Positions 1 through 52,008 of a stretch of 52,008 bases of DNA are shown here, piece after piece. A program made the translations under genes and the position numbers. Every line of letters starts with the position of its first letter. Within the stretch, counting starts at the first letter, position 1. Where the stretch lies: NCBI GenBank assembly GCA_050699035.1, contig JBOHDE010000003.1, positions 1 through 52,008 of the forward strand. The letters run 5' to 3'. The DNA comes from Nocardioidaceae bacterium (lineage in GTDB: Bacteria; Actinomycetota; Actinomycetes; Propionibacteriales; Nocardioidaceae). The notes under the pieces are model-generated. The model was not told where the DNA came from, searched no databases, and was given only the letters and a program-made list of their open reading frames with translations.

Positions 1-153
1 AAGACGATGGGTCACGCCGGGGCGATCGTGTCCGGGTCGTCGGGCACCGCCGAGGCGAAGAAGACCGCGTTGGAGGCGGCCGGGGTCAGGGTCGGCAAGA
101 CCCCCTCCGAGACCGCCCAGCTGATGCGCGAGGTCCTCGAGACCACCGGCTGA
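1..153 (+). CDS. sucD: succinyl-CoA synthetase alpha subunit, C-terminal fragment (5' end lies outside the window)
   Basis: Frame 1 reads [50 protein letters not shown], then TGA at 151-153. The MGHAGAI..G..GTA..K tail is the conserved SucD C-terminus. It is absent from the ORF track because there is no start codon in the window. Confidence 0.85.
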
Positions 154-160
154 CCCCTTC

Positions 161-221
161 CGCTGAGTGTGACGTTTTCGACGACACGCCGGCGTGTCGC
201 GTCGAAAACGTCACGGTCAGC
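161..221. repeat. REP-like palindromic element, copy 1; probable bidirectional terminator between convergent genes
   Basis: The arms GTGACGTTTTCGACGACACGCC (169-190) and GGCGTGTCGCGTCGAAAACGTCAC (191-214) are near-perfect reverse complements. The element sits between the sucD stop (151-153) and the stop of the minus-strand gene (217-219). A related copy lies at 17345-17409. Confidence 0.7.
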
Positions 222-1083
222 GGGCGAGGCGCTCGGCGGCGACCGGCAGGGTCCGGATCTGCGGGTGCAGCGGCAGCCCGGTATCGGCCTCCTGCTCCTT
301 GTTGTAGGCCCAGTTGTTGTCCTGGCCTCGGACGATGATGCCGACCACCACCACACGGTCGCCGTTGATCACGACTCCCATGCTGTCGAAGAAGCCGACC
401 TCGGACTCGAGCGTGTCGGCGTACATCCCCTCGATGTACTGCGCCTCACCCTCCGGAACCGCAAGCCGTACCCAGTCCCCCATGTCAGGCCGGGGCTCAC
501 CGCCTCGTTCGCGGACGAGCTGTTCGCAACCGTCGCCGGCCTCGATCAGCAGGTCGTAGACGGCGCGGGCGGCGTCGGCGGAGCCGAACTGCATCGTGAT
601 CGCCTCCGCCTGGGGATTCTCGCCGGCGCTGCGGAACTTCTCGTGCCACAGCTCGGCCACGCCTCGATCCGCCGACAGGTTTGCGAGGACCTCGGTGTAG
701 CAGCCGGTGTCGCTGGACTCGAAGGACTCGGTCAGGCCGATCGAACCCCACTCGACTTCCGGACCCCAAGCGATGTCGCCGGCAGTCAGCCGCTGGTCCT
801 CGGTCAGCTCGGGAGCAGTCTCGATCGGCGTCTGAGTCGGGGCAGGTGTCCGTGTCGGCGCGATCGGCTGCGGAGCGGTCCCGAGGACATTGCCCGCCGC
901 GGCGACGGCCACACCGGCGCACAGAGCCACGGCGAGGCAGGCCGTGGCGACAGTGGTCGCGACCCGGCGGCGGTGCCGGCGGGCGCCCCGTGCGCGTACG
1001 TCGACTGCAGGGAGCGGGGTGGCCAGATCCCGACCTTCGCGGGCGAGCGCGCTGAGCTCGGCGATCGGGTCGCGGTCAGGCAT
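217..1083 (-). CDS. putative anti-sigma factor / single-pass membrane protein with an extracytoplasmic Cys-containing domain
   Basis: 288-aa ORF. Its start overlaps the stop of the upstream ECF sigma gene by 8 nt (1076-1083). It has an Arg-rich cytoplasmic N-terminus, one TM segment (TVATACLAVALCAGVAVAAAG), a Pro/Thr linker and a ~200-aa ectodomain with two Cys. Confidence 0.6.
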   Translation of the reverse strand: MPDRDPIAELSALAREGRDLATPLPAVDVRARGARRHRRRVATTVATACLAVALCAGVAVAAAGNVLGTAPQPIAPTRTPAPTQTPIETAPELTEDQRLTAGDIAWGPEVEWGSIGLTESFESSDTGCYTEVLANLSADRGVAELWHEKFRSAGENPQAEAITMQFGSADAARAVYDLLIEAGDGCEQLVRERGGEPRPDMGDWVRLAVPEGEAQYIEGMYADTLESEVGFFDSMGVVINGDRVVVVGIIVRGQDNNWAYNKEQEADTGLPLHPQIRTLPVAAERLAR

Positions 1084-1573
1084 GACGAGCCTCCTCGTTC
1101 TGGTCGTCGGTGAGCAGCGCCGCCAACGCTGTGCGGCCGCGGGACAGCCGCGCCTTCACGGTGCCGCTGGGGGCTCCGGTCTCCCGGGCGACCTCGTCGA
1201 CCGACAGGTCGCACAGGTGGTGCAGCACGATCGCCCGACGCTGTTCCTCGGGCAGCTGCTTGAGCGCCGCCACGAGAGCCGTGTGCGCGACGCCGGGCTC
1301 ACGTGGTGGCGCGGGCAGATGGGCGCGGTCGGGCGGCAGCAGCGAACGACGGGTGCGCCGCCAGCGGCTGACCGCGAGTCGCCAGGCGACGGTGCGTACC
1401 CATGCTTCTGGTGCGTGGGCGGCCTCGAGCTGCTTGCGGTGGTCCCAGGCGCGTACGAACGCCTCCTGCACGCAGTCCTGCGCCTCGGTGAAGTTGCCGC
1501 ACATCGCGTACACCTGGCCGACGAGGCGGCCGAACGACGCCGTGTAGAACGCGTCGAACGTGTCAGCATCCAC
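1076..1573 (-). CDS. ECF-type RNA polymerase sigma-70 family factor
   Basis: 165 aa. Region 2 reads FDAFYTASFGRLVGQVYAMCGNFTEAQDCVQEAFVRAW. Region 4 reads LPEEQRRAIVLHHLCDLSVDEVARETGAPSGTVKARLSRGR. These are typical sigma-70 r2/r4 motifs. Confidence 0.85.
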   Translation of the reverse strand: MDADTFDAFYTASFGRLVGQVYAMCGNFTEAQDCVQEAFVRAWDHRKQLEAAHAPEAWVRTVAWRLAVSRWRRTRRSLLPPDRAHLPAPPREPGVAHTALVAALKQLPEEQRRAIVLHHLCDLSVDEVARETGAPSGTVKARLSRGRTALAALLTDDQNEEARHA

Positions 1574-1634
1574 CGGCTCCCCCTTCTCGATTGTTACGAG
1601 TGTCTACGCCTTGGGGGTCTCGGCGGTTGCCACA

Positions 1635-2870
1635 TCAGGTCACAGACTGGCGTACGGCGTACTCGGGCCGCGCGAACTCCTCGCCGTCGAGTACGGCCAC
1701 CAGCTGCTCGACCGCCGCGTCGACGTCGACATGACGCAGGTAGAGCGGCGCGAAGCCGAACCGGGCGATGTCCGGTGCTCGGAAGTCGCCGACGACCCGG
1801 CGGGCGGCCAGGGCCTGGACGAGACCGAACGCCTCCGGGTGCCGCAGCGACACCTGGCTGCCGCGCCGCTCCGGGTCGATCGGCGTGACGACCTCGAGGT
1901 CGGTGTGAGCCTGCACCAGGTCGATGAACCGTCCGGTGAGCGACAGCGACTTCGCCCGCAGCAGCGCGAGGTCGACCCCGTCGAACGCGTCGAGGGCGGT
2001 GTCGAGGGCGACCAGCGAGAGCAGCGGCGCGGTGCCGACCCGCAGCCGTCCGATACCCGTCCGCGGCGTGTAGTCGCGCTGCATCGCGAACGGCTCGGCG
2101 TGCCCCCACCAACCGGTGATCGCGTGGTCGAGGTCGGCGTGCAGGCGCCGGGCGACGAAGGAGTACGCCGGTGCGCCGCTGCCGCCGTTGAGGTACTTGT
2201 AGCTGCAGCCCACGGCCAGGTCGGCGTCAATGGCGTGCAGGTCGAACGGCACGGCGCCGGTCGTGTGGCAGAGGTCCCAGAGCATCAGCGCGCCGGCGGC
2301 GTGGACGCCGGCGGTGATCGCCGACTCGTCGTACTTCCGACCGGTGCGGAAGTCGACATGGGTCAGGCAGACGACCGCAGTGTCGTCGTCGACGGCCGCG
2401 AGCGGGTCCGCCGGGTCGCACCAGCGCAGCTCCCGGTCGAAGGTGCGCGCGACCGACGCGGCGATGTAGCCGTCGGTCGGGAAGGTGGTCGGCTCGACCA
2501 CGACGACGCGCCGGTCCGGCCGGGCGCGAACCGCGGCGGCCAGCAGGTTGAACAGGTTGACCGACGTCGAGTCCGCCGCGACGACCTCGTCGGCGTCAGC
2601 ACCGACGAGCGGCGCGATCTTCGCGGCGACCCGCTCCGGCAGGTCGGACCAGCCGGCGGTGTTCCACGAGGCGTACAGGTCGTGGCCCCACTCGCGCGTG
2701 ACGACGTCGGCGACCCGTTCCTTGACCCCGCGCGGGAGCGCGCCGAGCGAGTTGCCCTCGAGGTAGATCAGCCCGCTGGGCAGCTCGAAACGGTCCCGCG
2801 TGTACGCGAGGGGGTCGTCACGGTCCAGTCGCTGCGCAGCGCTGCCGGTCGTGCCGCCCACGTCGGTCAT
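1635..2870 (-). CDS. kynU: kynureninase (PLP-dependent hydrolase)
   Basis: 411 aa. The N-terminus F.LP.GLIYLEGNSLGALP and the overall length and layout match the kynureninase family. The ATG is at 2868-2870. Confidence 0.8.
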   Translation of the reverse strand: MTDVGGTTGSAAQRLDRDDPLAYTRDRFELPSGLIYLEGNSLGALPRGVKERVADVVTREWGHDLYASWNTAGWSDLPERVAAKIAPLVGADADEVVAADSTSVNLFNLLAAAVRARPDRRVVVVEPTTFPTDGYIAASVARTFDRELRWCDPADPLAAVDDDTAVVCLTHVDFRTGRKYDESAITAGVHAAGALMLWDLCHTTGAVPFDLHAIDADLAVGCSYKYLNGGSGAPAYSFVARRLHADLDHAITGWWGHAEPFAMQRDYTPRTGIGRLRVGTAPLLSLVALDTALDAFDGVDLALLRAKSLSLTGRFIDLVQAHTDLEVVTPIDPERRGSQVSLRHPEAFGLVQALAARRVVGDFRAPDIARFGFAPLYLRHVDVDAAVEQLVAVLDGEEFARPEYAVRQSVT

Positions 2871-2880
2871 GGGCGTCAGG

Positions 2881-4740
2881 CTACGAGGGGATGGTGCTCA
2901 GCCGCTCACCGGCCCGGATCACCAGGGCGCGGAACCGTTGCGGTGTCATGTCGTAGCTGCCGCTCGGTGAGAGGTTCACCTGGGCGATGTGTTTGCCGCG
3001 CCGGACCAGGGCGACGCGGTACGTCGCCGTCCGGCCCTCGGACAGCTCGAACTGGAACCGCCACACCCGGGCCTTCGTGCGCCCGGAGGTGATCGTCGTG
3101 GCGTCCGAGACGGTGGCGTTGATCTCGCGGTCGGCGCAGTCCGCGACCGTGTCCTCGACCTTGCGGACGAAACGTGCGGCCGTGTTGGAGCTGCCGAACG
3201 TGCCGACCGTCTCGGACAGCCCGAAGCCGTCCGGCACGAACTTCGCCTTCGGGATCACGAAGATCCGGGCGCGGGCCTTGCTGCTCTTGGCGAAGGTGGC
3301 CCGGTCGCAGGGCGTCGACGACGGGTTCTTGCCGGCCGACTTGGGCTTGGTGGCGGCCCACGGACTGGCGACACCCTTGATCTGGGGCAGGTCGAGCGGT
3401 GCCAAGAACCCTGGGTTGGACTGCAGCGCCGGCACGGGTACCGGGCGCAACGTCGGTTTCGCCGTCGCACAGCTGCCCTCGCCGACCTTGCAGACGGTCG
3501 AGACGGTCATCGCCAACCGCTTCACCACGCGTGCCTCGGAGATCGGCTTCTTGCCCGTCGTGGTGGCGACCACCGCGCTGGTGAGCTTGCCCGTACGGGC
3601 GACGCCGACGGTGATGTTCTTCGCCCGCTTGCCACCCTCGCGCAGCGACACCACGGTGGCCTGGTCGCCGAGACCGCCGACGGTCTGCACCTGCAGTAGC
3701 TGGATGCTCTCCTGCGTACAGGTGGCGAACCACGAGCGCATCTCGGCGTAGGCCCTGGACGCGTGCTTGGCCGAGGTGGACTGCTCGATCACCTGCAAGG
3801 CGTTCGTGTCGGGCGCGCCGACCGCCTCGAACTGGCGGATGAGCACCTGCTTGGCGTCCGGGTCGGCGAGGGTGCGCCGCTGGCACAGGGTGTACGCGCC
3901 GTCCTTGTTCAGCGGGCCGGACGTCGTCATCGCCGTACTCCACTGCGTGTGTTGCGGGCTCAGCGAGCGCAGGTCGCGCAGCGCGAGCAGGTCGCTGGTG
4001 CCCAACGTCCGAGCCGCGGTCGGTTCGGCCTTCGGCGCCGGCTTGGCCCCGGCCGGCGTGTCGTCGGTCACCGACGCGGCGGTGGTGGGTGGGGACTGCT
4101 GGGTGATCAGCGAGCCGCCACCGACGATCAGTGCGGCCGCCGCGGCGACGCCGAGAACGGTGTGCTGGCGCAGCCGCTTGTCCCCGGCCCGGCGTACCGC
4201 GGACGCCCGCATCAGGGTGATCCGGGCGGCGTCTGTCTCGATGTCGCGCAGGGCCTGCTCGAGTGTGGGCCCGGGCGTGGGCTGGTCGGCGCCCGCGGCC
4301 GAGTCGTCCCAGGCGGCCTCCGCGCGGATGAGCGTGTTCGCCGCGGCCGTGGTGGTCACGCCGGCCTCGCGCGCGAGCTGGTCGTCGGGTAGCCCGGCCA
4401 GGTGGTGCAAGACGGCGACGCGGCGTTGGTTGATCGACAGGTCCTGCAGCCGGTCGGCGTACGCATCCGCCGGGACCGCGCCCTGCGACCGCGGTCGGCG
4501 GTAGTGGAGCCGACGGCGCCGCGGCAGTTGGCTCCCGGCGACCCGCCAGGCCTCGGCGCGCACCCAGGCGACCGGGTCGTCGAGGTGGGTCACCTTCGAC
4601 CAGTGGCTCCACGCATGCGCGAAGCCGTGCTCGACGGCAGAGGCCGCGCCGTCGACATTGCCGGTCAGAGCGTAGGTCTGGTGCAGCAGCGAGGCGCGGG
4701 TGCCGTGGTAGAACGCGTCGAAGTCGTCGACCCGTGACAT
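2881..4740 (-). CDS. sigma-70-like N-terminal domain fused to a TM helix and a large two-module extracytoplasmic domain (membrane-tethered sigma/anti-sigma-like protein)
   Basis: The ORF track gives 2881..4779. I prefer the start at MSRVDDFDAFYHG (4740). Residues 1-150 resemble degenerate sigma r2/r4 (DDPVAWVRAEAWRVA; LSINQRRVAVLHHLAGLPDDQLAREAGV). A TM segment (HTVLGVAAAAALIVGGGSLI) follows, then a ~400-aa ectodomain with paired Cys. Confidence 0.6.
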   Translation of the reverse strand: MSRVDDFDAFYHGTRASLLHQTYALTGNVDGAASAVEHGFAHAWSHWSKVTHLDDPVAWVRAEAWRVAGSQLPRRRRLHYRRPRSQGAVPADAYADRLQDLSINQRRVAVLHHLAGLPDDQLAREAGVTTTAAANTLIRAEAAWDDSAAGADQPTPGPTLEQALRDIETDAARITLMRASAVRRAGDKRLRQHTVLGVAAAAALIVGGGSLITQQSPPTTAASVTDDTPAGAKPAPKAEPTAARTLGTSDLLALRDLRSLSPQHTQWSTAMTTSGPLNKDGAYTLCQRRTLADPDAKQVLIRQFEAVGAPDTNALQVIEQSTSAKHASRAYAEMRSWFATCTQESIQLLQVQTVGGLGDQATVVSLREGGKRAKNITVGVARTGKLTSAVVATTTGKKPISEARVVKRLAMTVSTVCKVGEGSCATAKPTLRPVPVPALQSNPGFLAPLDLPQIKGVASPWAATKPKSAGKNPSSTPCDRATFAKSSKARARIFVIPKAKFVPDGFGLSETVGTFGSSNTAARFVRKVEDTVADCADREINATVSDATTITSGRTKARVWRFQFELSEGRTATYRVALVRRGKHIAQVNLSPSGSYDMTPQRFRALVIRAGERLSTIPS

Positions 4741-4892
4741 GCCACGCTCCCGGTTTGGTTTCGGCGGTCTGATCCTCACTGAAGGTACGGGAGGTCGGCA
4801 AGGGACGGAAATCTCCCGGTGACCGGGGTTACATCCCCCGCGGGGGCGTCGCTCGGCGTGTCCGCGCGCCTACTTCGGTCTCGGCGGCGACG

Positions 4893-6101
4893 ATGGGAGC
4901 GATGACTGACCTCCTGGGCCGAGCCGACCGCGGGGTCGAGGGCGCGGCTGTTCGCGGGAGTCGACAGGCGGAGCTGCCCGCGTCGGTCGCCGCGGCGGCG
5001 AGCGCCGTCGCCGCGGTGCTGTCGGGCCTCGCTGGGTGCCTGCTGCTGGCGATGGTCGGCTGGGTCGCCGGTCCGCGCGGCGAGGTGGTCGAGGGGGTAC
5101 GCGCCGGCGCGCTCGGCTGGCTGATGGGTCACGGCAGCGGCCTGCAGGTGGGTACGACCGAGATCAGCGCGACCCCGCTCGGCCTGACCCTGCTGCTCGG
5201 GGCGGTGGTCTGGCGCGGTGGCCGGTGGGCCGCCGAGCAGTCCGAGGTCGCCGACGCGCGAGCCGTCGTCCTGTCGGCCGCCACCTTGGCTGCGTGCTAT
5301 GCCGCACTGGCGACTCTGGTGTCCCTGCTCGCGTCCAGCGACGCGGCGTCGGTGTCGCCGCTGCGGGCGATGGTCGGCTCGTTCCTCGTCGCCGTGGTCT
5401 TCGGCGGTGCCGGCCTCGCCGTCGGTGCGGGCGGCCTGCGCGGACTGACCGCGGGTTGGCCGGACGATGTCGTCGCCGCCCTCCGCGGCGGGCTGGGCAC
5501 GGTCGCGGTGCTGCTGGGCCTCGGCGCGGCCGCGGTGACGGTGGGCCTGGTGGCTGACTTCGGTCGGGCCGCGACGGTGGCCGACTCGCTGGCGGCTGGG
5601 ACGGTCGGCGGTGCCGTCCTCACGGTCCTCGGCGTTCTCCTGCTGCCGAACGCCGCCCTGCTCGCGTCGGCGTACCTGATGGGTCCGGGCTTCGTCCTCG
5701 GCACCGGCACCCTGGTCGCCCCGACCGGTGTCGACCTCGGCCCGGTGCCCGCCGTACCCCTGCTCGCGGCCCTGCCCAGCGACGGTGCGGCGCCGGTCTG
5801 GGCGCTGCTGTTGGTCGGCGCGCCGGTGCTGGCGGGAGCGATCGGGGCAGCGGTCGCGCTGCGCGCCCATCCGGTCGACGCGCTCGACGCCGCCGCGCTC
5901 CGCGGTGGGGTGGCTGGTGTGCTCGGCGGCACCGTCGCCGGGCTGCTGACCGGGCTGGCCGGGGGCTCCGTCGGGCCGGGCCGGATGGCCGACGTCGGCG
6001 CCTTGGTGTGGCAGTGCGCGGGGGTCGCCGGCGTGGCGGCGGGCATCGGCGGAGCCGTCGCCGGTCTCGTCCTCGCGTGGCGGGCTCGACGCCGGGCTTG
6101 A
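4893..6101 (+). CDS. polytopic Ala/Gly/Leu-rich integral membrane protein, PerM/DUF6350-like by position and composition
   Basis: 402 aa with many predicted TM helices. It sits immediately upstream of purN-purH, as mycobacterial perM (Rv0955) does. The family assignment rests on synteny and composition only. Confidence 0.55.
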
Positions 6102-6116
6102 CACCACCGTCAGCCG

Positions 6117-6764
6117 TTGACCGCAGCGCCGTCGCGGATCGCTATCGTGTGCGGCGTGTCCGCCCGCGTCGTCGTCCTCGTCTCCGGGGCCGGAACCAAC
6201 CTGCAGGCCCTGCTCGACGCGTGCGCGGACCCTTCGTACGGTGCGACCGTGGTCGCGGGCGGCGCCGACCGCGACGGCATCGAGGGGCTGGCCCGAGCCG
6301 AGCGAGCCGGCCTGCCGACATTCGTGCACCGGGTCGGCGAGTACGCCAGCCGGGCGGAATGGGACAAGGCGCTGACCGCGTCGGTCGGGTCGTTCGAGCC
6401 GGACCTGGTCGTGCTGGCCGGGTTCATGAAGCTCACCGGCGAGGCGTTCCTGGCGGCGTTCGGCGGCCGGACGGTCAACACCCACCCGGCGCTGTCGCCG
6501 TCGTTCCCCGGCATGCACGGCCCGCGGGAGGCCCTGGAGTACGGCGTCAAGGTCACCGGCTGCACGCTGTTCGTCGTCGACGCCGGTGTGGACAGCGGGC
6601 CAATCGTGGCGCAGGCCCCCGTACCCGTCGCCGCCGACGACACCGTGGACTCGCTGCACGAACGCATCAAGACCGTCGAGCGGGCGATGCTCGTCGACGC
6701 GGTGGGCCGGATGGCCCGCGAAGGATTCACCGTCTCCGGCAGGAAGGTTCGGTTCGGCTCGTGA
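6117..6764 (+). CDS. purN: phosphoribosylglycinamide formyltransferase
   Basis: Contains the [17 protein letters not shown] motif plus [13 protein letters not shown]. Position 6117 is a TTG, and in-frame GTGs at 6147 and 6156 are more likely true starts. The stop overlaps the purH GTG (GTGA at 6761-6764). Confidence 0.9.
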
Positions 6765-8329
6765 GCACCGAAGACCGGCGCCCGATCACGCGCGCCCTGA
6801 TCTCCGTCTACGACAAGACCGGGCTGGAAGAGCTGGCCCGCGGTCTCCATGACGCCGGCGTCGCGCTGGTCTCCACCGGGTCGACCGCTCTTCGGATCGC
6901 CGCCGCCGGCGTGCCCGTTACCAAGGTCGAGGAGCTGACCGAGTTCCCGGAGTGTCTCGACGGCCGGGTGAAGACGCTGCACCCGGCCGTGCACGCCGGG
7001 ATCCTGGCCGACCTGCGGCTCGAGTCGCACCGCGTGCAGCTCGCCGAGCTCGGGATCGAGCCGTTCGACCTGGTGGTGTCCAACCTCTACCCGTTCACCG
7101 ACACGGTGGCGTCGGGCGCGTCCGAGGACGAGTGCGTGGAGCAGATCGACATCGGCGGGCCGTCGATGGTGCGGGCCGCGGCCAAGAACCACGCCAGCGT
7201 GGCGATCGTCGTGTCGCCGGCGGTCTACGGGGACGTGCTGGCGGCGGTGGCTGCGGGCGGCTTCACCCTCGCGGCCCGGCAGCGGCTGGCCGCGGAGGCG
7301 TTCGTGCACACCGCGACGTACGACGTGAACGTCGCCTCCTGGATGGGCAGCACGATCACCGACACCAGCGAGGGCACCGGCTGGCCGGCCTGGGTCGGCG
7401 CGACGTGGAACAAGTCGGCGGTGCTGCGCTACGGCGAGAACCCGCACCAGCGCGCGGCGCTCTACACGTCCGGCTTCGTGCCCGAGCCGGGGCTGGCGCA
7501 GGCCGAGCAGCTGCATGGCAAGGAGATGTCGTACAACAACGTGGTCGACGCGGACGCGGCCCGACGGGCGGCGTACGACTTCGACGGGCCGGCGGTCGCC
7601 ATCATCAAGCACGCCAACCCGTGCGGCATCGCGGTCGGCGCCGACGTGGCCGAAGCGCACCGCAAGGCGCACGCGTGCGACCCGGTGTCGGCCTTCGGCG
7701 GGGTGATCGCGGTGAACCGGCCGGTGTCGGTGGAGATGGCCCGGCAGGTGGCGGAGGTGTTCACCGAGGTCGTGGTCGCCCCGGCGTACGACGACGAGGC
7801 GGTCGAGGTCCTCACCGTGAAGAAGAACATCCGACTGCTGGTGGCCGGCGACGCGAGCCGCGGGGGGATCGAGATGCGCGCGATCTCGGGCGGGCTGCTG
7901 CTGCAGGCCCGGGATGCGATCGACGCGGCCGGTGACGCGGCGGCGTCGTGGCAGCTGGCGACCGGGTCGGCGTTGTCGGACGCGGAGCTGGCGGAGCTGG
8001 AGTTCGCCTGGCGGGCCTGCCGGGCGGTGAAGTCCAACGCGATCCTGCTGGCGTCCGGGGGAGCGACGGTGGGGGTCGGCATGGGTCAGGTCAACCGGGT
8101 CGACTCGGCCCGGCTGGCGGTGTCGCGGGCCGGGTCGCGGGCGGCCGGCTCGTTCGCTGCGTCGGACGCGTTCTTCCCGTTCGCCGACGGGCTGCAGGTG
8201 CTGCTCGACGCCGGCGTACGGGCGGTCGTGCAGCCCGGCGGGTCGGTTCGCGACGAGGAGGTCATCGGCGCGGCCAAGGCGGCCGGAGCCACGATGTATC
8301 TCACCGGCACCCGCCACTTCTTCCACTGA
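6761..8329 (+). CDS. purH: bifunctional AICAR formyltransferase / IMP cyclohydrolase
   Basis: Begins [29 protein letters not shown] (MGS-like domain) and ends GTRHFFH. It is 522 aa measured from the GTG at 6761. The longer ORF-track entry (6008..) is an artefactual upstream extension across purN. Confidence 0.95.
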
Positions 8330-8381
8330 CCGGGATCCATCGCGTCGAGGTTGCGCGTATGTCCGGGATCCCTCGCCGTCC

Positions 8382-8690
8382 GGTGGCGACTCACCCCCAC
8401 ACGTACCCGTGCCGTTCCCGGAGTCTCGGATCGGGGACCCGTGCGCGGCCCATGTCGAGGTCTAGTGGTCCGGTCGTCGCCGTCTGCGCGCACGTGTTCC
8501 CAGATCGCATGGCTCGCGGCCCGGCGGCTGCATTCCGGGAACACGTGCTCCCGGACTGCAATCGCGGACGTCCGAACGTGGCGACTCACCCCCACGCGTA
8601 CCCGATCATCCCCACGCCTGCAGGAGTGGGGATGTTTGGGAACGGCACGGACCCGTGCCGTTCCGGAGTCCCGGATCGGGGGCAGTGGGC
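8382..8690. repeat. repeat-rich purH-folD spacer: split ~55-bp direct repeat plus nested hairpins
   Basis: GTGGCGACTCACCCCCAC occurs at 8383-8400 and 8578-8595. CCCGTGCCGTTCC(C)GGAGTC(T/C)CGGATCGGGG occurs at 8406-8436 and 8652-8681. A 12-bp perfect inverted repeat, GCACGTGTTCCC / GGGAACACGTGC, lies at 8490-8501 and 8537-8548. Copy 2 carries extra hairpins. Confidence 0.7.
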
Positions 8691-8711
8691 CGGCTGGCAG
8701 ACTGTCCTCCC

Positions 8712-9581
8712 GTGACGGCACAGATCTTGGACGGCAAGGCCACGGCGGCGACCATCAAGGCCGAGCTGACCCGGCGCGTCGAGCGGCTGAAGTCCCAGGG
8801 CATCGTGCCCGGGCTCGGCACCGTCTTGGTGGGTGACGACCCTGGCAGCCACTCCTACGTGGCCGGCAAGCACCGCGACTGCGCCCAGGTCGGCATCGAG
8901 TCGGTCCGGGTCGACCTGCCGGCCGACGTCAGCCAGCAGGAGCTCGAGGCGCGGGTCGCCGAGCTCAACGCCGACCCTGCCATCACCGGCTACCTCGTGC
9001 AGCTGCCGCTCCCCGGCGACCTGGACGACAACCGCGTGCTCGGCCTGGTCGACCCGGCCAAGGACGCCGACGGCCTGCACCCCACCAACCTCGGGTGGCT
9101 CGTCCTCGGCCGGCCCGCCCCCCTGCCGTGCACACCGCGTGGCATCGTCGAGCTGCTGCGCCGGTTCGAGGTCGAGATCGCCGGTGCGGAGGTCTGCGTG
9201 ATCGGCCGCGGGATCACGGTCGGCCGGCCGTTGGGGCTGCTGCTCACCCGGCGCAGCGAGAACGCCACCGCGACCCTCACCCATACCGGCACCCGCGACC
9301 TGGGCAGCCACACCCGCAAGGCCGACATCGTGGTCGCCGCGGCCGGCAACCCCGGCCTGGTGACGGCCGACATGCTCAAGCCCGGCGCGGTCGTCCTCGA
9401 CGTCGGCCTCACCCGCACCGACAAGGGGCTCGTCGGCGACGTACACGCCAGCGCTCACGACGTGGCGTCGTGGATCGCGCCGATGCCCGGCGGAGTGGGA
9501 CCGATGACGCGGGCGATGCTGCTCAGCAACGTCGTCGAGGCCGCCGAGCGGCAGGTCGAGCGGTCAGCCGTCTCCGCATGA
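8712..9581 (+). CDS. folD: bifunctional methylene-THF dehydrogenase / methenyl-THF cyclohydrolase
   Basis: Starts at a GTG: [19 protein letters not shown]. Carries the motifs [25 protein letters not shown] and MPGGVGPMT. 289 aa. Confidence 0.95.
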
Positions 9582-9874
9582 CCCAACCCTCAGCACCAAC
9601 GCCGGGAGGCCGGCCGCTCGGCACCGTGGCGTTCGCCGCCGCCGTGCTGCTCGGAGCGTTCGGTGTCGTGCTGGCGATGACCGGTCCTTGGCGGCAGGGC
9701 GTCGGCTACCTCGGCTCGTCGGTGCTGATCGCGTGCCTGGCCCGGTTCGCCCTGCCGGACCGGATGGCCGGCATGTTGCGGGTACGCCGCAAGTCCGTCG
9801 ACGTGGTGATCCTGGCCGCGCTCGGCCTCGGTGTTGTGGCGCTCGCCCTCGTCGTACCCGACTCCCGACCCTGA
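9578..9874 (+). CDS. small two-TM membrane protein (DUF3017-like) coupled to folD
   Basis: An ATGA overlap with the folD stop (9578-9581). 98 aa with two hydrophobic helices. A small membrane protein downstream of folD is common in actinobacteria. Confidence 0.55.
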
Positions 9875-10861
9875 TCAGATCAGGCCGAGGCCCTTGACCG
9901 CCTCGCGCTCCTCGGCGAGCTCGGCCGCGCTGGCGTCGATCAGGCCGCGGGAGAAGTCGTTGATCTCCAGCCCCTGCACGATCTCGTACGACCCGTCCTT
10001 CGTGGTCACGGGGAACGACGAGATCAGACCCTCCGGCACGTCGTACGAGCCGTCCGACGGGACCGCCATCGAGACCCAGTCGCCGTCCTTCGTGCCAAGC
10101 AGCCAGTCGTGGGCATGGTTGGCCGTCGCCGACGCGGCCGAAGCCGCCGACGACGCACCACGCGCCTCGATGATGGCCGCCCCACGCTTCTGCACCGTCG
10201 GGATGAACTCGTTCTCCAACCAGGCTTGGTCATTGACCAGCTCAGCGGCGTTCTTGCCGCCGACCTCGGCGTGGAAGATGTCGGGGTACTGGGTGGCCGA
10301 GTGGTTGCCCCAGATAGTCAAGTGCCGGATGTCGTTGACGCTGGCGCCGGTCTTGGCGGCGAGCTGGGCCAGCGCGCGGTTGTGGTCGAGCCTGGTCAGG
10401 GCTGTGAACCGCTCCCGCGGGATGTCGGGCGCGTTGCTCATCGCGATCAGCGCGTTGGTGTTGGCCGGGTTGCCGGTCACCGTGACCCGGATGTCGTCGG
10501 CCGCGTGGTCGTTCAGGGCCTTGCCCTGCGGCTTGAAGATGCCGCCGTTGGCCTCGAGCAGGTCGCCGCGCTCCATCCCCTTGGTGCGCGGGCGCGCGCC
10601 GACCAACAGCGCGACGTTGGCGCCGTCGAAGACGACATTCGGGTCGTCGCCGGTCTCCACCCCCGCCAGGGTCGGGAACGCGCAGTCGTCGAGCTCCATC
10701 ACCACACCCTCGAGCGCCTTCAGGGCGGGGGTGATCTCGAGCAGCCGCAGCTCGACCGGGGTGTCGGGGCCGAGCAGGGCGCCGCTGGCGAGGCGGAAGA
10801 GAAGGCTGTAGCCGATCTGGCCGGCGGCTCCGGTGACCGCCACCTTGACGGGAGTGCTCAC
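9875..10861 (-). CDS. mdh: malate dehydrogenase
   Basis: [27 protein letters not shown] (Rossmann fold) and [12 protein letters not shown]. 328 aa, LDH-like MDH family. Confidence 0.95.
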
Positions 10862-10924
10862 GACACCCTCCTGGGTTCTCGGGGGTAGACAGTCGGACGC
10901 TAGCAGCGCGCCGCGCCCGGCCGG

Positions 10925-11665
10925 TCACCGCCCCGCAACGCGTCCCGGGAGCGGCCGAAGGTCGAACTCGTCGTCGCTCATCCGCCAGATCGCCACCGAC
11001 ACCATCACGACCCCCAGGGTGGTCAGACCCCACCCACCGAGTACGTCGAGCGGTCGGCTCGGCACGATCACGGCCGCGACCAGGTGCACCGGCTGGGACA
11101 CGGCGAGCACGACGCCGACCCACCGCGCGACGACACCGGAGCGGGCCAGTGCGATGCCGAGCAGGATCATCCCGAGGATGTGGCCGACCACCCAGCCGAA
11201 GCTGGAGATGATCGCGACCGGGTGGTCGTACGTGGCGTCGACGAGGCCGGCGATCTCGGTGACGGAGTAGCCCTCGCGGCCCATGATGTACGTCAGGTAG
11301 TCCACGTTGCCGGCCGCGCCCCAGTTGGCGTACGCGACAAAGCTCAGCGCGGCGCCGAGCGTGGCCAGCAGCGGAGCCCCGCGCCGGGCGACGTACCCCA
11401 GCACCAGCATGGAGAACAGCAGGGGCGGGGTGAAGATCATCGCGATCCACACGATGGCGTTCATCGCACCCGGGTCGGCCACCGAGTGCTGGACAATCGT
11501 CTCGGTGTCCTGGTCGGTCCAGTACGGCAGGATCGCCCGGACCGTCAGCACGCCCAGTGGTCCGATCGGCAAGGTGACGGCGATCAGCACCCGCCAGAAC
11601 CGGCGCAGGTCCCTGGGTCGGCGGGTTGACGTGGTGTCCGAACGGGTCATGGCTGGGGTGGTCAT
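10925..11665 (-). CDS. hypothetical polytopic membrane protein
   Basis: 246 aa with about 6 hydrophobic helices. No motif recognised. Coding is supported by length and membrane-protein composition. Divergent from the adjacent histidine kinase. Confidence 0.5.
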   Translation of the reverse strand: MTTPAMTRSDTTSTRRPRDLRRFWRVLIAVTLPIGPLGVLTVRAILPYWTDQDTETIVQHSVADPGAMNAIVWIAMIFTPPLLFSMLVLGYVARRGAPLLATLGAALSFVAYANWGAAGNVDYLTYIMGREGYSVTEIAGLVDATYDHPVAIISSFGWVVGHILGMILLGIALARSGVVARWVGVVLAVSQPVHLVAAVIVPSRPLDVLGGWGLTTLGVVMVSVAIWRMSDDEFDLRPLPGRVAGR

Positions 11666-11768
11666 CGCGGCCCTCCGAGGCTCGTCGTGATGTCATCTCC
11701 ACGATGGGTTCGGCCGGTCCGGGGCGCATCCGTGCGACCGCTGGTTCGTCCTCCGTGCCAACACGGAG

Positions 11769-13760
11769 GTGGGGCGGTCCGGCTCGCTCTATCGTGAGAA
11801 CGTGCCGTGGGCTCGGAGAGTCTCGATTGCAGCAGTTGCCGCTGCGGGGCTGGTCGTTGTCGGCGGCGTGACCGGGCTGTCCGCGCCTCTCACCGCCGGC
11901 GAGCTCGGCTGGCTGCTCGGCGGGCTTGTCACGTCGGTGCCGGCCGTCGCACTCGGCCTGCTGGTCTCCCGTCGGCAGCCGGCCAACGCGGTCGGTGCGC
12001 TGCTGGTCCTGGCCGGGTTGGCCGGTGTGGTGATGGCGACCTTCGACGGGTACCTCGCTGCCGCCGCCAGTGGCGCGCTGCCCGTCGGCGACGTGCTGGT
12101 CTCCGTCACCCAGGGCGCCTGGATGCTGTGGTACCTCCCGTTCGCCGTTCTGCTGCTGGTGTTTCCCGACGGCCGGCTGCTGAGCCCGCGCTGGCGGCTC
12201 GTCGCCGTGGCGCTGCCGTGCGTCGCCGTGGTGTTCAGCCTGCTGGTGTCGATGCTGCCCGGTCCTTACACGGCACCGGTCGAGGATGCCGCCCACGTCC
12301 TGGGGACATCGCGGGTCGCCGGGTACGCGGGGCTGGGCCTGCTGCCGGTCTTCATGGGGCTGCTGGTCGCCTCGCTGGCTGCCGTCGTCGTCCGCTACCG
12401 GTCGGCCGGTCCGCGGGTCCGTACCCAGCTGCGCTGGCTGCTCCTCGCCGGCCTGACGGTCCCGGGCACACTGCTGATCTGCTGGCTCAGCTACCTGCTC
12501 CTCGGCACCGCCGACCTGGTGGTCGTCGGCCTGGTCGCCATGTACGTCGCGATCCCGGCAGCGACGGCGGTCGCCGTCCTTCGCCGCGACCTGTACGACG
12601 TCGACCGGGCGTTGGTGGCCGCGGCCTCGTCCGGCATCCTCGCCACCGTCCTGCTCGGCGTCTTCACCGTCGTGTCGGCGCTGGCCGGGCTCGCGGTGGG
12701 CCGTGACTCCGCACTGGTCGCGGTGATCGCGACCGCCCTGTGTGCGCTCGCGCTGAACCCACTCCGGTCGCGGGTCGCGCGCTGGCTGGGTCGGCTGCTC
12801 TACCCGGACCGGGAGCGGGCGCTGGCGGCGATCGACGAGCTGCGCCGGCGCGTGCACGCCGGGGACGACGATCCGGAGCAGCTGGAGGCGGTGCTGCGCC
12901 AGGCCCTTCGCGACGACGGCCTGCGGATCGGCTTCCTGCCGCCCGGTGCCGACCGTGTCGTGGACGGCGAGGGAGCGGCGCTGGAGGACGGACGGGCGAG
13001 GCCGATCATGCTGGCGGGGGAGCGGATCGGCATGCTCGTACCGGGTCCGGACGCGGAGCACCCACCGCCGCGGGAGGTGGCCGACGCCTCCGCCGTGCTG
13101 GTGGAGATGGTCGGGCTCCGCCGCGAGCTCGGTCGTGCGCTGCGCGAGGTGGAGGCGAGCCGCGCCCGGCTGCTGCGGGCCGGGTACGACGAACGGCACC
13201 GGCTCGAGCAGGACCTGCACGACGGTGCCCAGCAGCGGCTGGTGGCCCTCGGGATGACGCTGCGGGTCGCCCAGCGCCATCTCCCCGACGTGGCGTCCGA
13301 CCTGCACGGGGTGATGGACCAGGCGGTCGCGGAGATCACCACGGCGGTCGCCGAGCTCCGGCAGATCGCCCACGGCCTCCGGCCGAGCAGTCTCGACGAC
13401 GGGCTCGCCGCCGCGCTGACCAACCTCACCCGGCTGGCGCCGATGCCGATCGGCCTGGAGATGAGCGCCGGCGAGCTGCCCGACGACGTGAGCACGACCG
13501 CCTACTACGTCGCCAGCGAGGCGGTCGCCAACGCCGTCAAGTACGCCGAGGCGCAGCGGATCGACCTCCAGGTGGCGCAGGTCGACGGCCACGTCCGCGT
13601 GACGGTCCGCGACGACGGCCGGGGCGGTGCCGCCGTACGCCCCGGTGCCGGCCTGGCCGGTCTGTCCGACCGGGTCGGCGCGCTCGGCGGGAGGCTGCAC
13701 GTCACCAGCGGTGCGGGCACCGGCACCGTGGTCGAGGCGGTGCTGCCATGCGGATCGTGA
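11769..13760 (+). CDS. sensor histidine kinase, NarL/LuxR-partner type (HisKA_3), with a multi-TM N-terminus
   Basis: H-box ERHRLEQDLHDGAQQRLVAL. The HATPase region contains YYVASEAVANAVKYA ... DDGRGGA ... GLAGLSDRVGALGG. Start is the GTG at 11769, or possibly 11802. Confidence 0.85.
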   Translation: MGRSGSLYRENVPWARRVSIAAVAAAGLVVVGGVTGLSAPLTAGELGWLLGGLVTSVPAVALGLLVSRRQPANAVGALLVLAGLAGVVMATFDGYLAAAASGALPVGDVLVSVTQGAWMLWYLPFAVLLLVFPDGRLLSPRWRLVAVALPCVAVVFSLLVSMLPGPYTAPVEDAAHVLGTSRVAGYAGLGLLPVFMGLLVASLAAVVVRYRSAGPRVRTQLRWLLLAGLTVPGTLLICWLSYLLLGTADLVVVGLVAMYVAIPAATAVAVLRRDLYDVDRALVAAASSGILATVLLGVFTVVSALAGLAVGRDSALVAVIATALCALALNPLRSRVARWLGRLLYPDRERALAAIDELRRRVHAGDDDPEQLEAVLRQALRDDGLRIGFLPPGADRVVDGEGAALEDGRARPIMLAGERIGMLVPGPDAEHPPPREVADASAVLVEMVGLRRELGRALREVEASRARLLRAGYDERHRLEQDLHDGAQQRLVALGMTLRVAQRHLPDVASDLHGVMDQAVAEITTAVAELRQIAHGLRPSSLDDGLAAALTNLTRLAPMPIGLEMSAGELPDDVSTTAYYVASEAVANAVKYAEAQRIDLQVAQVDGHVRVTVRDDGRGGAAVRPGAGLAGLSDRVGALGGRLHVTSGAGTGTVVEAVLPCGS

Positions 13761-14389
13761 TCGGCGAGGACTCGGCGCTGTTCCGGGAGGGTCTGGCGAG
13801 CCTGTTGACCGACTCGGGACACGATGTGGTGGCGCGGGCGACCGACGGGCCCGGCGTACTCGCCGCGATCCGGGCGCACCGGCCCGACCTCGCATTGGTC
13901 GACGTGCGCATGCCGCCCGACCACACCGACGACGGTGCTCGGGCGGCAGCGCAGGCCCGGGCGGAGTTCCCGGAGCTGGGCATCGTCCTGCTGTCGCAGC
14001 ACGTCGAGACCCGGCACTCGGTGGCGCTGGTCACCAGCGGGCGGTTCGGCTATCTGCTGAAGGACCGGGTGCTGGATGTCGACGACTTCATGGACACGCT
14101 CGAGCGGGTAGCGGCCGGCGGTTCTGCGCTCGACCCTGAGGTGGTGGCGCGGCTGCTGGCCGTACGCCGAGAGCCCGAGTCGCCACTGACTCCGCGGGAG
14201 GCCGAGGTGCTGGCGCTGATGGCGGAGGGCCGCACGAACGCGGGCATCGCGCGACGGCTCTGGCTGACCGCGCGGACGGTCGAGACCCACGTCAGCAGCA
14301 TCATGGCCAAGCTCGGCCTGTCCGCGAGCGACGACGACCATCGACGGGTCCTTGCCGTACTCGCCTACCTCGACACCGCCGCCCGCTGA
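13748..14389 (+). CDS. response regulator, NarL/LuxR family
   Basis: MRIVIGEDSALFREGL ... PDLALVDVRMPP (receiver Asp) plus LTPREAEVLALMAEGRTNAGIARRLWLTARTVETHVSSIMAKLG (LuxR HTH). It overlaps the kinase stop by 13 nt. Confidence 0.9.
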   Translation: MRIVIGEDSALFREGLASLLTDSGHDVVARATDGPGVLAAIRAHRPDLALVDVRMPPDHTDDGARAAAQARAEFPELGIVLLSQHVETRHSVALVTSGRFGYLLKDRVLDVDDFMDTLERVAAGGSALDPEVVARLLAVRREPESPLTPREAEVLALMAEGRTNAGIARRLWLTARTVETHVSSIMAKLGLSASDDDHRRVLAVLAYLDTAAR

Positions 14390-14396
14390 CCTCGGG

Positions 14397-14416
14397 CGTG
14401 GGGCGGTGACCCCACG
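14397..14416 (+). terminator. short stem-loop after the response regulator
   Basis: CGTGGGG-CGGTGA-CCCCACG, a 7-bp stem 8 nt after the stop codon. There is no clear U-tract. Confidence 0.4.
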
Positions 14417-14469
14417 AGCGCTTAGGGTGACTGGTCGAGGGGGAGACCGACGCGAGCCAGGACGAGGAA

Positions 14470-14769
14470 ATGGCTGACATCTACATCGACTTCGCGGCGC
14501 TGGAGCGCACCAAGTCCAACCTCGGTGATGTGGAGGACCTGCTCAGTGGTCCGTGCAAGGGCATGGCCGACCTTCCCACCGAGGCGGCGGGCCACGAGGA
14601 CCTGATCTCCAAGCTCCGTGACTTCGGTGGCGAGTGGGACTACGGCATCGGCAAGCTCGGTGAGTTCAGCGGCGGAGCGGTTGACGCGCTCAAAACCATC
14701 GGCGACGCGTTCCTCGAGCTCGACAAGCAGCTCACGGACTCGTTCAAGCCCAAGGCGGGCTCGGCGTGA
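14470..14769 (+). CDS. small (99 aa) predicted all-helical protein, WXG100/Lap-like candidate partner of the downstream T7SS-type protein
   Basis: GAGG lies 5 nt upstream of the ATG. The sequence is acidic with helical heptad character (DFAALERTKSNLGDVEDLL ... GGEWDYGIGKLGEF ... ALKTIGDAFLELDKQL). Its stop overlaps the next gene's start (GTGA at 14766-14769). Confidence 0.55.
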   Translation: MADIYIDFAALERTKSNLGDVEDLLSGPCKGMADLPTEAAGHEDLISKLRDFGGEWDYGIGKLGEFSGGAVDALKTIGDAFLELDKQLTDSFKPKAGSA

Positions 14770-15893
14770 CCACGTACGACGCCCTCGGGTTCAACCCCGC
14801 ACCCGGCAGCCAGAGCCAGGGCGAGGTGATGGCCGGTCGGCTGCGGGCCGCGACCGAGGCCCTCGGCAACATCAACGACGTCCTCAGCGGCACGGGGAAC
14901 CAGGAGTGGGAAGGCAAGACCGCGGTCGCGTTCCGTGGGCTCGTCAAGGAGGATCTGCAGCCCCGGATCCAGGAGGCGTACGAGAGCTTCGGCACCGCCT
15001 CACGGGCGCTCGACCGGTGGCTGCGTGACCTGGACGGGTTCCAGTCGCGGGCCGAGGCGCTCGAGCGGGAGGCCGAGGCAGCCCGCGCCGACGTCGCCGC
15101 CGCGCAGTCCGCCGTCGACGGCATGGGTGATGCGCCCACGGACGACCCGGCCGCGAAGAAGGAGTACGACAAGACCGTCGGCGAGAACAACGCGGCGCTG
15201 ACGAGCAGCGAGTCGACGCTGGACGGCATCATCGCGCGGGCCAACACACTGGCCGGCGAGGCGTCCGACTCCGCAACGACGACGGCCGGGGCGCTCGACA
15301 CCGCGATGAAGGCGGCACCGGACGAGCCCGGTCTCTGGGACCGGATCACCGGGGCGCTGGAGGGGATCGGCGAGTTCCTCGGCGACGTGGTGGAGTTCGT
15401 CAAGAACAACTGGTGGGACCTGCTGCACAAGCTGGTCAACATCACCGCGACCGTGCTGTCGATCGCCTCGCTGTTCTGCCCGGCCCTCGCGCCGTTCGCC
15501 CTCGCGTTCGCCGTCGCCGACGTGCTGATGTCAGGCATCGACTGGGCGCGAGGCGTACCCGGGGCGAAAGAGGCGTTCCTCACCGGTGCGTTGGGTCTGG
15601 TGGGCGGCTTCGCGGTCGGCAAGCTGGTCGGCACGTTCATGAGCGCCGCCGGCCCCGCGTTGGCGACCGGCCCGTTCCGGGTGATGGCGTCGGGAGGTGC
15701 GGCCAGCATCGCCGCCCCTGCTGCGGCCGTCCTCTCGTACAACCCGGCGTTCGGTCCTGCGTTGGCCGGCTACATGGTGATCAAGACCAAGGACGCCACG
15801 GATGGCGCGGACGCGATCCAGAGCCTGCTCGGCAACAACACCTACTACAGCGACAGCCTGGCCTCCGGCTGGCAGAAGGCGCGGGCCAACTGA
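14766..15893 (+). CDS. putative T7SS-secreted protein: N-terminal WXG-type helical domain, coiled-coil linker, C-terminal Gly/Ala-rich membrane-inserting domain
   Basis: Opens with ALGFNPAPGS and has a canonical W48-E49-G50 (NQEWEGKTAVAFRG). A coiled coil follows (RAEALEREAEAARADVAAAQSAV). The C-terminus carries 3-4 hydrophobic or glycine-zipper helices (ITATVLSIASLFCPALAPFALAFAVADVLM; GALGLVGGFAVGKLVGTFMSAAG). Confidence 0.6.
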   Translation: MTTYDALGFNPAPGSQSQGEVMAGRLRAATEALGNINDVLSGTGNQEWEGKTAVAFRGLVKEDLQPRIQEAYESFGTASRALDRWLRDLDGFQSRAEALEREAEAARADVAAAQSAVDGMGDAPTDDPAAKKEYDKTVGENNAALTSSESTLDGIIARANTLAGEASDSATTTAGALDTAMKAAPDEPGLWDRITGALEGIGEFLGDVVEFVKNNWWDLLHKLVNITATVLSIASLFCPALAPFALAFAVADVLMSGIDWARGVPGAKEAFLTGALGLVGGFAVGKLVGTFMSAAGPALATGPFRVMASGGAASIAAPAAAVLSYNPAFGPALAGYMVIKTKDATDGADAIQSLLGNNTYYSDSLASGWQKARAN

Positions 15894-16618
15894 TGGCGAC
15901 CGCGACCCTGCCACGTCAGGACCTCTGGGTGCTGGTGCCGCCCGGCTGGATCGAGTTCAGCGCGTTCTCCAGCGACGAGGCGGCGACGCGGTGGTTCGAC
16001 CGGTTGCTCGCCAAAACCCCGGACCTGTTCGACGAGCAGACCCGGGTGGCGCTGCGCGTGACCTATGCGCAAGTACGCAGCCAGATCCCCGCCGGTCTGG
16101 TCGACTCCGCGGGGGCGCTGATCACGACCCTGCTCGACGACACGGTCACGATGTGGCAGTTCAGCATGCGCGTACTCGACCTGCCGCGGAGCGGTGACAT
16201 CAACCCGATGGCGGTGGTCGAGCGCTTTCTCGAGTCGGAGCAGGGCAGGTCGGAGGTCGGCGAGGACGACATCGTCGAGTCGTTCCAGACCGAGGACGGC
16301 CGCGACGGCGTCGCGATCCACACCACGGCCACGGCGGTCGACGACGGTGGGCAGCTCGTCGCCAACGTCCCCGGCACCGATCCGGCCGCCCTCGGAGTCG
16401 TGTACGCCGCGGTCCGGCTGCATCGCCAGGAGGGCAGCGAGGCCGATCGGCTGGCCGTGGTCACCGGCATCGCACCGAATATCGAGCAGCGGCTCCCGAT
16501 GTCGATCATCGCTGCCCAGCTGACCCTCTCCGCCGAGCTGCGCGACGAGGGAGCCGACCCGCCCGAAGGCAGCATCGATGTCGACACGACGGGGCGTTTC
16601 GACCAGACTGCGGGCTGA
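15893..16618 (+). CDS. acidic soluble protein of unknown function (candidate chaperone or immunity factor of the cassette)
   Basis: The ATG shares its A with the upstream TGA (TGATG at 15891-15895). 241 aa with no TM segments and many Asp/Glu. The long ORF-track entry 15413..16618 is trimmed to this coupled start. Confidence 0.5.
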   Translation: MATATLPRQDLWVLVPPGWIEFSAFSSDEAATRWFDRLLAKTPDLFDEQTRVALRVTYAQVRSQIPAGLVDSAGALITTLLDDTVTMWQFSMRVLDLPRSGDINPMAVVERFLESEQGRSEVGEDDIVESFQTEDGRDGVAIHTTATAVDDGGQLVANVPGTDPAALGVVYAAVRLHRQEGSEADRLAVVTGIAPNIEQRLPMSIIAAQLTLSAELRDEGADPPEGSIDVDTTGRFDQTAG

Positions 16619-17334
16619 TGACTTCGCAGCAGGCACCGCTGATCGGTGACGATGCGCGCGCCTATGTCGAGCGGGACTACGACGCGCTGGGGTCTGACGA
16701 CCTGCCGGGCCAGCTGTGGGAACGCACCAAGGCGCTGAAGGTCCTCGCTCGCGAGTGCGACTCGTTTGCTCGGCTGTTGTCCGGTCTTGCTGCCTGGGCC
16801 CTCGCCGTCGCCGGTGGCGCGCTGGTGGCGCTGGCCGTGTGGAACGACGTGAACGGCGTCCTCAGGGTCGTCGGTGTCGTCGTCGGTGTGCCGCTCGTGG
16901 CCGCGGCGGCGGTGCTCGGCCGCCGGGTCTGGCAGGCCGGGCGTGTCGTGGTCGACGCGTTCTGCTGGTGGACGCTGCTGCCGGAGAAGCTGGCCGGCGG
17001 CGGAGCCGGTGTCGAGGACTGGCGGTCGTCGCCAGTTCGGGATGCGGTGGCGGCGCGCGTGTTCGTGTTCCAGGGCTGGCGGCCGCTGCGAATCGGCCTC
17101 GGCGCGGTGGCGTTCCTGAGCCCGGCGATCTTCTTCGCGCTCGCCGTCGAGGGCGGACCGCGCTATCGGCCGACCTGGCACGAGGGTCAGACGGCGGCGC
17201 TCTGGGTGATCGGGCTGACGCTGGTCGTCGCCGGCTTCGCGGCCGGTGTGGTCCTGATGGGTGGACAGTGGCGAGCCAACCTCGCCCACTCCCAGCGCGA
17301 CCCCGTGCAGCGGAAGATCTTCGGCCAGCGCTGA
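16618..17334 (+). CDS. four-TM membrane protein (candidate immunity protein)
   Basis: TGATG coupling at 16616-16620. 238 aa. Two helical hairpins: LSGLAAWALAVAGGALVALAVW / VVGVVVGVPLVAAAAVLG and LRIGLGAVAFLSPAIFFALAV / ALWVIGLTLVVAGFAAGVVLMGG. Confidence 0.5.
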   Translation: MTSQQAPLIGDDARAYVERDYDALGSDDLPGQLWERTKALKVLARECDSFARLLSGLAAWALAVAGGALVALAVWNDVNGVLRVVGVVVGVPLVAAAAVLGRRVWQAGRVVVDAFCWWTLLPEKLAGGGAGVEDWRSSPVRDAVAARVFVFQGWRPLRIGLGAVAFLSPAIFFALAVEGGPRYRPTWHEGQTAALWVIGLTLVVAGFAAGVVLMGGQWRANLAHSQRDPVQRKIFGQR

Positions 17335-17344
17335 CCACCAGAGC

Positions 17345-17409
17345 CCGGTGAGTGTGACGTTCTGGTGCGACACGCCGGCGTGTCGCGACCAAAACGTCAC
17401 ACTCACCGG
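17345..17409. repeat. REP-like palindromic element, copy 2; probable terminator of the four-gene cassette
   Basis: CCGGTGAGTGTGACGTTCTGGTGCGACACGCC | GGCGTGTCGCGACCAAAACGTCACACTCACCGG. It shares the core GAGTGTGACGTT.T.G..CGACACGCCGGCGTGTCGCG.C.AAAACGTCAC with copy 1 at 161-221. Confidence 0.7.
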
Positions 17410-17444
17410 GAGGGGGCGGTGGGTGAGGGTGGCGGCTGAGATAT

Positions 17445-17456
17445 CTTGACGTCAAG
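17445..17456. promoter_or_regulatory. perfect 12-bp palindrome CTTGACGTCAAG upstream of icd (contains a TTGACG -35-like hexamer)
   Basis: Read directly from the sequence, 35 nt upstream of the icd ATG. Its function is inferred only. Confidence 0.3.
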
Positions 17457-17490
17457 CAATCTTCTCCGCAGCAGACCGGGAGCCGTCTCC

Positions 17491-18708
17491 ATGGCCAAGA
17501 TCAAGGTGCAGAACCCCGTCGTCGAGCTCGACGGCGACGAGATGACGCGGATCATCTGGCAGTTCATCAAGGACCGCCTGATCCACCCGTATCTCGATGT
17601 CGACCTCAAGTACTACGACCTGGGCATCGAGAACCGCGACGCCACCGACGACCAGGTCACGGTCGACGCGGCGCACGCGATCAAGGAGCACGGCGCCGGC
17701 GTCAAGTGCGCGACGATCACGCCGGACGAGGCGCGGGTCGAGGAGTTCGGCCTGAAGCAGATGTGGCTGTCACCCAACGGCACGATCCGTAACATCCTCG
17801 GCGGCGTGATCTTCCGCGAGCCGATCGTGATCTCCAACATCCCGCGGCTGGTGCCCGGTTGGACCAAGCCGATCATCGTCGGCCGCCATGCACACGGTGA
17901 CCAGTACAAGGCGACCAACTTCAAGGTGCCCGGCGCCGGCACCGTGACCATCACGTACACGCCGAAGGACGGCTCCGAGCCGATCGAGCACGAGATCGTC
18001 CAGATGCCGGAGGACGGCGGCGTCGTGATGGGTATGTACAACTTCAACAAGTCGATCGAGGACTTCGCGCGGGCGTCGCTCTCGTACGGCCTGCAGCGCG
18101 GGTACCCCGTCTATATGTCGACGAAGAACACCATCCTCAAGGCGTACGACGGCGCCTTCAAGGACATCTTCGCCGATGTGTTCGAGCGTGAGTTCAAGGC
18201 CGACTTCGAGAAGGCCGGCCTGACCTACGAGCACCGGCTGATCGACGACATGGTCGCCGCGGCGCTCAAGTGGGAGGGCGGCTACGTCTGGGCCTGCAAG
18301 AACTACGACGGCGACGTCCAGTCCGACACCGTCGCGCAGGGCTTCGGCTCGCTCGGCCTGATGACGTCGGTGCTGATGACGCCGGACGGCAAGACGGTCG
18401 AGGCCGAGGCCGCACACGGCACCGTGACCCGGCACTTCCGCCAGCACCAGCAGGGCAAGCCCACCTCGACCAACCCGATCGCGTCGATCTTCGCCTGGAC
18501 CGGTGGTCTGAAGCACCGCGGCAAGCTGGACGGCACCCCTGAGGTGACCGGGTTCGCCGAGACGCTGGAGCAGGTCTGCATCGAGACGGTCGAGAGCGGC
18601 AAGATGACCAAGGACCTCGCGCTGCTGGTCGGACCCGACCAGGCCTTCCTCACCACCGAGGAGTTCCTCGCGGCGCTGGACGAGAATCTGGCTGCCAAGC
18701 TCGGCTGA
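17491..18708 (+). CDS. icd: NADP-dependent isocitrate dehydrogenase (eukaryote-like homodimeric type)
   Basis: [31 protein letters not shown] ... [14 protein letters not shown] ... NYDGDVQSD. The start is trimmed to the ATG at 17491. Confidence 0.95.
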
Positions 18709-18723
18709 TCGACCGCCGCGTCG

Positions 18724-18757
18724 AAGGCGCGAGGCCGCTTCCGCGGTCTCGCGCCTT
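18724..18757 (+). terminator. intrinsic terminator after icd
   Basis: AAGGCGCGAG - loop - CTCGCGCCTT followed by a T-containing tail, 16 nt after the icd stop. Confidence 0.6.
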
Positions 18758-18857
18758 TGCGTGTTCTGGCCCATCGCGGCCCGCAGACCCCTAGCATCAT
18801 CCTTGGGGAGGGGGTACGAGGCGACGACCGTCGCCCGCTGACAAGGAGCGTCTCGCG

Positions 18858-20657
18858 GTGCTGGTACTGGCCATCGAGCTGCTCTTCCTGCTCCTCTTCG
18901 TCCACGCGCTGACGCTGTTCCTGCGTCGGCGCGACCCGCTCGCTGGCGACGTCACGCTGGTCTTCAGCGCGATGGCCGGCCTGTTCATCCTCACGCTGCT
19001 CGGTGCGGTGCTCGACGAGACGCCGCGCGTGTTGCGGGCGGCGGCGATCGCGCTCCTCCTCGCCCAGCCGTTGTTGACTCTGCGACTGATCTCCCACGTG
19101 CGCGACATCCCCCGCGCGGTGCTGGCGGTCGCGGCGCTGCTCTTCGTCATCAGCACCGTCCCGCTGCTACTGCGGGAGCCCGACGGGCCCCGGTGGCCCG
19201 TCTGGTTCGCCGTCGGTGCCTTCGCGCTGGTGGAGGGCGTGGTGGCCGGCTACTTCCTGGGCGAGTCACGCGCGCGCACCGGGGCGCCACGGCTGCGGTT
19301 GCGGGTGGCCGCGCTCAGCACGGCGCTGTTCGCCGGTGCGCTGCTCATGGCGGGACTGCTGCAGGGGGGCGACGCCGCGAGGATCGTGACGCTGCTGTCG
19401 GGAGTGGGCTACGTCGCTGCGTTCATGCCGCCACCGCAGCTGCGTCGGCTGTGGGCGATGACGGCCGCCCATGACTATGGCCGCGAGCTGCTGTCGATGT
19501 CGGCCGAGGCGACCGGCAGGGACATCTGGCATCAGTTCGCGGTGTCGGCGGACGAGATCTGCGACGTGGATGCCGTGGTCGTACTCGCGCGCACCAGGGA
19601 CGGCGGCATCTCCACGGTCGCGTCCAGCGGTCTCGACCTGGGGCGCGTGACACCGCTCGAGCGCGTCGAGTTCGGCCAGCTCGCCGAGCCGACCCTGCAG
19701 CGTGCCGTCAACGGCGACTGTCCCGTCGAGCGGACCTTCGCGGCCGCGGTCGGTGCGCGGTTTGGCACCCGCGTCCCGTTGTCGCACCGGCGAGGTGGGG
19801 AGCCGGCCCATATCGCCCTGCTGTTGTCACGGCACCGCAGCTTGTTCAGTGCCGACGACCTCGAGGTGGTGGCGGGCCTCGGTGCGCAGGCGGCGCTGCT
19901 GGCCGGACGGGCCGAGGCGTCGGCAGAGCAGGAGCGGCTGGCCGACCAGCTGGCGGCGACCGTCGACGCGCTCGGTGTGGCGAGTAACGCGAAGAGCGAC
20001 CTGCTGGCGCGGGTGAGCCACGAGTTCCGTACGCCGCTCACGGTGATCATCGGCTACTGCGAGATCCTCCGCCGGGCGGTGAGCTCGGGTCGCTCGATCA
20101 TGGCGACCGATGCTCTCGACCGCATCGGGGATGCCGGCCAGCACCTCATCACGCTGGTCGACGACGTACTGAACGTCGCGGAGATGGACGCCGGACACCT
20201 CAGGCTGCGGCCCGAGCCGGTCGACCTGGCCGAGCTGATCTCCCGCGCCGTCGAGGAGCTGCGACCCGTCGCCGAGCACAAGGGGGTGGCGCTGACGGTC
20301 GACCTGGCCGCCGCCTCGGTGTACGCCGACCCGGTCCGCTTGCGGCAGGTGATCTACAACCTGTCCTCGAACGCCATCAAGTACACCCCCGAAGGCGGCT
20401 CGGTGCAGTTCGTCAGCGAGCAGGCCGACGACGGCATCCGGATCTCTGTCGTCGACACCGGCATCGGCATCAGCCCCGAGGACCAGGACCGGGTGTTCGA
20501 GGACTTCACCCAGCTCGACGAACATGCCGGTGAGGGGTCCGGGCTGGGGCTGTCGATCGCTCGCCGGCTCGTCACCGCCCACGGGGGACGCACCGAGCTC
20601 TCGTCGCGGCCGGGTGAGGGTAGCCGGTTCACCGTCGTCCTCCCGTACCCGGCCTGA
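18858..20657 (+). CDS. orphan sensor histidine kinase (multi-TM N-terminus, central sensory domain, HisKA + HATPase_c)
   Basis: AAGGAG lies 9 nt upstream of the GTG. H-box SDLLARVSHEFRTPLTVIIGY; N-box LSSNAIKYTPEGG; G-boxes VVDTGIGISPED and GSGLGLSIARRLV. No response regulator is adjacent. Confidence 0.85.
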   Translation: MLVLAIELLFLLLFVHALTLFLRRRDPLAGDVTLVFSAMAGLFILTLLGAVLDETPRVLRAAAIALLLAQPLLTLRLISHVRDIPRAVLAVAALLFVISTVPLLLREPDGPRWPVWFAVGAFALVEGVVAGYFLGESRARTGAPRLRLRVAALSTALFAGALLMAGLLQGGDAARIVTLLSGVGYVAAFMPPPQLRRLWAMTAAHDYGRELLSMSAEATGRDIWHQFAVSADEICDVDAVVVLARTRDGGISTVASSGLDLGRVTPLERVEFGQLAEPTLQRAVNGDCPVERTFAAAVGARFGTRVPLSHRRGGEPAHIALLLSRHRSLFSADDLEVVAGLGAQAALLAGRAEASAEQERLADQLAATVDALGVASNAKSDLLARVSHEFRTPLTVIIGYCEILRRAVSSGRSIMATDALDRIGDAGQHLITLVDDVLNVAEMDAGHLRLRPEPVDLAELISRAVEELRPVAEHKGVALTVDLAAASVYADPVRLRQVIYNLSSNAIKYTPEGGSVQFVSEQADDGIRISVVDTGIGISPEDQDRVFEDFTQLDEHAGEGSGLGLSIARRLVTAHGGRTELSSRPGEGSRFTVVLPYPA

Positions 20658-20666
20658 CCGACCGCG

Positions 20667-21587
20667 CTATTCGGTGAGAGCGGAGAGGGTCCAGCCGGCG
20701 ACGTGCCGGTCGCCCGGCCGGAGCACGAGCAGGTCGACCCCCGAGTTGAACGCGTCCGGTGGACAGGTCATCGGTTCGACGGCGAGGCCAAGCCGGCTCG
20801 ACGCCTCGTCCGGGCGGTCCGCGGTATGGATCTGCACCCACGGCAGGGTGGTCGGGTCCCAGGCGCACTCCACGCCGTGACCGTCGTCGTGTCGAAGCCG
20901 CACCCGGGCGAGCCCGTCCGGCCCGGCCGTCAGCGCGGTGTACGCGTGGTCGACCCAGACGTCACCGATCCGCCGCGGGCTGCGGAAGTCCAGCAGGTCG
21001 CCGTCCACCGGGTTGATGGCTGAACCGGTCGCGACCGGGAGCAGCCGGTCAGGCGTCACCGACAGCACCTCGTCGGCCGGGACCTCCAGCGTCCAGTCGT
21101 CGACCCGGCCCGTCCCGGCGCACAGGTACGGGTGCGGCGCCGTCCCGTACGGCGCGCTCTGGTCTCCGACGTTGGTCGCCGTCACCGTGCACGACAGCCC
21201 GGCGTCGCCGAGGACGTAGCGCGCGGTGAGCTCGAGCGCGAACGGGTAACCGGGCTGAGGCACCAGCCGATGGTGGAGGGTGACCGCCTCGGCGGTCTGC
21301 TCGAGCAGGTCGAACGGCAACCAGCACACCAGCCCGTGTAGTGCGGTGGCCCGCTCGGTCTCGTTGACCGGCAGCTGGTACTCCTGCCCGGCGAACCGGT
21401 ATCGCCCGTCGGCGATCCGGTTCGGCCACGGCGCCAGCAACGAGCCACGGAAGTACGGACGTGCCTCATCGCGGTCGAACGACAGCACCAGGTCACGCCC
21501 GGCGTGCTGCAGCGCGCGGAGCCCGGCGCCGACCTGGGTGATCGCTGCCCGGTAGTCGCCGTGTACGAGCGGGTAGTCGCCGAACAC
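20667..21587 (-). CDS. aldose 1-epimerase family protein (mutarotase)
   Basis: 306 aa. GSLLAPWPNRIADGRYRFAGQEYQLPVNE ... ALHGL is the typical aldose-epimerase core. It lies 1 nt downstream of galT. Confidence 0.8.
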   Translation of the reverse strand: MFGDYPLVHGDYRAAITQVGAGLRALQHAGRDLVLSFDRDEARPYFRGSLLAPWPNRIADGRYRFAGQEYQLPVNETERATALHGLVCWLPFDLLEQTAEAVTLHHRLVPQPGYPFALELTARYVLGDAGLSCTVTATNVGDQSAPYGTAPHPYLCAGTGRVDDWTLEVPADEVLSVTPDRLLPVATGSAINPVDGDLLDFRSPRRIGDVWVDHAYTALTAGPDGLARVRLRHDDGHGVECAWDPTTLPWVQIHTADRPDEASSRLGLAVEPMTCPPDAFNSGVDLLVLRPGDRHVAGWTLSALTE

Positions 21588-21588
21588 C

Positions 21589-22665
21589 TCAGATGTCTCG
21601 CAGCCGCCGGGCGACGTCTTCTGGGAGTACGTCGGTGATGTACGCGTTCATGCCGGACTCGGTGCCGGCCAGGAACTTGAGCTTGTCGGCCGCACGACGG
21701 ATCGAGAACAGCTGCAGGTGCAGGTAGCCGAGGTCCTCGGTGTCGACGACCGGACCCTGGTGCCAGGCAGAGATGTACGGGAGCGGGCTGTCGTACAACC
21801 GGTCGAGGCGCTGCAGCAAGTCGAGGTACAGGACGACGAAGTCGTCGCGCTCCGCGTCGTCGAGGTCGGGAATCGTCCGGACCCGGCGCCGCGGGTAGAT
21901 GTGCACCTCGACCGGCCAGCGGGCGGCGGCCGGGACGAACGCCGTCCAGTGCGTCGACTCCGCGACGACGCGGACCCGAGCCTCGCGCTCGGCAGCGAGG
22001 ACGTCGGTGTGCAGGTCGCCGCCGGTGCGCTTCCGGTACTGCGCGGCAACGTCGACCATCCGGCTGCTGCGTGGGGTGAGGTAGGGGTAGGCGTAGATCT
22101 GGCCGTGCGGGTGGCTCAGGGTCACCCCAATCTCCTTCCCCCGACTCTCGAAGCAGAAAACCTGCTCGACGCCGTCGAGCTCACCCAGCTCGATGGTGCG
22201 GTCGGCCCAGGCGTCGACGACGAGGCGGGCCTGAGCGGCCGACAGGTCGGCGAACCGCGCGTTGTGGTCACTGGAGAAGCAGACCACCTCACAGCGACCG
22301 AAGCCAGGACGCATCGGCACCAGCGGGTTGGGGGCGTCGACCTGCGGCGGCTCGGCGGCGGTCGACAGGCTCGGAAAACGGTTCTCGAACGTCACCACGT
22401 CGTAGTCGCTGGCCGGGATCTCGGTGTGCCGGCCGTCCGACGACGGACAGAGCGGGCACTCCTCGTCCGGCGGGAGGAAGGTGCGGGACTGCCGGTGCGA
22501 GGCCATCGCCACCCACTCGTCGAGCAGCGGGTCGAGCCTGAGCTGCGACGCCGTGCTGACCGCGGGGAGGTCCCGCGGGTCGACGAGCTCGCGGACGGCG
22601 CTGTCGTCGAGGTCGAAGTAGACGATCTCTCGACCGTCCGCCAGCGTCGCGTTGGTCTTCTTCAC
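21589..22665 (-). CDS. galT: galactose-1-phosphate uridylyltransferase
   Basis: FENRFPSL, the Cys cluster CPLCPS, and the active-site HPHGQIYAYPY. The start is trimmed to the GTG at 22665 (VKKTNATLADGREIVYFD), which matches the usual actinobacterial GalT N-terminus. Confidence 0.9.
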   Translation of the reverse strand: MKKTNATLADGREIVYFDLDDSAVRELVDPRDLPAVSTASQLRLDPLLDEWVAMASHRQSRTFLPPDEECPLCPSSDGRHTEIPASDYDVVTFENRFPSLSTAAEPPQVDAPNPLVPMRPGFGRCEVVCFSSDHNARFADLSAAQARLVVDAWADRTIELGELDGVEQVFCFESRGKEIGVTLSHPHGQIYAYPYLTPRSSRMVDVAAQYRKRTGGDLHTDVLAAEREARVRVVAESTHWTAFVPAAARWPVEVHIYPRRRVRTIPDLDDAERDDFVVLYLDLLQRLDRLYDSPLPYISAWHQGPVVDTEDLGYLHLQLFSIRRAADKLKFLAGTESGMNAYITDVLPEDVARRLRDI

Positions 22666-22951
22666 CGCACCCTGCTCCTCGGGCCCCCGCGTGCGGAGGC
22701 AGGTTGACGTCGTGAAGTGCGCGCATGAGGCGCCCGTCGAACAGTCAACCACAAAACAACAGGTTCAAACAGCGAGACCGTCGATGCACGGATTTGGCGG
22801 AGACAGCGGCTCCTGGTGTGTGAAAACGAGTGAACACGACAGTTTCTGTTGACATGACCTGGGAAACGTGTGTGGAATGTGTCACGCGCCGGCGTGCCGG
22901 TGTCCGTGCGTCAGCAACGGGCTGGCGCAGTCAGCGGAGTGAGGATGCATC

Positions 22952-25483
22952 GTGACAGCACCCACAGCAGCACCTCTACGACGAACCGGACTCGCGCTGG
23001 CGACAGCGCTGGTCATGATGGCCTCGACCGTCCTGCTGAGCGCGGCCGCACCGGCAGCCCCCGATCCCTCCGACAGTGGGTGGGAGATGGGCGAGCCCCG
23101 GCTCCCGACACCGTGGACCGAGGAGGTGTCCCCGGACAACGCACTGCCGGACTACCCGCGCCCACAGCTGACCCGGGCGAACTGGCAGAACCTCAACGGC
23201 GTATGGGAGTTCGCCGGCGCCACGGCGGGCGCGGAGCCGCCGTTCGGCCAGACCCTCGGTGAGCAGGTCCTGGTTCCGTACCCGATCGAGTCGGTGCTGT
23301 CCGGCATCGAGCGGCACGAGGACTACATGTGGTACCGCAAGAACGTCTCGGTGCCCAACGGCTGGCGGATCGGCAACGGACAGCGGCTGATGCTGAACTT
23401 CGGCGCCGTCGACTACAAGTCGGTGGTGTACGTCAACGGGGAGCAGGTCGCCGAGCACACGGGCGGGTACGGACGGTTCTCGGCGGACATCACCGATGCC
23501 GTGACTGGGTCGGGTGCACAGGAGATCATCGTCGGCGTCGAGGATCGCACCGACGCGACCTGGCAGCCGGTGGGCAAGCAGCGCCGGGTTCCCGACCGCG
23601 GCATCTTCTACGAGGGCGCCTCGGGCATCTGGCAGACCGTCTGGATGGAGCCGGTCGCCGACGGCCACGTGGGCACGCTGGACATGACGCCCGACCTCGA
23701 CGCGAGTGCGCTCCGGCTCACCGTTAACACCGTGGGCGACACCGGTGGTCTGACGGTGGAGGCAACCGTGCGCGACGGCCGGACGATGGTCAGCCGGACG
23801 TCCGGTGCGCCGGGCGCGGAGATCGCGCTGCCGGTGACGAAGGCCAAGCTGTGGTCGCCCGACTCCCCGTTCCTCTACAACCTCGAGGTCAGGCTGAAGA
23901 ACGGCGACGAGGTGGTCGACAGCGTCGGGTCCTACTTCGGCATGCGCGAGATCGGCAAGGCGAAGGGTGCCGACGGCAGACTGCACATGACCCTGAACGG
24001 CGAGATCGTGTTCCAGATGTCGACGCTCGACCAGGGCTACTGGCCGGACGGCATCTACACCGCACCGACCGACGACGCGCTGGCGTTCGACCTCGAGCAG
24101 CACAAGGAACTCGGCTTCAACACCGTACGCAAACACATCAAGGTCGAGCCCGACCGCTGGTTCTACCACGCGGACCGGCTGGGACTGCTGGTCTGGCAGG
24201 ACATGCCGGCGATGCGGACCGGTGGCCGTCCCCCGGTCGACGGGCAGCAGCAGTTCGAGACCGAACTGCACGAGATGGTCGACCAGCACAAGAGCTGGAC
24301 CTCGGTGATCGGCTGGGTGCCGTTCAACGAGGGCTGGGGCGAGTGGGACCGTGACGCCACCGGCCGGATCGCTGACGACATCAAAGCGCAGGACCCGAGC
24401 CGGCTGGTCAACGCGCACAGCGGGGTGAACTGCTGTGACTCGCTCGGCGACTCGGGCCAGGGCGACGTCATCGACTGGCACCGGTACGTCGGTCCCGCCG
24501 ATCCCGTACCCCAGGGGGAGCGAGTGTCGATCGACGGCGAGCACGGCGGTTTCGGGCTCGAGGTCGACGACCACATGTGGTTCGGAGAGGGTCACGCGTA
24601 CGAGATGACGCCCGATCCCGAGACGCTGACTCGGCGTTATGTCGAGAACCAGGAGGACGTCCTGACGGCGGCCAAGCAGTGCGGGATCAGCGGAGCGATC
24701 TACACCCAGATCACCGACGTCGAGCACGAGGTCAACGGCTTCTTCACCTACGACCGGCAGGTCGAGAAGATGGACTTCGGCCAGGTGCGCGACATCAACG
24801 AGAAGATCATCCGCGAGGCCGACGGCTCCGGTTCCGACGCCCCCGACCTACCTCCGGGCACTCCGGGTCTGACCGGGCTCGCGTACTGGCCCGCCGACGA
24901 GGGCAGCGGCACGGTGGCCGCCGACCAGGTCGGCGACGCCGACCTCACCCTGCGACCTGGGGCGAGCTGGACCGCCGGAGTGTCCGGGTCGGCTCTGGCG
25001 TTCGACGGCGCCGGTGGTCATGCCGAGACCGACGGTCCGGTGCTCGACACCTCCGGCAGCTTCACCGCCGCGGCATGGGTCAAGCTCGACCGGGTGAACG
25101 GCTGGCTGACGGCGGTCGGACAGGACGGCCCGGTCCAGTCGGCGTTCTTCCTGCAGAAGACGGCCGACACCAACCGGTTCTCGTTCAGCACGGCAGGTGG
25201 GCGGGCGCTGTCGGACTTCGTGCCGGTGGCGGACCGTTGGTACCACCTGACGGGCATGCGGGACGCGGCGACCGGGACGCACACGTTGTACGTCGACGGG
25301 GTCGAGCAGTCGTCGTTCAGCCAGTGCCTCAACCCGGACTCCGAGGGTCCGCTGAGCATCGGCCGGGCCCGCTTCGGCGGTAACGACGTCGACTTCTGGC
25401 CGGGTGCGGTCGACGACGTACGCGTCTGGGACAGGGCGTTGAGCGCTGAGGAGGTGGCCGAGATCGCCGCGACCGGCCGGTAG
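22952..25483 (+). CDS. secreted glycoside hydrolase family 2 enzyme with a C-terminal LamG/concanavalin-like domain
   Basis: Signal peptide: RRTGLALATALVMMASTVLLSAAAPA. GH2 sugar-binding and catalytic motifs: WYRKNVSVP, NFGAVDYKSVVYVNGEQVAEHTGGY, FNTVRKHIK, WVPFNEGWG. The C-terminal ~200 aa is LamG-like (WYHLTGMRD ... DDVRVWDRALSAEEV). Confidence 0.85.
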   Translation: MTAPTAAPLRRTGLALATALVMMASTVLLSAAAPAAPDPSDSGWEMGEPRLPTPWTEEVSPDNALPDYPRPQLTRANWQNLNGVWEFAGATAGAEPPFGQTLGEQVLVPYPIESVLSGIERHEDYMWYRKNVSVPNGWRIGNGQRLMLNFGAVDYKSVVYVNGEQVAEHTGGYGRFSADITDAVTGSGAQEIIVGVEDRTDATWQPVGKQRRVPDRGIFYEGASGIWQTVWMEPVADGHVGTLDMTPDLDASALRLTVNTVGDTGGLTVEATVRDGRTMVSRTSGAPGAEIALPVTKAKLWSPDSPFLYNLEVRLKNGDEVVDSVGSYFGMREIGKAKGADGRLHMTLNGEIVFQMSTLDQGYWPDGIYTAPTDDALAFDLEQHKELGFNTVRKHIKVEPDRWFYHADRLGLLVWQDMPAMRTGGRPPVDGQQQFETELHEMVDQHKSWTSVIGWVPFNEGWGEWDRDATGRIADDIKAQDPSRLVNAHSGVNCCDSLGDSGQGDVIDWHRYVGPADPVPQGERVSIDGEHGGFGLEVDDHMWFGEGHAYEMTPDPETLTRRYVENQEDVLTAAKQCGISGAIYTQITDVEHEVNGFFTYDRQVEKMDFGQVRDINEKIIREADGSGSDAPDLPPGTPGLTGLAYWPADEGSGTVAADQVGDADLTLRPGASWTAGVSGSALAFDGAGGHAETDGPVLDTSGSFTAAAWVKLDRVNGWLTAVGQDGPVQSAFFLQKTADTNRFSFSTAGGRALSDFVPVADRWYHLTGMRDAATGTHTLYVDGVEQSSFSQCLNPDSEGPLSIGRARFGGNDVDFWPGAVDDVRVWDRALSAEEVAEIAATGR

Positions 25484-25530
25484 CCCCACGACGGTCGCGT
25501 CGCCCGTTTGTCACGTGGCCGTGGCTGGTG

Positions 25531-25566
25531 GTCGCTTCCCGCGGCGTAGAACCCGAGGGAAGCGAC
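25531..25566 (+). terminator. stem-loop after the GH2 gene
   Basis: GTCGCTTCCC - 16 nt - GGGAAGCGAC, a 10-bp perfect stem about 48 nt after the stop. Confidence 0.5.
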
Positions 25567-25631
25567 TATCAGCCCAGGGGAGTGGGCTCTCGTCCTGAGT
25601 GGAACGGCGGGCGGGTGGTTCTTGCGTATTG

Positions 25632-25651
25632 ATGTTCAATCATGTTTGATC
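25632..25651. promoter_or_regulatory. tandem direct repeat ATGTTCAATC / ATGTTTGATC in an AT-rich island upstream of the sugar ABC operon
   Basis: Seen directly (8/10 identity, adjacent). It lies in the only AT-rich stretch of the 25.49-25.72 kb spacer. A regulatory role is inferred. Confidence 0.3.
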
Positions 25652-25722
25652 AGTGGGGAAAACGTGTGACTCACCTCTCAATCTTGTCCAGAGTCGGGAC
25701 CGGCCAGCCCAAGGAGATCGGC

Positions 25723-26802
25723 ATGACACGCACGAAGGTTCTACGTCCGTGGCGGACTCTCGCCGTGGCGGGAGCGGTCAGTCTTGCGCTGGCCGGCTGC
25801 ACCAACACCGGGGAGGACACCGCGGACAGTGGCAACGACGGCAACGACAAGCAGGTTGTCCGCGAGGATGAAGAGAGCGACGCGAGCTGCACGCTCGACA
25901 AGTACGGCGCCGAGAAGCTCGACCTGAAGGGGGCGACGGTCGGGTTCTCGCAGTCCGAGCCGGACACCGCGGCGTTCCGGGCGGCCGAGACCAAGTCGAT
26001 CAGGGAGGCCGCCGCGGAGGTCGGTGTCGGCAAGCTGCTGGTGACCAACGCCAACAACGAGCTGCCGAAGCAGATCTCCGACATCCAGGACATGATCAAC
26101 CAGGGTGCGGAGTTCCTCATCGTCGCGCCGATCAACTCCGATGGTCTCGACCCTGCCTTGAACGCCGCCAAGGAGGCCGGCGTGCCGGTGCTCACGATCG
26201 ACCGCAAGGTGACCAACACGTCCTGCGAGGACTACATCGCGTTCCTCGGCTCGGACTTCTACCAGCAGGGTGAGCGCGCCGCCGACGCGCTCAACGAGGC
26301 GACCGAGGGCGAGGCCAAGGTCGCGATCCTGCTCGGGTCGTCCGGCAACAACGTGACCGACAACCGCAATGCCGGCTTCAAGGAGAAGGTGGCGGCCGAC
26401 TACCCCGGTCTGGAGATCGTGGCCGAGCAGACCGGCAACTTCGCCCGCGACGAGGGTCAGGCGGTGACCGAGCAGCTGCTGCAGTCCAACCCCGACATCA
26501 CTGCGATCTATGCCCATAACGACGAGATGGCGCTCGGCGCCGTCACGGCGGTGACCGCCGCGGGCAAGCAGCCGGGCACCGACATCAAGATCGTCTCCAT
26601 CGATGGCACCAAGAACGCCGTGCAGGCCATCGTGGACGGTCAGATGAACGCCGTCATCGAGTCCAACCCGCGCTTCGGCCCGCTTGCGTTCGAGACCGCG
26701 CAGAAGTTCTACGACGGCGAGGAGATTCCCGAGGACGTCATCATCGAGGACGACGAGTACAACGCTGACAACGCCGAGGAGAACCTGGGCAACGCGTTCT
26801 AG
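25723..26802 (+). CDS. sugar ABC transporter substrate-binding lipoprotein (periplasmic-binding-protein type I, YtfQ/RbsB-like)
   Basis: AAGGAG lies 7 nt upstream of the ATG. Lipobox LALAGC. PBP-I motifs: VGFSQSE, FLIVAPINSD, VLTIDR, IYAHNDEMALGA. Confidence 0.85.
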   Translation: MTRTKVLRPWRTLAVAGAVSLALAGCTNTGEDTADSGNDGNDKQVVREDEESDASCTLDKYGAEKLDLKGATVGFSQSEPDTAAFRAAETKSIREAAAEVGVGKLLVTNANNELPKQISDIQDMINQGAEFLIVAPINSDGLDPALNAAKEAGVPVLTIDRKVTNTSCEDYIAFLGSDFYQQGERAADALNEATEGEAKVAILLGSSGNNVTDNRNAGFKEKVAADYPGLEIVAEQTGNFARDEGQAVTEQLLQSNPDITAIYAHNDEMALGAVTAVTAAGKQPGTDIKIVSIDGTKNAVQAIVDGQMNAVIESNPRFGPLAFETAQKFYDGEEIPEDVIIEDDEYNADNAEENLGNAF

Positions 26803-26833
26803 GCTCTCCGGTACACCGCGCGGGAGAGGCGAC

Positions 26834-28429
26834 GTGAGCGAGACCAGCACCCTCAGCACGCCGAGGTCGAGTACGTCGACCGTGCTGCAGACCTTGGGGG
26901 TGGGCAAGTCGTTCGGCGGAGTGCACGCCCTGCGGGACGTCGACTTCTCCCTGGCCGAGGGCGAGATCCATGCCCTGGTCGGGGAGAACGGCGCCGGCAA
27001 GTCGACGCTGGTCAAGGTGCTCACCGGCGTGTACGCGCCGGACGCCGGTGAAGTCCGCTTCGCCGGGCAGCGGGTCGACTTCTCCAGGCCGTCGGACGCG
27101 CAGCACGCCGGGATCTCCACGATCTACCAGGAGGTCAACCTGGTGCCACTGCTGTCGGTGGCCCGCAACGTGTTCCTGGGAAGGGAGCCCCGCAACCGGC
27201 TCGGCCTGGTCGACCTCGCGACCATGAACCGTCGGGCAACCGAGCTGGTGGAGCGGCTCGGTGTCGACATCGACGTCACCGAGGAGCTGGGCCGGCTCGG
27301 GCTGGGGGCGCAACAGATGGTGGCGCTGGCCCGCGCGATGTCGGTGGACAGCCGGGTCGTGATCATGGACGAGCCGACGTCGTCGCTGGAGGCCAAGGAG
27401 GTCGCCACGCTGTTCGAGGTCGCACGCAACCTGCGGGCCCAGGGCGTCGGCCTCGTGTTCGTGTCCCACCGGCTCGACGAGCTGTGGCAGCTCTGCGACC
27501 GGGTGACCGTGCTGCGTGACGGCCGGCTGGTGCACACCGGCGATATGCACGACCTCAACCGCGTCGCGCTGGTGTCGCACATGCTCGGGCGGGACATCCA
27601 GGAGGTTGCCCGGCACGGCGCCACCGAGTTCGGTGAGTCGCACCTGCAGGGGCGGCAGGCCGTACTCGCGGTGGAGGGAATGGACGTACGCAACCGGCTC
27701 GAGGAGGTGGCGCTGACGGTGCGACCAGGCGAGGTGCTCGGGCTCGGCGGGCTGCTCGGATCCGGGCGAAGCGAGACGGTCAAGGCGATCTACGGTGCAC
27801 TGCCGAAGCAGGCCGGCACGGTGCACGTCGCCGGGAATCCGGTGCGGAGCAACTCCGTACGCTCCGCGCTCGGGTCGGGAATCGCGCTGCTGTCGGAGGA
27901 TCGCAAGGCGGAAGGCATCATTCCCGACCTGTCGGTGCGCGACAACATCGCGCTGGCCGTGCTGCCACGACTCTCGCGCGGCGGGATCGTCGCGGAGCCG
28001 AAGGTCGACGCACTCGTGGACACGTTCCTCCGGCGGCTACGGATCAAGGCGTCCAGCCCGGCGCAGCCGGTACGGGAGCTGTCCGGCGGCAACCAGCAGA
28101 AGGTGCTCCTCGCTCGCTGGCTCTGCACCGAGCCGAAGGTCTTCCTGCTCGACGAGCCGACCCGTGGCATCGATGTCGGTGCCAAGAGCGAGGTGCAGGG
28201 CCTCATCGACGAGCTGGCCGAGCAGGGGCTCGCCGTCGTGCTGATCTCCAGCGAGATGGAGGAGCTGGTCGAGGGCGCCGACCGCATCGTCGTCCTCCGC
28301 GATGGTCGGGTGCATGCCGAGCTCGACGGCGCCGACCTGACCAGCTCCGGTCTGCTCGCCGCGCTGGCCGGTGACATCTCGGCGGCCGACGCGGAGGCAC
28401 AGGCCTCGACGGAGGCGGCCGATGACTGA
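26834..28429 (+). CDS. sugar ABC transporter ATP-binding protein (duplicated ATPase, RbsA/YtfR-like)
   Basis: Walker A GENGAGKST, signature motifs (LGAQQMVALAR, LSGGNQQKV) and Walker B (VIMDEPT, FLLDEPTRG). There are two NBDs. Starts at the GTG at 26834. Confidence 0.9.
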   Translation: MSETSTLSTPRSSTSTVLQTLGVGKSFGGVHALRDVDFSLAEGEIHALVGENGAGKSTLVKVLTGVYAPDAGEVRFAGQRVDFSRPSDAQHAGISTIYQEVNLVPLLSVARNVFLGREPRNRLGLVDLATMNRRATELVERLGVDIDVTEELGRLGLGAQQMVALARAMSVDSRVVIMDEPTSSLEAKEVATLFEVARNLRAQGVGLVFVSHRLDELWQLCDRVTVLRDGRLVHTGDMHDLNRVALVSHMLGRDIQEVARHGATEFGESHLQGRQAVLAVEGMDVRNRLEEVALTVRPGEVLGLGGLLGSGRSETVKAIYGALPKQAGTVHVAGNPVRSNSVRSALGSGIALLSEDRKAEGIIPDLSVRDNIALAVLPRLSRGGIVAEPKVDALVDTFLRRLRIKASSPAQPVRELSGGNQQKVLLARWLCTEPKVFLLDEPTRGIDVGAKSEVQGLIDELAEQGLAVVLISSEMEELVEGADRIVVLRDGRVHAELDGADLTSSGLLAALAGDISAADAEAQASTEAADD

Positions 28430-29402
28430 CGTGGCCACGCCGCCGCCGCCGACTCGCGCGCGGCCCGTCCGCCGCGTCGACAGCGACTGGGTCCGGCGCA
28501 ACGGCGTCTACGTCGCGCTCGCCCTGCTGGTCGCCGTCAACGTGGTCATCACCGACAACTTCGTGGACGCCGGGACACTGCGGCTGCAGCTGATCCAGGT
28601 CGTGCCGGTACTCATCGTGGCGCTCGGCATGGCGCTGGTGATCGGCACCGAGGGCATCGACCTGTCGGTCGGTGCGGTGATGGCTCTCGCCGCGGCGATC
28701 ATCCCGCTCTACGTCGGGTACGGCGCCTCGGTCGCGATCCTCGTCGCGCTGCTCGCGGGCGCGGCGTCCGGCACGCTCGCCGGGACCTTGGTGGCCCGAG
28801 TGGGCGTGCAGCCGATCGTCGCGACGCTCGGCATCATGGTCGCCGGGCGGGGTCTGGCCAACCTGATGGGCGGCGAGATCAAGACCATCCGCGAGCCGAG
28901 CATCGTGTCGCTCGGCACCGGCAGTGTGCTGGGCGTCCCGTACGTCGTGTTGATCGCGGCGGTGGTGGCGGTCGTGGTCTGGTTCCTGGTGCGGCGTTCG
29001 ACGTACGGCCGGCAGCTGGTGGCGATCGGCGGCAACGCCCGCGCCGCCGAGCTGGCCGGGCTCCCCGTGAAGCGGGTGCTCACCTCGACGTACCTCCTCT
29101 GCGGGCTGCTCGCCGCCCTCGCCGGGGTGCTGCTCGCCGCCCGGTCCCAGGCCAGCGACCCGACCAAGGTCGGCCTGCTGATCGAGCTGTCCGCGATCAC
29201 CGCGGTGGTCATCGGCGGCACGCCGCTGTCCGGCGGTCAGGTGCGCATCGTCGGCACGATTGCCGGCGCCCTGCTGATGCAGCTCATCACCGCCACCTTG
29301 ATCTTCCACAACATCCCCGACTCGACCGCCCAGATGGTGCAGGCGGTGATCGTGATCGCCGCGGTGTACGTACAGATTGGTCGACGGAAGGCCGGCTCGT
29401 GA
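28422..29402 (+). CDS. sugar ABC transporter permease (YtfT/RbsC-like)
   Basis: Overlaps the ATPase stop by 8 nt. About 10 TM helices. Contains LVIGTEGIDLSVGAVMAL, the conserved motif of this permease family. Confidence 0.85.
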   Translation: MTDVATPPPPTRARPVRRVDSDWVRRNGVYVALALLVAVNVVITDNFVDAGTLRLQLIQVVPVLIVALGMALVIGTEGIDLSVGAVMALAAAIIPLYVGYGASVAILVALLAGAASGTLAGTLVARVGVQPIVATLGIMVAGRGLANLMGGEIKTIREPSIVSLGTGSVLGVPYVVLIAAVVAVVVWFLVRRSTYGRQLVAIGGNARAAELAGLPVKRVLTSTYLLCGLLAALAGVLLAARSQASDPTKVGLLIELSAITAVVIGGTPLSGGQVRIVGTIAGALLMQLITATLIFHNIPDSTAQMVQAVIVIAAVYVQIGRRKAGS

Positions 29403-30406
29403 CGGCCGGCACGATCGCCGAGCCGGCCCCGGGCACGGCCGGGACGCCGCGGAGCACCCGCGCCCGGATCGCCCGGCTCGTGCAGCGGCAGGGAGCACTC
29501 GTCATCCTCGTACTCGCGGCGCTTTCCGCGACGGCGGCCTTCGACTCGTTCGGCACGCAGCGCAATGTCACCAGCATCGCCGTGCAGGTGTCGTTCCTCG
29601 CGGTCGTGGCGCTGGGGATGACGTTCGTGATCCTGACCGGCGGCATCGACCTGTCGGTCGGGTCGGTGTTCGCGCTCGGCGGGGTGCTGGCGGCGTGGGG
29701 GTCACAACACGGCGCGTGGGTGGCGCTGCTGCTGCCGCTGGGGATGTGCGGGGCCATCGGGCTGGTGCAGGGGCTGATCATCGCCCGCGGTGGGCTGCCG
29801 CCGTTCATCGTCACGTTGGCCGGGCTGCTCTTCGCTCGCGGTCTGCTGCTTGCACTCACCGACGAGGGCTCGACGACCTACAAGGTGCCGGCCGGCTCGG
29901 CGTTCCGCGAGCTGGCGCAGGGCAAGCTGCTCGGCGTGAACCACTCGGTCTGGGTCGTGGTCGTGCTGTTCGCCGTCGGCGGGCTGGTGCTGCACCGGAC
30001 GTCGTACGGCTCGACGGTGCTGGCGATCGGCGGCCAGGAGGATGCGGCCGACCTGATGGGGTTGCCGGTGGCGCGGACGAAGATTGTGGCGTACGTGATG
30101 TCCGGTCTGCTGGCGGGTCTCGGCGGCATCTTGATCGCGTCGTACACCTCGTCGGGGGTGACGATCCTCGGCGTCGGGATGGAGCTGGAGGCGATCGCCG
30201 CGGTGGTGCTCGGTGGCACCTTGCTGACCGGTGGTGCGGGCACCGTGCTCGGCACGCTGGTGGGCGTGCTGCTGCTGCAGGTGATCAAGAACGTCATCAA
30301 CCAGGTGGGGTCACTCGACTCCAACTGGCAGGCCGTGGTGAGCGGCTCGATCCTGCTGCTGGTGGTGACGCTGCAGCGGTATCTGGCCCGGGTCGAACGC
30401 CGCTGA
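29399..30406 (+). CDS. sugar ABC transporter permease (YjfF-like second permease)
   Basis: GTGA overlap with the upstream permease. Contains FVILTGGIDLSVGSVFAL. 335 aa. Confidence 0.85.
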   Translation: MTAGTIAEPAPGTAGTPRSTRARIARLVQRQGALVILVLAALSATAAFDSFGTQRNVTSIAVQVSFLAVVALGMTFVILTGGIDLSVGSVFALGGVLAAWGSQHGAWVALLLPLGMCGAIGLVQGLIIARGGLPPFIVTLAGLLFARGLLLALTDEGSTTYKVPAGSAFRELAQGKLLGVNHSVWVVVVLFAVGGLVLHRTSYGSTVLAIGGQEDAADLMGLPVARTKIVAYVMSGLLAGLGGILIASYTSSGVTILGVGMELEAIAAVVLGGTLLTGGAGTVLGTLVGVLLLQVIKNVINQVGSLDSNWQAVVSGSILLLVVTLQRYLARVERR

Positions 30407-30484
30407 CCCGATTCCCTTGCGCGGCCGTTTCCCGCGGGCTTACGCTCATTCGTACCTGGTGCGCATCACGAAACGGGTTGCTTT

Positions 30485-31351
30485 ATGCGCAACAAAGACA
30501 AGGCTGTTGTGCTGCGCGGCCTGCTCGAACGGGCCCGCTACGAGGTGCTGCCCACCGCCTCCATCGAGGACACGGTGTGCGCGGAGGTGCCACCTGGCCG
30601 CACGCTGACGGTGACGGCGTCTCCGTCGAAGGGTCTCGAGGCCACGTTGTCGCTGGCCGAGCGGCTGGTCGGCCATGGGTACGACGTGGTGCCCCATCTC
30701 GCGGCCCGGATGATCAGCGGGTCCTCGGAGCTGAAGGAGATCGTCGAGCGGCTCGTACCCGTCGGTGTCACCACGGTGTTCGTGCCGGCCGGCGACGCCG
30801 ACCCGCCGGCTGGCTCGTACCAGGGCTCGGTGGAGCTGCTCGAAGACCTGACCGCACTCGGCCGGCCGTTCGCGAACGTCGGTATCACGGGGTATCCCGA
30901 GAGCCATCCCTCCATCGGCGACGACCTGACGATCCAGGCCATGTGGGACAAGCGGCACTTCGCCACCGAGGTGGTCAGCAACCTGACATTCGACGCCGCC
31001 ATGCTGCGGACCTGGGTGACGCGGATGCGCGCGCGGGGTATCACCATGCCGCTGCTGGTCGGGCTGCCGGGGCCGGTCGAGCGGACCAAGCTGCTGGCGA
31101 TGGCGACCAAGATCGGGGTGGGCGAGTCGACCAGGTTCCTGGCCAAGCACAAGTCGACGTTCGCCCGGATCGCCGCGCCCGGTGGCTACAGCCCGGAGCG
31201 GTTCTTGGAGAAGGCGTCCCCGGTGCTCGGCGACCCGTTGTCGTTCGTCGCGGGTCTGCACGTCTTCACGTTCAACCAGGTGGCCGAGACCGAGCGTTGG
31301 CGGGCCAGCCTGGTCGCCCGGCTGGGCGGGCCGGTCGGCGCGGCGAGCTGA
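30485..31351 (+). CDS. methylenetetrahydrofolate reductase family protein
   Basis: 288 aa. EVLPT ... TVTASPSKG ... VPHLAAR ... VFVPAGD ... GITGYPESHP ... VSNLTFD ... PLLVGLPGP is the MTHFR TIM-barrel pattern. There is no obvious RBS, so the start is uncertain. Confidence 0.75.
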   Translation: MRNKDKAVVLRGLLERARYEVLPTASIEDTVCAEVPPGRTLTVTASPSKGLEATLSLAERLVGHGYDVVPHLAARMISGSSELKEIVERLVPVGVTTVFVPAGDADPPAGSYQGSVELLEDLTALGRPFANVGITGYPESHPSIGDDLTIQAMWDKRHFATEVVSNLTFDAAMLRTWVTRMRARGITMPLLVGLPGPVERTKLLAMATKIGVGESTRFLAKHKSTFARIAAPGGYSPERFLEKASPVLGDPLSFVAGLHVFTFNQVAETERWRASLVARLGGPVGAAS

Positions 31352-31453
31352 CGTCGCCACCGGTCGTCGGACCGCCGATCCGGGCACTGGGGAAACAATT
31401 GTGCGTTGTGGGGGACGAGAGTTCCCCCAGCGACCGACGAGCGACTGCTCGGG

Positions 31454-32104
31454 CTAGCGGTAGGCGCGTTGCGAGTCGCGGCCCCACGTCGTGGACGTCT
31501 CCTTCGCAGAGAGTCGCCACGATGACGGCTTGGAGGAGAAGGTCGTCGTTGAGACGCGGCCCCTCGAGTCGCTGGTGAGCGTCTTGACGTAGCGCCACCT
31601 GCCGGCGCTGTACCGCTGAAGGGTGACTTTCGTCCCGGCCCAGGGTCGGAAGGCGGTGTAGGTCGGGGACCACCGGGTGACTGTGCCGGCGACGGCGACT
31701 GTATTGCCACGGCGAGAGGTGGATGTGACGCTCGATCGTGAGCCCCACTTGACGATGATGTCGTCGACCGCATTGCCCGCCCGGTCGCATTCAGCCAGCA
31801 TCCGGTAACCGCCCGGCCGGACCTCCCAGTCATAGATCCGCATGTCCCCAGAGCTCGCATCAGCGTCCGCAAAGTCAATGTCGACGAGGGTCCGGCTGGA
31901 CGTGTGCTGCAGTTCGATCGAGCACCAGTCATTGTTCAGATCGACTCCGTTGACACTCCACCGGACGTTTTCGTACGAGTGGACGACCGCCACTTTCTCC
32001 GGCGTCGCGTCAATGCTCGGAGCCGCGTAGGCGCCGGGGGTAGCCGACACGACTCCGACTGTGGCGGCGACGATGCCGACGAGGGCAGGGCGGAGGCGGA
32101 CCAT
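31454..32104 (-). CDS. secreted hypothetical protein (signal peptide plus beta-rich domains)
   Basis: Signal peptide: MVRLRPALVGIVAATVGVVSATPGAYA. 216 aa. The C-terminal half resembles prealbumin/Big-like repeats (TVAVAGTVTRW ... GTKVTLQRYSAGRWRYVKTLTSDSRGRV). Codon usage is atypical (see findings). Confidence 0.5.
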   Translation of the reverse strand: MVRLRPALVGIVAATVGVVSATPGAYAAPSIDATPEKVAVVHSYENVRWSVNGVDLNNDWCSIELQHTSSRTLVDIDFADADASSGDMRIYDWEVRPGGYRMLAECDRAGNAVDDIIVKWGSRSSVTSTSRRGNTVAVAGTVTRWSPTYTAFRPWAGTKVTLQRYSAGRWRYVKTLTSDSRGRVSTTTFSSKPSSWRLSAKETSTTWGRDSQRAYR

Positions 32105-32215
32105 GGGGGTTGCCTTTCGAGGAGAGTGCCGGAAGTCCCAGGCGCGGTGAGACTAGTGGCCCCGGGCGGACCGTGTGGTCGCTTTGGGGAAACTCGGTCG
32201 AGACTGCGCCGCGGT

Positions 32216-33262
32216 TCAGGCCAGGTGTTGGTCGAGGAAGTCAACGGTGCGCCGCATCGACCGCGGCCATTGCGGCCCGAAGGCATGCGCCTCCCCGTCG
32301 TACACGTGCAGCCTGGCATCGACACCTGCGCTCGTCAGCGCGGACAACGTCGTTCGGCTCCACGCGATCGGGCAGCTGTCGTCGGCCGTGCCGTGATGCA
32401 TCAGCACCGGCTCGGTGACCCGGTCGAAGTAGGTGCGCGGGCTGACATGCCGCCAGAACCACGGGTTGGCCTCGGGAGACCCATACGCGGCGATGATCTG
32501 TCGAGCGGCGCCGGCGCGTTCCGGCCGGGTCCAGCGGTTGAAGTTGTCGACCGTGTCGGAGCTGACCGACGCGAACACGACCGCGGCGTCGACGAGGCCG
32601 GGCTGCACGGCGAGCGCGTTCAAGGTGACGCCGCCGCCCATCGACCGGCCCAGCAGCGCCACCCGCTCACCGTCGATCTTGGGGTTGGTGGAGGCCTTGA
32701 CCGCGAGTACGGCGTTGATGACGTCCTCGGTGTAGCCGAGCCGCAATCGCTGCTCCGCCGACCGGTCGGGCGACGACTGCGCATGACTTCGGTAGTCGGT
32801 GTGCAGGACGACGTACCCCTCGCGGGCGAGGTAGTCCTGCTCCCGCATCAGGCCCTGGCCGTTGTTGTAGATCGCGGGATCGATGTAGCCGTGGTTGAGG
32901 ACGACCACCGGGAACGGACCGTTGCCCTGGGGCAGGTTGAGGATCCCGGAGATGGTCAGGCGACCGCTCTTGTACGTCGCGAAGTAGCGCGTGTACGCGT
33001 CGGTGCGGGCCAGGACACGACCAACCCGCAGGCCGCGTCCGTCGTACTCCTTGCGCATCAGAGCGGGCAAGGACACCGGATGGGGCGGTTTCGCCGTCCG
33101 GGTCGGGCTGGTGTTGGTCGGGCTGGGTGAGTCCGGAGCGGTCGACGTCGTCGTGGGTGGTGGCGTGGCCCGGGGAGCGGACTGCTCTTCGGCCGGGGCG
33201 GAGGTGCAGGCCGTGAGTACGCCGATCAGGACGAACAACGCCATGAACTGGGGTGCGCGCAT
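32216..33262 (-). CDS. alpha/beta hydrolase, prolyl-oligopeptidase (S9)-like lipoprotein
   Basis: Lipobox LIGVLTAC, then a Pro/Thr linker. Nucleophile elbow LLGRSMGGG. C-terminal MHHGTADDSCP ... GEAHAF, typical of the S9/dienelactone-hydrolase-like catalytic Asp/His region. Confidence 0.75.
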   Translation of the reverse strand: MRAPQFMALFVLIGVLTACTSAPAEEQSAPRATPPPTTTSTAPDSPSPTNTSPTRTAKPPHPVSLPALMRKEYDGRGLRVGRVLARTDAYTRYFATYKSGRLTISGILNLPQGNGPFPVVVLNHGYIDPAIYNNGQGLMREQDYLAREGYVVLHTDYRSHAQSSPDRSAEQRLRLGYTEDVINAVLAVKASTNPKIDGERVALLGRSMGGGVTLNALAVQPGLVDAAVVFASVSSDTVDNFNRWTRPERAGAARQIIAAYGSPEANPWFWRHVSPRTYFDRVTEPVLMHHGTADDSCPIAWSRTTLSALTSAGVDARLHVYDGEAHAFGPQWPRSMRRTVDFLDQHLA

Positions 33263-33360
33263 GAATCCATGGTGCCTCGGCGGGTCCAGAACACGCGCAG
33301 TCTGTCTGCTCGGCCGGGAGGATGTGGTGGGATCGAACTAGTCGACAGAGGGGTGATTCG

Positions 33361-34113
33361 ATGCTGCTCGAAGGCAGGAACGCGGTCATCTACGGAGCCG
33401 GTGGAGCGATCGGTGGTGCGGTTGCCCGGGCCTTCGCCGCAGAGGGGGCGCGGGTCTTCCTTACCGGCCGCACGCGGGCGAAGCTGGATCTGGTCGCGGA
33501 GGAGATCCGGTCGGCGGGTGGTGCAGCCGAGGCGGCCGAGGTCGATGCGCTCGACGAGCAGGCAGTGGACGAGCATGCCGACGCGGTGGCGGCGCAGGGT
33601 GGCCTCGACGTCTCCGTCAACCTGATCGCCCATGGGGACGTTCATGGGACGCCGATGGCGCAGATGCGGCCCGAGGACTATGCCCGGCCGGTCGAGATCG
33701 CCGTCCGGACGACGTTCCTGACCTCGCGGGCCGCGGCCCGCCACATGATCCGGCAGCGGTCGGGGGTGATCTTGGCGTTCGGCGGCTCAGGCGACCCGAT
33801 GCGCGACTACTACCTGGGCGGCACCCAGGTCGCGTTCGAGGCGATCGAGTCGATGCGGCGGCAGCTGGCGGCCGAGCTGGGACCGTACGGCGTGCGGGTC
33901 GTGACGCTGCGTACGGGCGGTGTGCCCGAGACGATCCCGGCCGGCGCCGACGGGCGAGCAGAGATCGTCGGCGGGATCGAGAGTCAGACCATGACGGGCC
34001 GGGCGGCGACGCTCGAGGACGTGGGGAACGTGGCCGCCTTCGTGGCGTCCGACCGGGCCCGCACCATGACCGCGGCCACCGCCAACATCAGCGCTGGTGC
34101 GTTGGTCGACTAG
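33361..34113 (+). CDS. SDR-family oxidoreductase
   Basis: GRNAVIYGAGGAIGGAVARAFAAEGARVFLTGR is the Rossmann TGxxxGxG-type motif. 250 aa. The start is trimmed to the ATG at 33361. Confidence 0.8.
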   Translation: MLLEGRNAVIYGAGGAIGGAVARAFAAEGARVFLTGRTRAKLDLVAEEIRSAGGAAEAAEVDALDEQAVDEHADAVAAQGGLDVSVNLIAHGDVHGTPMAQMRPEDYARPVEIAVRTTFLTSRAAARHMIRQRSGVILAFGGSGDPMRDYYLGGTQVAFEAIESMRRQLAAELGPYGVRVVTLRTGGVPETIPAGADGRAEIVGGIESQTMTGRAATLEDVGNVAAFVASDRARTMTAATANISAGALVD

Positions 34114-34276
34114 GGTGTGGCTCCTTACTCCGCTGACCTGCTGCGCGACCCTCGGAGGGCGCCTCGCGGCGTTGTCGTCGTCGCACGATGCTGCGCATCG
34201 CGTCTCCTCCTCCGCCTTGCGATGCATCCCACCGAGCGCCGCTCGCGACGGTCGGGAGTAAGGAGCCACACCCTAG
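34110..34276. mobile_element. 167-bp MITE-like element with 22-bp perfect terminal inverted repeats
   Basis: CTAGGGTGTGGCTCCTTACTCC (34110-34131) and GGAGTAAGGAGCCACACCCTAG (34255-34276) are exact reverse complements. Read as a 19-bp TIR, the element is flanked by TA on both sides. It carries no ORF. Confidence 0.45.
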
Positions 34277-34383
34277 GCGTTGATCGGCCCGGTTTTCGTC
34301 CACAGGGCAAGGAGATACGGCCTGTATCCACAGGTCGAATCGAGGTTCTGATGGTGACGGCGACCCTCCTCTAGCGTCGGGGG

Positions 34384-35676
34384 ATGGAGTTCTTCGACGA
34401 GCCGGTTGACCTACAGCCCTGGAGGCTGTCGGACGCCGAGGTCGTCGACGCGATGGATGCCGCGTACGAGGCGGCGACGCGGGCGCATGCGGTGGCCCTG
34501 CGGCTGCTCGTCGAGGTCGACAGGCGCGGGCTGGCGAAGGCGGCCGGGGCTTCGTCGACGCAGGCCTGGCTGCAGCAGCGGCGGCGGTTCCGTCCTCAGC
34601 AGGCCAGACGTGACGTGGAGCTCGCCCGGTTGATCGACATCCGCAACCCCGCGGACCCCGAGTCCGACGGGCGGGTCGAGGGAGCGGCAGTCGGCGCGGC
34701 GCTGGACGCGGGTGCGATGACGGTGGATCAGGCCGGAGTGGTCGCGATCGCGCTGTCGGAGCTGCCGGAGGACCTGGCGGCCGGGCCGCGGGTGCAGGCG
34801 GAGGAGATCCTGGTCGCCGAAGCGGGTCGGCTCAGCCCGGCCGATCTGTGCCGGGCCGGACATCAGGTCCTGGCGCAGGTCGACCCCGACGCCGCCGACC
34901 GAACACTGGCCGAACAGCTCGCCCGTGAGGAGCGCGAGGCCTACCGACTGAGGTCGGCCACCAGGTGGGCGGACGGCCACGGGTCGGTGCATTACCGGGT
35001 TCGAGTGCCGAACGCCGAGGACGCACACATCTGGCCGGTGCTCGATGCCCTCGCTCGGCCGACGCCGTCAGACGGCAGCGGGCAGCGCGACGAGCGGACC
35101 GGACGGCAGCGGATGGCCGACGCCGTCGTCGAGACGTTCCGCCGGGTCAGCCTCGACGGCGGGCTGCCCACGAACGGCGGCGACCGCCCACGAGCGACTA
35201 TCACCATGGAGCTCGAGACGCTGCGGTCGGGCCTCGGCGCCGCCAGCAACGTCGACACCGGCGACCTGCTGTCCGCCGACGCCGCCCGTCGGCTCGCCTG
35301 CGACGCCCAGGTCATCCCGGTCGTGCTCGGCGGAGCCGGCCAGGTCCTGGATGTCGGCCGGGCCCGCCGAACTTTCGACGGTCCAGTCCGCACCGCGGTC
35401 ATCGTCCGCGACGGTGGCTGTGTGCATCCCGGTTGTGACCGTCCGGCCCGCTGGTGCGACGTGCATCACGTGATCCCGTGGTGGGCCGGCGGCGACACCA
35501 GCCTCGCCAACGGCGTCCTTCTCTGCGGGTTCCATCACACGCTGTACGACAACGGCACCTGGCACCTCAGTTTCGCCGCCGACGGCATCCCGGAGGCCGT
35601 TCCACCGACCTGGGTCGACCGCGCCCAGCGGCCTATCCGCAACACTCGGTTCAAACGACGACCCGACGCCGCCTGA
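34384..35676 (+). CDS. DUF222 / HNH endonuclease-domain protein (REP13E12-like)
   Basis: The N-terminal DUF222-type region has Ala/Arg-rich helices. The C-terminal HNH reads DGGCVHPGCDRPARWCDVHHVIPWWAGGDTSLANGVLLCGFHHTLYDNGTW. Confidence 0.85.
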   Translation: MEFFDEPVDLQPWRLSDAEVVDAMDAAYEAATRAHAVALRLLVEVDRRGLAKAAGASSTQAWLQQRRRFRPQQARRDVELARLIDIRNPADPESDGRVEGAAVGAALDAGAMTVDQAGVVAIALSELPEDLAAGPRVQAEEILVAEAGRLSPADLCRAGHQVLAQVDPDAADRTLAEQLAREEREAYRLRSATRWADGHGSVHYRVRVPNAEDAHIWPVLDALARPTPSDGSGQRDERTGRQRMADAVVETFRRVSLDGGLPTNGGDRPRATITMELETLRSGLGAASNVDTGDLLSADAARRLACDAQVIPVVLGGAGQVLDVGRARRTFDGPVRTAVIVRDGGCVHPGCDRPARWCDVHHVIPWWAGGDTSLANGVLLCGFHHTLYDNGTWHLSFAADGIPEAVPPTWVDRAQRPIRNTRFKRRPDAA

Positions 35677-35714
35677 CATACGAGATCGCTCGGCGACGAG
35701 CGGGCGAACCCTGA

Positions 35715-35985
35715 CGGGAGTACGAGTTCAACGAGCACGATCTCGCCACACAGGCAGCGGCGCTTCCGGAGCGGTTCTCAGACCGACTGGAAGCAGGCGA
35801 CCTTGCCGACGTTCGCTCGCTCGCCGATGGTGGCGAATGGGCCGAAGAGATCGACGTGCTCATGGCATGTCTGCACGACGCAGGCAAAACGAGTCACCCG
35901 CGCTGAACGAGATCAACTGGCCGCGCTGCTTGACGTCATCCAGGTGCCCCACGACCGCCTGGACGTCATCGAGGTGGCTGGCTAG
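35715..35985 (+). pseudogene. possible frameshifted, start-less gene remnant
   Basis: One frame reads EYEFNEHDLATQAAALPERFSDRLEAGDLADVRSLADGGEWAEEIDVLMACLHDAGK, then a stop. A frame shift continues as RVTRAERDQLAALLDVIQVPHDRLDVIEVAG. There is no start codon. GC3 is depressed (19 of 62 codons end in A/T by hand count). Confidence 0.2.
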
Positions 35986-36035
35986 TCGCCACAGCAGCAG
36001 ATCGGCAAGCCAGGTCAAGCGCCAACGACCGCGGG

Positions 36036-36716
36036 TCAGGTGGGGCGCACCGGCACGGACCGCGGGAGCAGGTCGGCGATCGCTCGCTCAAGTCCGGCGG
36101 TGCCGGTGTCGACCACGGTCAGCGGGAGGCCGAGGGCGTCGGCGGCCTGCTGCGCGAGCCGGTGCAGCTCCGGGTCCGGCTCCTGGGCCAGCCAGACCAC
36201 CCGGGTGTAGTGGCCGAAGTAGTCGTCGCGCAGCTCGGGATGGCGGTCGAGCCCGAGTTCCTGGAGCACGGTGCGGCCGAACGAACGCACCAGAAAGTCG
36301 GTGAGGACGTAGGTACCGGGCTGCTCGTCGAAGAAGCGCTGCAACTGAGCCGGACCCGCGTACACGTCGTAGCAGTGCAGACCGGCCAGCCGCCGCAGGT
36401 TGAGCCGGTCGCACACCTCGTCGAGGGCGCCGTACGTGCCACAGTCGGCGTAGCCGATCGCCACTGTCGGGTAGCGGCGCAGCAGCGACGTCGCGAGCGT
36501 CTCCACCTGCCCGGCGATGAGCTGGGGCCGGTTGTGCAGCAGCGGAGGCAGCGGGTGCACGTCGACGGGCCACGCGTGCCGGTGGACCAGCGCCGTGGCC
36601 GGCTGGGCGAGCGCGCCGCAGGCAATCAACCCGATGCGGGCAGCGACCTCAGCCGGGGAACGCGAGCTGGTCGACGAACTTGTCGTTGAAGTCAGCACGG
36701 TCGGAGAGCTCGACAT
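36036..36716 (-). CDS. DUF1638 domain protein (unknown function, associated with corrinoid methyltransferase loci)
   Basis: 226 aa. IGLIACGAL ... HPLPPLLHNRP ... IGYADCGTYGALD ... LHCYDVYAG ... VLTDFLVRSF matches my memory of DUF1638. Start is the ATG at 36716 or the GTG at 36698. Either overlaps the upstream gene end (36649) by 50-68 nt. Confidence 0.65.
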   Translation of the reverse strand: MSSSPTVLTSTTSSSTSSRSPAEVAARIGLIACGALAQPATALVHRHAWPVDVHPLPPLLHNRPQLIAGQVETLATSLLRRYPTVAIGYADCGTYGALDEVCDRLNLRRLAGLHCYDVYAGPAQLQRFFDEQPGTYVLTDFLVRSFGRTVLQELGLDRHPELRDDYFGHYTRVVWLAQEPDPELHRLAQQAADALGLPLTVVDTGTAGLERAIADLLPRSVPVRPT

Positions 36717-38574
36717 AGCGCACCTCCTCCAGCAGCGTCATCGCGCCGGCCCGCTCGCGCAGGCTGAGCAGCGTCATCTTCGCGCCTTCGCCGGCGACAT
36801 TGCCGGCCGAGACGATCCGCAGCACGGGCAGCTTCGGGACAAGCCCGATCCGGACGGCGGACGCGGGGGACAGGTAGCTGCCGAACGACCCGGCGAGCAG
36901 CACCTGTTGCACGTCGCCGGCCTCGGCGCCGAGCTCCTCGAGCAGCAGCGACCAGCCGGTCGCGATTGCCGCCTTCGCGAACTGCAGCTCGCGGACATCC
37001 CGCTGCGACAGGTAGACGGTGTCCGCAGCGTCCTCGGCCCCGTCCGGCCGGAACAGCACGAAGACCCGTTCCTCGCCGATCTTGGCCAACCGCCCAGCCA
37101 GCGTCGGAGCGACCGACGCCGCGACGTCATCGGGCACGAACCGACCGGAGCTGTCGAGCAGCCCTACCTTCACCAGCTCGGCGACGGCGTCCACGAGCCC
37201 TGAGCCGCACAGCCCCGCCGGGCTGATGTCGCCGATCACCTGCAGCTCGACGTCGTCGCTGAGGCGTACGACCTCGATCGCGCCCTCGGCCGCCCGCATC
37301 CCGCAACGGATCGCGCCGCCCTCGAACGCGGGCCCGGCCGGTGCGGCCGTCGACACCGTCCGTTCACCGTCGCCGAGCACGATCTCGCAGTTGGTGCCGA
37401 CGTCGATGAACAGCCGCATCCGCTTGTCGCGGTCCATCCCGGTCGCCAGCATCCCGGCCACGATGTCGCCGCCCACATAGGCACCTAGCGCCGGGAGCAC
37501 CGCCGCCGGTGCGCCGGGGTGGATCAACACCCCCAGGTCGGACGCGAGTACGCCGGACACGGTCGCCGACGACATCACGAACGGTGCGACGCCGATCGGC
37601 TCGGGGTCGATGCCCAGAGCCAGGGCAACCATGGTGGCGTTGCCGGCGAGCGCGACCTCGTAGACCTCGTCGGGCTCGACTCCACCCTCTTTGCAGACCG
37701 CCTGCGCAAGCTCGTCGAGGGTCGCGTGGGCGAGCCCGCGCAGCCGGTCGAGCGCGTCGGGGTCCATCATGGTGGCGCTGATCCGGGTGATGACGTCCCC
37801 ACCGAACGGCTGCTGCCGATTGAGCATCGACTGCACCGCCACCGGCGTGCCCGTCGAGACGTCGAGCAGGGTCGCCACCACCGTCGTCGTACCCAGGTCG
37901 AACGCGATCGCGTGCCGCCGCGCCGACGTGTCGCCCGGCTCCACGTCGATCAGCACGTCGTCGACCACCACCGCGGTCACCTTGAAGTCCGCCGAACGCA
38001 GCACGGTGGGCAGCCGCCGTAGCGCGTGCAGGTCGACGGTCAGCTCCAAGTCCTCGATCGCGCCGAGCAGCCGTACCAGGTCGGTCCGCTGGTCGGACAG
38101 CGTCGGCTCGGCCAGCTCGACGTACCGCTTCTGCACGGCGGGCCGGAGGATCACCTGCCGCCCGACGCCGACCGTCGCCGCCTTGGGACGGGTGACGAGC
38201 GGCGGCACCTCGACCCGGAGGTCGTTCGTGGCCTGGGCGAGGCAGGCCAGCCGCCAGCCGGCGTTGAGCTGCTCACCGGTGAACGAGCGGACGTCGAGCC
38301 GCGAGACCGGCACCGAGCCGGTCAGGATCTGCACCTTGCACTTCTTGCAGGTCCCGTGCCCCCCACAGGTCGAGTCGATGGCGATGCCATTCCAGCTGGC
38401 CGCGTCGAAGACAGTGACCCCCGGCGGCACCCGGACCGACCGCTCGGCCGGCGCGAACGAGAGCTCGACCCGGCCCGTCCCGTCGTGCGCGACCAGCTCG
38501 CCCGTGGTGCTCTGGTCCGCGGGGGGTTCGATCAACCCCTCACGGGCGAGATGGCTGAGATCGGTCTCGCTCAC
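36649..38574 (-). CDS. reductive activator of corrinoid proteins (RACo/RamA-like): N-terminal [2Fe-2S] ferredoxin domain plus ASKHA ATPase domain
   Basis: The start is trimmed to the GTG at 38574 (GTGA overlap with the upstream stop). The Cys motif CGGHGTCKKCKV ... C is as in RACo ferredoxin domains. The ASKHA core reads [17 protein letters not shown] ... GGDVITRI ... FIDVGTNCEIVLG ... PAFEGG. Confidence 0.8.
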   Translation of the reverse strand: MSETDLSHLAREGLIEPPADQSTTGELVAHDGTGRVELSFAPAERSVRVPPGVTVFDAASWNGIAIDSTCGGHGTCKKCKVQILTGSVPVSRLDVRSFTGEQLNAGWRLACLAQATNDLRVEVPPLVTRPKAATVGVGRQVILRPAVQKRYVELAEPTLSDQRTDLVRLLGAIEDLELTVDLHALRRLPTVLRSADFKVTAVVVDDVLIDVEPGDTSARRHAIAFDLGTTTVVATLLDVSTGTPVAVQSMLNRQQPFGGDVITRISATMMDPDALDRLRGLAHATLDELAQAVCKEGGVEPDEVYEVALAGNATMVALALGIDPEPIGVAPFVMSSATVSGVLASDLGVLIHPGAPAAVLPALGAYVGGDIVAGMLATGMDRDKRMRLFIDVGTNCEIVLGDGERTVSTAAPAGPAFEGGAIRCGMRAAEGAIEVVRLSDDVELQVIGDISPAGLCGSGLVDAVAELVKVGLLDSSGRFVPDDVAASVAPTLAGRLAKIGEERVFVLFRPDGAEDAADTVYLSQRDVRELQFAKAAIATGWSLLLEELGAEAGDVQQVLLAGSFGSYLSPASAVRIGLVPKLPVLRIVSAGNVAGEGAKMTLLSLRERAGAMTLLEEVRYVELSDRADFNDKFVDQLAFPG

Positions 38575-39469
38575 GTCGCGCCTGACTCCCGCAAGGTTGC
38601 TTGCTTGGCCCGGTGCGCGGCGATCCAGGAGCCGCCCCACTCGTCGTGGCCGAGCAGGAGGTCGGCGGCCTTGACGGCTTCGACGATCTCCGGAGTACGG
38701 GCGTCCATGATCGCGCTGGTCAGCCCCGCGGTCATCGCCATCGGCAGGTACGCCGAGCCGATGGCGTGGCGGCCCGGCATGCCGAACGACACGTTCGAGG
38801 CGCCGCACGTCATGTTGAGCCCGTACGTCTCGCGGATCCGGCGGATCGTCTCCAGCGTCGTCTGCACAACCGACGTGTCGGCACCGATCGGCATCGCCAA
38901 CGGGTCGATCACGATGTCGGCCAGCGCGATGCCGTACTCCTTGGTCGCGACGTCGACGATCTTGCCCACCAGCTCCAGCCGCTTGTCGGCGTCCATCGGG
39001 ATCTCGTCGGCGTCGTTGGGCAGTGCGATGACGGCTGCGTCGTACTTCTTGACCAGCGGGAGGATTGCCGCCATCCGGTCGTCCTCGGCCGTGATCGAGT
39101 TGACCAGCGCACGGCCCTGGTACGTCGCGAGCCCGGCCTCGAGCGCCTCGACGACCGACGAGTCGATGCAGATCGGCAGGTCTGTCAGCGACTGGATGAG
39201 TGTGATGGCCCTAGCCAGCAGGTCCGCCTCGTCGGTCAGGGGTACGCCCATGTTGACGTCGAGTACGTCGGCGCCACCGGCCACCTGCGCGGCGACGTCA
39301 CGCTCGATCGCCGACAGGTCGCCGGCCCGCAGCTGGTCCTGGAAGATCCGCCGGCCGGTGGGGTTGATCCGCTCGCCGATCAGGCAGAACGGCCGGCCGT
39401 GGCCGATCACCACCTCGCGGGTGGCCGACCGGAGCGTCGTCTCCTGCAGTGCCGTCTGCACGTGCGTCG

Positions 39470-39473
<4 letters not shown>
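38571..39473 (-). CDS. methyltetrahydrofolate:corrinoid methyltransferase (pterin-binding domain, MtgA/MeTr/MetH-module-like)
   Basis: 300 aa. LIGERINPTG ... GADVLDVNMG ... ICIDSS ... ALVNSI ... IDPLAMPIG ... CGASNVSFGMP is the pterin-binding barrel pattern. Confidence 0.85.
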
Positions 39474-40131
<658 letters not shown>

Positions 40132-40135
<4 letters not shown>

Positions 40136-40899
40136 GCAGCGCCCTCCTTGTGAGTGCGACGACGGAGCAGGCGCGACAGGGAGTCGGCCTGCTCGACCAA
40201 CAGCTCGCCGATGTCGTCGAGCTGGTCCCCGAGACGGGCACTGGGGCCCGAGACTCCGAGTGCCGCGATGGTGTGTCCGTCGCGGCCGTGGACCGGCGCC
40301 GCCACGGCGTCGAGTCCGACTTCGAGCTCCTCGCGGGTCACGGCGTAGCCGTGCCGGCGAATGTCTCGAACTTCCTTGTCCAGCTGGGATCTGCTGGCCA
40401 CCGTCTGCGGGGTCGGCCGCTCCAGGTCGCCGTCGGGCAGGTCGAGGGAGTCGTACGCGTACAGCACCTTGCCGAGGGCGGAGCAGTGCGCTGGGACGTC
40501 GACCTCCAGCCAGTCGCGTGCGCCGAGCACGAACGTCGCGTTGACCTGGGCGATCTGCACGACGGTCTCGCCGCGGGGGATGGCCAGGTTGACCGTCTCC
40601 CCGGTCTGGGCGCCCAGCTTCTGCAGCACCGGGTCGGCCAGTCGGGCGACCTGCGTCCACGGGTCGTGCCGGGCGGCGTACAGGGCGAACAGTGGCCCCG
40701 ACACGAACGAGCCGTGCGAGTCGCGCTCGAGCAGGTGGTTGCGCTCGAGCGCGGTGAGCAGCCGCGACGTCGTCGACCGGGCCAGCCCGGTCTCGTCGGC
40801 GAGGTCGGTGAAGCTGATCGGCTCGTCGGCCTGCACGACCAGGGACAGCAGCTGGGCCGCCCGGTCGACGGCCTGCGCGCCGTTCGCGGTGCTGGTCAT
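40132..40899 (-). CDS. IclR-family transcriptional regulator (first gene of the corrinoid operon)
   Basis: AVDRAAQLLSLVVQADEPISFTDLADETGLARSTTSRLLTALE (wHTH) plus the IclR effector domain (GYAVTREELEVGLDAVAAPV). Confidence 0.85.
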
Positions 40900-40939
40900 G
40901 GGTTCCTTGGGAGCTCGGTGGTGACGGCTGTGGGCAGGT

Positions 40940-40956
40940 GTTCCATAACATGGAAC
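40940..40956. promoter_or_regulatory. candidate operator GTTCCAT-AAC-ATGGAAC in the iclR / mttB divergent promoter region
   Basis: Perfect 7-3-7 palindrome in the 114-bp spacer. A CATAAT -10-like hexamer follows at 40966-40971. AAGGAGG lies 7 nt upstream of the mttB-family ATG. Confidence 0.4.
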
Positions 40957-41013
40957 CCGACTCCCACATAATGAGGTTAGGATCTCGATCAGGCCGGGTC
41001 AAGGAGGTAGTCG

Positions 41014-42453
41014 ATGTTTCGCAATGCCATGCCGCGCTACGAGGTGCTGTCCGCCGAGGCGATGGAGACGCTCGACAAGGGCTGGCGCCGAATCGTCAGC
41101 GAGATCGGCGTGGAGTTCATGTCCGACCGGGCGCTCGACCTGTTCCGTCAGGCCGGGCAGCGGGTCGAGGACAACACGGTGTTCCTCGACCCCGATTTCG
41201 TGCTGGCCCAGGTCGCGAAGGCGCCACGCGAGTTCGACGTCGCCGCCCGCAACCCCGACAACACCCTCCACATCGGCGGCGACGCGATGGCGTTCGGCGC
41301 GGTCTACGGCCCACCGTTCGTCCGCCAGGGCGACGTGCGGCGCGACGCGACCATGGAGGACTTCCGGTCCTTCACCAAGCTGGCGCAGTCCTTTCCCGTA
41401 CTCGACTCCGCGGGGGGCGTGATCTGTGAGCCCAACGACACGCCGTTGGACTCACGGCACCTCGACATGACGTACGCCCTGCAGACCCTGACCGACAAGG
41501 TCTACATGGGCAACGTGGTGTCCGGGCCCAACGCCGTCGACACCATCGAGATGAGCTCGATTCTCTTCGGTGGCAGGGAAATCATCGAGCAGACGCCGGT
41601 GACCATCTCGCTGATCAACTGCAACTCGCCGCTGCGGTGGGACGACCGGATGCTCGACGCGCAGTTCGAGTACAGCGCCGCCAACCAGCCGGTCGTGCTC
41701 ACGCCATTCCTGCTGATGGGCGCCATGTCCCCGGTCACGATCCCGGCCGCGCTGGTGCAACAGATGGCCGAGGCGCTGTCCGGCATCGCGTTGTCGCAGC
41801 TGATCCGTCCCGGGTGCCCGGTGATCTTCGGGTCGTTCCTCTCCAACATCGACATGCAGTCCGGCTCGCCCTGCTTCGGCACGCCGGAGTCCGGGATCGG
41901 GCTGCTCTGCACCGGCCAGATCGCACGCCACTTCGGGCTGCCGTTCCGGTCCGGCGGCGCGATGACGTCCTCCCAGGTGCCCGATGCGCAGGCCGGCTAC
42001 GAAGCGCTGATGACGTTGCTGCCGACGTTCCTCGCCGGCGCCAACTGGGTGATGCACTCCGCCGGGTGGCTCGAGGGCGGCCTGGTCGCGGGGTACGAGA
42101 AGTTCATCGTCGACGTCGAACTGCTGCAGATGATGCGGGTGGAGTTCACCCCACTGGAGATCGACGAGGCGTCGCTGGCGTTCGACGCGCACACCGAGGT
42201 CGGCCACGGCGGCCACTTCCTCGGTGCGATGCACACGATGGAGCGGTTCCGCACCTGCTTCTACCGGCCGATGCTGTCGTCGTCGGACAACTACGAACGG
42301 TGGATGAAGAACGGCGCCGCGGATACCGCCGACCGGGCGGCGACGATCTACCAGCAGCGGCTCGACGAGTACGAGGCCCCGTCGATCGACGACGCGGTCC
42401 GGGCCGAGCTGGAGGAGTACGTCGTACGGCGCCGCAAGGAGCTTGGCGACTGA
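41014..42453 (+). CDS. MttB-superfamily methyltransferase lacking pyrrolysine (quaternary amine:corrinoid methyltransferase; glycine betaine is the contextual substrate guess)
   Basis: 479 aa. The N-terminus YEVLSAEAMETLDKGWRRIVSEIGVEF ... ALDLFRQAGQRV and the TIM-barrel length match the trimethylamine methyltransferase family. The ORF is uninterrupted, with no in-frame TAG. Confidence 0.85.
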   Translation: MFRNAMPRYEVLSAEAMETLDKGWRRIVSEIGVEFMSDRALDLFRQAGQRVEDNTVFLDPDFVLAQVAKAPREFDVAARNPDNTLHIGGDAMAFGAVYGPPFVRQGDVRRDATMEDFRSFTKLAQSFPVLDSAGGVICEPNDTPLDSRHLDMTYALQTLTDKVYMGNVVSGPNAVDTIEMSSILFGGREIIEQTPVTISLINCNSPLRWDDRMLDAQFEYSAANQPVVLTPFLLMGAMSPVTIPAALVQQMAEALSGIALSQLIRPGCPVIFGSFLSNIDMQSGSPCFGTPESGIGLLCTGQIARHFGLPFRSGGAMTSSQVPDAQAGYEALMTLLPTFLAGANWVMHSAGWLEGGLVAGYEKFIVDVELLQMMRVEFTPLEIDEASLAFDAHTEVGHGGHFLGAMHTMERFRTCFYRPMLSSSDNYERWMKNGAADTADRAATIYQQRLDEYEAPSIDDAVRAELEEYVVRRRKELGD

Positions 42454-42456
42454 TCG

Positions 42457-42690
42457 TCAGAAGATCGTCGCGAGCATGACCAGCAGTAGTGGAGCGACGA
42501 AGCTCGCCAGCACCAGCCACGCGACCACCCGGTGCGAACCCTTGTCCGACGACAACGACCCGGCCATCGCGACCAGGGCGCCCTCCTCGGTGTTGCGGTC
42601 GAGGCCCATCAGCTGAGCGTCGCTCGGCACACCGTGCAGCGCGTGTGCGTGCCCGGTTGGGTCGAATTCGGCGTGGTCGGGGTCCGGCAC
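42457..42690 (-). CDS. possible small His-rich protein with a C-terminal TM anchor
   Basis: Tail of a longer spurious ORF. Candidate starts are the GTG at 42690 (77 aa) or the ATG at 42609 (50 aa). It ends in HRVVAWLVLASFVAPLLLVMLATIF. There is no RBS, and it sits between the mttB-family stop and the purU stop. Confidence 0.25.
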   Translation of the reverse strand: MPDPDHAEFDPTGHAHALHGVPSDAQLMGLDRNTEEGALVAMAGSLSSDKGSHRVVAWLVLASFVAPLLLVMLATIF

Positions 42691-42794
42691 GTCATCGATG
42701 CTAGCCCGCGACCTCCGGCCACTATCTTCTCGGCGCGAAGGGTCCCGACATTCGCGCAACCTCGGCGCGAAGGGTCTGGGCGTCGTGCAGCGGG

Positions 42795-43679
42795 TCAGCG
42801 GAAGACGACGGTGCGGTGGCCGTTGAGCAGGACCCGGCTCTCGGAGTGCCAGCGCACGGCGCGCGACAGTACCTGGCTCTCCACGTCGCGACCGGCGGCG
42901 GCCAGCTGGGCGGCGCTCAGCCCGTGGTCGACGCGGGCGACGTCCTGCTCGATAATCGGGCCCTCGTCGAGGTCTGCGGTCACGTAGTGCGCCGTCGCCC
43001 CGATCAGCTTGACGCCTCGGTCGAACGCCTGGTGGTACGGCTTTGCCCCCTTGAAGCTCGGCAGGAACGAGTGGTGGATGTTGATCGCCCGCCCCTCGAG
43101 TCGCTTGCAGGTGTCGTCGGACAGCACCTGCATGTAGCGGGCGAGCACGACCAAGTCGATATCGAGCTCGTCGACGAGTGCCAGCAGCCGGGCCTCGGCC
43201 TCGGGCTTGTTGTCGGCCGTCACCGGGAGGTGGTGGAAGTCGATGCCGTGCGCCGCGGCGAGCGGGGCGAAGTCCTCGTGGTTGGAGACGATCGCGGGCA
43301 CGTCGATCTGCAGCGACCCGGTGCTCCACCGGAACAGCAGGTCGTTGAGGCAGTGCCCGAACCTCGACACCATGACCAGCGTCCGGTACGGCGCGGACGC
43401 GTCCCACAGCTGCCAGGTCATGGCGTACGACGCCGCGACGCCCGCGAACGCCTCCTGCAGCGACGCGAGCGTGTGCCCCGGCTCGAAGGTCTCGAAATGC
43501 ACCCGCATGAAGAAGCGGTCCTCGATCCGATCGTCGAACTGCTGGCTCTCGAGGATGTTCCCGGAGTGCTGGACGAGGAAGCCCGACACGGCGAACACGA
43601 TGCCGGGGCGGTCCGGGCAGACGATCGTCAGCACGTACTCCGGATTGGTCACCGAAACCTCCTGGGTACGTTGCGTCAT
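42795..43679 (-). CDS. purU: formyltetrahydrofolate deformylase
   Basis: The ACT domain (VLTIVCPDRPGIVFAVSGFLVQHSGNILESQQF) is followed by the formyltransferase core (NIHHSFLPSFKGAKPYHQA ... GATAHYVT.DLDEGPII). Confidence 0.9.
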   Translation of the reverse strand: MTQRTQEVSVTNPEYVLTIVCPDRPGIVFAVSGFLVQHSGNILESQQFDDRIEDRFFMRVHFETFEPGHTLASLQEAFAGVAASYAMTWQLWDASAPYRTLVMVSRFGHCLNDLLFRWSTGSLQIDVPAIVSNHEDFAPLAAAHGIDFHHLPVTADNKPEAEARLLALVDELDIDLVVLARYMQVLSDDTCKRLEGRAINIHHSFLPSFKGAKPYHQAFDRGVKLIGATAHYVTADLDEGPIIEQDVARVDHGLSAAQLAAAGRDVESQVLSRAVRWHSESRVLLNGHRTVVFR

Positions 43680-43691
43680 CGAGAACTCAGT

Positions 43692-43704
43692 TTGCGATAC
43701 GCAA
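43692..43704. promoter_or_regulatory. candidate operator TTGCG-ATA-CGCAA between purU and the second iclR gene
   Basis: Perfect palindrome in the 49-bp divergent spacer. Confidence 0.4.
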
Positions 43705-43728
43705 CACGATCTGCGCTACTGTCTCGTA

Positions 43729-44502
43729 ATGAGCAACACGGTCGAGGCACCCAGCACCGTGCAGTCGGTCGACCGGGCCGTCACCATTCTCGAGATTCTG
43801 GCCCGCAACGGCGAGTCGGGTGTCACCGAGATCGCCGCCGAGCTCGGCGTGCACAAGTCCACGGCCTTCCGGCTGGTCGCGGCCCTCGAGCAGCGTGGAC
43901 TGGTCGAGCAGGCCGGCGACCGGGGCAAGTACCGGCTCGGGGTCGGCATCTTGCGGCTGGCCGGCGCGACCACGGCCCGGCTCGATGTGGTCCAGGAGGC
44001 CCGGCCGGTCTGCCGCAAGCTGGCCGCAGACACCGGCGAGACCGTCAACATCGCCGTCCTCTCCGAGAACTCCGCGCTCTACCTCGACCAGATCGCCGGC
44101 TCGTCGGCGCTGCAGCCGCACAACTGGGTCGGCCAGCACATCCCGCTGCACGCCACGTCCAACGGCAAGGTCTTGCTGAGCGGGCTCCACCAGGACGAGC
44201 TGAGCCAGGTCCTGCGCTCGCTGCGTTCCTACACCGAGACCACGATCACCTCGAAGGCCAAGCTGCGGCGCGAGCTCGAGCAGGTCCGGCAGCGTGGGTA
44301 CGCCGTGGCGATCGACGAGCTCGAGGTCGGGCTGACCGCACTCGCGGCGCCGATCCACAACGCGCACGGGGACGTGATCGCGTCACTGAGCGTGTCCGGC
44401 CCGAGCTTCCGGCTGACGCCTGAGGCGGTCGAGTCGGCCGTGCCCACGCTGGTCGAGGCCGCCGCCGAGGTGTCGAACCGGCTGGGCTGGGGCGTCCGTT
44501 GA
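43729..44502 (+). CDS. IclR-family transcriptional regulator
   Basis: SVDRAVTILEILARNGESGVTEIAAELGVHKSTAFRLVAALE plus GYAVAIDELEVGLTALAAPI. The start is trimmed to the ATG at 43729. Confidence 0.9.
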   Translation: MSNTVEAPSTVQSVDRAVTILEILARNGESGVTEIAAELGVHKSTAFRLVAALEQRGLVEQAGDRGKYRLGVGILRLAGATTARLDVVQEARPVCRKLAADTGETVNIAVLSENSALYLDQIAGSSALQPHNWVGQHIPLHATSNGKVLLSGLHQDELSQVLRSLRSYTETTITSKAKLRRELEQVRQRGYAVAIDELEVGLTALAAPIHNAHGDVIASLSVSGPSFRLTPEAVESAVPTLVEAAAEVSNRLGWGVR

Positions 44503-44593
44503 CCGACTGGCCGAGCTCGCCGAGCAGCTACTTTGGGTGATCGGGTGGCGCTGCTCAGCGAATCGCTTGACGGACCCCCCTGACCTGACCATT

Positions 44594-44645
44594 GTTGTTG
44601 CGTAGAACACAAAGAGTTGCGCAACGTGCAACGCCGTGCGGCAAC
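44594..44645. promoter_or_regulatory. cluster of TTGC/GCAA half-sites upstream of betB (includes the palindrome GTTGCGCAAC at 44616-44625)
   Basis: GTTGCG (44598), GTTGCGCAAC (44616-44625), GTGCAAC (44626-44632) and GCGGCAAC (44638-44645). The half-site matches the purU/iclR palindrome. Confidence 0.35.
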
Positions 44646-44659
44646 TCGTAGGAGGAGCG

Positions 44660-46129
44660 GTGCCCGACATCTTTGTGCATGGCCGTTGGGAGAGCGCGCG
44701 CGACGGTGGGCGCCGCGAGATCCGCTGCCCAGCCGACGGGAGCCTGGTCGCCGAGGTCGACGAGGCCGGCCCCAAGGACACCGCGGAGGCGATCGAGAGC
44801 GCGCGCACGGCGTTCGACGACGGGCCCTGGCCGGGCACGCCGGCCGCCGAGCGCGGAGCCCTGCTGGGGCGGGTCGCCGACCTCCTCGAGCGCGACAAGG
44901 CCGAGGTGGCCCGCGCCGAGTCGCTCGACACCGGCAAGCGCCTGGTCGAGAGCGAGTACGACGTCGACGACGTGGTCGGCGTCTTCCGGCACTACGCCCG
45001 GGTCGCCGGCGAGGACGCCGGGCGGGTCGTGGACACCGGGCGGGCGGACGTCGTCAGCCGCATCGTGCACGAGCCGGTCGGCGTCTGCGGTCTGATCACG
45101 CCGTGGAACTATCCGCTGCTGCAGACCGCGTGGAAGGTGGCGCCGGCGCTGGCGGCCGGCAACACGTTCGTGCTCAAGCCCAGCGAGCTCACGCCGTCGA
45201 CCGCGATCGTGCTGATGCGTCAGCTCGCCGAGGCCGGCCTGCCGGACGGTGCCGCCAACCTCGTCCTCGGCGCGGGAGCGCAGGCGGGCGCACCACTGGC
45301 CGAGGACCCACGCGTCGACCTGGTGTCGTTCACCGGCGGGCTCGAGACCGGCAAGCGCATCATGGCCACGGCCGCCGGCACGGTGAAGAAGGTCGCGCTC
45401 GAGCTCGGCGGCAAGAACCCGAACGTCGTGTTCGCCGACGCCGACCCCGAGACCGCCCTCGACTTCGCACTGACCGCCGTCTTCCTGCACTCCGGGCAGG
45501 TCTGCTCGGCCGGTGCCCGGCTCGTGGTCGAAGAGTCGATCCACGACCAGCTCGTTGACGAGATTGTCAAGCGGGCAAAGAAGATCCGGCTCGGCGGACC
45601 ATTCGATGACGACGCCGAGACCGGGCCGCTCATCTCGGCGGCTCATCGCGACAAGGTCGAGGCGTTCGTCGCGGACGGCATCGCCGCCGGCGCCGTACTC
45701 CGTTGTGGGGGCGAACGACCCGCCGCACCTGCACTCGTCGACGGTTTCTACTACCCTCCGACAGTGCTTGACGGTTGTGACCGCACGATGAGCGTCGTGC
45801 ACGAGGAGTCGTTCGGCCCGGTGCTGACGGTCGAGACGTTCGGCACCGAGGACGAGGCGGTGGCGATCGCGAACGACAGCCACTTCGGGCTGGCCGGCGC
45901 GGTCTGGACCGACAACGCGGGCAAGGCCGAGCGGGTGGCCGCCCGGCTGCGGATGGGCACGGTGTGGATCAACGACTACCACCCGTACGTCCCGCAGGCC
46001 GAGTGGGGCGGCTACAAGCAGTCCGGAGTCGGCCGTGAGCTCGGCCGGGCCGGGCTGGACGAGTACCGCGAGACCAAACACGTCTGGCACAACGTGCGGC
46101 CCACACCACAACGGTGGTTCGGCGGCTGA
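44660..46129 (+). CDS. betB: betaine-aldehyde dehydrogenase (ALDH family)
   Basis: AGGAGG lies 4 nt upstream of the GTG at 44660. ALDH motifs: ITPWNYPLL, FTGG.ETGK, LELGGKNP, and the catalytic Cys in HSGQVCSAG. Sits directly upstream of betA. Confidence 0.85.
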   Translation: MPDIFVHGRWESARDGGRREIRCPADGSLVAEVDEAGPKDTAEAIESARTAFDDGPWPGTPAAERGALLGRVADLLERDKAEVARAESLDTGKRLVESEYDVDDVVGVFRHYARVAGEDAGRVVDTGRADVVSRIVHEPVGVCGLITPWNYPLLQTAWKVAPALAAGNTFVLKPSELTPSTAIVLMRQLAEAGLPDGAANLVLGAGAQAGAPLAEDPRVDLVSFTGGLETGKRIMATAAGTVKKVALELGGKNPNVVFADADPETALDFALTAVFLHSGQVCSAGARLVVEESIHDQLVDEIVKRAKKIRLGGPFDDDAETGPLISAAHRDKVEAFVADGIAAGAVLRCGGERPAAPALVDGFYYPPTVLDGCDRTMSVVHEESFGPVLTVETFGTEDEAVAIANDSHFGLAGAVWTDNAGKAERVAARLRMGTVWINDYHPYVPQAEWGGYKQSGVGRELGRAGLDEYRETKHVWHNVRPTPQRWFGG

Positions 46130-46177
46130 GCGCACGCAGGCACGACTGCCCGCGAACCACCACCAGAGAGGAGACGG

Positions 46178-47853
46178 ATGACCGAGACAGACGTCGACTT
46201 CGTCATCGTGGGCGGTGGCTCGGCCGGCTGCGCCCTGGCGAACCGGCTCAGCGCCGACCCGGGCAACCGCGTGCTCGTGCTCGAAGCCGGCCGGTCCGAC
46301 TTCGTCTGGGACCCGTTCATCCACATGCCCGCCGCGCTGCCGATCCCGATCGGCAACCGGCTCTACGACTGGAAGTACGAGTCGGAGCCCGAGCCGCAGA
46401 TGGGCGGTCGCACGATCTACCACGCCCGCGGCAAGGTGCTCGGCGGTTCGAGCAGCATCAACGGGATGATCTTCCAGCGCGGCAACCCGCTGGACTACGA
46501 GCGGTGGGCCGCCGACCCGGGCATGGAGACGTGGAGCTACGCACACTGCCTGCCGTACTTCAAGCGGATGGAGACCTGCCTGGCCGGCGCCGACGCCTGG
46601 CGCGGGGCCAGTGGACCGCTGGTGCTCGAGCGCGGTCCGGCGACGAACCCGTTGTTCGGTGCGTTCTTCGAGGCCGCCAAGCAGGCCGGCTACCCGCTGA
46701 CCGACGACGTCAACGGCTACCGCCAGGAGGGCTTCGCGCCGTTCGACCGCAACGTGCACCGCGGCCGCCGGCTGAGTGCGGCGCGGGCCTACCTGCACCC
46801 GGTGATGGGCCGCAAGAACCTCACCGTCCGGACGCTCGCGATGACCACCAAGGTGCTGTTCGAGGGCACCCGCGCGGTGGGGGTCACCTACACCCGCGGC
46901 CGGCGTGAGCACACGGTCCGCGCGGGCGAGGTCATCCTCTGCGGCGGCGCCATCAACTCGCCGCAGCTGCTGCAGCTGTCCGGTGTCGGCAACGCGGACG
47001 ACCTGGCCGGCCTGGAGATCGACGTCGTCGCCGACGTACCCGGCGTCGGCGAGCATCTGCAGGACCACCTCGAGGTCTACATCCAGTACGCCTCCAAGCT
47101 GCCGGTGTCGATCGCGCCCGGGCTGAAGTGGCGCAACCGGCCACGGGTCGGCGCCGAGTGGCTGTTCCTCCGCAAGGGGCTCGGCGCCACCAACCACTTC
47201 GAGGGCGGCGGCTTCGTCCGCAGCAACGACGACGTCGACTACCCGAACCTGATGTTCCACTTCCTGCCGATCGCGATCCGCTATGACGGCACCGCGCCGA
47301 CCAAGGGGCACGGCTACCAGGTGCACATCGGGCCGATGTACTCCGACGCCCGTGGCACCGTCAAGATCACCTCGACCGACCCGCGCGACCACCCGGCGCT
47401 GCGCTTCAACTACCTCTCCACCGACCAGGACCGCCGGGAGTGGGTCGAGTCGGTCCGGGTCGCGCGCAGCATCCTCAACCAGCCCGCGTTCGAGCCGTTC
47501 AACGACGGCGAGCTGTCACCGGGGCCCCAGGTCGAGACCGACGAGCAGATCCTCGACTGGGTCGCCAAGGACGCGGAGACCGCACTGCACCCGTCCTGCA
47601 CGGCCCGGATGGGCACCGACGACCTGTCCGTGCTGGACCCCACCACCCTGCGCGTGCACGGCGTCGACGGCCTCCGGGTCGTGGACGCGTCGTCGATGCC
47701 GTACGTCACCAACGGCAACATCTACGCGCCGGTCATGATGCTGGCCGAGAAGTCGGCCGACCTCATCCTCGGCAACGCACCACTCGAGCCGTCCCATGCG
47801 CCGTACTACCGCTACCGCGACGGCAGCCCCCTCTATCCCACCGGAGGCAACCC

Positions 47854-47857
<4 letters not shown>
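46178..47857 (+). CDS. betA: choline dehydrogenase (GMC oxidoreductase)
   Basis: [19 protein letters not shown] ... [13 protein letters not shown] ... the HPSCTARMG region ... VVDASSMP. 559 aa. Confidence 0.9.
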
Positions 47858-48914
<1,057 letters not shown>

Positions 48915-48918
<4 letters not shown>

Positions 48919-50909
48919 CCGTCACCGGCGCCCGACCATCGACTCGGGCCGAGACCCCGCCACCCGAGCCGCCCCCGAAGCGGCGGCTCGGCCTGACCCT
49001 CGGCATCGTGGCCGTCGGCTGGATCGTGGGCTGGGCGATCTGGCGTGGCCAGGCGACGCTGGAGATCGGCGTCGCCGAGCTGACCGACGTGCACCGCTGG
49101 CTGCTCGAGCTGCGCGACGACTTCGACGCGGCCCGCACCAGCAACTTCGTGTTCCTGTACGTCATCGACCCGATCAGCTCGGCGCTCGACTGGGTCGTGA
49201 CGTTCCTGCAGGAGCTGGTCAGCCAGGCCGCCTTCCCGCGCCCGGTGCCGGAGATCGGCTGGCTCGGCGTGCTCGCGATCCTGACCTGGGTCGCGTACGC
49301 GCTGGCCGGCCTGCGGTCGGCACTGCTGGTCGCGGTCAGCCTGCTGCTGTTCGGGTTCTTCGGCTACTGGGCGGAGAGCCTCGACCTGCTGATCATCACC
49401 GCGGTGTCGGTCGGGATCTGCTGCCTGGTCGGTCTGCCGCTCGGCATCTGGATGGCCCGCAGCAAGGCGGCGACGAACGCCGTCACGCCGGTGCTCGACC
49501 TGATGCAGACCATGCCGTCGTTCGCCTACCTCACCCCGCTGGTCCTGGTGTTCGGTATCGGACCGGCCTCGGCGGTCGTCGTCACGCTGATCTACGCGTT
49601 GCCGCCGCTGGCCAGGATCACCGCGCACGGCATCCGCAGCGTGTCACCGACCACTATCGAGGCCAGCCGCTCGATGGGGGCGACCCGACGTCAGGTGCTC
49701 CGCAAGGTGCAGCTGCCGATGGCGAAGCGGACCATCGTGGTCGGCATCAACCAGTGCACGATGGCGGCGCTGTCGATGGCCACCATCGCGGCGCTGATCG
49801 ACGGCCCCGGCCTCGGCCAGCCGGTGATGCAGGCGCTGCAGAGCCTCGACATCGGCGGCGCGTTCGTCAGCGGCCTGGCGATCGTGATCATGGCGATCAT
49901 GCTCGACCGGACGACCACGGCCGCCAGCGAGCGGGCCGAGACGGCGGCTCGCGCAGGCGCCGACAACGCGCGGCGGCGTCGGCAGATCCTGGCCGGGTCC
50001 GCCGTCGTGGTGGCCGTCGCCGTCTACTTCTCCCGCACCTACCAGGTCCTGGCCGAGTTCCCGGGCAGCCCCGATCTCGGCACCCCGCTCGCCGACGGCG
50101 TGCGCAGTGCCACCGAGTGGGTGACCTCCACCATCGAGCCGGTCACCGAGGCGCTGAAGGACCTGGTCAGCTACGGGCTGCTCAACCCGCTGCAGGCGCT
50201 GATGGCCGACTCGCCCTGGTGGCTGATGGCGGCGGTGCTGCTGGCGGTGTCGTACCTGCTCGGCGGCTGGCGACCGCTGGTCAGCACCGCGGTCTGCCTG
50301 GCCGTGATCCTCGGCACCGGGCTGTGGAACGAGTCGATGAAGACGCTCACCACGACCGTCGTCGCCACCCTGCTGGTGATGCTGATCGCGGTCGTCATCG
50401 GCGTCTGGATGGGCCGCAACCGGCGGGCCGACGCGTTCGTACGCCCGTTCCTCGACGCGCTGCAGACGATCCCGCCGTTCGTCTACCTCGTACCCGCGCT
50501 CGCGTTGTTCGGCCCGACCCGGTTCACCGCGATCGTGGCGGCCATCGCGTATGCCACCCCCATCGCGACCAAGCTGATCGCCGACGGGATCCGGGGGGTC
50601 TCGCCGACGTCGGTGGAGGCGGCCCGGGCCTCGGGCACCACCGCGTGGCAGATGATCAGCAAGGTCCAGCTGCCGATGGCCAGGGCCGCTGTCGTGCTGG
50701 CCTCCAACCAGGGCCTGCTCTTCGTGCTGTCGATGGTGGTCATCGGCGGCCTGGTCGGCGGGGGCGGCCTCGGGTTCCTGGTGGTCACCGGCTTCTCGCA
50801 GGCCGAGGACTTCGGCAAGGGACTCGCCGCCGGGATCGCGATCACCGCGCTCGGAGTCATGCTCGACCGGATCACCCAGCACGCCGCCGCCCGTACCGGG
50901 CGCGCCTGA
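48915..50909 (+). CDS. fused tandem ABC permease (two OpuAB/ProW-like transmembrane domains in one 664-aa polypeptide)
   Basis: GTGA overlap with the ATPase gene. Two EAA-loop regions are present: [23 protein letters not shown] and [23 protein letters not shown]. Confidence 0.85.
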
Positions 50910-50923
50910 ATGAAGGAGACACA

Positions 50924-51898
50924 GTGACATACAAGACGACGAGAACTCTTCGCGTCGCAGCTATGACCGTGGTCGTCGGGCTCGGTCTCGCGGCCTGCGG
51001 CGGAGACATCGAGTCCGCCGGCGGCGGCGGCGGTGGTGACGGCGGCGGCGAGGAGTGCGGCCAGTTCGACATCGCCATCAACCCGTGGGTCGGCTACGAG
51101 GCATCGGCCCACGTGGTCGGCTACGTCGCGAAGTCCGAGCTCGGGTGCAACGTCGAGTACAAGAACCTCAAGGAGGAAGTTGCCTGGCAGGGCATGGGCA
51201 GCGACGAGGTCGACGTGGTGATCGAGAACTGGGGCCACCCGGACCTCAAGAAGAAGTACATCGAGGAGCAGAAGACGGCGCAGGAGGCCGGCTCCACCGG
51301 CAACATCGGCGTGATCGGCTGGTACGTGCCGCCGTGGATGGCCGAGAAGTACCCGGACATCACCGAGTGGGAGAACCTCAACAAGTACGCCGACATGTTC
51401 AAGACGTCGGAGTCCGGCAGCAAGGGCCAGCTGCTCGACGGCGACCCGTCCTTCGTCACCAACGACGAGGCCCTGGTGAAGAACCTCAAGCTCGACTACA
51501 AGGTCGTCTACGCCGGCAGCGAGGCGGCGCTGATCCAGGCGTTCCGGCAGGCGGAGAAGAACAAGGAGCCGCTGATCGGCTACTTCTACGACCCGCAGTG
51601 GTTCATGTCCGAGGTGCCGCTGGTGAAGATCAACCTCCCTCCGTACGAGGAGGGCTGCGACGCCGACCCGGAGAAGATCGCCTGCGACTACCCGGAGTAC
51701 GACCTCGACAAGATCGTCGCCACCGACTTCGCCGAGTCGGGCAGTCCTGCCTACGACCTGGTGAAGGCCTTCGAGTGGACCAACGAGGACCAGAACGTCG
51801 TCGCGTCTTACATCGCGCAGGACAAGATGGACCCGGAGGAAGCGGCCGAGAAGTGGGTCAAGGACAACCAGGACAAGGTCGACGCCTGGCTCGGCTGA
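50924..51898 (+). CDS. glycine betaine/choline-type ABC substrate-binding lipoprotein (OpuAC-like)
   Basis: GAAGGAG lies upstream of the GTG at 50924. Lipobox GLGLAAC plus a Gly-rich linker. NPWVGYEA ... ENWGHPD ... GWYVPPWM carries the aromatic residues typical of quaternary-amine binding pockets. Confidence 0.85.
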   Translation: MTYKTTRTLRVAAMTVVVGLGLAACGGDIESAGGGGGGDGGGEECGQFDIAINPWVGYEASAHVVGYVAKSELGCNVEYKNLKEEVAWQGMGSDEVDVVIENWGHPDLKKKYIEEQKTAQEAGSTGNIGVIGWYVPPWMAEKYPDITEWENLNKYADMFKTSESGSKGQLLDGDPSFVTNDEALVKNLKLDYKVVYAGSEAALIQAFRQAEKNKEPLIGYFYDPQWFMSEVPLVKINLPPYEEGCDADPEKIACDYPEYDLDKIVATDFAESGSPAYDLVKAFEWTNEDQNVVASYIAQDKMDPEEAAEKWVKDNQDKVDAWLG

Positions 51899-51927
51899 GA
51901 GCGACCTGACAGCCCTAGCAGCGGCGG

Positions 51928-51947
51928 CGGCCACCACCCGGTGGCCG
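51928..51947 (+). terminator. stem-loop after the betaine transporter operon
   Basis: CGGCCACC-ACCC-GGTGGCCG, an 8-bp stem about 30 nt after the stop, followed by GCTTGTT. Confidence 0.45.
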
Positions 51948-52008
51948 GCTTGTTCCAAGGCGGCACCGAGTACGGCGCCGACCCGGCCTGCCCCGATGAC
52001 ACCGACCT

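Follow-up and report, generated by a model that had tools for sequence, protein, structure and literature searches.

In the genome of a Nocardioidaceae bacterium, four translationally coupled genes at positions 14470–17334 of the window (the whole 52,008-nucleotide stretch of DNA that was analyzed), followed by a strong palindrome, are on balance best understood as an accessory effector module of a type VII secretion system of the T7SSa type, composed of a candidate membrane toxin (ORF2) with its predicted partner (ORF1), chaperone (ORF3), and immunity protein (ORF4). That ORF1 and ORF2 are a T7SS substrate pair is very probable. The features on which these assignments are based are listed in Table 1.

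Table 1. Features of the four-gene cassette and its borders (positions are those of the window).
Feature	Position	Strand	Basis or remark
Intergenic leader of ORF1	14390..14469	+	GAGGA Shine-Dalgarno-like motif 4 nt before ATG
ORF1	14470..14769	+	99 aa
[F/Y]xxx[D/E] T7SS export-arm-type motif, F81-L-E-L-D85 of ORF1	14710..14724	+	conservation
ORF2	14766..15893	+	375 aa
WXG / T7SS_signal-like helical targeting domain, ORF2 residues 1–185	14766..15320	+	AF2, motifs
Amphipathic helix and hydrophobic helical hairpin, ORF2 residues 196–262	15351..15551	+	hydropathy
Glycine-zipper helix, ORF2 residues 270–289	15573..15632	+	alignment
Gly/Ala/Pro-rich tail, ORF2 residues 290–375	15633..15890	+	alignment; family-specific
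ORF3	15893..16618	+	241 aa
ORF4	16618..17334	+	238 aa
REP-like palindrome, 67-nt perfect stem	17344..17410	.	3′ of ORF4

Gene Organization

The four genes overlap by GTGA at 14766–14769 (ORF1/ORF2) and by TGATG at 15891–15895 (ORF2/ORF3) and 16616–16620 (ORF3/ORF4), exactly as an earlier sequence-only reading had described them, and they lie, as it had also stated, between a two-component system (HisKA_3/GerE) and icd. A consensus sigma-70 scan of the + strand of the ORF1 leader gave no promoter match. The palindrome behind ORF4 folds as RNA with −65 kcal/mol (z = −7.9; 0/200 shuffles fold as well) and is probably a transcript end or stabilizer; a canonical intrinsic terminator is ruled out, the T-run being missing. 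The label “REP-like” given to it earlier is fair, since a second copy, roughly 85% similar, is found at 160–224.

The absence of T7SS core genes from the window, noted before, was borne out for EccB, EccC, and MycP, of which no homologues were found in the 52 kb by tblastn (E < 1e-6), and the window has no gene for a protein of more than 900 aa. One contig of 908 kb that carries the cassette has, approximately 10 kb away from it, a multi-FtsK gene of 1491 aa, a point in favor of T7SS targeting. Neither PADLOC nor the search for phage or plasmid matches returned anything for the cassette. The contrast in A/T-ending codons between ORF1 (12.1%) and icd (4.7%) had been counted correctly but it is no hint of a foreign origin, because the neighboring response regulator (10.8%) and a second kinase (9.0%) are similar to ORF1, icd and mdh (5.2%) being the low outliers.

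ORF1 and ORF2 as a Probable Substrate Pair

ORF2 starts with ...ALGFNPAPGS, in which the GFxPxPG motif comprises residues 8–14, and contains a WXG motif (W48-E49-G50, encoded at 14907–14915), both as read from the sequence at the outset. WxG is kept in 50/50 relatives and GFxPxPG in 49/50; in an alignment of 26 family members W48, G50, G277, G281, and G285 are invariant. The proposed WXG-type helical N-terminus is sustained by the AF2 model, which has helices at 16–40, 53–118, and 128–183 and places WXG in the first turn (pLDDT 70–96 over residues 60–170, below 50 in the WXG loop), and by the similarity to PF21725 (T7SS_signal; E 7.6e-5, 23.1 bits at a cut-off of 27). The match to TIGR03930 (WXG100) has an E of 0.027. 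Streptomyces relatives, named “putative T7SS-secreted protein” by NCBI, exceed the PF21725 gathering score, reaching 41.8 bits at most, and fall just short of that of WXG100 (26.9 bits, cut-off 27.3). Ala and Glu make up 34% of residues 90–183, and hydropathy gave no N-terminal hydrophobic signal peptide.

ORF1 is acidic (pI 4.35) and devoid of hydrophobic segments. Its motif F81-L-E-L-D85 is located 14 residues from the C-terminus, and in 55/55 sequences of the superfamily residue 81 is F or Y and residue 85, likewise in 55/55, D or E; F52, W56, and I60 are invariant and Y58-G59 nearly so. Of 50 genome loci with ORF2 homologues, nearly all have a homologue of ORF1 just upstream. This conserved position and the T7SS-type motif uphold the proposal that ORF1 is the small partner of ORF2. 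ORF1 matches no Pfam family and no PDB sequence, and no resemblance in sequence to structures of PE, Esx, EspC, or Lap proteins was detected; it is predicted to act as the export partner of ORF2, in a role similar to that of PE or Lap proteins.

An exhaustive profile search showed ORF2 to belong to an actinobacterial superfamily of 1,239 clusters (at 50% identity), whose members have in common an N-terminal helical WXG/PF21725 domain and a conserved transmembrane hairpin but end in C-terminal tails that are unrelated. The N-terminal domains can be aligned with one another in 2445/2450 pairs; by their last 115 aa the members separate into at least nine mutually unrelated classes. Relatives with a class A tail are encoded inside the Streptomyces ESX locus; in 11/14 loci, and in addition in L051, they lie between EccB (E 2.7e-71), a pair of S8 mycosin-like proteases, and an EccC-like multi-FtsK ATPase of 1317 aa.

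The C-Terminal Half of ORF2

ORF2 is predicted to be a substrate of a T7SS whose C-terminal half acts on membranes. Residues 196–262, an amphipathic helix (…FVKNNWWDLLH…) and then a hairpin with an FCPALAPF turn, are the most conserved region (mean pairwise identity 0.71–0.72 vs. 0.46–0.58 in the N-terminal domain), common to the whole superfamily and alignable across the Streptomyces relatives. The glycine zipper that follows (GALGLVGGFAVGKLVG, residues 274–289, i.e., G277xxxG281xxxG285xxxG289) is specific to ORF2's own tail class, and the tail ends in a conserved TYYSDSLxxGWxxAR motif. Over residues 219–340 Gly and Ala amount to 35%. The hydrophobic, Gly/Ala-rich end with glycine-zipper character seen earlier is therefore present and conserved. 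The transmembrane hairpin, however, is to be counted among the conserved parts of the superfamily and not as variable payload.

AF2 confidence is low in this half (pLDDT < 50), the whole ORF2 model finds only generic long-helix (BAR) matches by Foldseek (E > 0.06), and none of the tails yielded a known toxin domain. Among characterized T7SS proteins, TelE, EsxX, and TspA are glycine-zipper toxins that depolarize membranes (PMC12744356). For ORF2 the chances that it is an antibacterial membrane toxin are about even.

ORF3, a Candidate Chaperone

ORF3 is acidic and soluble, as had been claimed (pI 4.24, no hydrophobic segment). The AF2 model (pLDDT 86, pTM 0.82) has an α/β, Mog1/PsbP-like fold, for which Foldseek returned 3lyd (E 1.4e-4), MTC28, LpqN, and PsbP, as well as the T6SS chaperone SciW/Eag bound to the transmembrane domain of Rhs1 (E 0.014, probability 0.89). 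The similarity to Eag proteins is weak (TM-score 0.28–0.41, E 0.014–0.04), and ORF3 has no DUF1795 sequence match. The statement that ORF3 is without counterpart must nevertheless be given up: it has kin in fold in the Mog1/PsbP-like class, to which the Eag chaperones belong, and kin in its presumed role in the soluble ExiAB, which sequesters the glycine zipper of EsxX (PMC12744356).

By hhalign, ORF3 is related to a 46-member soluble family that accompanies the Streptomyces relatives (probability 91%, E 1.1e-6, 206 columns). Such ORF3-like proteins are found beside nearly every relative of ORF2 and with all tail classes, those of the ESX loci included, which makes a chaperone role likely and links ORF3 with the hairpin, which is conserved, and not with the variable tail. 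That ORF3 is a cytoplasmic chaperone or neutralizer of the hydrophobic region of ORF2 is somewhat more probable than its opposite.

ORF4, a Candidate Immunity Protein

ORF4 is basic (pI 9.7) and, in agreement with the four transmembrane helices ascribed to it, has four hydrophobic segments in the hydropathy plot (52–76, 77–105, 156–181, and 190–218) and a conserved loop motif, VWxAGRxVVDAFCWWTLLPERL. It always occurs together with ORF1–ORF3, in the same order, and only with the glycine-zipper tail class; in other classes different membrane proteins are encoded downstream, changing with the tail. This specificity makes ORF4 a candidate for the cognate immunity protein, an assignment that could go either way. 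Relatives of ORF4 do not outnumber those of ORF2, and a scan with a pattern from a loop that a divergent extra paralogue lacks revealed no orphan ORF4. This paralogue is inserted at the site of the ORF1 leader in the 97%-identical MAG L006 and is absent from the strain to which L006 is 97% identical. In L014, L018, and L032, too, the membrane gene downstream has tandem or additional paralogues.

Comparison With Known Systems

A close parallel is the EsxX system of Staphylococcus aureus, LapX3/LapX4-EsxX-ExiAB-ExiCD, with TelE/TipE and TspA/TsaI as further T7SSb kin (PMC12744356, PMC10434224, PMC7456083). Both the system and the cassette have one or more small helical partners bearing an FxxxD-type motif and a substrate that combines a helical targeting domain at its N-terminus with a glycine-zipper membrane domain at its C-terminus. 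Both also encode a soluble protein for handling the hydrophobic segment in the cytoplasm (the role predicted for ORF3) and, downstream, a polytopic membrane protein. There is, however, no sequence homology to the EsxX system, and LXG (PF04740), DUF5344/5082, DUF5085, and DUF5079/5080 have no matches in the cassette. The cassette, being from an actinomycetote, would belong to a T7SSa rather than a T7SSb. Where the EsxX system has two partner genes, a soluble heterodimer, and two 6-TM proteins, the cassette has a single partner gene, a single soluble protein, and a single membrane protein with 4 TM, and ORF2 has an extra conserved transmembrane hairpin between targeting domain and tail.

Zhang et al. 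(2012; PMC3482391) predicted polymorphic toxins led by WXG. Within the PF21725/“putative T7SS-secreted protein” superfamily, with which it shares GFxPxPG, WXG, and long helices, ORF2 is a divergent member: it scores below the Pfam cut-off, and in place of a catalogued enzymatic toxin domain it has a hydrophobic glycine-zipper tail. In the literature searched we found no description of ORF1-like genes, ORF3-like genes, or the transmembrane hairpin of PF21725 proteins.

The PE-PPE-EspG triads of mycobacteria are similar in having a partner of about 100 aa with YxxxD/E some 14 residues before its end, a second, larger partner whose first helical turn contains WxG, and, encoded alongside, a dedicated soluble α/β protein of approximately 240–280 aa; as in the ORF2 superfamily, some members are encoded inside an ESX locus. 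Yet PE, PPE, and EspG have no Pfam matches in the cassette at E ≤ 1, no EspG structure ranks within the first 50 Foldseek matches of ORF3, the cassette hosts are without mycomembrane, and ORF2 has transmembrane helices. With the T6SS Eag (DUF1795)/prePAAR pairs (PMC7773334) the cassette shares a soluble α/β protein adjoining an effector with a transmembrane hairpin and a chaperone-like gene that goes with the transmembrane region, which is conserved, and not with the variable toxin. The secretion system is a different one, as is the phylum, ORF3 exceeds Eag in length by about 90 residues, and the Eag gene is upstream of the effector gene, ORF3 downstream of ORF2.

Proposed Mechanism and Alternatives

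In the mechanism that we propose, ORF1 would pair with ORF2, and ORF3 would keep the hydrophobic helices of ORF2 soluble and harmless in the cytoplasm of the producer by binding the hairpin, as does Eag with the transmembrane domains of T6SS effectors or ExiAB with the EsxX zipper. Exported by a T7SS whose genes lie elsewhere, ORF2, with its conserved hairpin and family-specific zipper tail, would insert into the membrane of a neighboring cell and oligomerize via the glycine zipper, which would dissipate the membrane potential; ORF4 would block this attack in the producer and its kin.

Less probable, though to be taken seriously, is a physiological, non-antagonistic function as a T7SS-dependent membrane or surface module. 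ORF1 and ORF2 would still be a true T7SS substrate pair, but ORF2 would insert into the producer's own envelope, possibly as a channel, as an anchor for the displayed tail, or as a factor in development or envelope remodeling, ORF3 would be an insertion chaperone, and ORF4 a membrane partner or receptor instead of an immunity protein. In Streptomyces, the phenotypes of ESX mutants concern development and not competition, which we count in favor of such a function, as we do the superfamily-wide hairpin, the subclass fixed in Streptomyces ESX loci, the narrow length range (360–520 aa) without recognizable toxin domain, the strict co-occurrence of ORF4 with the cassette, and the strong purifying selection, with no obvious diversification, in the membrane region of the close family. 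It does not agree well with unrelated polymorphic tails and class-specific membrane proteins, with the several copies of different classes per Streptomyces genome, with a patchy distribution across orders, with the divergent extra ORF4 paralogue present in only one of two 97%-identical strains, with RHS and deaminase-SUKH4 toxin genes near two loci (L019 and L048), or with the fact that among characterized T7SS substrates a glycine zipper marks depolarizing toxins (PMC12744356).

It is rather improbable that ORF3 is instead a cytoplasmic immunity protein for the zipper tail, like ExiB, and that ORF3 and ORF4 are compartment-specific immunities. The EsxX precedent, where soluble ExiAB acts in the cytoplasm and membrane-bound ExiCD protects from outside, speaks for this, as do the position of ORF3 directly 3′ of ORF2, to which it is translationally coupled, and its faster divergence (52–59% identity vs. 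65–74% for ORF1 and ORF2). But ORF3-like proteins (hhalign probability 89–91%) also accompany zipper-less tail classes and hence are tied to the shared N-terminal and hairpin part, and in class A the ORF3-like gene is upstream of the ORF2-like gene. Immunity and chaperone roles of ORF3 are not mutually exclusive.

An unsecreted intracellular module (toxin-antitoxin, abortive-infection, or holin-like), with which the producer would permeabilize its own membrane on a trigger and in which ORF3 and ORF4 would restrain ORF2, is very improbable. Such a module could account for two co-transcribed candidate inhibitors next to a membrane-active protein, for a window without T7SS genes, and for the weak Holin-X match (E 2.6e-4) of one Streptomyces downstream membrane protein, but it would have no need of a WXG domain and a conserved [F/Y]xxx[D/E] partner, there is physical linkage of relatives with ESX core genes, and PADLOC, phage, and plasmid matches are lacking. 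A conserved housekeeping envelope operon, suggested by the same purH-folD-mdh...icd surroundings in the window and the related genomes L006 and L009, is scarcely credible with only about 35 protein clusters among 5.8 billion sequences (35 full-length homologues of ORF2), only 5 close-family loci among 185,579 species genomes, and other carriers having the cassette beside Tad/nadABC, dcd, or rpmB/znuABC genes. Indeed, the same gene order in approximately 12 independent loci and at least four unrelated neighborhoods, spanning two orders (Propionibacteriales and Curtobacterium), identifies the cassette as an accessory module.

Implications

Polymorphic tails, changing membrane proteins, multiple copies, and extra paralogues are the signature of a conflict system; the fixed ESX-locus member and the length range could mean a physiological substrate rather than a weapon. 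That these proteins are T7SS substrates is already annotated in databases. New is the model at the level of the whole cassette, which is akin to systems of the LXG/EsxX type.

Structure of the cassette

The four coupled genes which the sequence-only reading had described as an orphan cassette are present as described (see the table), with the overlaps GTGA (ORF1/ORF2) and TGATG (ORF2/ORF3 and ORF3/ORF4) read directly from the sequence. ORF1 and ORF3 are acidic (pI 4.35 and 4.24) and lack hydrophobic segments, and ORF4 has four hydrophobic helices and a pI of 9.7. ORF2 starts with ...ALGFNPAPGS, carries W48-E-G50, consists of 34% Ala plus Glu over residues 90-183 and has hydrophobic segments at 219-259 and 270-289, the latter holding G277xxxG281xxxG285xxxG289. 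Also borne out was the absence of T7SS core genes from the window, in which there are 0 homologues of EccB, EccC and MycP and no gene of more than 900 aa. A longer open frame, antisense to three genes and rich in Arg, Pro and Gly, arises from the 72-76% GC content and is not a gene.

The palindrome proposed to terminate the cassette folds with -65 kcal/mol (z = -7.9) and has a second copy in the window, the two being GC-rich, 65-67 nt long and about 85% alike, with the core GTGAGTGTGACGTT...ACGCCGGCGT...AACGTCACACTCAC; it is a dispersed intergenic element of the REP-like kind. The count of A/T-ending codons made in the earlier reading was correct (12.1% in ORF1, 4.7% in icd), but as a sign of foreign origin it has to be rejected: the count is uninformative since such codons make up 10.8% of the adjacent response regulator gene and since icd and mdh are the most biased genes.

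Coordinates and gene content of the features discussed (window, the DNA analyzed; L handles, other genome or metagenome loci with cassette or ORF2 relatives)
Sequence	Positions (strand)	Feature
Window	160-224	second copy of the palindrome
Window	10242-13895 (-)	1217-aa open frame antisense to DUF4386, kinase and regulator genes; not a gene
Window	11476-12822	1.35 kb missing in L006: 5' end of DUF4386 gene and N-terminal membrane part of histidine kinase
Window	14391-14395	site corresponding to the extra ORF4 paralogue of L006; paralogue absent
Window	14470-14769 (+)	ORF1, 99 aa, putative export partner
Window	14766-15893 (+)	ORF2, 375 aa, predicted T7SS substrate
Window	15893-16618 (+)	ORF3, 241 aa, predicted chaperone
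Window	16618-17334 (+)	ORF4, 238 aa, candidate immunity protein
Window	17344-17410	palindrome 3' of ORF4, 67 nt
L006 (97%-identical syntenic MAG)	8962-9606	extra ORF4 paralogue, 214 aa, four helices, between response regulator and ORF1
L006 and L009		cassette near mdh, syntenic with the window
L004	1-406 and 3348-9462	complete Tad/Flp pilus locus (TadE, T2SSF x2, T2SSE) beside cassette
L058	1488-7619	complete Tad/Flp pilus locus (TadE, T2SSF x2, T2SSE) beside cassette
L004 and L058		cassette adjoins Tad pilus locus and nadABC
L005/L008 and L007		cassette adjoins dcd
L056 (Curtobacterium sp. NPDC087082)		cassette between rpmB/rpsN and fur-znuABC
Metagenome contigs		four further diverged cassettes
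L019	2881-6348	RHS-repeat protein, 1155 aa, within a few kb of ORF2-like gene
L048	14929-17691	deaminase + SUKH-4 protein, 920 aa, within a few kb of ORF2-like gene
L025 (Streptomyces sp. NPDC058691)	1-20951	ESX/T7SS locus: EccB, two S8 mycosin-like proteases, ORF1-like, 247-aa ORF3-like, 505-aa ORF2-like, 1-TM protein, GNAT acetyltransferases, 1317-aa EccC-like ATPase
L030, L032-L036, L039-L042, L051		other such ESX loci

ORF2 and its superfamily

Judged by profile comparison, the family of T7SS substrates to which ORF2 appears to belong, as a divergent member, is very large; by descent it is the PF21725 superfamily ("Putative T7SS secretion signal domain", T7SS_signal). The score of ORF2 itself with this model is 23.1 bits (E 7.6e-5) at a gathering score of 27 bits, and its WXG100 match is weak; a precomputed PF21725 match exists for at least 20 close homologues, and many of the more distant relatives exceed the threshold, those from Streptomyces linked by profile scoring 27.4-41.8 bits. 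With the profile of the close family (ORF2 proteins with the glycine-zipper tail), 1,239 clusters were found at E<=1e-3 and 473 at E<=1e-10 among 1.84 billion representatives; among the matches listed, nearly all are 360-520 aa long and are aligned from residue 2 to between 200 and 350. In a sample of 50 genome loci, mainly from Streptomyces and often several per genome, every relative has WxG at position 48-63 and 49 of the 50 have the N-terminal motif GFxPxPG, while a hydrophobic hairpin at approximately 220-290 is found in all but two truncated ORFs (L022 and L051). W48 and G50 of ORF2 are invariant in the close family.

The AF2 model of ORF2 consists of a helix (16-40), a loop with the WXG and two long helices (53-118 and 128-183). 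The model, in which W-x-G lies in the turn of a helix-turn-helix, has high confidence in the long helices but is poor in the C-terminal half and around the WXG (loop residues 44-57). Compared with the PDB by Foldseek, the whole model yielded only BAR-domain-like long-helix matches (E>=0.06), which are uninformative, and PDB searches with the family profiles of ORF1, ORF2 and ORF3 had no match beyond designed coiled coils and SNAREs.

ORF1, a predicted export partner

In nearly every locus a homologue of ORF1 is encoded directly upstream of the ORF2 homologue, one subclass having a single intervening gene. In 55 sequences F52 and W56 of ORF1 are invariant and Y58-G59-I60 nearly so, and approximately 14 residues before the C-terminus all 55 have F or Y at position 81 and D or E at position 85 (F81xxxD85 in ORF1 itself). 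YxxxD/E is the export motif of T7SSa substrates and FxxxD the motif of Lap proteins. The [F/Y]xxx[D/E] of the ORF1 family corresponds to both in position and form, and ORF1 is best described as the predicted export partner of ORF2. An FxxxD motif is found, for example, in LapX3 (PMC12744356). It should be noted that ORF1 has no detectable sequence similarity to solved T7SS substrates and that the list of its 60 best PDB sequence matches contains no PE or Esx chain. Nor can it be recognised as a paralogue of ORF2's WXG domain, the hhalign probability being 0.2%.

Linkage to T7SS core genes

One tail class of the ORF2 superfamily, class A (proteins of 476-508 aa), is encoded within a Streptomyces ESX locus in 11 of the 14 class-A loci and in L051. 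The flanking genes there encode EccB (PF05108, E 2.7e-71), a pair of S8 mycosin-like proteases and an EccC-like ATPase of 1317 aa that contains FtsK_SpoIIIE domains. The ORF1-like, ORF3-like and ORF2-like genes are translationally coupled at these loci, too. The other tail classes, that of the window included, are encoded outside an ESX locus, which is the pattern of the remote LXG toxins of Firmicutes. On the 908-kb contig that holds L004, a 1491-aa multi-FtsK (EccC-like) gene lies approximately 10 kb from the cassette, just past the Tad/Flp locus.

ORF3, a chaperone-like protein

The AF2 model of ORF3 is a confident α/β sandwich (pLDDT 86, pTM 0.82), whose best Foldseek matches are Mog1/PsbP-like proteins, with 3lyd, an uncharacterised protein from Jonesia (E 1.4e-4), in first place and MTC28, LpqN and PsbP after it. 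Structures of SciW (6xrr, 6xrb, 9mvg) are also matched (E 0.014-0.045, probability 0.80-0.90), with modest TM-scores of 0.27-0.42 and less well than MTC28 and LpqN; one of these matches is the T6SS Eag chaperone bound to the transmembrane domain of Rhs1 (E 0.014, probability 0.89). An EspG-like fold was considered but is not supported, no EspG structure being among the top 50 Foldseek matches. At the sequence level, neither DUF1795/DcrB nor any other Pfam family matched ORF3 at E<=1, nor any PDB sequence at E<=10, and two ORF3-like Streptomyces proteins did not match the DUF1795/DcrB models at E<=0.1.

A soluble protein of 205-270 aa is encoded alongside nearly all Streptomyces relatives, its gene lying in class A between the ORF1-like and the ORF2-like gene. 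Aligned with this family by hhalign, ORF3 gave a probability of 91% (E 1.1e-6; 206 of approximately 240 columns), and with a second such family 89%, unrelated control families giving P 0.25-0.84. The Streptomyces proteins are thus probably distant homologues of ORF3, and with these homologues and the fold matches the earlier view that ORF3 has no obvious counterpart does not hold. We favour for ORF3 the role of an Eag-like chaperone of transmembrane helices, since ORF3-like proteins go along with the conserved hairpin and not with one or other of the variable tails. Cytoplasmic neutralisation, as of EsxX by ExiAB (PMC12744356), may be part of the same job.

Membrane region, variable tails and ORF4

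The part of ORF2 that is most conserved in the close family is residues 184-300, which take in the glycine zipper as well as the hairpin and an amphipathic helix (identity 0.69-0.72 vs 0.46-0.58 in the N-terminal domain). The zipper is an extended (G/A/S)xxxGxxxG motif, whose G277, G281 and G285 do not vary among 26 sequences. The C-terminal half of ORF2 has no Pfam, NCBIfam or PDB sequence match and no sequence homology to a characterised glycine-zipper toxin. Across the superfamily the N-terminal domains could be aligned with one another in 2445 of 2450 pairs. By their last 115 residues the members divide into at least nine classes unrelated to each other, and no known toxin domain was recognised in any of them.

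The families of the downstream membrane proteins switch with the tail class, and at L014, L018 and L032 these proteins occur as tandem duplicates. ORF4, a multi-pass membrane protein as are the immunity proteins of the TsaI/TipE/ExiCD type, is always encoded with the glycine-zipper class and is absent from the others. The additional ORF4 paralogue of L006 (31% identity, without the CWWTLLPERL loop) is an immunity-like gene whose presence varies between close strains. With Pfam and NCBIfam no meaningful family was found for ORF1, ORF3, ORF4, the ORF1-like and ORF3-like Streptomyces proteins or the downstream membrane proteins, the only matches being weak ones to EspC (E 0.05) and Holin-X (E 2.6e-4). 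The RHS and deaminase-SUKH4 neighbours of two ORF2-like genes suggest toxin islands.

The tails, the class-specific membrane genes and their duplicates, the L006 paralogue and the RHS and deaminase neighbours fit a polymorphic conflict system. A glycine zipper is a mark of the depolarising T7SS toxins TelE, EsxX and TspA (PMC12744356), and because of it and of the conflict-system pattern we infer that ORF2 may be a toxin and ORF4 its immunity protein. The parts could make up a very large, uncharacterised actinobacterial effector system: a PE-like [F/Y]xxx[D/E] partner, a substrate with WXG and a transmembrane hairpin for translocation, a chaperone of the Eag type for transmembrane helices, and polymorphic tails with their cognate membrane immunity proteins. 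This is a tentative proposal, to which we give rather less than an even chance of being correct as a whole.

The main rival to this effector system is a T7SS-dependent membrane module without antagonistic function. Arguments for it are that a superfamily member is fixed at the ESX locus, that sizes vary little, that selection is purifying and that no orphan ORF4 genes were found, a metagenome scan with a narrow search pattern having returned complete cassettes only. That the cassette is an intracellular toxin-antitoxin or abortive-infection module is unlikely because export motifs are present, relatives are linked to ESX loci, and the searches for defence systems (PADLOC) and for ORF2 in plasmids and phages (tblastn) gave no match.

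Distribution

Besides three short contigs with exact or near-exact copies, diverged cassettes (46-74% identity) were found in which the four genes keep their order, and every contig of sufficient length has all four. The four genes are one module, and it is accessory; its carriers include Curtobacterium sp. NPDC087082 and Nocardioides acrostichi. A conserved housekeeping operon is excluded by the small number of clusters (about 35 for ORF2, 33 for ORF3 and 26 for ORF4 among 5.8 billion sequences) and by only five close-family loci in 185,579 species genomes.

The segment upstream of the cassette that is missing in L006 may reflect a strain deletion or an assembly artefact. One ORF2 homologue (P0025; 58% identity) has as UniRef source the Firmicute Neobacillus citreus, a record which suggests contamination or misassignment since the family is high-GC and actinobacterial in character.

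Relation to known systems

In function, EsxX together with LapX3/X4, ExiAB and ExiCD is the described system that comes closest. LXG toxins (PF04740) share with the superfamily the layout of a conserved targeting domain, variable C-termini and class-specific downstream families; the LXG model matched neither ORF2 at E<=1 nor 10 relatives at E<=0.01. The PPE/PE pairs are mirrored in the WXG on the large ORF2 and the [F/Y]xxx[D/E] on the approximately 100-aa ORF1; the PE (PF00934), PPE (PF00823) and EspG models gave no Pfam match at E<=1 with the cassette proteins. By sequence tests the cassette proteins are not members of the LXG, PE/PPE, EspG or DUF1795 families.

Already known is the T7SS-substrate label, which relatives carry in public annotation (NCBI, UniProt) as "putative T7SS-secreted protein" or "WXG100 family type VII secretion target". 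A literature search on PF21725 and on actinobacterial T7SSa membrane toxins found no paper on the ORF2 family. No earlier description appears to exist of the PE-like partner and its invariant motif, of the transmembrane hairpin that the superfamily conserves, of the Eag-like accessory protein, of membrane proteins specific to particular tails, or of the glycine-zipper class of tails and the strict cassette of four genes that goes with it.

Significance

T7SS machines are widespread in non-mycobacterial actinobacteria. To our knowledge, few substrates other than EsxA/EsxB have been identified for them, what these machines do ecologically is unclear, and demonstrations of antibacterial T7SS toxins come mainly from Firmicutes. 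The cassette and its superfamily of more than 1,200 clusters offer a concrete, testable class of substrates with a two-part export signal, a chaperone-like protein and variable tails. If the effector system proposed here is true, it would be the T7SSa counterpart of the prePAAR/Eag logic of T6SS and a contact- or secretion-dependent antibacterial weapon for Streptomyces, Nocardioides and Curtobacterium, and the native substrates still missing for ESX systems outside the mycobacteria would have been identified. Membrane-targeting antagonism by T7SS would then extend to soil actinobacteria, T6SS (Eag) and T7SS would have converged on exporting proteins with transmembrane helices, and new pore- or channel-forming modules with their inhibitors would be at hand. 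And even if the model fails, the ORF2 family would still mark a conserved T7SSa cargo.

Follow-up and report, generated by a model that had tools for sequence, protein, structure and literature searches.

Gene content of the locus

The window analysed here, a stretch of 52,008 nucleotides from a Nocardioidaceae bacterium, carries a gene for an MttB-family methyltransferase divergent from a tightly packed operon that encodes an IclR regulator, a corrinoid protein, a pterin-binding methyltransferase, a RACo-type reductive activase and a DUF1638 protein, with genes of choline and C1 metabolism in the same window (Table 1). The first-pass annotation, made from the DNA letters, had proposed that these six genes supply a complete set of methyltransferases, corrinoid protein and ATP-dependent activase. 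Pfam profile searches found the corresponding domains in all six products, every assignment proved right and no member of the set is missing.

Table 1. Features of the window discussed in the text
Feature	Position	Strand	Remarks
FolD	8655-9581
mdh	9875-10861
icd	17446-18708
Divergent MTHFR-like protein	30485-31351	+	PF02219 28 bits, cut-off 24
DUF1638 protein	36036-36716	-	PF07796
RACo-type reductive activase	36649-38574	-	641 aa, GTG start; Fer2, RACo_linker, Raco_middle, RACo_C_ter
Pterin-binding methyltransferase (MtgD/MeTr-like)	38571-39473	-	PF00809
MtgC-like corrinoid (B12-binding) protein	39470-40135	-	221 aa; PF02310 B12-binding and PF02607 B12-binding_2
IclR-family regulator (opens the corrinoid operon)	40132-40899	-	HTH_IclR plus IclR_C
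Perfect palindrome GTTCCATAACATGGAAC	40940-40956	.	114-nt divergent promoter region
MtgB-like non-pyrrolysine MttB-superfamily methyltransferase	41014-42453	+	479 aa; PF06253 E=3.4e-188
Formyl-THF deformylase PurU	42795-43679	-	TIGR00655 338 bits, cut-off 286
Second IclR regulator	43729-44502	+	own palindromes 43690-43705 and 44616-44632
Betaine-aldehyde dehydrogenase (BetB-like)	44660-46129	+	PF00171; best NCBIfam match TIGR01804 BADH, 591 bits, below cut-off 669
Choline dehydrogenase BetA (GMC)	46178-47857	+	TIGR01810 833 bits, cut-off 732
Choline/betaine ABC transporter	47854-51898	+	ATPase, double permease, binding protein; TIGR01186 360 vs 327, TIGR03416 372.5 vs 363, PF04069 E=1e-40
ProV-type ATPase of the transporter	47854-48918	+	passes curated NCBIfam cut-off
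Fused double permease, choline-type	48915-50909	+	passes curated NCBIfam cut-off
OpuAC binding protein of the transporter	50963-51898	+

The 479-residue product lies inside the MttB superfamily, as had been supposed, and its reading frame contains no in-frame TAG and ends in TGA. It aligns over its full length with the MtgB of Desulfitobacterium (DhMtgB; E=6e-117, 40% identity) and is 45% identical to PDB 4yyc. NCBI and JGI name its homologues 'trimethylamine methyltransferase (family protein)', and TIGR02369 is its best NCBIfam match, as would be expected of a true trimethylamine:corrinoid methyltransferase. However, the TIGR02369 score of 273.7 bits is far below the cut-off of 525, M. barkeri MttB reaches only 126 bits against 394-442 for non-pyrrolysine members, and Met317 occupies the position of the M. 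barkeri pyrrolysine in the alignment. No tRNA genes occur within the window, and thus no tRNA-Pyl is found there. A trimethylamine methyltransferase is in effect refuted, with hardly any probability left to it.

The corrinoid protein contains the DVHDIG motif (residues 102-107) that had been read earlier as GDVHDIG, followed by SAF at 149 and GG at 180, and its B12-binding fold is supported by both Pfam domains and by full-length matches to PDB 1y80 (E=1e-55) and MttC 7xcn_M (E=3e-41); the best NCBIfam match, MtgC_2, stays below its cut-off at 202 bits. We propose that it acts as the methyl carrier, alternating between Co(I) and CH3-Co(III). The pterin-binding protein, earlier called a methyl-THF:corrinoid methyltransferase, exceeds the cut-off of PRK07535 (313 bits, cut-off 259) and resembles the MeTr structure 2yck over its full length (E=2.5e-42), and is proposed as the methyl-corrinoid:tetrahydrofolate methyltransferase. 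Assignment to the Desulfitobacterium MtgA type was rejected (NF047990 E=0.008).

The activase has the predicted [2Fe-2S]-ASKHA architecture, with an N-terminal [2Fe-2S] ferredoxin, a linker, a middle domain and an ASKHA ATPase. The cysteines C70-x5-C76-x2-C79...C111 and the ASKHA motifs (DLGTT226, DVGTN391) are present and the whole length aligns with PDB 3zyy (E=5e-98), and it is proposed to carry out ATP-driven repair of Co(II) to Co(I). The operon junctions overlap by 4 nt at 40132-40135, 39470-39473 and 38571-38574, and RACo and DUF1638 overlap at 36649-36716, by 68 nt from the ATG or 50 nt from a GTG at 36698, the two values between which the earlier reading had left the choice. The 68-nt overlap is considered real because conservation of the ATG, 62-68 nt within the RACo gene, extends over the about 70 related loci compared, many of which offer no other DUF1638 start, and because GGAGGAGG, an internal Shine-Dalgarno, precedes the ATG. 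Through this conserved out-of-frame overlap DUF1638 would be translationally coupled to RACo and could be the partner of the activase. Across 29 diverse homologues its C33, C92 and C115 never vary, and H61 hardly does. The AF2 model has an overall pLDDT of 80 with residues 1-20 disordered, and no PDB match was found for DUF1638 by sequence or by fold.

In the divergent promoter region, the palindrome GTTCCATAACATGGAAC is the only match without mismatches in the window. Of 81 sequences, 50 have the motif upstream of mttB with a second half-site after it, and a sigma-70-like -35/-10 pair is found at 40945-40972. We regard it as a candidate operator of the operon's IclR, overlapping the promoter-like site.

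Conservation and host

The arrangement was compared in 80 related loci, which are close relatives (82-99% identity) and thus not independent samples. Where enough upstream flank was available, the corrinoid protein gene is found in 66 of 66 loci, those for the operon IclR, pterin methyltransferase, RACo and DUF1638 each in 65, and the MTHFR-like gene in 64, immediately beside DUF1638 in 49 of these; here it is set apart by a 4.7-kb insertion. Downstream flank sufficed for 63 loci, of which 59 have betA or betB within 10 kb (betA in 59, betB in 56), 62 the second IclR gene and 54 purU. Each cluster has one MttB homologue. Formate-THF ligase is additionally present in some related loci.

At least 591 species genomes carry this lineage, and the nearest relatives belong to Propionibacteriales and Nocardioidaceae and include many cultured Nocardioides species. 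Nocardioides is an aerobic genus. An aerobic host, as the first-pass annotation had deduced from the gene background, is plausible from the taxonomy of these relatives, not from the contig's own genes; of that background, icd, mdh and the GMC choline dehydrogenase were recovered, and no sucD was present among the window ORFs scanned.

Substrate and proposed pathway

According to these data it is quite probable that the window holds an island for choline and glycine betaine catabolism in an aerobic actinobacterium, with cobalamin-dependent methyl transfer from glycine betaine to tetrahydrofolate at its core. The substrate had previously been left undefined among the quaternary amines. Glycine betaine is strongly favoured because the genes immediately downstream include purU, betB and betA together with those of a choline/betaine ABC transporter, in a conserved synteny, and the MttB homologue is proposed as a glycine betaine:corrinoid methyltransferase.

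DhMtgB binds glycine betaine through Y97, R312 and H348, and its F356L variant has a Km raised several-hundred-fold (PMC13080624). A comparison with these residues had been suggested: Y97 (Y98 here), R312 and H348 are invariant in 80 orthologues, whereas the fourth binding residue, F356, is Gly in all of them (G356). W352 is invariant in the orthologues. The glycine at F356 counts against glycine betaine as substrate, as does the identity of only 40% to the biochemically proven DhMtgB. A further observation on the same side is that no dimethylglycine or sarcosine oxidase is encoded in the window, nor up to 10 kb away in related loci.

It is unlikely, though worth weighing, that the same system serves another quaternary amine (proline betaine, carnitine, gamma-butyrobetaine, phosphocholine or another betaine) and that the bet genes adjoin it for a related reason. 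The protein falls outside the clade of DhMtgB and its Methanolobus counterpart, which share 65% identity; R312 and H348 also occur in enzymes acting on other acidic quaternary amines (PMC13080624); and MtcB and MtyB have different substrates despite 53% identity (PMC8604678). Nevertheless, genetically validated proteobacterial glycine betaine enzymes are comparably far from DhMtgB, and Y98 is conserved here while MtpB, MtcB, MtyB and MthB do not conserve the aromatic pair (PMC13080624). The adjacent BetA and BetB would make glycine betaine itself, the transporter is of the choline/betaine type, and there is a single MttB homologue per cluster.

A second alternative, which we consider improbable, is that the corrinoid protein, pterin methyltransferase, RACo and DUF1638 mainly or additionally form a split methionine synthase. 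Ruegeria and Phaeobacter share MtgC and MtgD with a homocysteine module, MtgE, and need both proteins for methionine synthesis as well as glycine betaine use (PMC12478193; PMC5764234; 10.64898/2025.12.19.695462), and the pterin methyltransferase of this locus belongs to the MetH/MeTr type. However, no homocysteine S-methyltransferase was detected among the Pfam-scanned window ORFs, and the four genes follow a dedicated IclR as one transcription unit and are paired with mttB, bet and purU genes, which points to a catabolic, inducible unit.

In the favoured glycine betaine pathway, choline would be taken up by the ABC transporter and oxidised to glycine betaine by BetA and BetB. The MttB-family enzyme would hold the carboxylate with R312 and H348 and the trimethylammonium with Y98, and probably also W352, and would pass a single methyl group to the Co(I) form of the corrinoid protein, for which His104 may be the lower axial ligand of the cobalt, leaving dimethylglycine. 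From CH3-Co(III) the methyl would reach THF via the pterin-binding methyltransferase. The MTHFR-like protein, similar to the 288-aa MTHFR of PDB 7xg9 (E=3e-32), is proposed to oxidise methyl-THF to methylene-THF, and FolD and PurU would complete the route to formate, PurU releasing formate and regenerating THF. Co(I) oxidised to Co(II) would be re-reduced by the activase with its [2Fe-2S] cluster and ATP, and the overlapping frame would keep DUF1638 synthesis at a constant ratio to that of the activase. The divergent promoter could be controlled by the operon IclR through the palindrome. In this scheme the genes present, their motifs, overlaps and synteny are direct observations; the substrate, the direction in which the methyl flows, the parts played by W352 and DUF1638, and the regulation are inferred.

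Comparison with known systems

The earlier view that this chemistry belongs almost entirely to strict anaerobes is outdated. Aerobic Ruegeria pomeroyi uses MtgB/MtgC/MtgD, as established by knockouts and proteomics, and induces RamA-like, DUF1638 and MetF2 proteins (Mausz et al., PNAS 2025; PMC12478193). In Phaeobacter a ferredoxin-DUF4445 activase and DUF1638 are required aerobically (Price et al. 2018; PMC5764234), and ΔmtgB1 genetics were described in a 2025 preprint (10.64898/2025.12.19.695462). Both bacteria need this module to grow on glycine betaine, which supports the reading proposed here. Since the same kind of system was demonstrated in aerobic marine bacteria in 2025, the cluster is an uncharacterised actinobacterial member of an already known kind; we found no experimental work on actinobacterial members in the literature. 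The novelty is modest and lies in this lineage, the altered pocket (F356 to Gly, invariant Trp352), the 62–68-nt RACo/DUF1638 overlap, the DUF1638 cysteines and the conserved putative IclR operator.

Like the alphaproteobacterial MtgBCD systems of Ruegeria pomeroyi and Phaeobacter inhibens, the locus combines a PF06253 methyltransferase, a separate B12-binding protein, a MetH/MeTr-type pterin methyltransferase, a ferredoxin-ASKHA activase, DUF1638 and a neighbouring MTHFR with a tie to choline/betaine catabolism and THF C1 oxidation in an aerobic host (here by taxonomy). The same cassette is found on Paracoccus methylovorus plasmid p1 (32-46% identity), and the sequence GWLEGGL in the region of DhMtgB F356 is common to our protein and the proteobacterial-type structure 4yyc. 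In contrast to the alphaproteobacterial systems, the host is an actinomycetote, identity is only 32-46%, the genes form one tight operon behind IclR, and no MtgE lies near the cluster. Moreover, DUF1638 overlaps RACo instead of following the corrinoid gene, and a short MTHFR of the 7xg9 type replaces MetF and a MetF C-terminal-domain protein.

With MtgB/MtgC/MtgA of Desulfitobacterium hafniense (PDB 2qne, 9yce) the locus shares the non-pyrrolysine MttB TIM-barrel with its three retained binding residues, a His-on corrinoid protein as a separate polypeptide and a partner for ATP-dependent reactivation. It differs in the pocket glycine, in a THF methyltransferase outside the MtgA family, and in its distance from the proven MtgBs of D. 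hafniense and Methanolobus vulcani, whose hosts are strict anaerobes. The Eubacterium limosum enzymes MtpB, MtcB, MtyB and MthB, with MtqC and MtqA, are likewise MttB-superfamily quaternary-amine:corrinoid methyltransferases that feed THF and use a conserved Arg to pair with the substrate's acidic group (PMC13080624), but they act on other substrates in an anaerobic acetogen. Finally, the activase shares the four-domain plan of RACo/AcsV of Carboxydothermus hydrogenoformans (PDB 3zyy), with an N-terminal [2Fe-2S] domain and a C-terminal ASKHA ATPase; it differs in its score of 411 bits, which falls short of the AcsV cut-off of 800, in its coupling to a DUF1638 gene, and in that it would act on a methyltransferase corrinoid protein and not on CoFeSP.

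Gene content and organization of the cluster

Judging from sequence comparison and gene context, the cluster most likely belongs to the aerobic B12-dependent systems for glycine betaine demethylation, as a so far uncharacterised representative from Actinomycetota. The six core genes were assigned by Pfam and NCBIfam profile matches (see table), and all six matches agree with the domains proposed in the first-pass annotation. The G+C content is about 70% across the whole window, and the cluster region has the same composition. The 221-aa corrinoid protein, expected to bind B12 through a DxHxxG motif, indeed has a B12-binding_2 cap followed by a Rossmann B12-binding domain, with DVHDIG at residues 102-107, SAF149 (Phe for Leu) and GG180, which is the DxHxxG...SxL...GG pattern of methyltransferase-type (base-off/His-on) corrinoid proteins. 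The RACo protein carries four ferredoxin cysteines (C70, C76, C79 and C111) and the ASKHA motifs DLGTT and DVGTN, and matches PDB 3zyy at E=5e-98, which places it among the RACo-type reductive activases.

Coordinates, strands and assignments of the genes discussed
Feature	Position	Strand	Assignment
ORF without Pfam family	217-912	-	GC3 >0.85
ORF without Pfam family	2881-4779	-	GC3 >0.85
ORF without Pfam family	15893-17334	+	GC3 >0.85
MTHFR-like, short	30485-31351		nearest solved relative 288-aa MTHFR 7xg9, E=3e-32
S9/alpha-beta hydrolase	32216-33262	-	in 4.7-kb insertion
Short-chain dehydrogenase	33322-34113	+	in 4.7-kb insertion
DUF222-HNH endonuclease protein	34384-35676	+	in 4.7-kb insertion
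DUF1638	36036-36716	-	PF07796
RACo	36649-38574	-	641 aa; Fer2, RACo_linker, Raco_middle, RACo_C_ter
Pterin methyltransferase	38571-39473	-	Pterin_bind; PRK07535, 313 bits (cut-off 259)
Corrinoid protein	39470-40135	-	221 aa; B12-binding_2 (PF02607), B12-binding (PF02310)
IclR	40132-40899	-	HTH_IclR, IclR_C
MttB family	41014-42453	+	479 aa; PF06253, E=3.4e-188, 476/479 residues covered
ORF of no known family	42457-42690		77 aa
PurU, formyl-THF deformylase	42795-43679		passes TIGR00655
Second IclR	43729-44502
Betaine-aldehyde dehydrogenase (BetB)	44660-46129
Choline dehydrogenase BetA	46178-47857		passes TIGR01810
Choline/betaine ABC transporter	47854-51898		ATPase and permease above curated cut-offs; binding protein an OpuAC match

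The genes of the minus-strand operon overlap at four junctions by 4, 4, 4 and 68 nt. The first three values had been given before; the last had been left at 50-68 nt, and the longer value is upheld by a conserved ATG. This DUF1638 start codon lies 62-68 nt inside the RACo frame in about 70 related loci, where it is often the sole usable start, and the out-of-frame overlap (36649-36716 in the window) is conserved with it. In the window the ATG is preceded by GGAGGAGG, which is built from the RACo codons L-E-E-V, so that both the GGAGG Shine-Dalgarno sequence and the start codon are made of RACo codons (LEEVRYVEL). Translation of the overlap gives 20 residues rich in Ser and Thr (MSSSPT.PTSTT.SS.SS), which the structure model shows as a disordered tail. 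Natural RACo-DUF1638 fusions or programmed frameshifting were also considered and rejected: the candidate proteins from the representative library (P0285, P0274 and P0338) have patchy domain coverage and were taken as products of frameshifted metagenome contigs.

The MttB homologue and its putative binding pocket

The 479-aa protein belongs to the MttB superfamily (PF06253/COG5598), as proposed in the first-pass annotation, and matches PDB 4yyc, 2qne and 9yce at E=1e-116 to 1e-131. A pyrrolysine-type trimethylamine methyltransferase (TIGR02369) was ruled out, as the profile scores 273.7 bits against a cut-off of 525 and the ORF, which ends in TGA, has no in-frame TAG, in agreement with the earlier reading. 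Met317 aligns with the pyrrolysine residue X334 of the M. barkeri MttB structure (7xcl), and there are no tRNA genes in the window and therefore no tRNA-Pyl. The misleading annotation "trimethylamine methyltransferase" is thereby corrected.

Comparisons were pairwise only, against solved structures and one Paracoccus homologue. In these identities the protein falls outside the clade of DhMtgB, the glycine betaine:corrinoid methyltransferase of Desulfitobacterium hafniense, being 40% identical to it as against 65% between the D. hafniense and M. vulcani MtgB proteins; identity to 4yyc is 45%. It has been reported that MtcB and MtyB are 53% identical and differ in their preferred substrates (PMC8604678). 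Values of 40% and 45% are for that reason too low to assign a substrate, which is therefore called mainly from synteny.

In DhMtgB the ammonium group is contacted by Y97 and F356 and the carboxylate is held by R312 and H348 (Picking et al. 2026, PMC13080624). The active-site comparison suggested in the first-pass annotation gave a mixed result: three of these four residues (Y98, corresponding to DhMtgB Y97, R312 and H348) are invariant in our protein and 80 orthologues, but the position of F356 is Gly in every one of them. An invariant Trp352 is found in the motif HSAGWLEGGL, which is also present in 4yyc, the best PDB match, and it may stand in for F356 in the cation-pi role.

Conserved residues of DUF1638

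DUF1638 has no sequence match in the PDB, and a Foldseek search of the PDB with its confident AF2 model (pLDDT 80) found nothing below E=1e-3, with TM-scores under 0.45; the fold points to no function. A library-wide search returned 1317 representative homologues. Among 29 diverse ones (34-62% identity), C33, C92, G93, G96, C115 and P160 are invariant and H61 nearly so. In the model these residues sit after strands 1, 2 and 3 or at the start of the next helix, which puts them all along one edge of the parallel sheet and might indicate a metal, iron-sulfur or active site. A four-Cys cluster was rejected, since C102 is kept only in close relatives and C33, C92 and C115 are the only invariant cysteines. 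Two fusions of DUF1638 were seen in the library. In P0263 its partner is a fragment of a DAO-type FAD oxidoreductase, which hints at a link to dimethylglycine or sarcosine oxidation, and in P0334 it is a PF13769 'Virulence_fact' domain. In the window and in four related loci, the genes flanking the cluster include no dimethylglycine or sarcosine oxidase.

Neighbouring genes and synteny

The first-pass annotation, whose region ended at 42453, had left the substrate open among the quaternary amines; the purU and bet genes and the choline/betaine transporter downstream of mttB point to glycine betaine. FolD, PurN, PurH, Mdh and Icd are encoded elsewhere in the window; Mdh and Icd had been listed correctly as genomic background, but sucD, listed with them, was not found among the window ORFs scanned. 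Among the best 80 loci, counting those with enough flank (66 upstream, 63 downstream), the corrinoid protein is encoded upstream in 66/66, the pterin methyltransferase, RACo and DUF1638 in 65/66 each and the MTHFR-like enzyme in 64/66, with betA or betB downstream in 59/63 and purU in 54/63; as these loci are close relatives, the counts show the stability of the island within the lineage and not independent origins.

The MTHFR-like gene belongs to the cluster, and directly adjoins DUF1638 in 49 of 64 related loci. In the window the two are parted by a 4.7-kb insertion (31352-36035), common to the 99%-identical metagenome-assembled genome L001. Past the MTHFR-like gene the flank varies between loci. 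A formate-THF ligase gene (PF01268) adjoins purU, between mttB and the bet genes, in 15/63 loci, for instance at 11776-13455 in L006 and 17268-18947 in L005; the window lacks it and has there a 342-nt gap with a 77-aa ORF. The well-supported ORFs without a Pfam family elsewhere in the window include one for a 632-aa protein that adjoins kynureninase.

Putative regulatory elements

A perfect palindrome, GTTCCATAACATGGAAC, lies at 40940-40956 in the 114-nt divergent region, where it overlaps a promoter-like -35/-10 pair, and nowhere else in the window is it matched exactly. In related genomes GTTCCAYNNYRTGGAAC is found again ahead of mttB, with a second half-site, GTYCCACATCATGAGG, and a conserved GGTCAAG after it. 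The latter (40996-41002 in the window) is outside the palindrome and matches no known RNA family; it is kept in the mttB leader, with a spacing to the Shine-Dalgarno sequence that varies. An Rfam scan of the whole window found no cobalamin riboswitch or other RNA at the gathering score. Two further palindromes, GTTTGCGATACGCAAC and GTTGCGCAACGTGCAAC, at 43690-43705 and 44616-44632, precede purU/iclR2 and betB. They are unlike the palindrome before mttB, the putative operator there, which suggests two distinct IclR regulons, one for the bet/purU genes and one for the corrinoid genes.

Distribution among Actinomycetota

The closest MttB homologue among the matches listed is 99% identical and comes from a Propionibacteriales metagenome-assembled genome, and hundreds more among them are 82-90% identical. 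Hosts include Nocardioides, Marmoricola, Dactylosporangium, Jatrophihabitans, Geodermatophilaceae and Mycobacteriales. A scan of species representatives confirmed at least 591 relatives, and the complete, tightly conserved cluster type is present in at least 591 actinobacterial species genomes. Cultured carriers include Nocardioides iriomotensis NBRC 105384, N. panacisoli JCM 16953 and Nocardioides sp. B-3. Plasmid-borne homologues are all from proteobacterial hosts, at less than 60% identity, and none is actinobacterial. Across orders the cluster proteins are 70-88% identical (MttB 86-87%) in loci of Dactylosporangium (L004), Geodermatophilaceae (L012), Jatrophihabitans (L019) and Mycobacteriales (L007), more than expected for orthologues at such taxonomic distance. 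This could reflect either very strong selection or horizontal spread of the island within Actinomycetota.

Proposed pathway and its significance

According to these data, choline would be taken up and oxidized by BetA and BetB to betaine aldehyde and then to glycine betaine, a methyl group of which the MttB homologue would transfer to Co(I) of the corrinoid protein. The pterin methyltransferase would pass this methyl group to THF, and methyl-THF would be converted to formate via the MTHFR-like enzyme, FolD and PurU. RACo, together with DUF1638, is predicted to use ATP to reduce the cobalt again when it has accidentally been oxidised to Co(II).

Both choline and glycine betaine are osmolytes that occur in abundance, and organisms differ most in how they remove the first methyl group from glycine betaine (GbcAB, BHMT or MtgBCD). 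A broader reading, which we put forward tentatively and consider rather doubtful as a whole, is that a distinct B12-dependent glycine betaine demethylase lineage is what Nocardioidaceae and further aerobic Actinomycetota of soils mainly rely on to break down choline and betaine, with Trp352 replacing Phe356 as the second cation-pi residue and an obligate RACo-DUF1638 pair, made from overlapping frames, for Co(I) repair. As a metal or iron-sulfur protein with three Cys (plus His), DUF1638 would then supply or gate the electron and so allow this chemistry to run in air. If this holds, osmolyte turnover in oxic soils would be under the control of B12 and cobalt supply, and a function could be given to DUF1638. 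Two small leads are the W352/G356 pocket variant and DUF1638 as a Cys-rich protein whose translation is locked to that of the activase.

Comparison with known aerobic systems

The first-pass annotation was right about the components, but too cautious about the substrate given the bet and purU neighbours, and out of date in its novelty: reports of Co(I) chemistry in aerobes, complete with a repair enzyme, have already appeared. Aerobically grown Phaeobacter inhibens requires a ferredoxin-DUF4445 (RamA-like) protein and DUF1638 along with its split B12 methionine synthase, and the genes for RamA-like and DUF1638 proteins co-occur across Alphaproteobacteria (Price et al. 2018, PMC5764234). Growth of Ruegeria pomeroyi on glycine betaine needs MtgC and MtgD, with PF06253 MtgB proteins, RamA-like, DUF1638 and MetF2 induced, and about 5% of marine mtgC reads were assigned to Actinomycetota (Mausz et al. 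2025, PMC12478193). A 2025 preprint (10.64898/2025.12.19.695462) adds the genetics of a ΔmtgB1 strain and takes up the autoxidation of Co(I) in air. Our literature search found no paper on an actinobacterial member.

The cluster shares with the aerobic MtgBCD systems a PF06253 methyltransferase encoded together with a separate B12-binding protein and a pterin-binding methyltransferase. It also has their RamA-like activase of the ferredoxin-ASKHA type, their DUF1638 and an MTHFR of its own, as well as the link to glycine betaine genes, with betA, betB, the transporter and purU adjacent (54-59 of 63 loci). No homocysteine methyltransferase domain (MtgE-like) was found among the scanned ORFs of the window. 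Plasmid p1 of Paracoccus methylovorus has the same cassette, with an MttB homologue divergent from genes for a B12-binding protein, DUF1638, MTHFR, pterin methyltransferase and ASKHA protein, the proteins being 32-46% identical to those encoded here. In contrast to Desulfitobacterium, which has an MtgA-type enzyme, the THF methyltransferase is of the MetH/MeTr type. Thus, the cluster is a system of a known and not of a new kind, with lineage-specific details. It carries what was found in marine proteobacteria in 2025 over to common aerobic bacteria of soils, where betaine turnover is predicted to depend on cobalt and B12.

Follow-up and report, generated by a model that had tools for sequence, protein, structure and literature searches.

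Our analysis of a 52,008-nucleotide stretch of one contig from a soil or cave Nocardioidaceae bacterium (this whole stretch is called the window below) indicates that its choline-to-betaine genes, a B12-dependent demethylation system and folate one-carbon enzymes most likely constitute a single breakdown pathway. Judged from its sequence, the region is, with a probability of about two in three, a conserved chromosomal cluster for cobalamin-dependent catabolism of choline and glycine betaine in a host that is presumably aerobic.

Gene content and organization

The mttB gene faces an operon of iclR1 and the genes for a corrinoid protein, a pterin methyltransferase, RACo and a DUF1638 protein, in that order; beyond mttB lie purU, iclR2 and betB-betA-opuAA-opuAB(fused)-opuAC. 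The features are as follows (model scores are given as score > cut-off).

30485–31351, plus strand: divergent MTHFR-family protein of 288 amino acids (Pfam MTHFR weak, 27.9 bits), proposed to oxidise CH3-THF to CH2-THF (MetF2 role)
36036–36716, minus strand: DUF1638 protein (PF07796, 69.7 bits), encoded at the end of the corrinoid operon
36649–38574, minus strand: RACo/RamA-type ATP-dependent reductive activase of corrinoid proteins (Fer2, RACo_linker, Raco_middle, RACo_C_ter)
38571–39473, minus strand: pterin-binding methyl-corrinoid:THF methyltransferase, MtgA role, MtgD/MeTr type (PRK07535, 313 > 259; PF00809)
39470–40135, minus strand: MtgC-like corrinoid (B12-binding) protein (B12-binding and B12-binding_2 domains)
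40132–40899, minus strand: IclR-family regulator 1 (HTH_IclR, IclR_C), whose gene opens the corrinoid operon and is divergent from mttB
40940–40956: GTTCCATAACATGGAAC, a perfect palindrome within the 114 bp between the divergent iclR1 and mttB genes; candidate IclR1 operator that overlaps a promoter-like site
41014–42453, plus strand: non-pyrrolysine MttB-superfamily methyltransferase (PF06253, 626 bits), proposed MtgB-like glycine betaine:corrinoid methyltransferase
42795–43652, minus strand: PurU, formyl-THF deformylase (TIGR00655, 338 > 286; ACT, Formyl_trans_N)
43666–43705: GTTGCG/CGCAAC boxes between the divergent purU and iclR2 genes, among them TTTGCGATACGCAAC (43691–43705), candidate IclR2 operator
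43729–44502, plus strand: IclR-family regulator 2 (HTH_IclR, IclR_C; coordinates of the gene call)
44597–44632: GTTGCG box (44597–44602) and palindrome GTTGCGCAACGTGCAAC (44616–44632) upstream of betB, candidate IclR2 operator
44660–46129, plus strand: BetB-like betaine aldehyde dehydrogenase (Aldedh, 547 bits; start chosen by ribosome-binding site)
46178–47857, plus strand: choline dehydrogenase BetA (TIGR01810, 833 > 732; GMC_oxred_N, GMC_oxred_C)
47854–48918, plus strand: ABC ATPase of the ProV/OpuAA/ChoV group (TIGR01186, 360 > 327)
48915–50909, plus strand: fused double permease of ChoW/ProW type, 664 amino acids (two PF00528, BPD_transp_1, domains; TIGR03416, 372 > 363)
50924–51898, plus strand: OpuAC/ProX-type substrate-binding protein (PF04069, 140 bits), putative ligand choline, betaine or a related amine

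Pfam, NCBIfam and the sequence itself bear out all of the genes named in a preliminary description of this DNA, and its junctions are exact: betB and betA are 48 nt apart, betA/opuAA and opuAA/opuAB overlap by 4 nt (ATGA and GTGA, respectively), and 14 nt separate opuAB from opuAC. Its placing of the MttB system within 2 kb of purU, iclR2 and the bet operon stands as regards linkage (the end of mttB is 341 bp from the purU stop codon), but betB lies about 2.2 kb from the end of mttB. The term "island" used there, if it is taken to mean acquired DNA, is not supported, as GC content is flat across the region, conservation of the cluster is family-wide and nothing marks acquisition. Similar overlaps join the corrinoid operon: ATGA at the iclR1 stop and the corrinoid protein start, ATGA again at the corrinoid protein/pterin methyltransferase junction, and GTGA at the GTG start of RACo and the preceding stop codon. 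The DUF1638 start is uncertain; ATG 36716 overlaps the 3' end of the RACo gene by 68 nt.

The top NCBIfam model for BetB, TIGR01804, scores 591 bits, under its 668.6 cut-off. The preferred betB start, GTG 44660, lies behind AGGAGGAG and agrees with the gene call; it replaces a start at 44636. The GTG start of purU (43652) lies behind AGGAGG, with an alternative ATG at 43679. No CBS domains were detected in the OpuAA ATPase; OpuAC reaches 52 of the 379 bits of the choline-binding model, and its top PDB match is 4XZ6 (89 bits).

Conservation of the cluster and the fate of dimethylglycine

Eighty-one related loci from Nocardioides, Marmoricola, Dactylosporangium, Geodermatophilaceae and Jatrophihabitans genomes were compared. 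In 59 of the 63 loci that have enough sequence for this count, BetA is encoded downstream of the MttB orthologue at a distance of no more than 10 kb; a complete corrinoid operon precedes the orthologue in 68 of 70, iclR1 adjoins mttB in all 81, and DUF1638 is present in 70 and PurU in 62 of the 81. In about 60 related genomes the whole MtgB/MtgC/pterin methyltransferase/RACo/DUF1638 set lies beside betBA-opuA and purU.

The window stops 110 bp past opuAC, and the preliminary description's view that the fate of dimethylglycine is open was an artefact of this boundary: in 14 of 17 relatives' loci a dimethylglycine oxidase gene lies directly 3' of opuAC, and its product matches the A. globiformis enzyme (1PJ5) over its full length with 531 bits. 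These relatives thus have BetAB, which make betaine from choline, and an enzyme that converts dimethylglycine to sarcosine in one array. Since the array holds the preceding and following steps and no other betaine demethylase, the MttB system would fill the step from betaine to dimethylglycine, for which it is the sole candidate in the cluster. Neither a Rieske oxygenase nor a BHMT-type (PF02574) domain was found in the scanned ORFs of this window, in agreement with the earlier description. Its premise that aerobes normally use a Rieske monooxygenase or BHMT is outdated, MtgBCD now being a recognised aerobic route. Its proposal that betaine is demethylated by the corrinoid pathway to CH3-THF is well supported by the comparative context of some 60 genomes and by marine precedent.

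That precedent is an equivalent component set, genetically validated in marine aerobic Alphaproteobacteria (PMC12478193; bioRxiv 10.64898/2025.12.19.695462). In aerobic R. pomeroyi, MtgB, MtgC, MtgD, RamA, DUF1638, MetF2 and THF-linked one-carbon oxidation are induced on betaine and genetically required (PMC12478193); the component set of the Nocardioidaceae cluster is the same. P. inhibens lacking both mtgB1 and gbcAB cannot grow on betaine, and GbcAB co-occurs with mtgBCD in 22 of the 36 Rhodobacterales that carry mtgBCD, so gbcAB elsewhere in the genome would not refute the present reading.

The MttB-family methyltransferase and its substrate

The mttB ORF is uninterrupted and therefore has no pyrrolysine codon, and its product scores 274 bits against the true trimethylamine MttB model (cut-off 525). 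Its PDB matches are 4YYC (442 bits, 45% identity), D. hafniense MtgB 2QNE (394 bits) and 9YCE (392 bits). Three of the four betaine-binding positions of characterised MtgB are kept (Y97, also numbered Y98; R312; and H348), and W352 is invariant across 81 MttB sequences. R312 and H348 bind the betaine carboxylate in MtgB (PMC13080624). The fourth position, F356 in D. hafniense MtgB, is Gly here, which counts against a betaine role: F356L in MtgB raises the Km from 0.88 to 734 mM, and the authors of that study regard the four residues as the likely minimum set for betaine use (PMC13080624).

The module might instead act on another methylated compound (proline betaine, carnitine, γ-butyrobetaine or another quaternary amine), with a betaine demethylase such as GbcAB encoded elsewhere in the genome. 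We consider this rather unlikely, although the Gly at position 356 and an identity to D. hafniense MtgB of only 40% speak for it, R312 and often H348 are also kept in family members with different substrates (PMC13080624), several MttB paralogues of unknown substrate are common in aerobes, and the module has its own regulator and an operator confined to iclR1/mttB. Against it are the nearly constant adjacency of betBA, the array of neighbouring steps described above, the retention of Y97 (MtcB, MtpB, MthB and MtyB do not conserve the aromatic pair; PMC13080624), and the corrinoid protein, which matches MtgC_2, a model specific for glycine betaine, better than any other NCBIfam model (202 bits; cut-off 370 bits). 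We therefore infer glycine betaine as the substrate of this MttB protein.

The corrinoid operon

The corrinoid protein carries the DxHxxG motif as DVHDIG at residues 101–106. The pterin methyltransferase has MeTr (2YCK, 1F6Y) as its top PDB matches, and RACo has an N-terminal [2Fe-2S] ferredoxin domain with the cysteine motif CGGHGTCKKCK. MtgC and MtgD of R. pomeroyi and P. inhibens are required for methionine synthesis as well as betaine demethylation, and betaine could by analogy be a secondary or additional role of the operon here. This appears very unlikely: no homocysteine-binding gene (MtgE, PF02574) was found in the scanned ORFs of the window, the operon stands in a divergent arrangement with mttB and an IclR regulator and encodes its own activase, and its corrinoid protein most closely resembles the anaerobe-type methyltransferase corrinoid proteins MtgC_2, MtbC and Moorella 1Y80.

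One-carbon enzymes

Among solved structures, the MTHFR-like protein is closest to S6MTHFR 7XG9 (115 bits with the single sequence, 135 with a family profile), whereas the family profile scores at most 33 bits against canonical MTHFRs. S6MTHFR oxidises CH3-THF (PMC11868366), and the protein here may run in the same direction, although the signature of type 4 CH3-THF-oxidising MTHFRs (L48, R78, F215, C219, P268) reads S, M, M, I, T in it. The gene is present in 66 of the 81 loci and directly adjoins DUF1638 in relatives; in the window about 4.7 kb of inserted genes lie between the two. Fhs (18 loci), FolD (7) and SdaA (4) are also encoded in related loci. Dimethylglycine oxidase by itself could account for the presence of PurU and the other one-carbon enzymes.

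Two apparent regulons

The palindrome GTTCCATAACATGGAAC has one match in the window, with promoter-like hexamers at 40945–40972. Its form GTTCCA-N5-TGGAAC (at most one mismatch) occurs 62 times in the related loci, in every case no more than 300 bp from an iclR1 or mttB start and nowhere else; 66 of 80 mttB upstream regions contain it with at most three mismatches. The purU/iclR2 region has two GTTGCG/CGCAAC boxes in 76 bp and the betB upstream region three in 158 bp, against 0.7 per kb window-wide; relatives have 7.8–10.5 boxes per kb ahead of purU and iclR2 and 14.9 ahead of betB (at least two boxes in 47 of 61 regions), against a background of 0.85. In relatives the GTTGCG motif also precedes the dimethylglycine oxidase gene. 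IclR2 is only 35% identical to IclR1.

The MttB and purU/bet modules thus look like two regulons, and with their different operator motifs they are not expected to be co-induced simply as a single unit. IclR1 and GTTCCA-N5-TGGAAC would control mttB and the corrinoid operon, and IclR2 and the GTTGCG boxes would control purU and the bet-opuA operon, to which relatives add the dimethylglycine oxidase gene. With different motifs and regulators, mttB and the bet/purU genes may answer different signals.

BetAB with ProU/OpuA-type transporters is the classic osmoprotection set, but the least probable alternative, that betBA-opuA serves only to make and import betaine as an osmoprotectant beside a metabolically meaningless corrinoid neighbourhood, can hardly be maintained when the operator motif common to purU, betB and the dimethylglycine oxidase gene points to catabolism rather than osmoprotection alone, that oxidase follows opuAC in most relatives, and Fhs, FolD, SdaA and the MTHFR-like gene accompany the cluster.

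Proposed pathway

In the catabolic pathway that we propose, choline or betaine would be imported by the OpuA/ProU-type ABC transporter, and BetA and BetB would oxidise choline to glycine betaine. The MtgB-like MttB protein would transfer one N-methyl group of betaine to the Co(I) corrinoid protein, leaving dimethylglycine, and the pterin-binding methyltransferase would pass the methyl group to THF as CH3-THF; corrinoid oxidised to Co(II) would be re-reduced by RACo, probably with DUF1638. CH3-THF would be oxidised to CH2-THF by the S6MTHFR-like protein, and the one-carbon unit would leave as formate through FolD and PurU (Fhs in some relatives). In relatives, dimethylglycine would be taken further by the THF-dependent oxidase/dehydrogenase encoded directly after opuAC, beyond the point at which the window ends. 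Aerobic betaine demethylation by MtgBCD was already published in 2025, and the Nocardioidaceae cluster, which introduces no new principle, is a further example of it.

Gene organization of the cluster

Genes in the window were called by third-position GC bias and named by Pfam, NCBIfam and PDB sequence searches. The G+C content is about 70% and stays at 0.68-0.71 all along, with no compositional break. The genes of the cluster are arranged as follows.

Genes around mttB in the window (model scores are followed by the cut-off)
36036-36716, minus strand: DUF1638 protein
36649-38574, minus strand: RACo/RamA-type reductive activase with a [2Fe-2S] domain
38571-39473, minus strand: pterin-binding methyl-THF:corrinoid methyltransferase (PF00809; PRK07535, 313 > 259)
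39470-40135, minus strand: corrinoid protein with DVHDIG (DxHxxG); best NCBIfam model is the glycine-betaine-specific MtgC, below its cut-off
40132-40899, minus strand: IclR1
114 bp: divergent intergenic DNA between iclR1 and mttB
41014-42453, plus strand: non-pyrrolysine MttB-family methyltransferase (PF06253)
42795-43652, minus strand: PurU (TIGR00655, 338 > 286; ACT and formyltransferase domains)
43729-44502, plus strand: IclR2
44660-46129, plus strand: betB
46178-47857, plus strand: betA
47854-48918, plus strand: OpuAA/ProV ATPase (TIGR01186, 360 > 327)
48915-50909, plus strand: fused double permease (TIGR03416, 372 > 363)
50924-51898, plus strand: OpuAC-type binding protein (PF04069, 140 bits)

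In the corrinoid operon, ATGA or GTGA overlaps join the minus-strand genes to one another. When the sequence was re-read, the junctions quoted in the preliminary description for the plus-strand betB-opuAC operon proved exact, and the betB start was moved from 44636 to 44660, which is the start with a ribosome-binding site; the start of PurU is most likely at 43652. BetA (833 > 732) and PurU score above their equivalog cut-offs, the latter with both expected domains present, and for BetB the top-scoring NCBIfam model is its own equivalog model, at 591, which is short of the 668.6 cut-off. The ATPase, permease and OpuAC-type binding protein are encoded together in the layout of a ProU/OpuA/ChoVWX quaternary-amine ABC transporter, and the matches of the binding protein to NCBIfam ligand models and PDB entries are too weak for a ligand call. 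There are no Rfam matches (a cobalamin riboswitch is thus absent), no tRNAs and no PF02574 (MtgE-type) gene in the window. Between mttB and purU lies a 77-codon ORF (42457-42690, minus strand) with the hydrophobic C-terminal tail VVAWLVLASFVAPLLLVMLATIF; it is a gene call on the other assembly, has no Pfam match, and has no space in those relatives where purU comes straight after mttB.

Conservation of the cluster in related genomes

The window proteins were compared by tblastn with 81 loci, which are the neighbourhoods (up to 10-kb flanks) of MttB orthologues in related genomes. The full corrinoid operon is present in 68 of the 70 loci that have at least 6 kb of upstream sequence, and BetA in 59 of the 63 with at least 9 kb of downstream sequence; in most loci PurU and IclR2 lie between the corrinoid/mttB side and BetA. 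These counts, and the genes that lie between, indicate that the family conserves this linkage and that the genes are not neighbours by chance. The preliminary description spoke of an island. In the sense of acquired DNA this reading was rejected, given the flat G+C content and a gene order that is kept across genera of the Nocardioidaceae; there is neither deviant composition nor patchy spread. The sole mobile-type gene encodes a DUF222/HNH endonuclease (34384-35676), which is a strain-specific insertion within the cluster and is missing from L002, a 95%-identical locus. An 857-bp stretch (31352-32208), which holds an ORF of 216-233 aa without a Pfam match, is likewise present in the window and absent from L002. 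This stretch, the DUF222/HNH gene, and hydrolase and SDR genes part the gene for a methylenetetrahydrofolate reductase-like (MTHFR-like) protein from the corrinoid operon; in most relatives the two are adjacent.

The window MttB is 99% identical to a protein of a Propionibacteriales MAG and 82-88% identical to proteins of Nocardioides, Marmoricola, Dactylosporangium, Geodermatophilaceae and Jatrophihabitans, and a relative is encoded at no fewer than 591 places (a lower bound) in species-level genomes. The exact OpuAC protein is also found on a MAG contig. DNA runs with the window sequence come from cave metagenomes; part of 36000-52008 was reported mostly from sequencing runs from people. No RNA runs with this organism were found, and the best soil metatranscriptomes share at most 8% of the sampled words.

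The MttB-family methyltransferase and its substrate

The window MttB is a full-length PF06253 TIM barrel (626 bits, residues 3-478) encoded by an unbroken 479-codon ORF with no in-frame UAG (pyrrolysine) codon. Its score of 274 bits with TIGR02369, the model for true trimethylamine (TMA) methyltransferases, is far below the 525-bit cut-off, so it is not one of these. The genes for a cognate corrinoid protein, a methyl-corrinoid:THF methyltransferase and a reductive activase all adjoin mttB, as they do in 68 of 70 loci. It shares 40% sequence identity with MtgB of D. hafniense, whose biochemistry is defined, and 45% with 4YYC, an uncharacterised protein of S. meliloti.

Mutation and a crystal structure show that D. 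hafniense MtgB binds betaine through Y97, R312, H348 and F356 (PMC13080624). Three of these residues are kept in the window protein (Y98, which corresponds to MtgB Y97, R312 and H348); position 356 is Gly here and in all 80 relatives, so the four-residue betaine set is incomplete. An invariant Trp (W352) lies four residues before it, in the motif HSAGWLEGG, which 4YYC also carries, and W352 might substitute for F356. Because the carboxylate-binding pair is kept, an acidic quaternary amine is favoured as the substrate over choline or TMA; this pair does not single out betaine. How betaine would be bound without F356 is a question for enzymology.

Corrinoid partner proteins and the MTHFR-like protein

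The best HMM and PDB matches of the corrinoid protein are of the anaerobe type (MtgC_2, 202 bits; MtbC, 186; 1Y80, 192), and in sequence it looks like the corrinoid proteins of anaerobe-type methyltransferases. Transfer to THF would fall to a pterin-binding methyltransferase of the MeTr/MetH type (PF00809), which has no MtgA-named chain among its PDB matches.

The MTHFR-like protein (30485-31351, 288 aa), which would oxidise the resulting CH3-THF, is encoded in 66 of the 81 loci, and in relatives its gene lies directly beside that for DUF1638; in the window the two are about 4.7 kb apart, with unrelated genes in between. By far its nearest solved relative is S6MTHFR of Sphingobium SYK-6, at 135 bits by family profile (canonical MTHFRs reach at most 33) and 115 bits by single sequence (versus 22). 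S6MTHFR runs in reverse, oxidising CH3-THF made by a THF-dependent demethylase (PMC11868366). The published type 4 signature residues, which fall in loop b2-a3, helix a8 and loop b8-a11, are missing from the window protein: in the HMMER alignment L48, R78, F215, C219 and P268 correspond to S46, M76, M, I and T, and the actinobacterial family has S46 throughout and M76 almost throughout. This family is therefore a related but distinct subgroup, and whether so divergent an S6MTHFR-like protein is a CH3-THF oxidase is a second question for enzymology. A mycobacterial flavin-independent MTHFR was also considered and set aside, as no such entry is found among the PDB matches.

One-carbon genes and the dimethylglycine step

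Other genes of THF-linked one-carbon metabolism recur in the 81 loci. PurU is encoded in 62, a formate-THF ligase gene (fhs) lies between mttB and purU in 18, FolD adjoins the MTHFR-like gene in seven, and an L-serine dehydratase is found in four; some relatives have a BCCT transporter after betA. Two ORF clusters in the relatives (C17 and C25) were rejected as genes, since they are antisense ORFs within fhs. In the window purN-purH-folD is at 6102-9581, 21 kb from the cluster, and in several relatives (L035, L056, L057, L061 and L075) purH-folD comes immediately before the MTHFR-like gene. The approximately 21 kb in the window contain mdh, two sensor kinases, icd, galactose genes and a sugar ABC transporter.

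According to the preliminary description no gene for dimethylglycine oxidation is visible in the region; this absence is read as an effect of truncation, because the window stops 110 bp past opuAC. In 14 of the 17 loci with at least 500 bp past opuAC, the next gene encodes a DAO-FAO_M-GCV_T protein that matches the Arthrobacter globiformis dimethylglycine oxidase 1PJ5 over its full length (531 bits), and in three genomes without betBA at this position a dimethylglycine oxidase gene directly follows iclR2. A second assembly of this strain is interrupted there too: its contig, the sole other one with the exact OpuAC protein, ends 63 bp past the gene and departs from the window after 51947. The gene after opuAC varies between genomes: in L004 (a Nocardioidaceae MAG, the closest relative with a long contig, MttB 88% identical) the ORF at this place (20550-21437) resembles, by eye, a protein of the PLP-dependent cysteine-synthase type and not a dimethylglycine oxidase. 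In L003 an ETF subunit gene (17660-18439) follows the dimethylglycine oxidase-like gene, which suggests that the L003 enzyme is an ETF-linked dehydrogenase rather than an oxidase.

The last 61 bases of the window (51948-52008) diverge from contig L001, which is otherwise 99.85% identical and itself ends in a G/C run. A hairpin (GGCCACC-ACCC-GGTGGCC) lies just upstream of the divergence, and the minus strand of the tail encodes VGVIGAGRVGAVLGAALEQAGHRVV, which resembles a Rossmann-fold N-terminus and points into opuAC. Either a junction made in assembly or a rearrangement may explain the divergence.

The proposed pathway

In the pathway that we propose, BetAB would convert choline to betaine, the MttB/corrinoid system would demethylate betaine to dimethylglycine, the oxidase of the relatives' array would produce sarcosine, and the THF-bound C1 units would be handled by the MTHFR-like protein, FolD, and PurU or Fhs. 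The MttB/corrinoid system is the sole candidate in the array for the step from betaine to dimethylglycine. This pathway hole is the strongest evidence for betaine demethylation by the corrinoid route, as put forward in the preliminary description, since the array encodes the steps before and after. A canonical monooxygenase elsewhere in the genome, which had been taken to speak against the corrinoid route, would not do so alone, because many Rhodobacterales have the two routes side by side.

Regulation

The iclR1/mttB intergenic region contains a perfect palindrome, GTTCCATAACATGGAAC, at 40940-40956, overlapping a promoter-like site. The related loci contain 62 copies of the form GTTCCA-N5-TGGAAC, all of them at the iclR1/mttB position and none elsewhere. 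A second motif, GTTGCG/CGCAAC, often palindromic, is 9- to 18-fold enriched upstream of iclR2, purU and betB, and in relatives it also precedes the dimethylglycine oxidase gene, as it does betB. Next to no copies stand ahead of mttB, and ahead of the MTHFR-like gene its density is that of the background. A single operator for the whole region was rejected, since the palindrome is confined to the iclR1/mttB position and the GTTGCG boxes are missing upstream of mttB. These candidate operators suggest two regulons, in which case mttB need not respond to the same inducing signal as betBA. As purU and betB have an operator motif in common, the bet-opuA operon seems to serve catabolism and not osmoprotection alone. 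A GTCAAG element (40998-41004), which follows the -10-like box of mttB and precedes its ribosome-binding site, is kept in the mttB leaders of L002-L013, although the leader around it varies in length and sequence.

Comparison with known systems

The closest functional parallel is the marine aerobic MtgBCD pathway (Mausz et al., PNAS 2025, PMC12478193; bioRxiv 10.64898/2025.12.19.695462). In Ruegeria pomeroyi betaine induces MtgB, MtgC, MtgD, RamA, DUF1638, MetF2 and THF C1 oxidation, and growth on betaine requires MtgC and MtgD (PMC12478193); a Phaeobacter inhibens mtgB1 gbcAB double mutant does not grow on betaine. The window likewise has genes for an MtgB-like protein (41014-42453), an MtgC-like protein with DxHxxG (39470-40135), an MtgD-like protein (38571-39473), a RamA-type activase, a DUF1638 protein and a second MTHFR (the candidate MetF2), and it shares THF-linked C1 oxidation, with a step that cleaves formyl-THF; both systems are tied to genes for choline (BetAB) and dimethylglycine use and for serine dehydratase, in a host that is presumably aerobic in the case of the window. 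By analogy, the window system would work like the aerobic MtgBCD pathway, all of whose parts are present. It differs from the marine systems in its host (Actinomycetota; Nocardioidaceae of soil or cave), in the absence from the window of a visible link to MtgE, with which the marine MtgC and MtgD also form a split methionine synthase, probably in pocket residue 356, in its MTHFR subgroup, and in a corrinoid protein that by HMM matching looks like the anaerobe type. The marine MtgC is assigned to a separate clade related to CmuA. Unlike R. pomeroyi, where the parts are scattered, the window array holds all of them together, with two dedicated IclR regulators.

The D. hafniense system (MtgB/MtgC/MtgA; Ticak 2014; for the active site, Picking et al., JBC 2026, PMC13080624; PDB 2QNE, 9YCE) is that of an anaerobe, whereas the window host is taken to be an aerobe that oxidises the methyl group. 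The window MttB is, like D. hafniense MtgB, a non-pyrrolysine TIM-barrel enzyme (full-length alignment, 394 bits), and both have a cognate corrinoid protein and a methyl-corrinoid:THF methyltransferase encoded beside them, so that the product would be CH3-THF. They differ in that identity is only 40%, in the replacement of F356 by Gly with an invariant Trp four residues earlier, and in the THF methyltransferase, which in the window is of the MeTr/MetH pterin-binding type (PF00809). The closest solved sequence is 4YYC (442 bits, 45%; HxAGWLEGG, W352 and G356), which comes from an alphaproteobacterium and whose function as a trimethylamine methyltransferase is only putative.

The ligM-metF-ligH genes of Sphingobium lignivorans SYK-6 (Yu et al. 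2025, PMC11868366) similarly combine a CH3-THF-making demethylase with an MTHFR and a formyl-THF enzyme, although the demethylase partner in the window is corrinoid-dependent and not of the LigM type, and the MTHFR-like protein carries L48S, R78M, F215M, C219I and P268T relative to S6MTHFR. The classical choline-betaine-dimethylglycine-sarcosine pathway is paralleled by the relatives' 1PJ5 homologue, directly after opuAC and with the betB operator motif; the window itself stops short of this position, and one relative adds an ETF subunit.

Implications for soil and cave Actinomycetota

We found no publication that describes this cluster in Actinomycetota. In marine surveys Actinomycetota appear only as 5% of mtgC reads; in a permafrost study Actinobacteriota express methylated-amine demethylation genes, with mtxB expression reaching into the more oxygenated palsa, and these genes are read there as anaerobic metabolism. 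We estimate the chances at about one in two that Nocardioidaceae and neighbouring soil Actinomycetota have a corrinoid betaine demethylase that is dedicated, self-contained, compatible with oxygen and unlike both the anaerobe and the roseobacter types, with a W352/G356 pocket, an undescribed CH3-THF-oxidising MTHFR subgroup and a two-tier IclR circuit.

If confirmed, this would extend cobalamin-dependent aerobic betaine demethylation from marine Proteobacteria to abundant Actinomycetota of soils and caves, in a compact and fully clustered version of the pathway that would be open to easy genetics in cultured Nocardioides, and it would add a need for B12 or cobalt to soil choline and betaine turnover. 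Non-pyrrolysine mttB transcripts of oxic soils, now taken as a sign of anaerobic methylotrophy, would be read differently; much of the mttB-like expression so interpreted (PMC10805028) would then be betaine catabolism by aerobic Actinomycetota.
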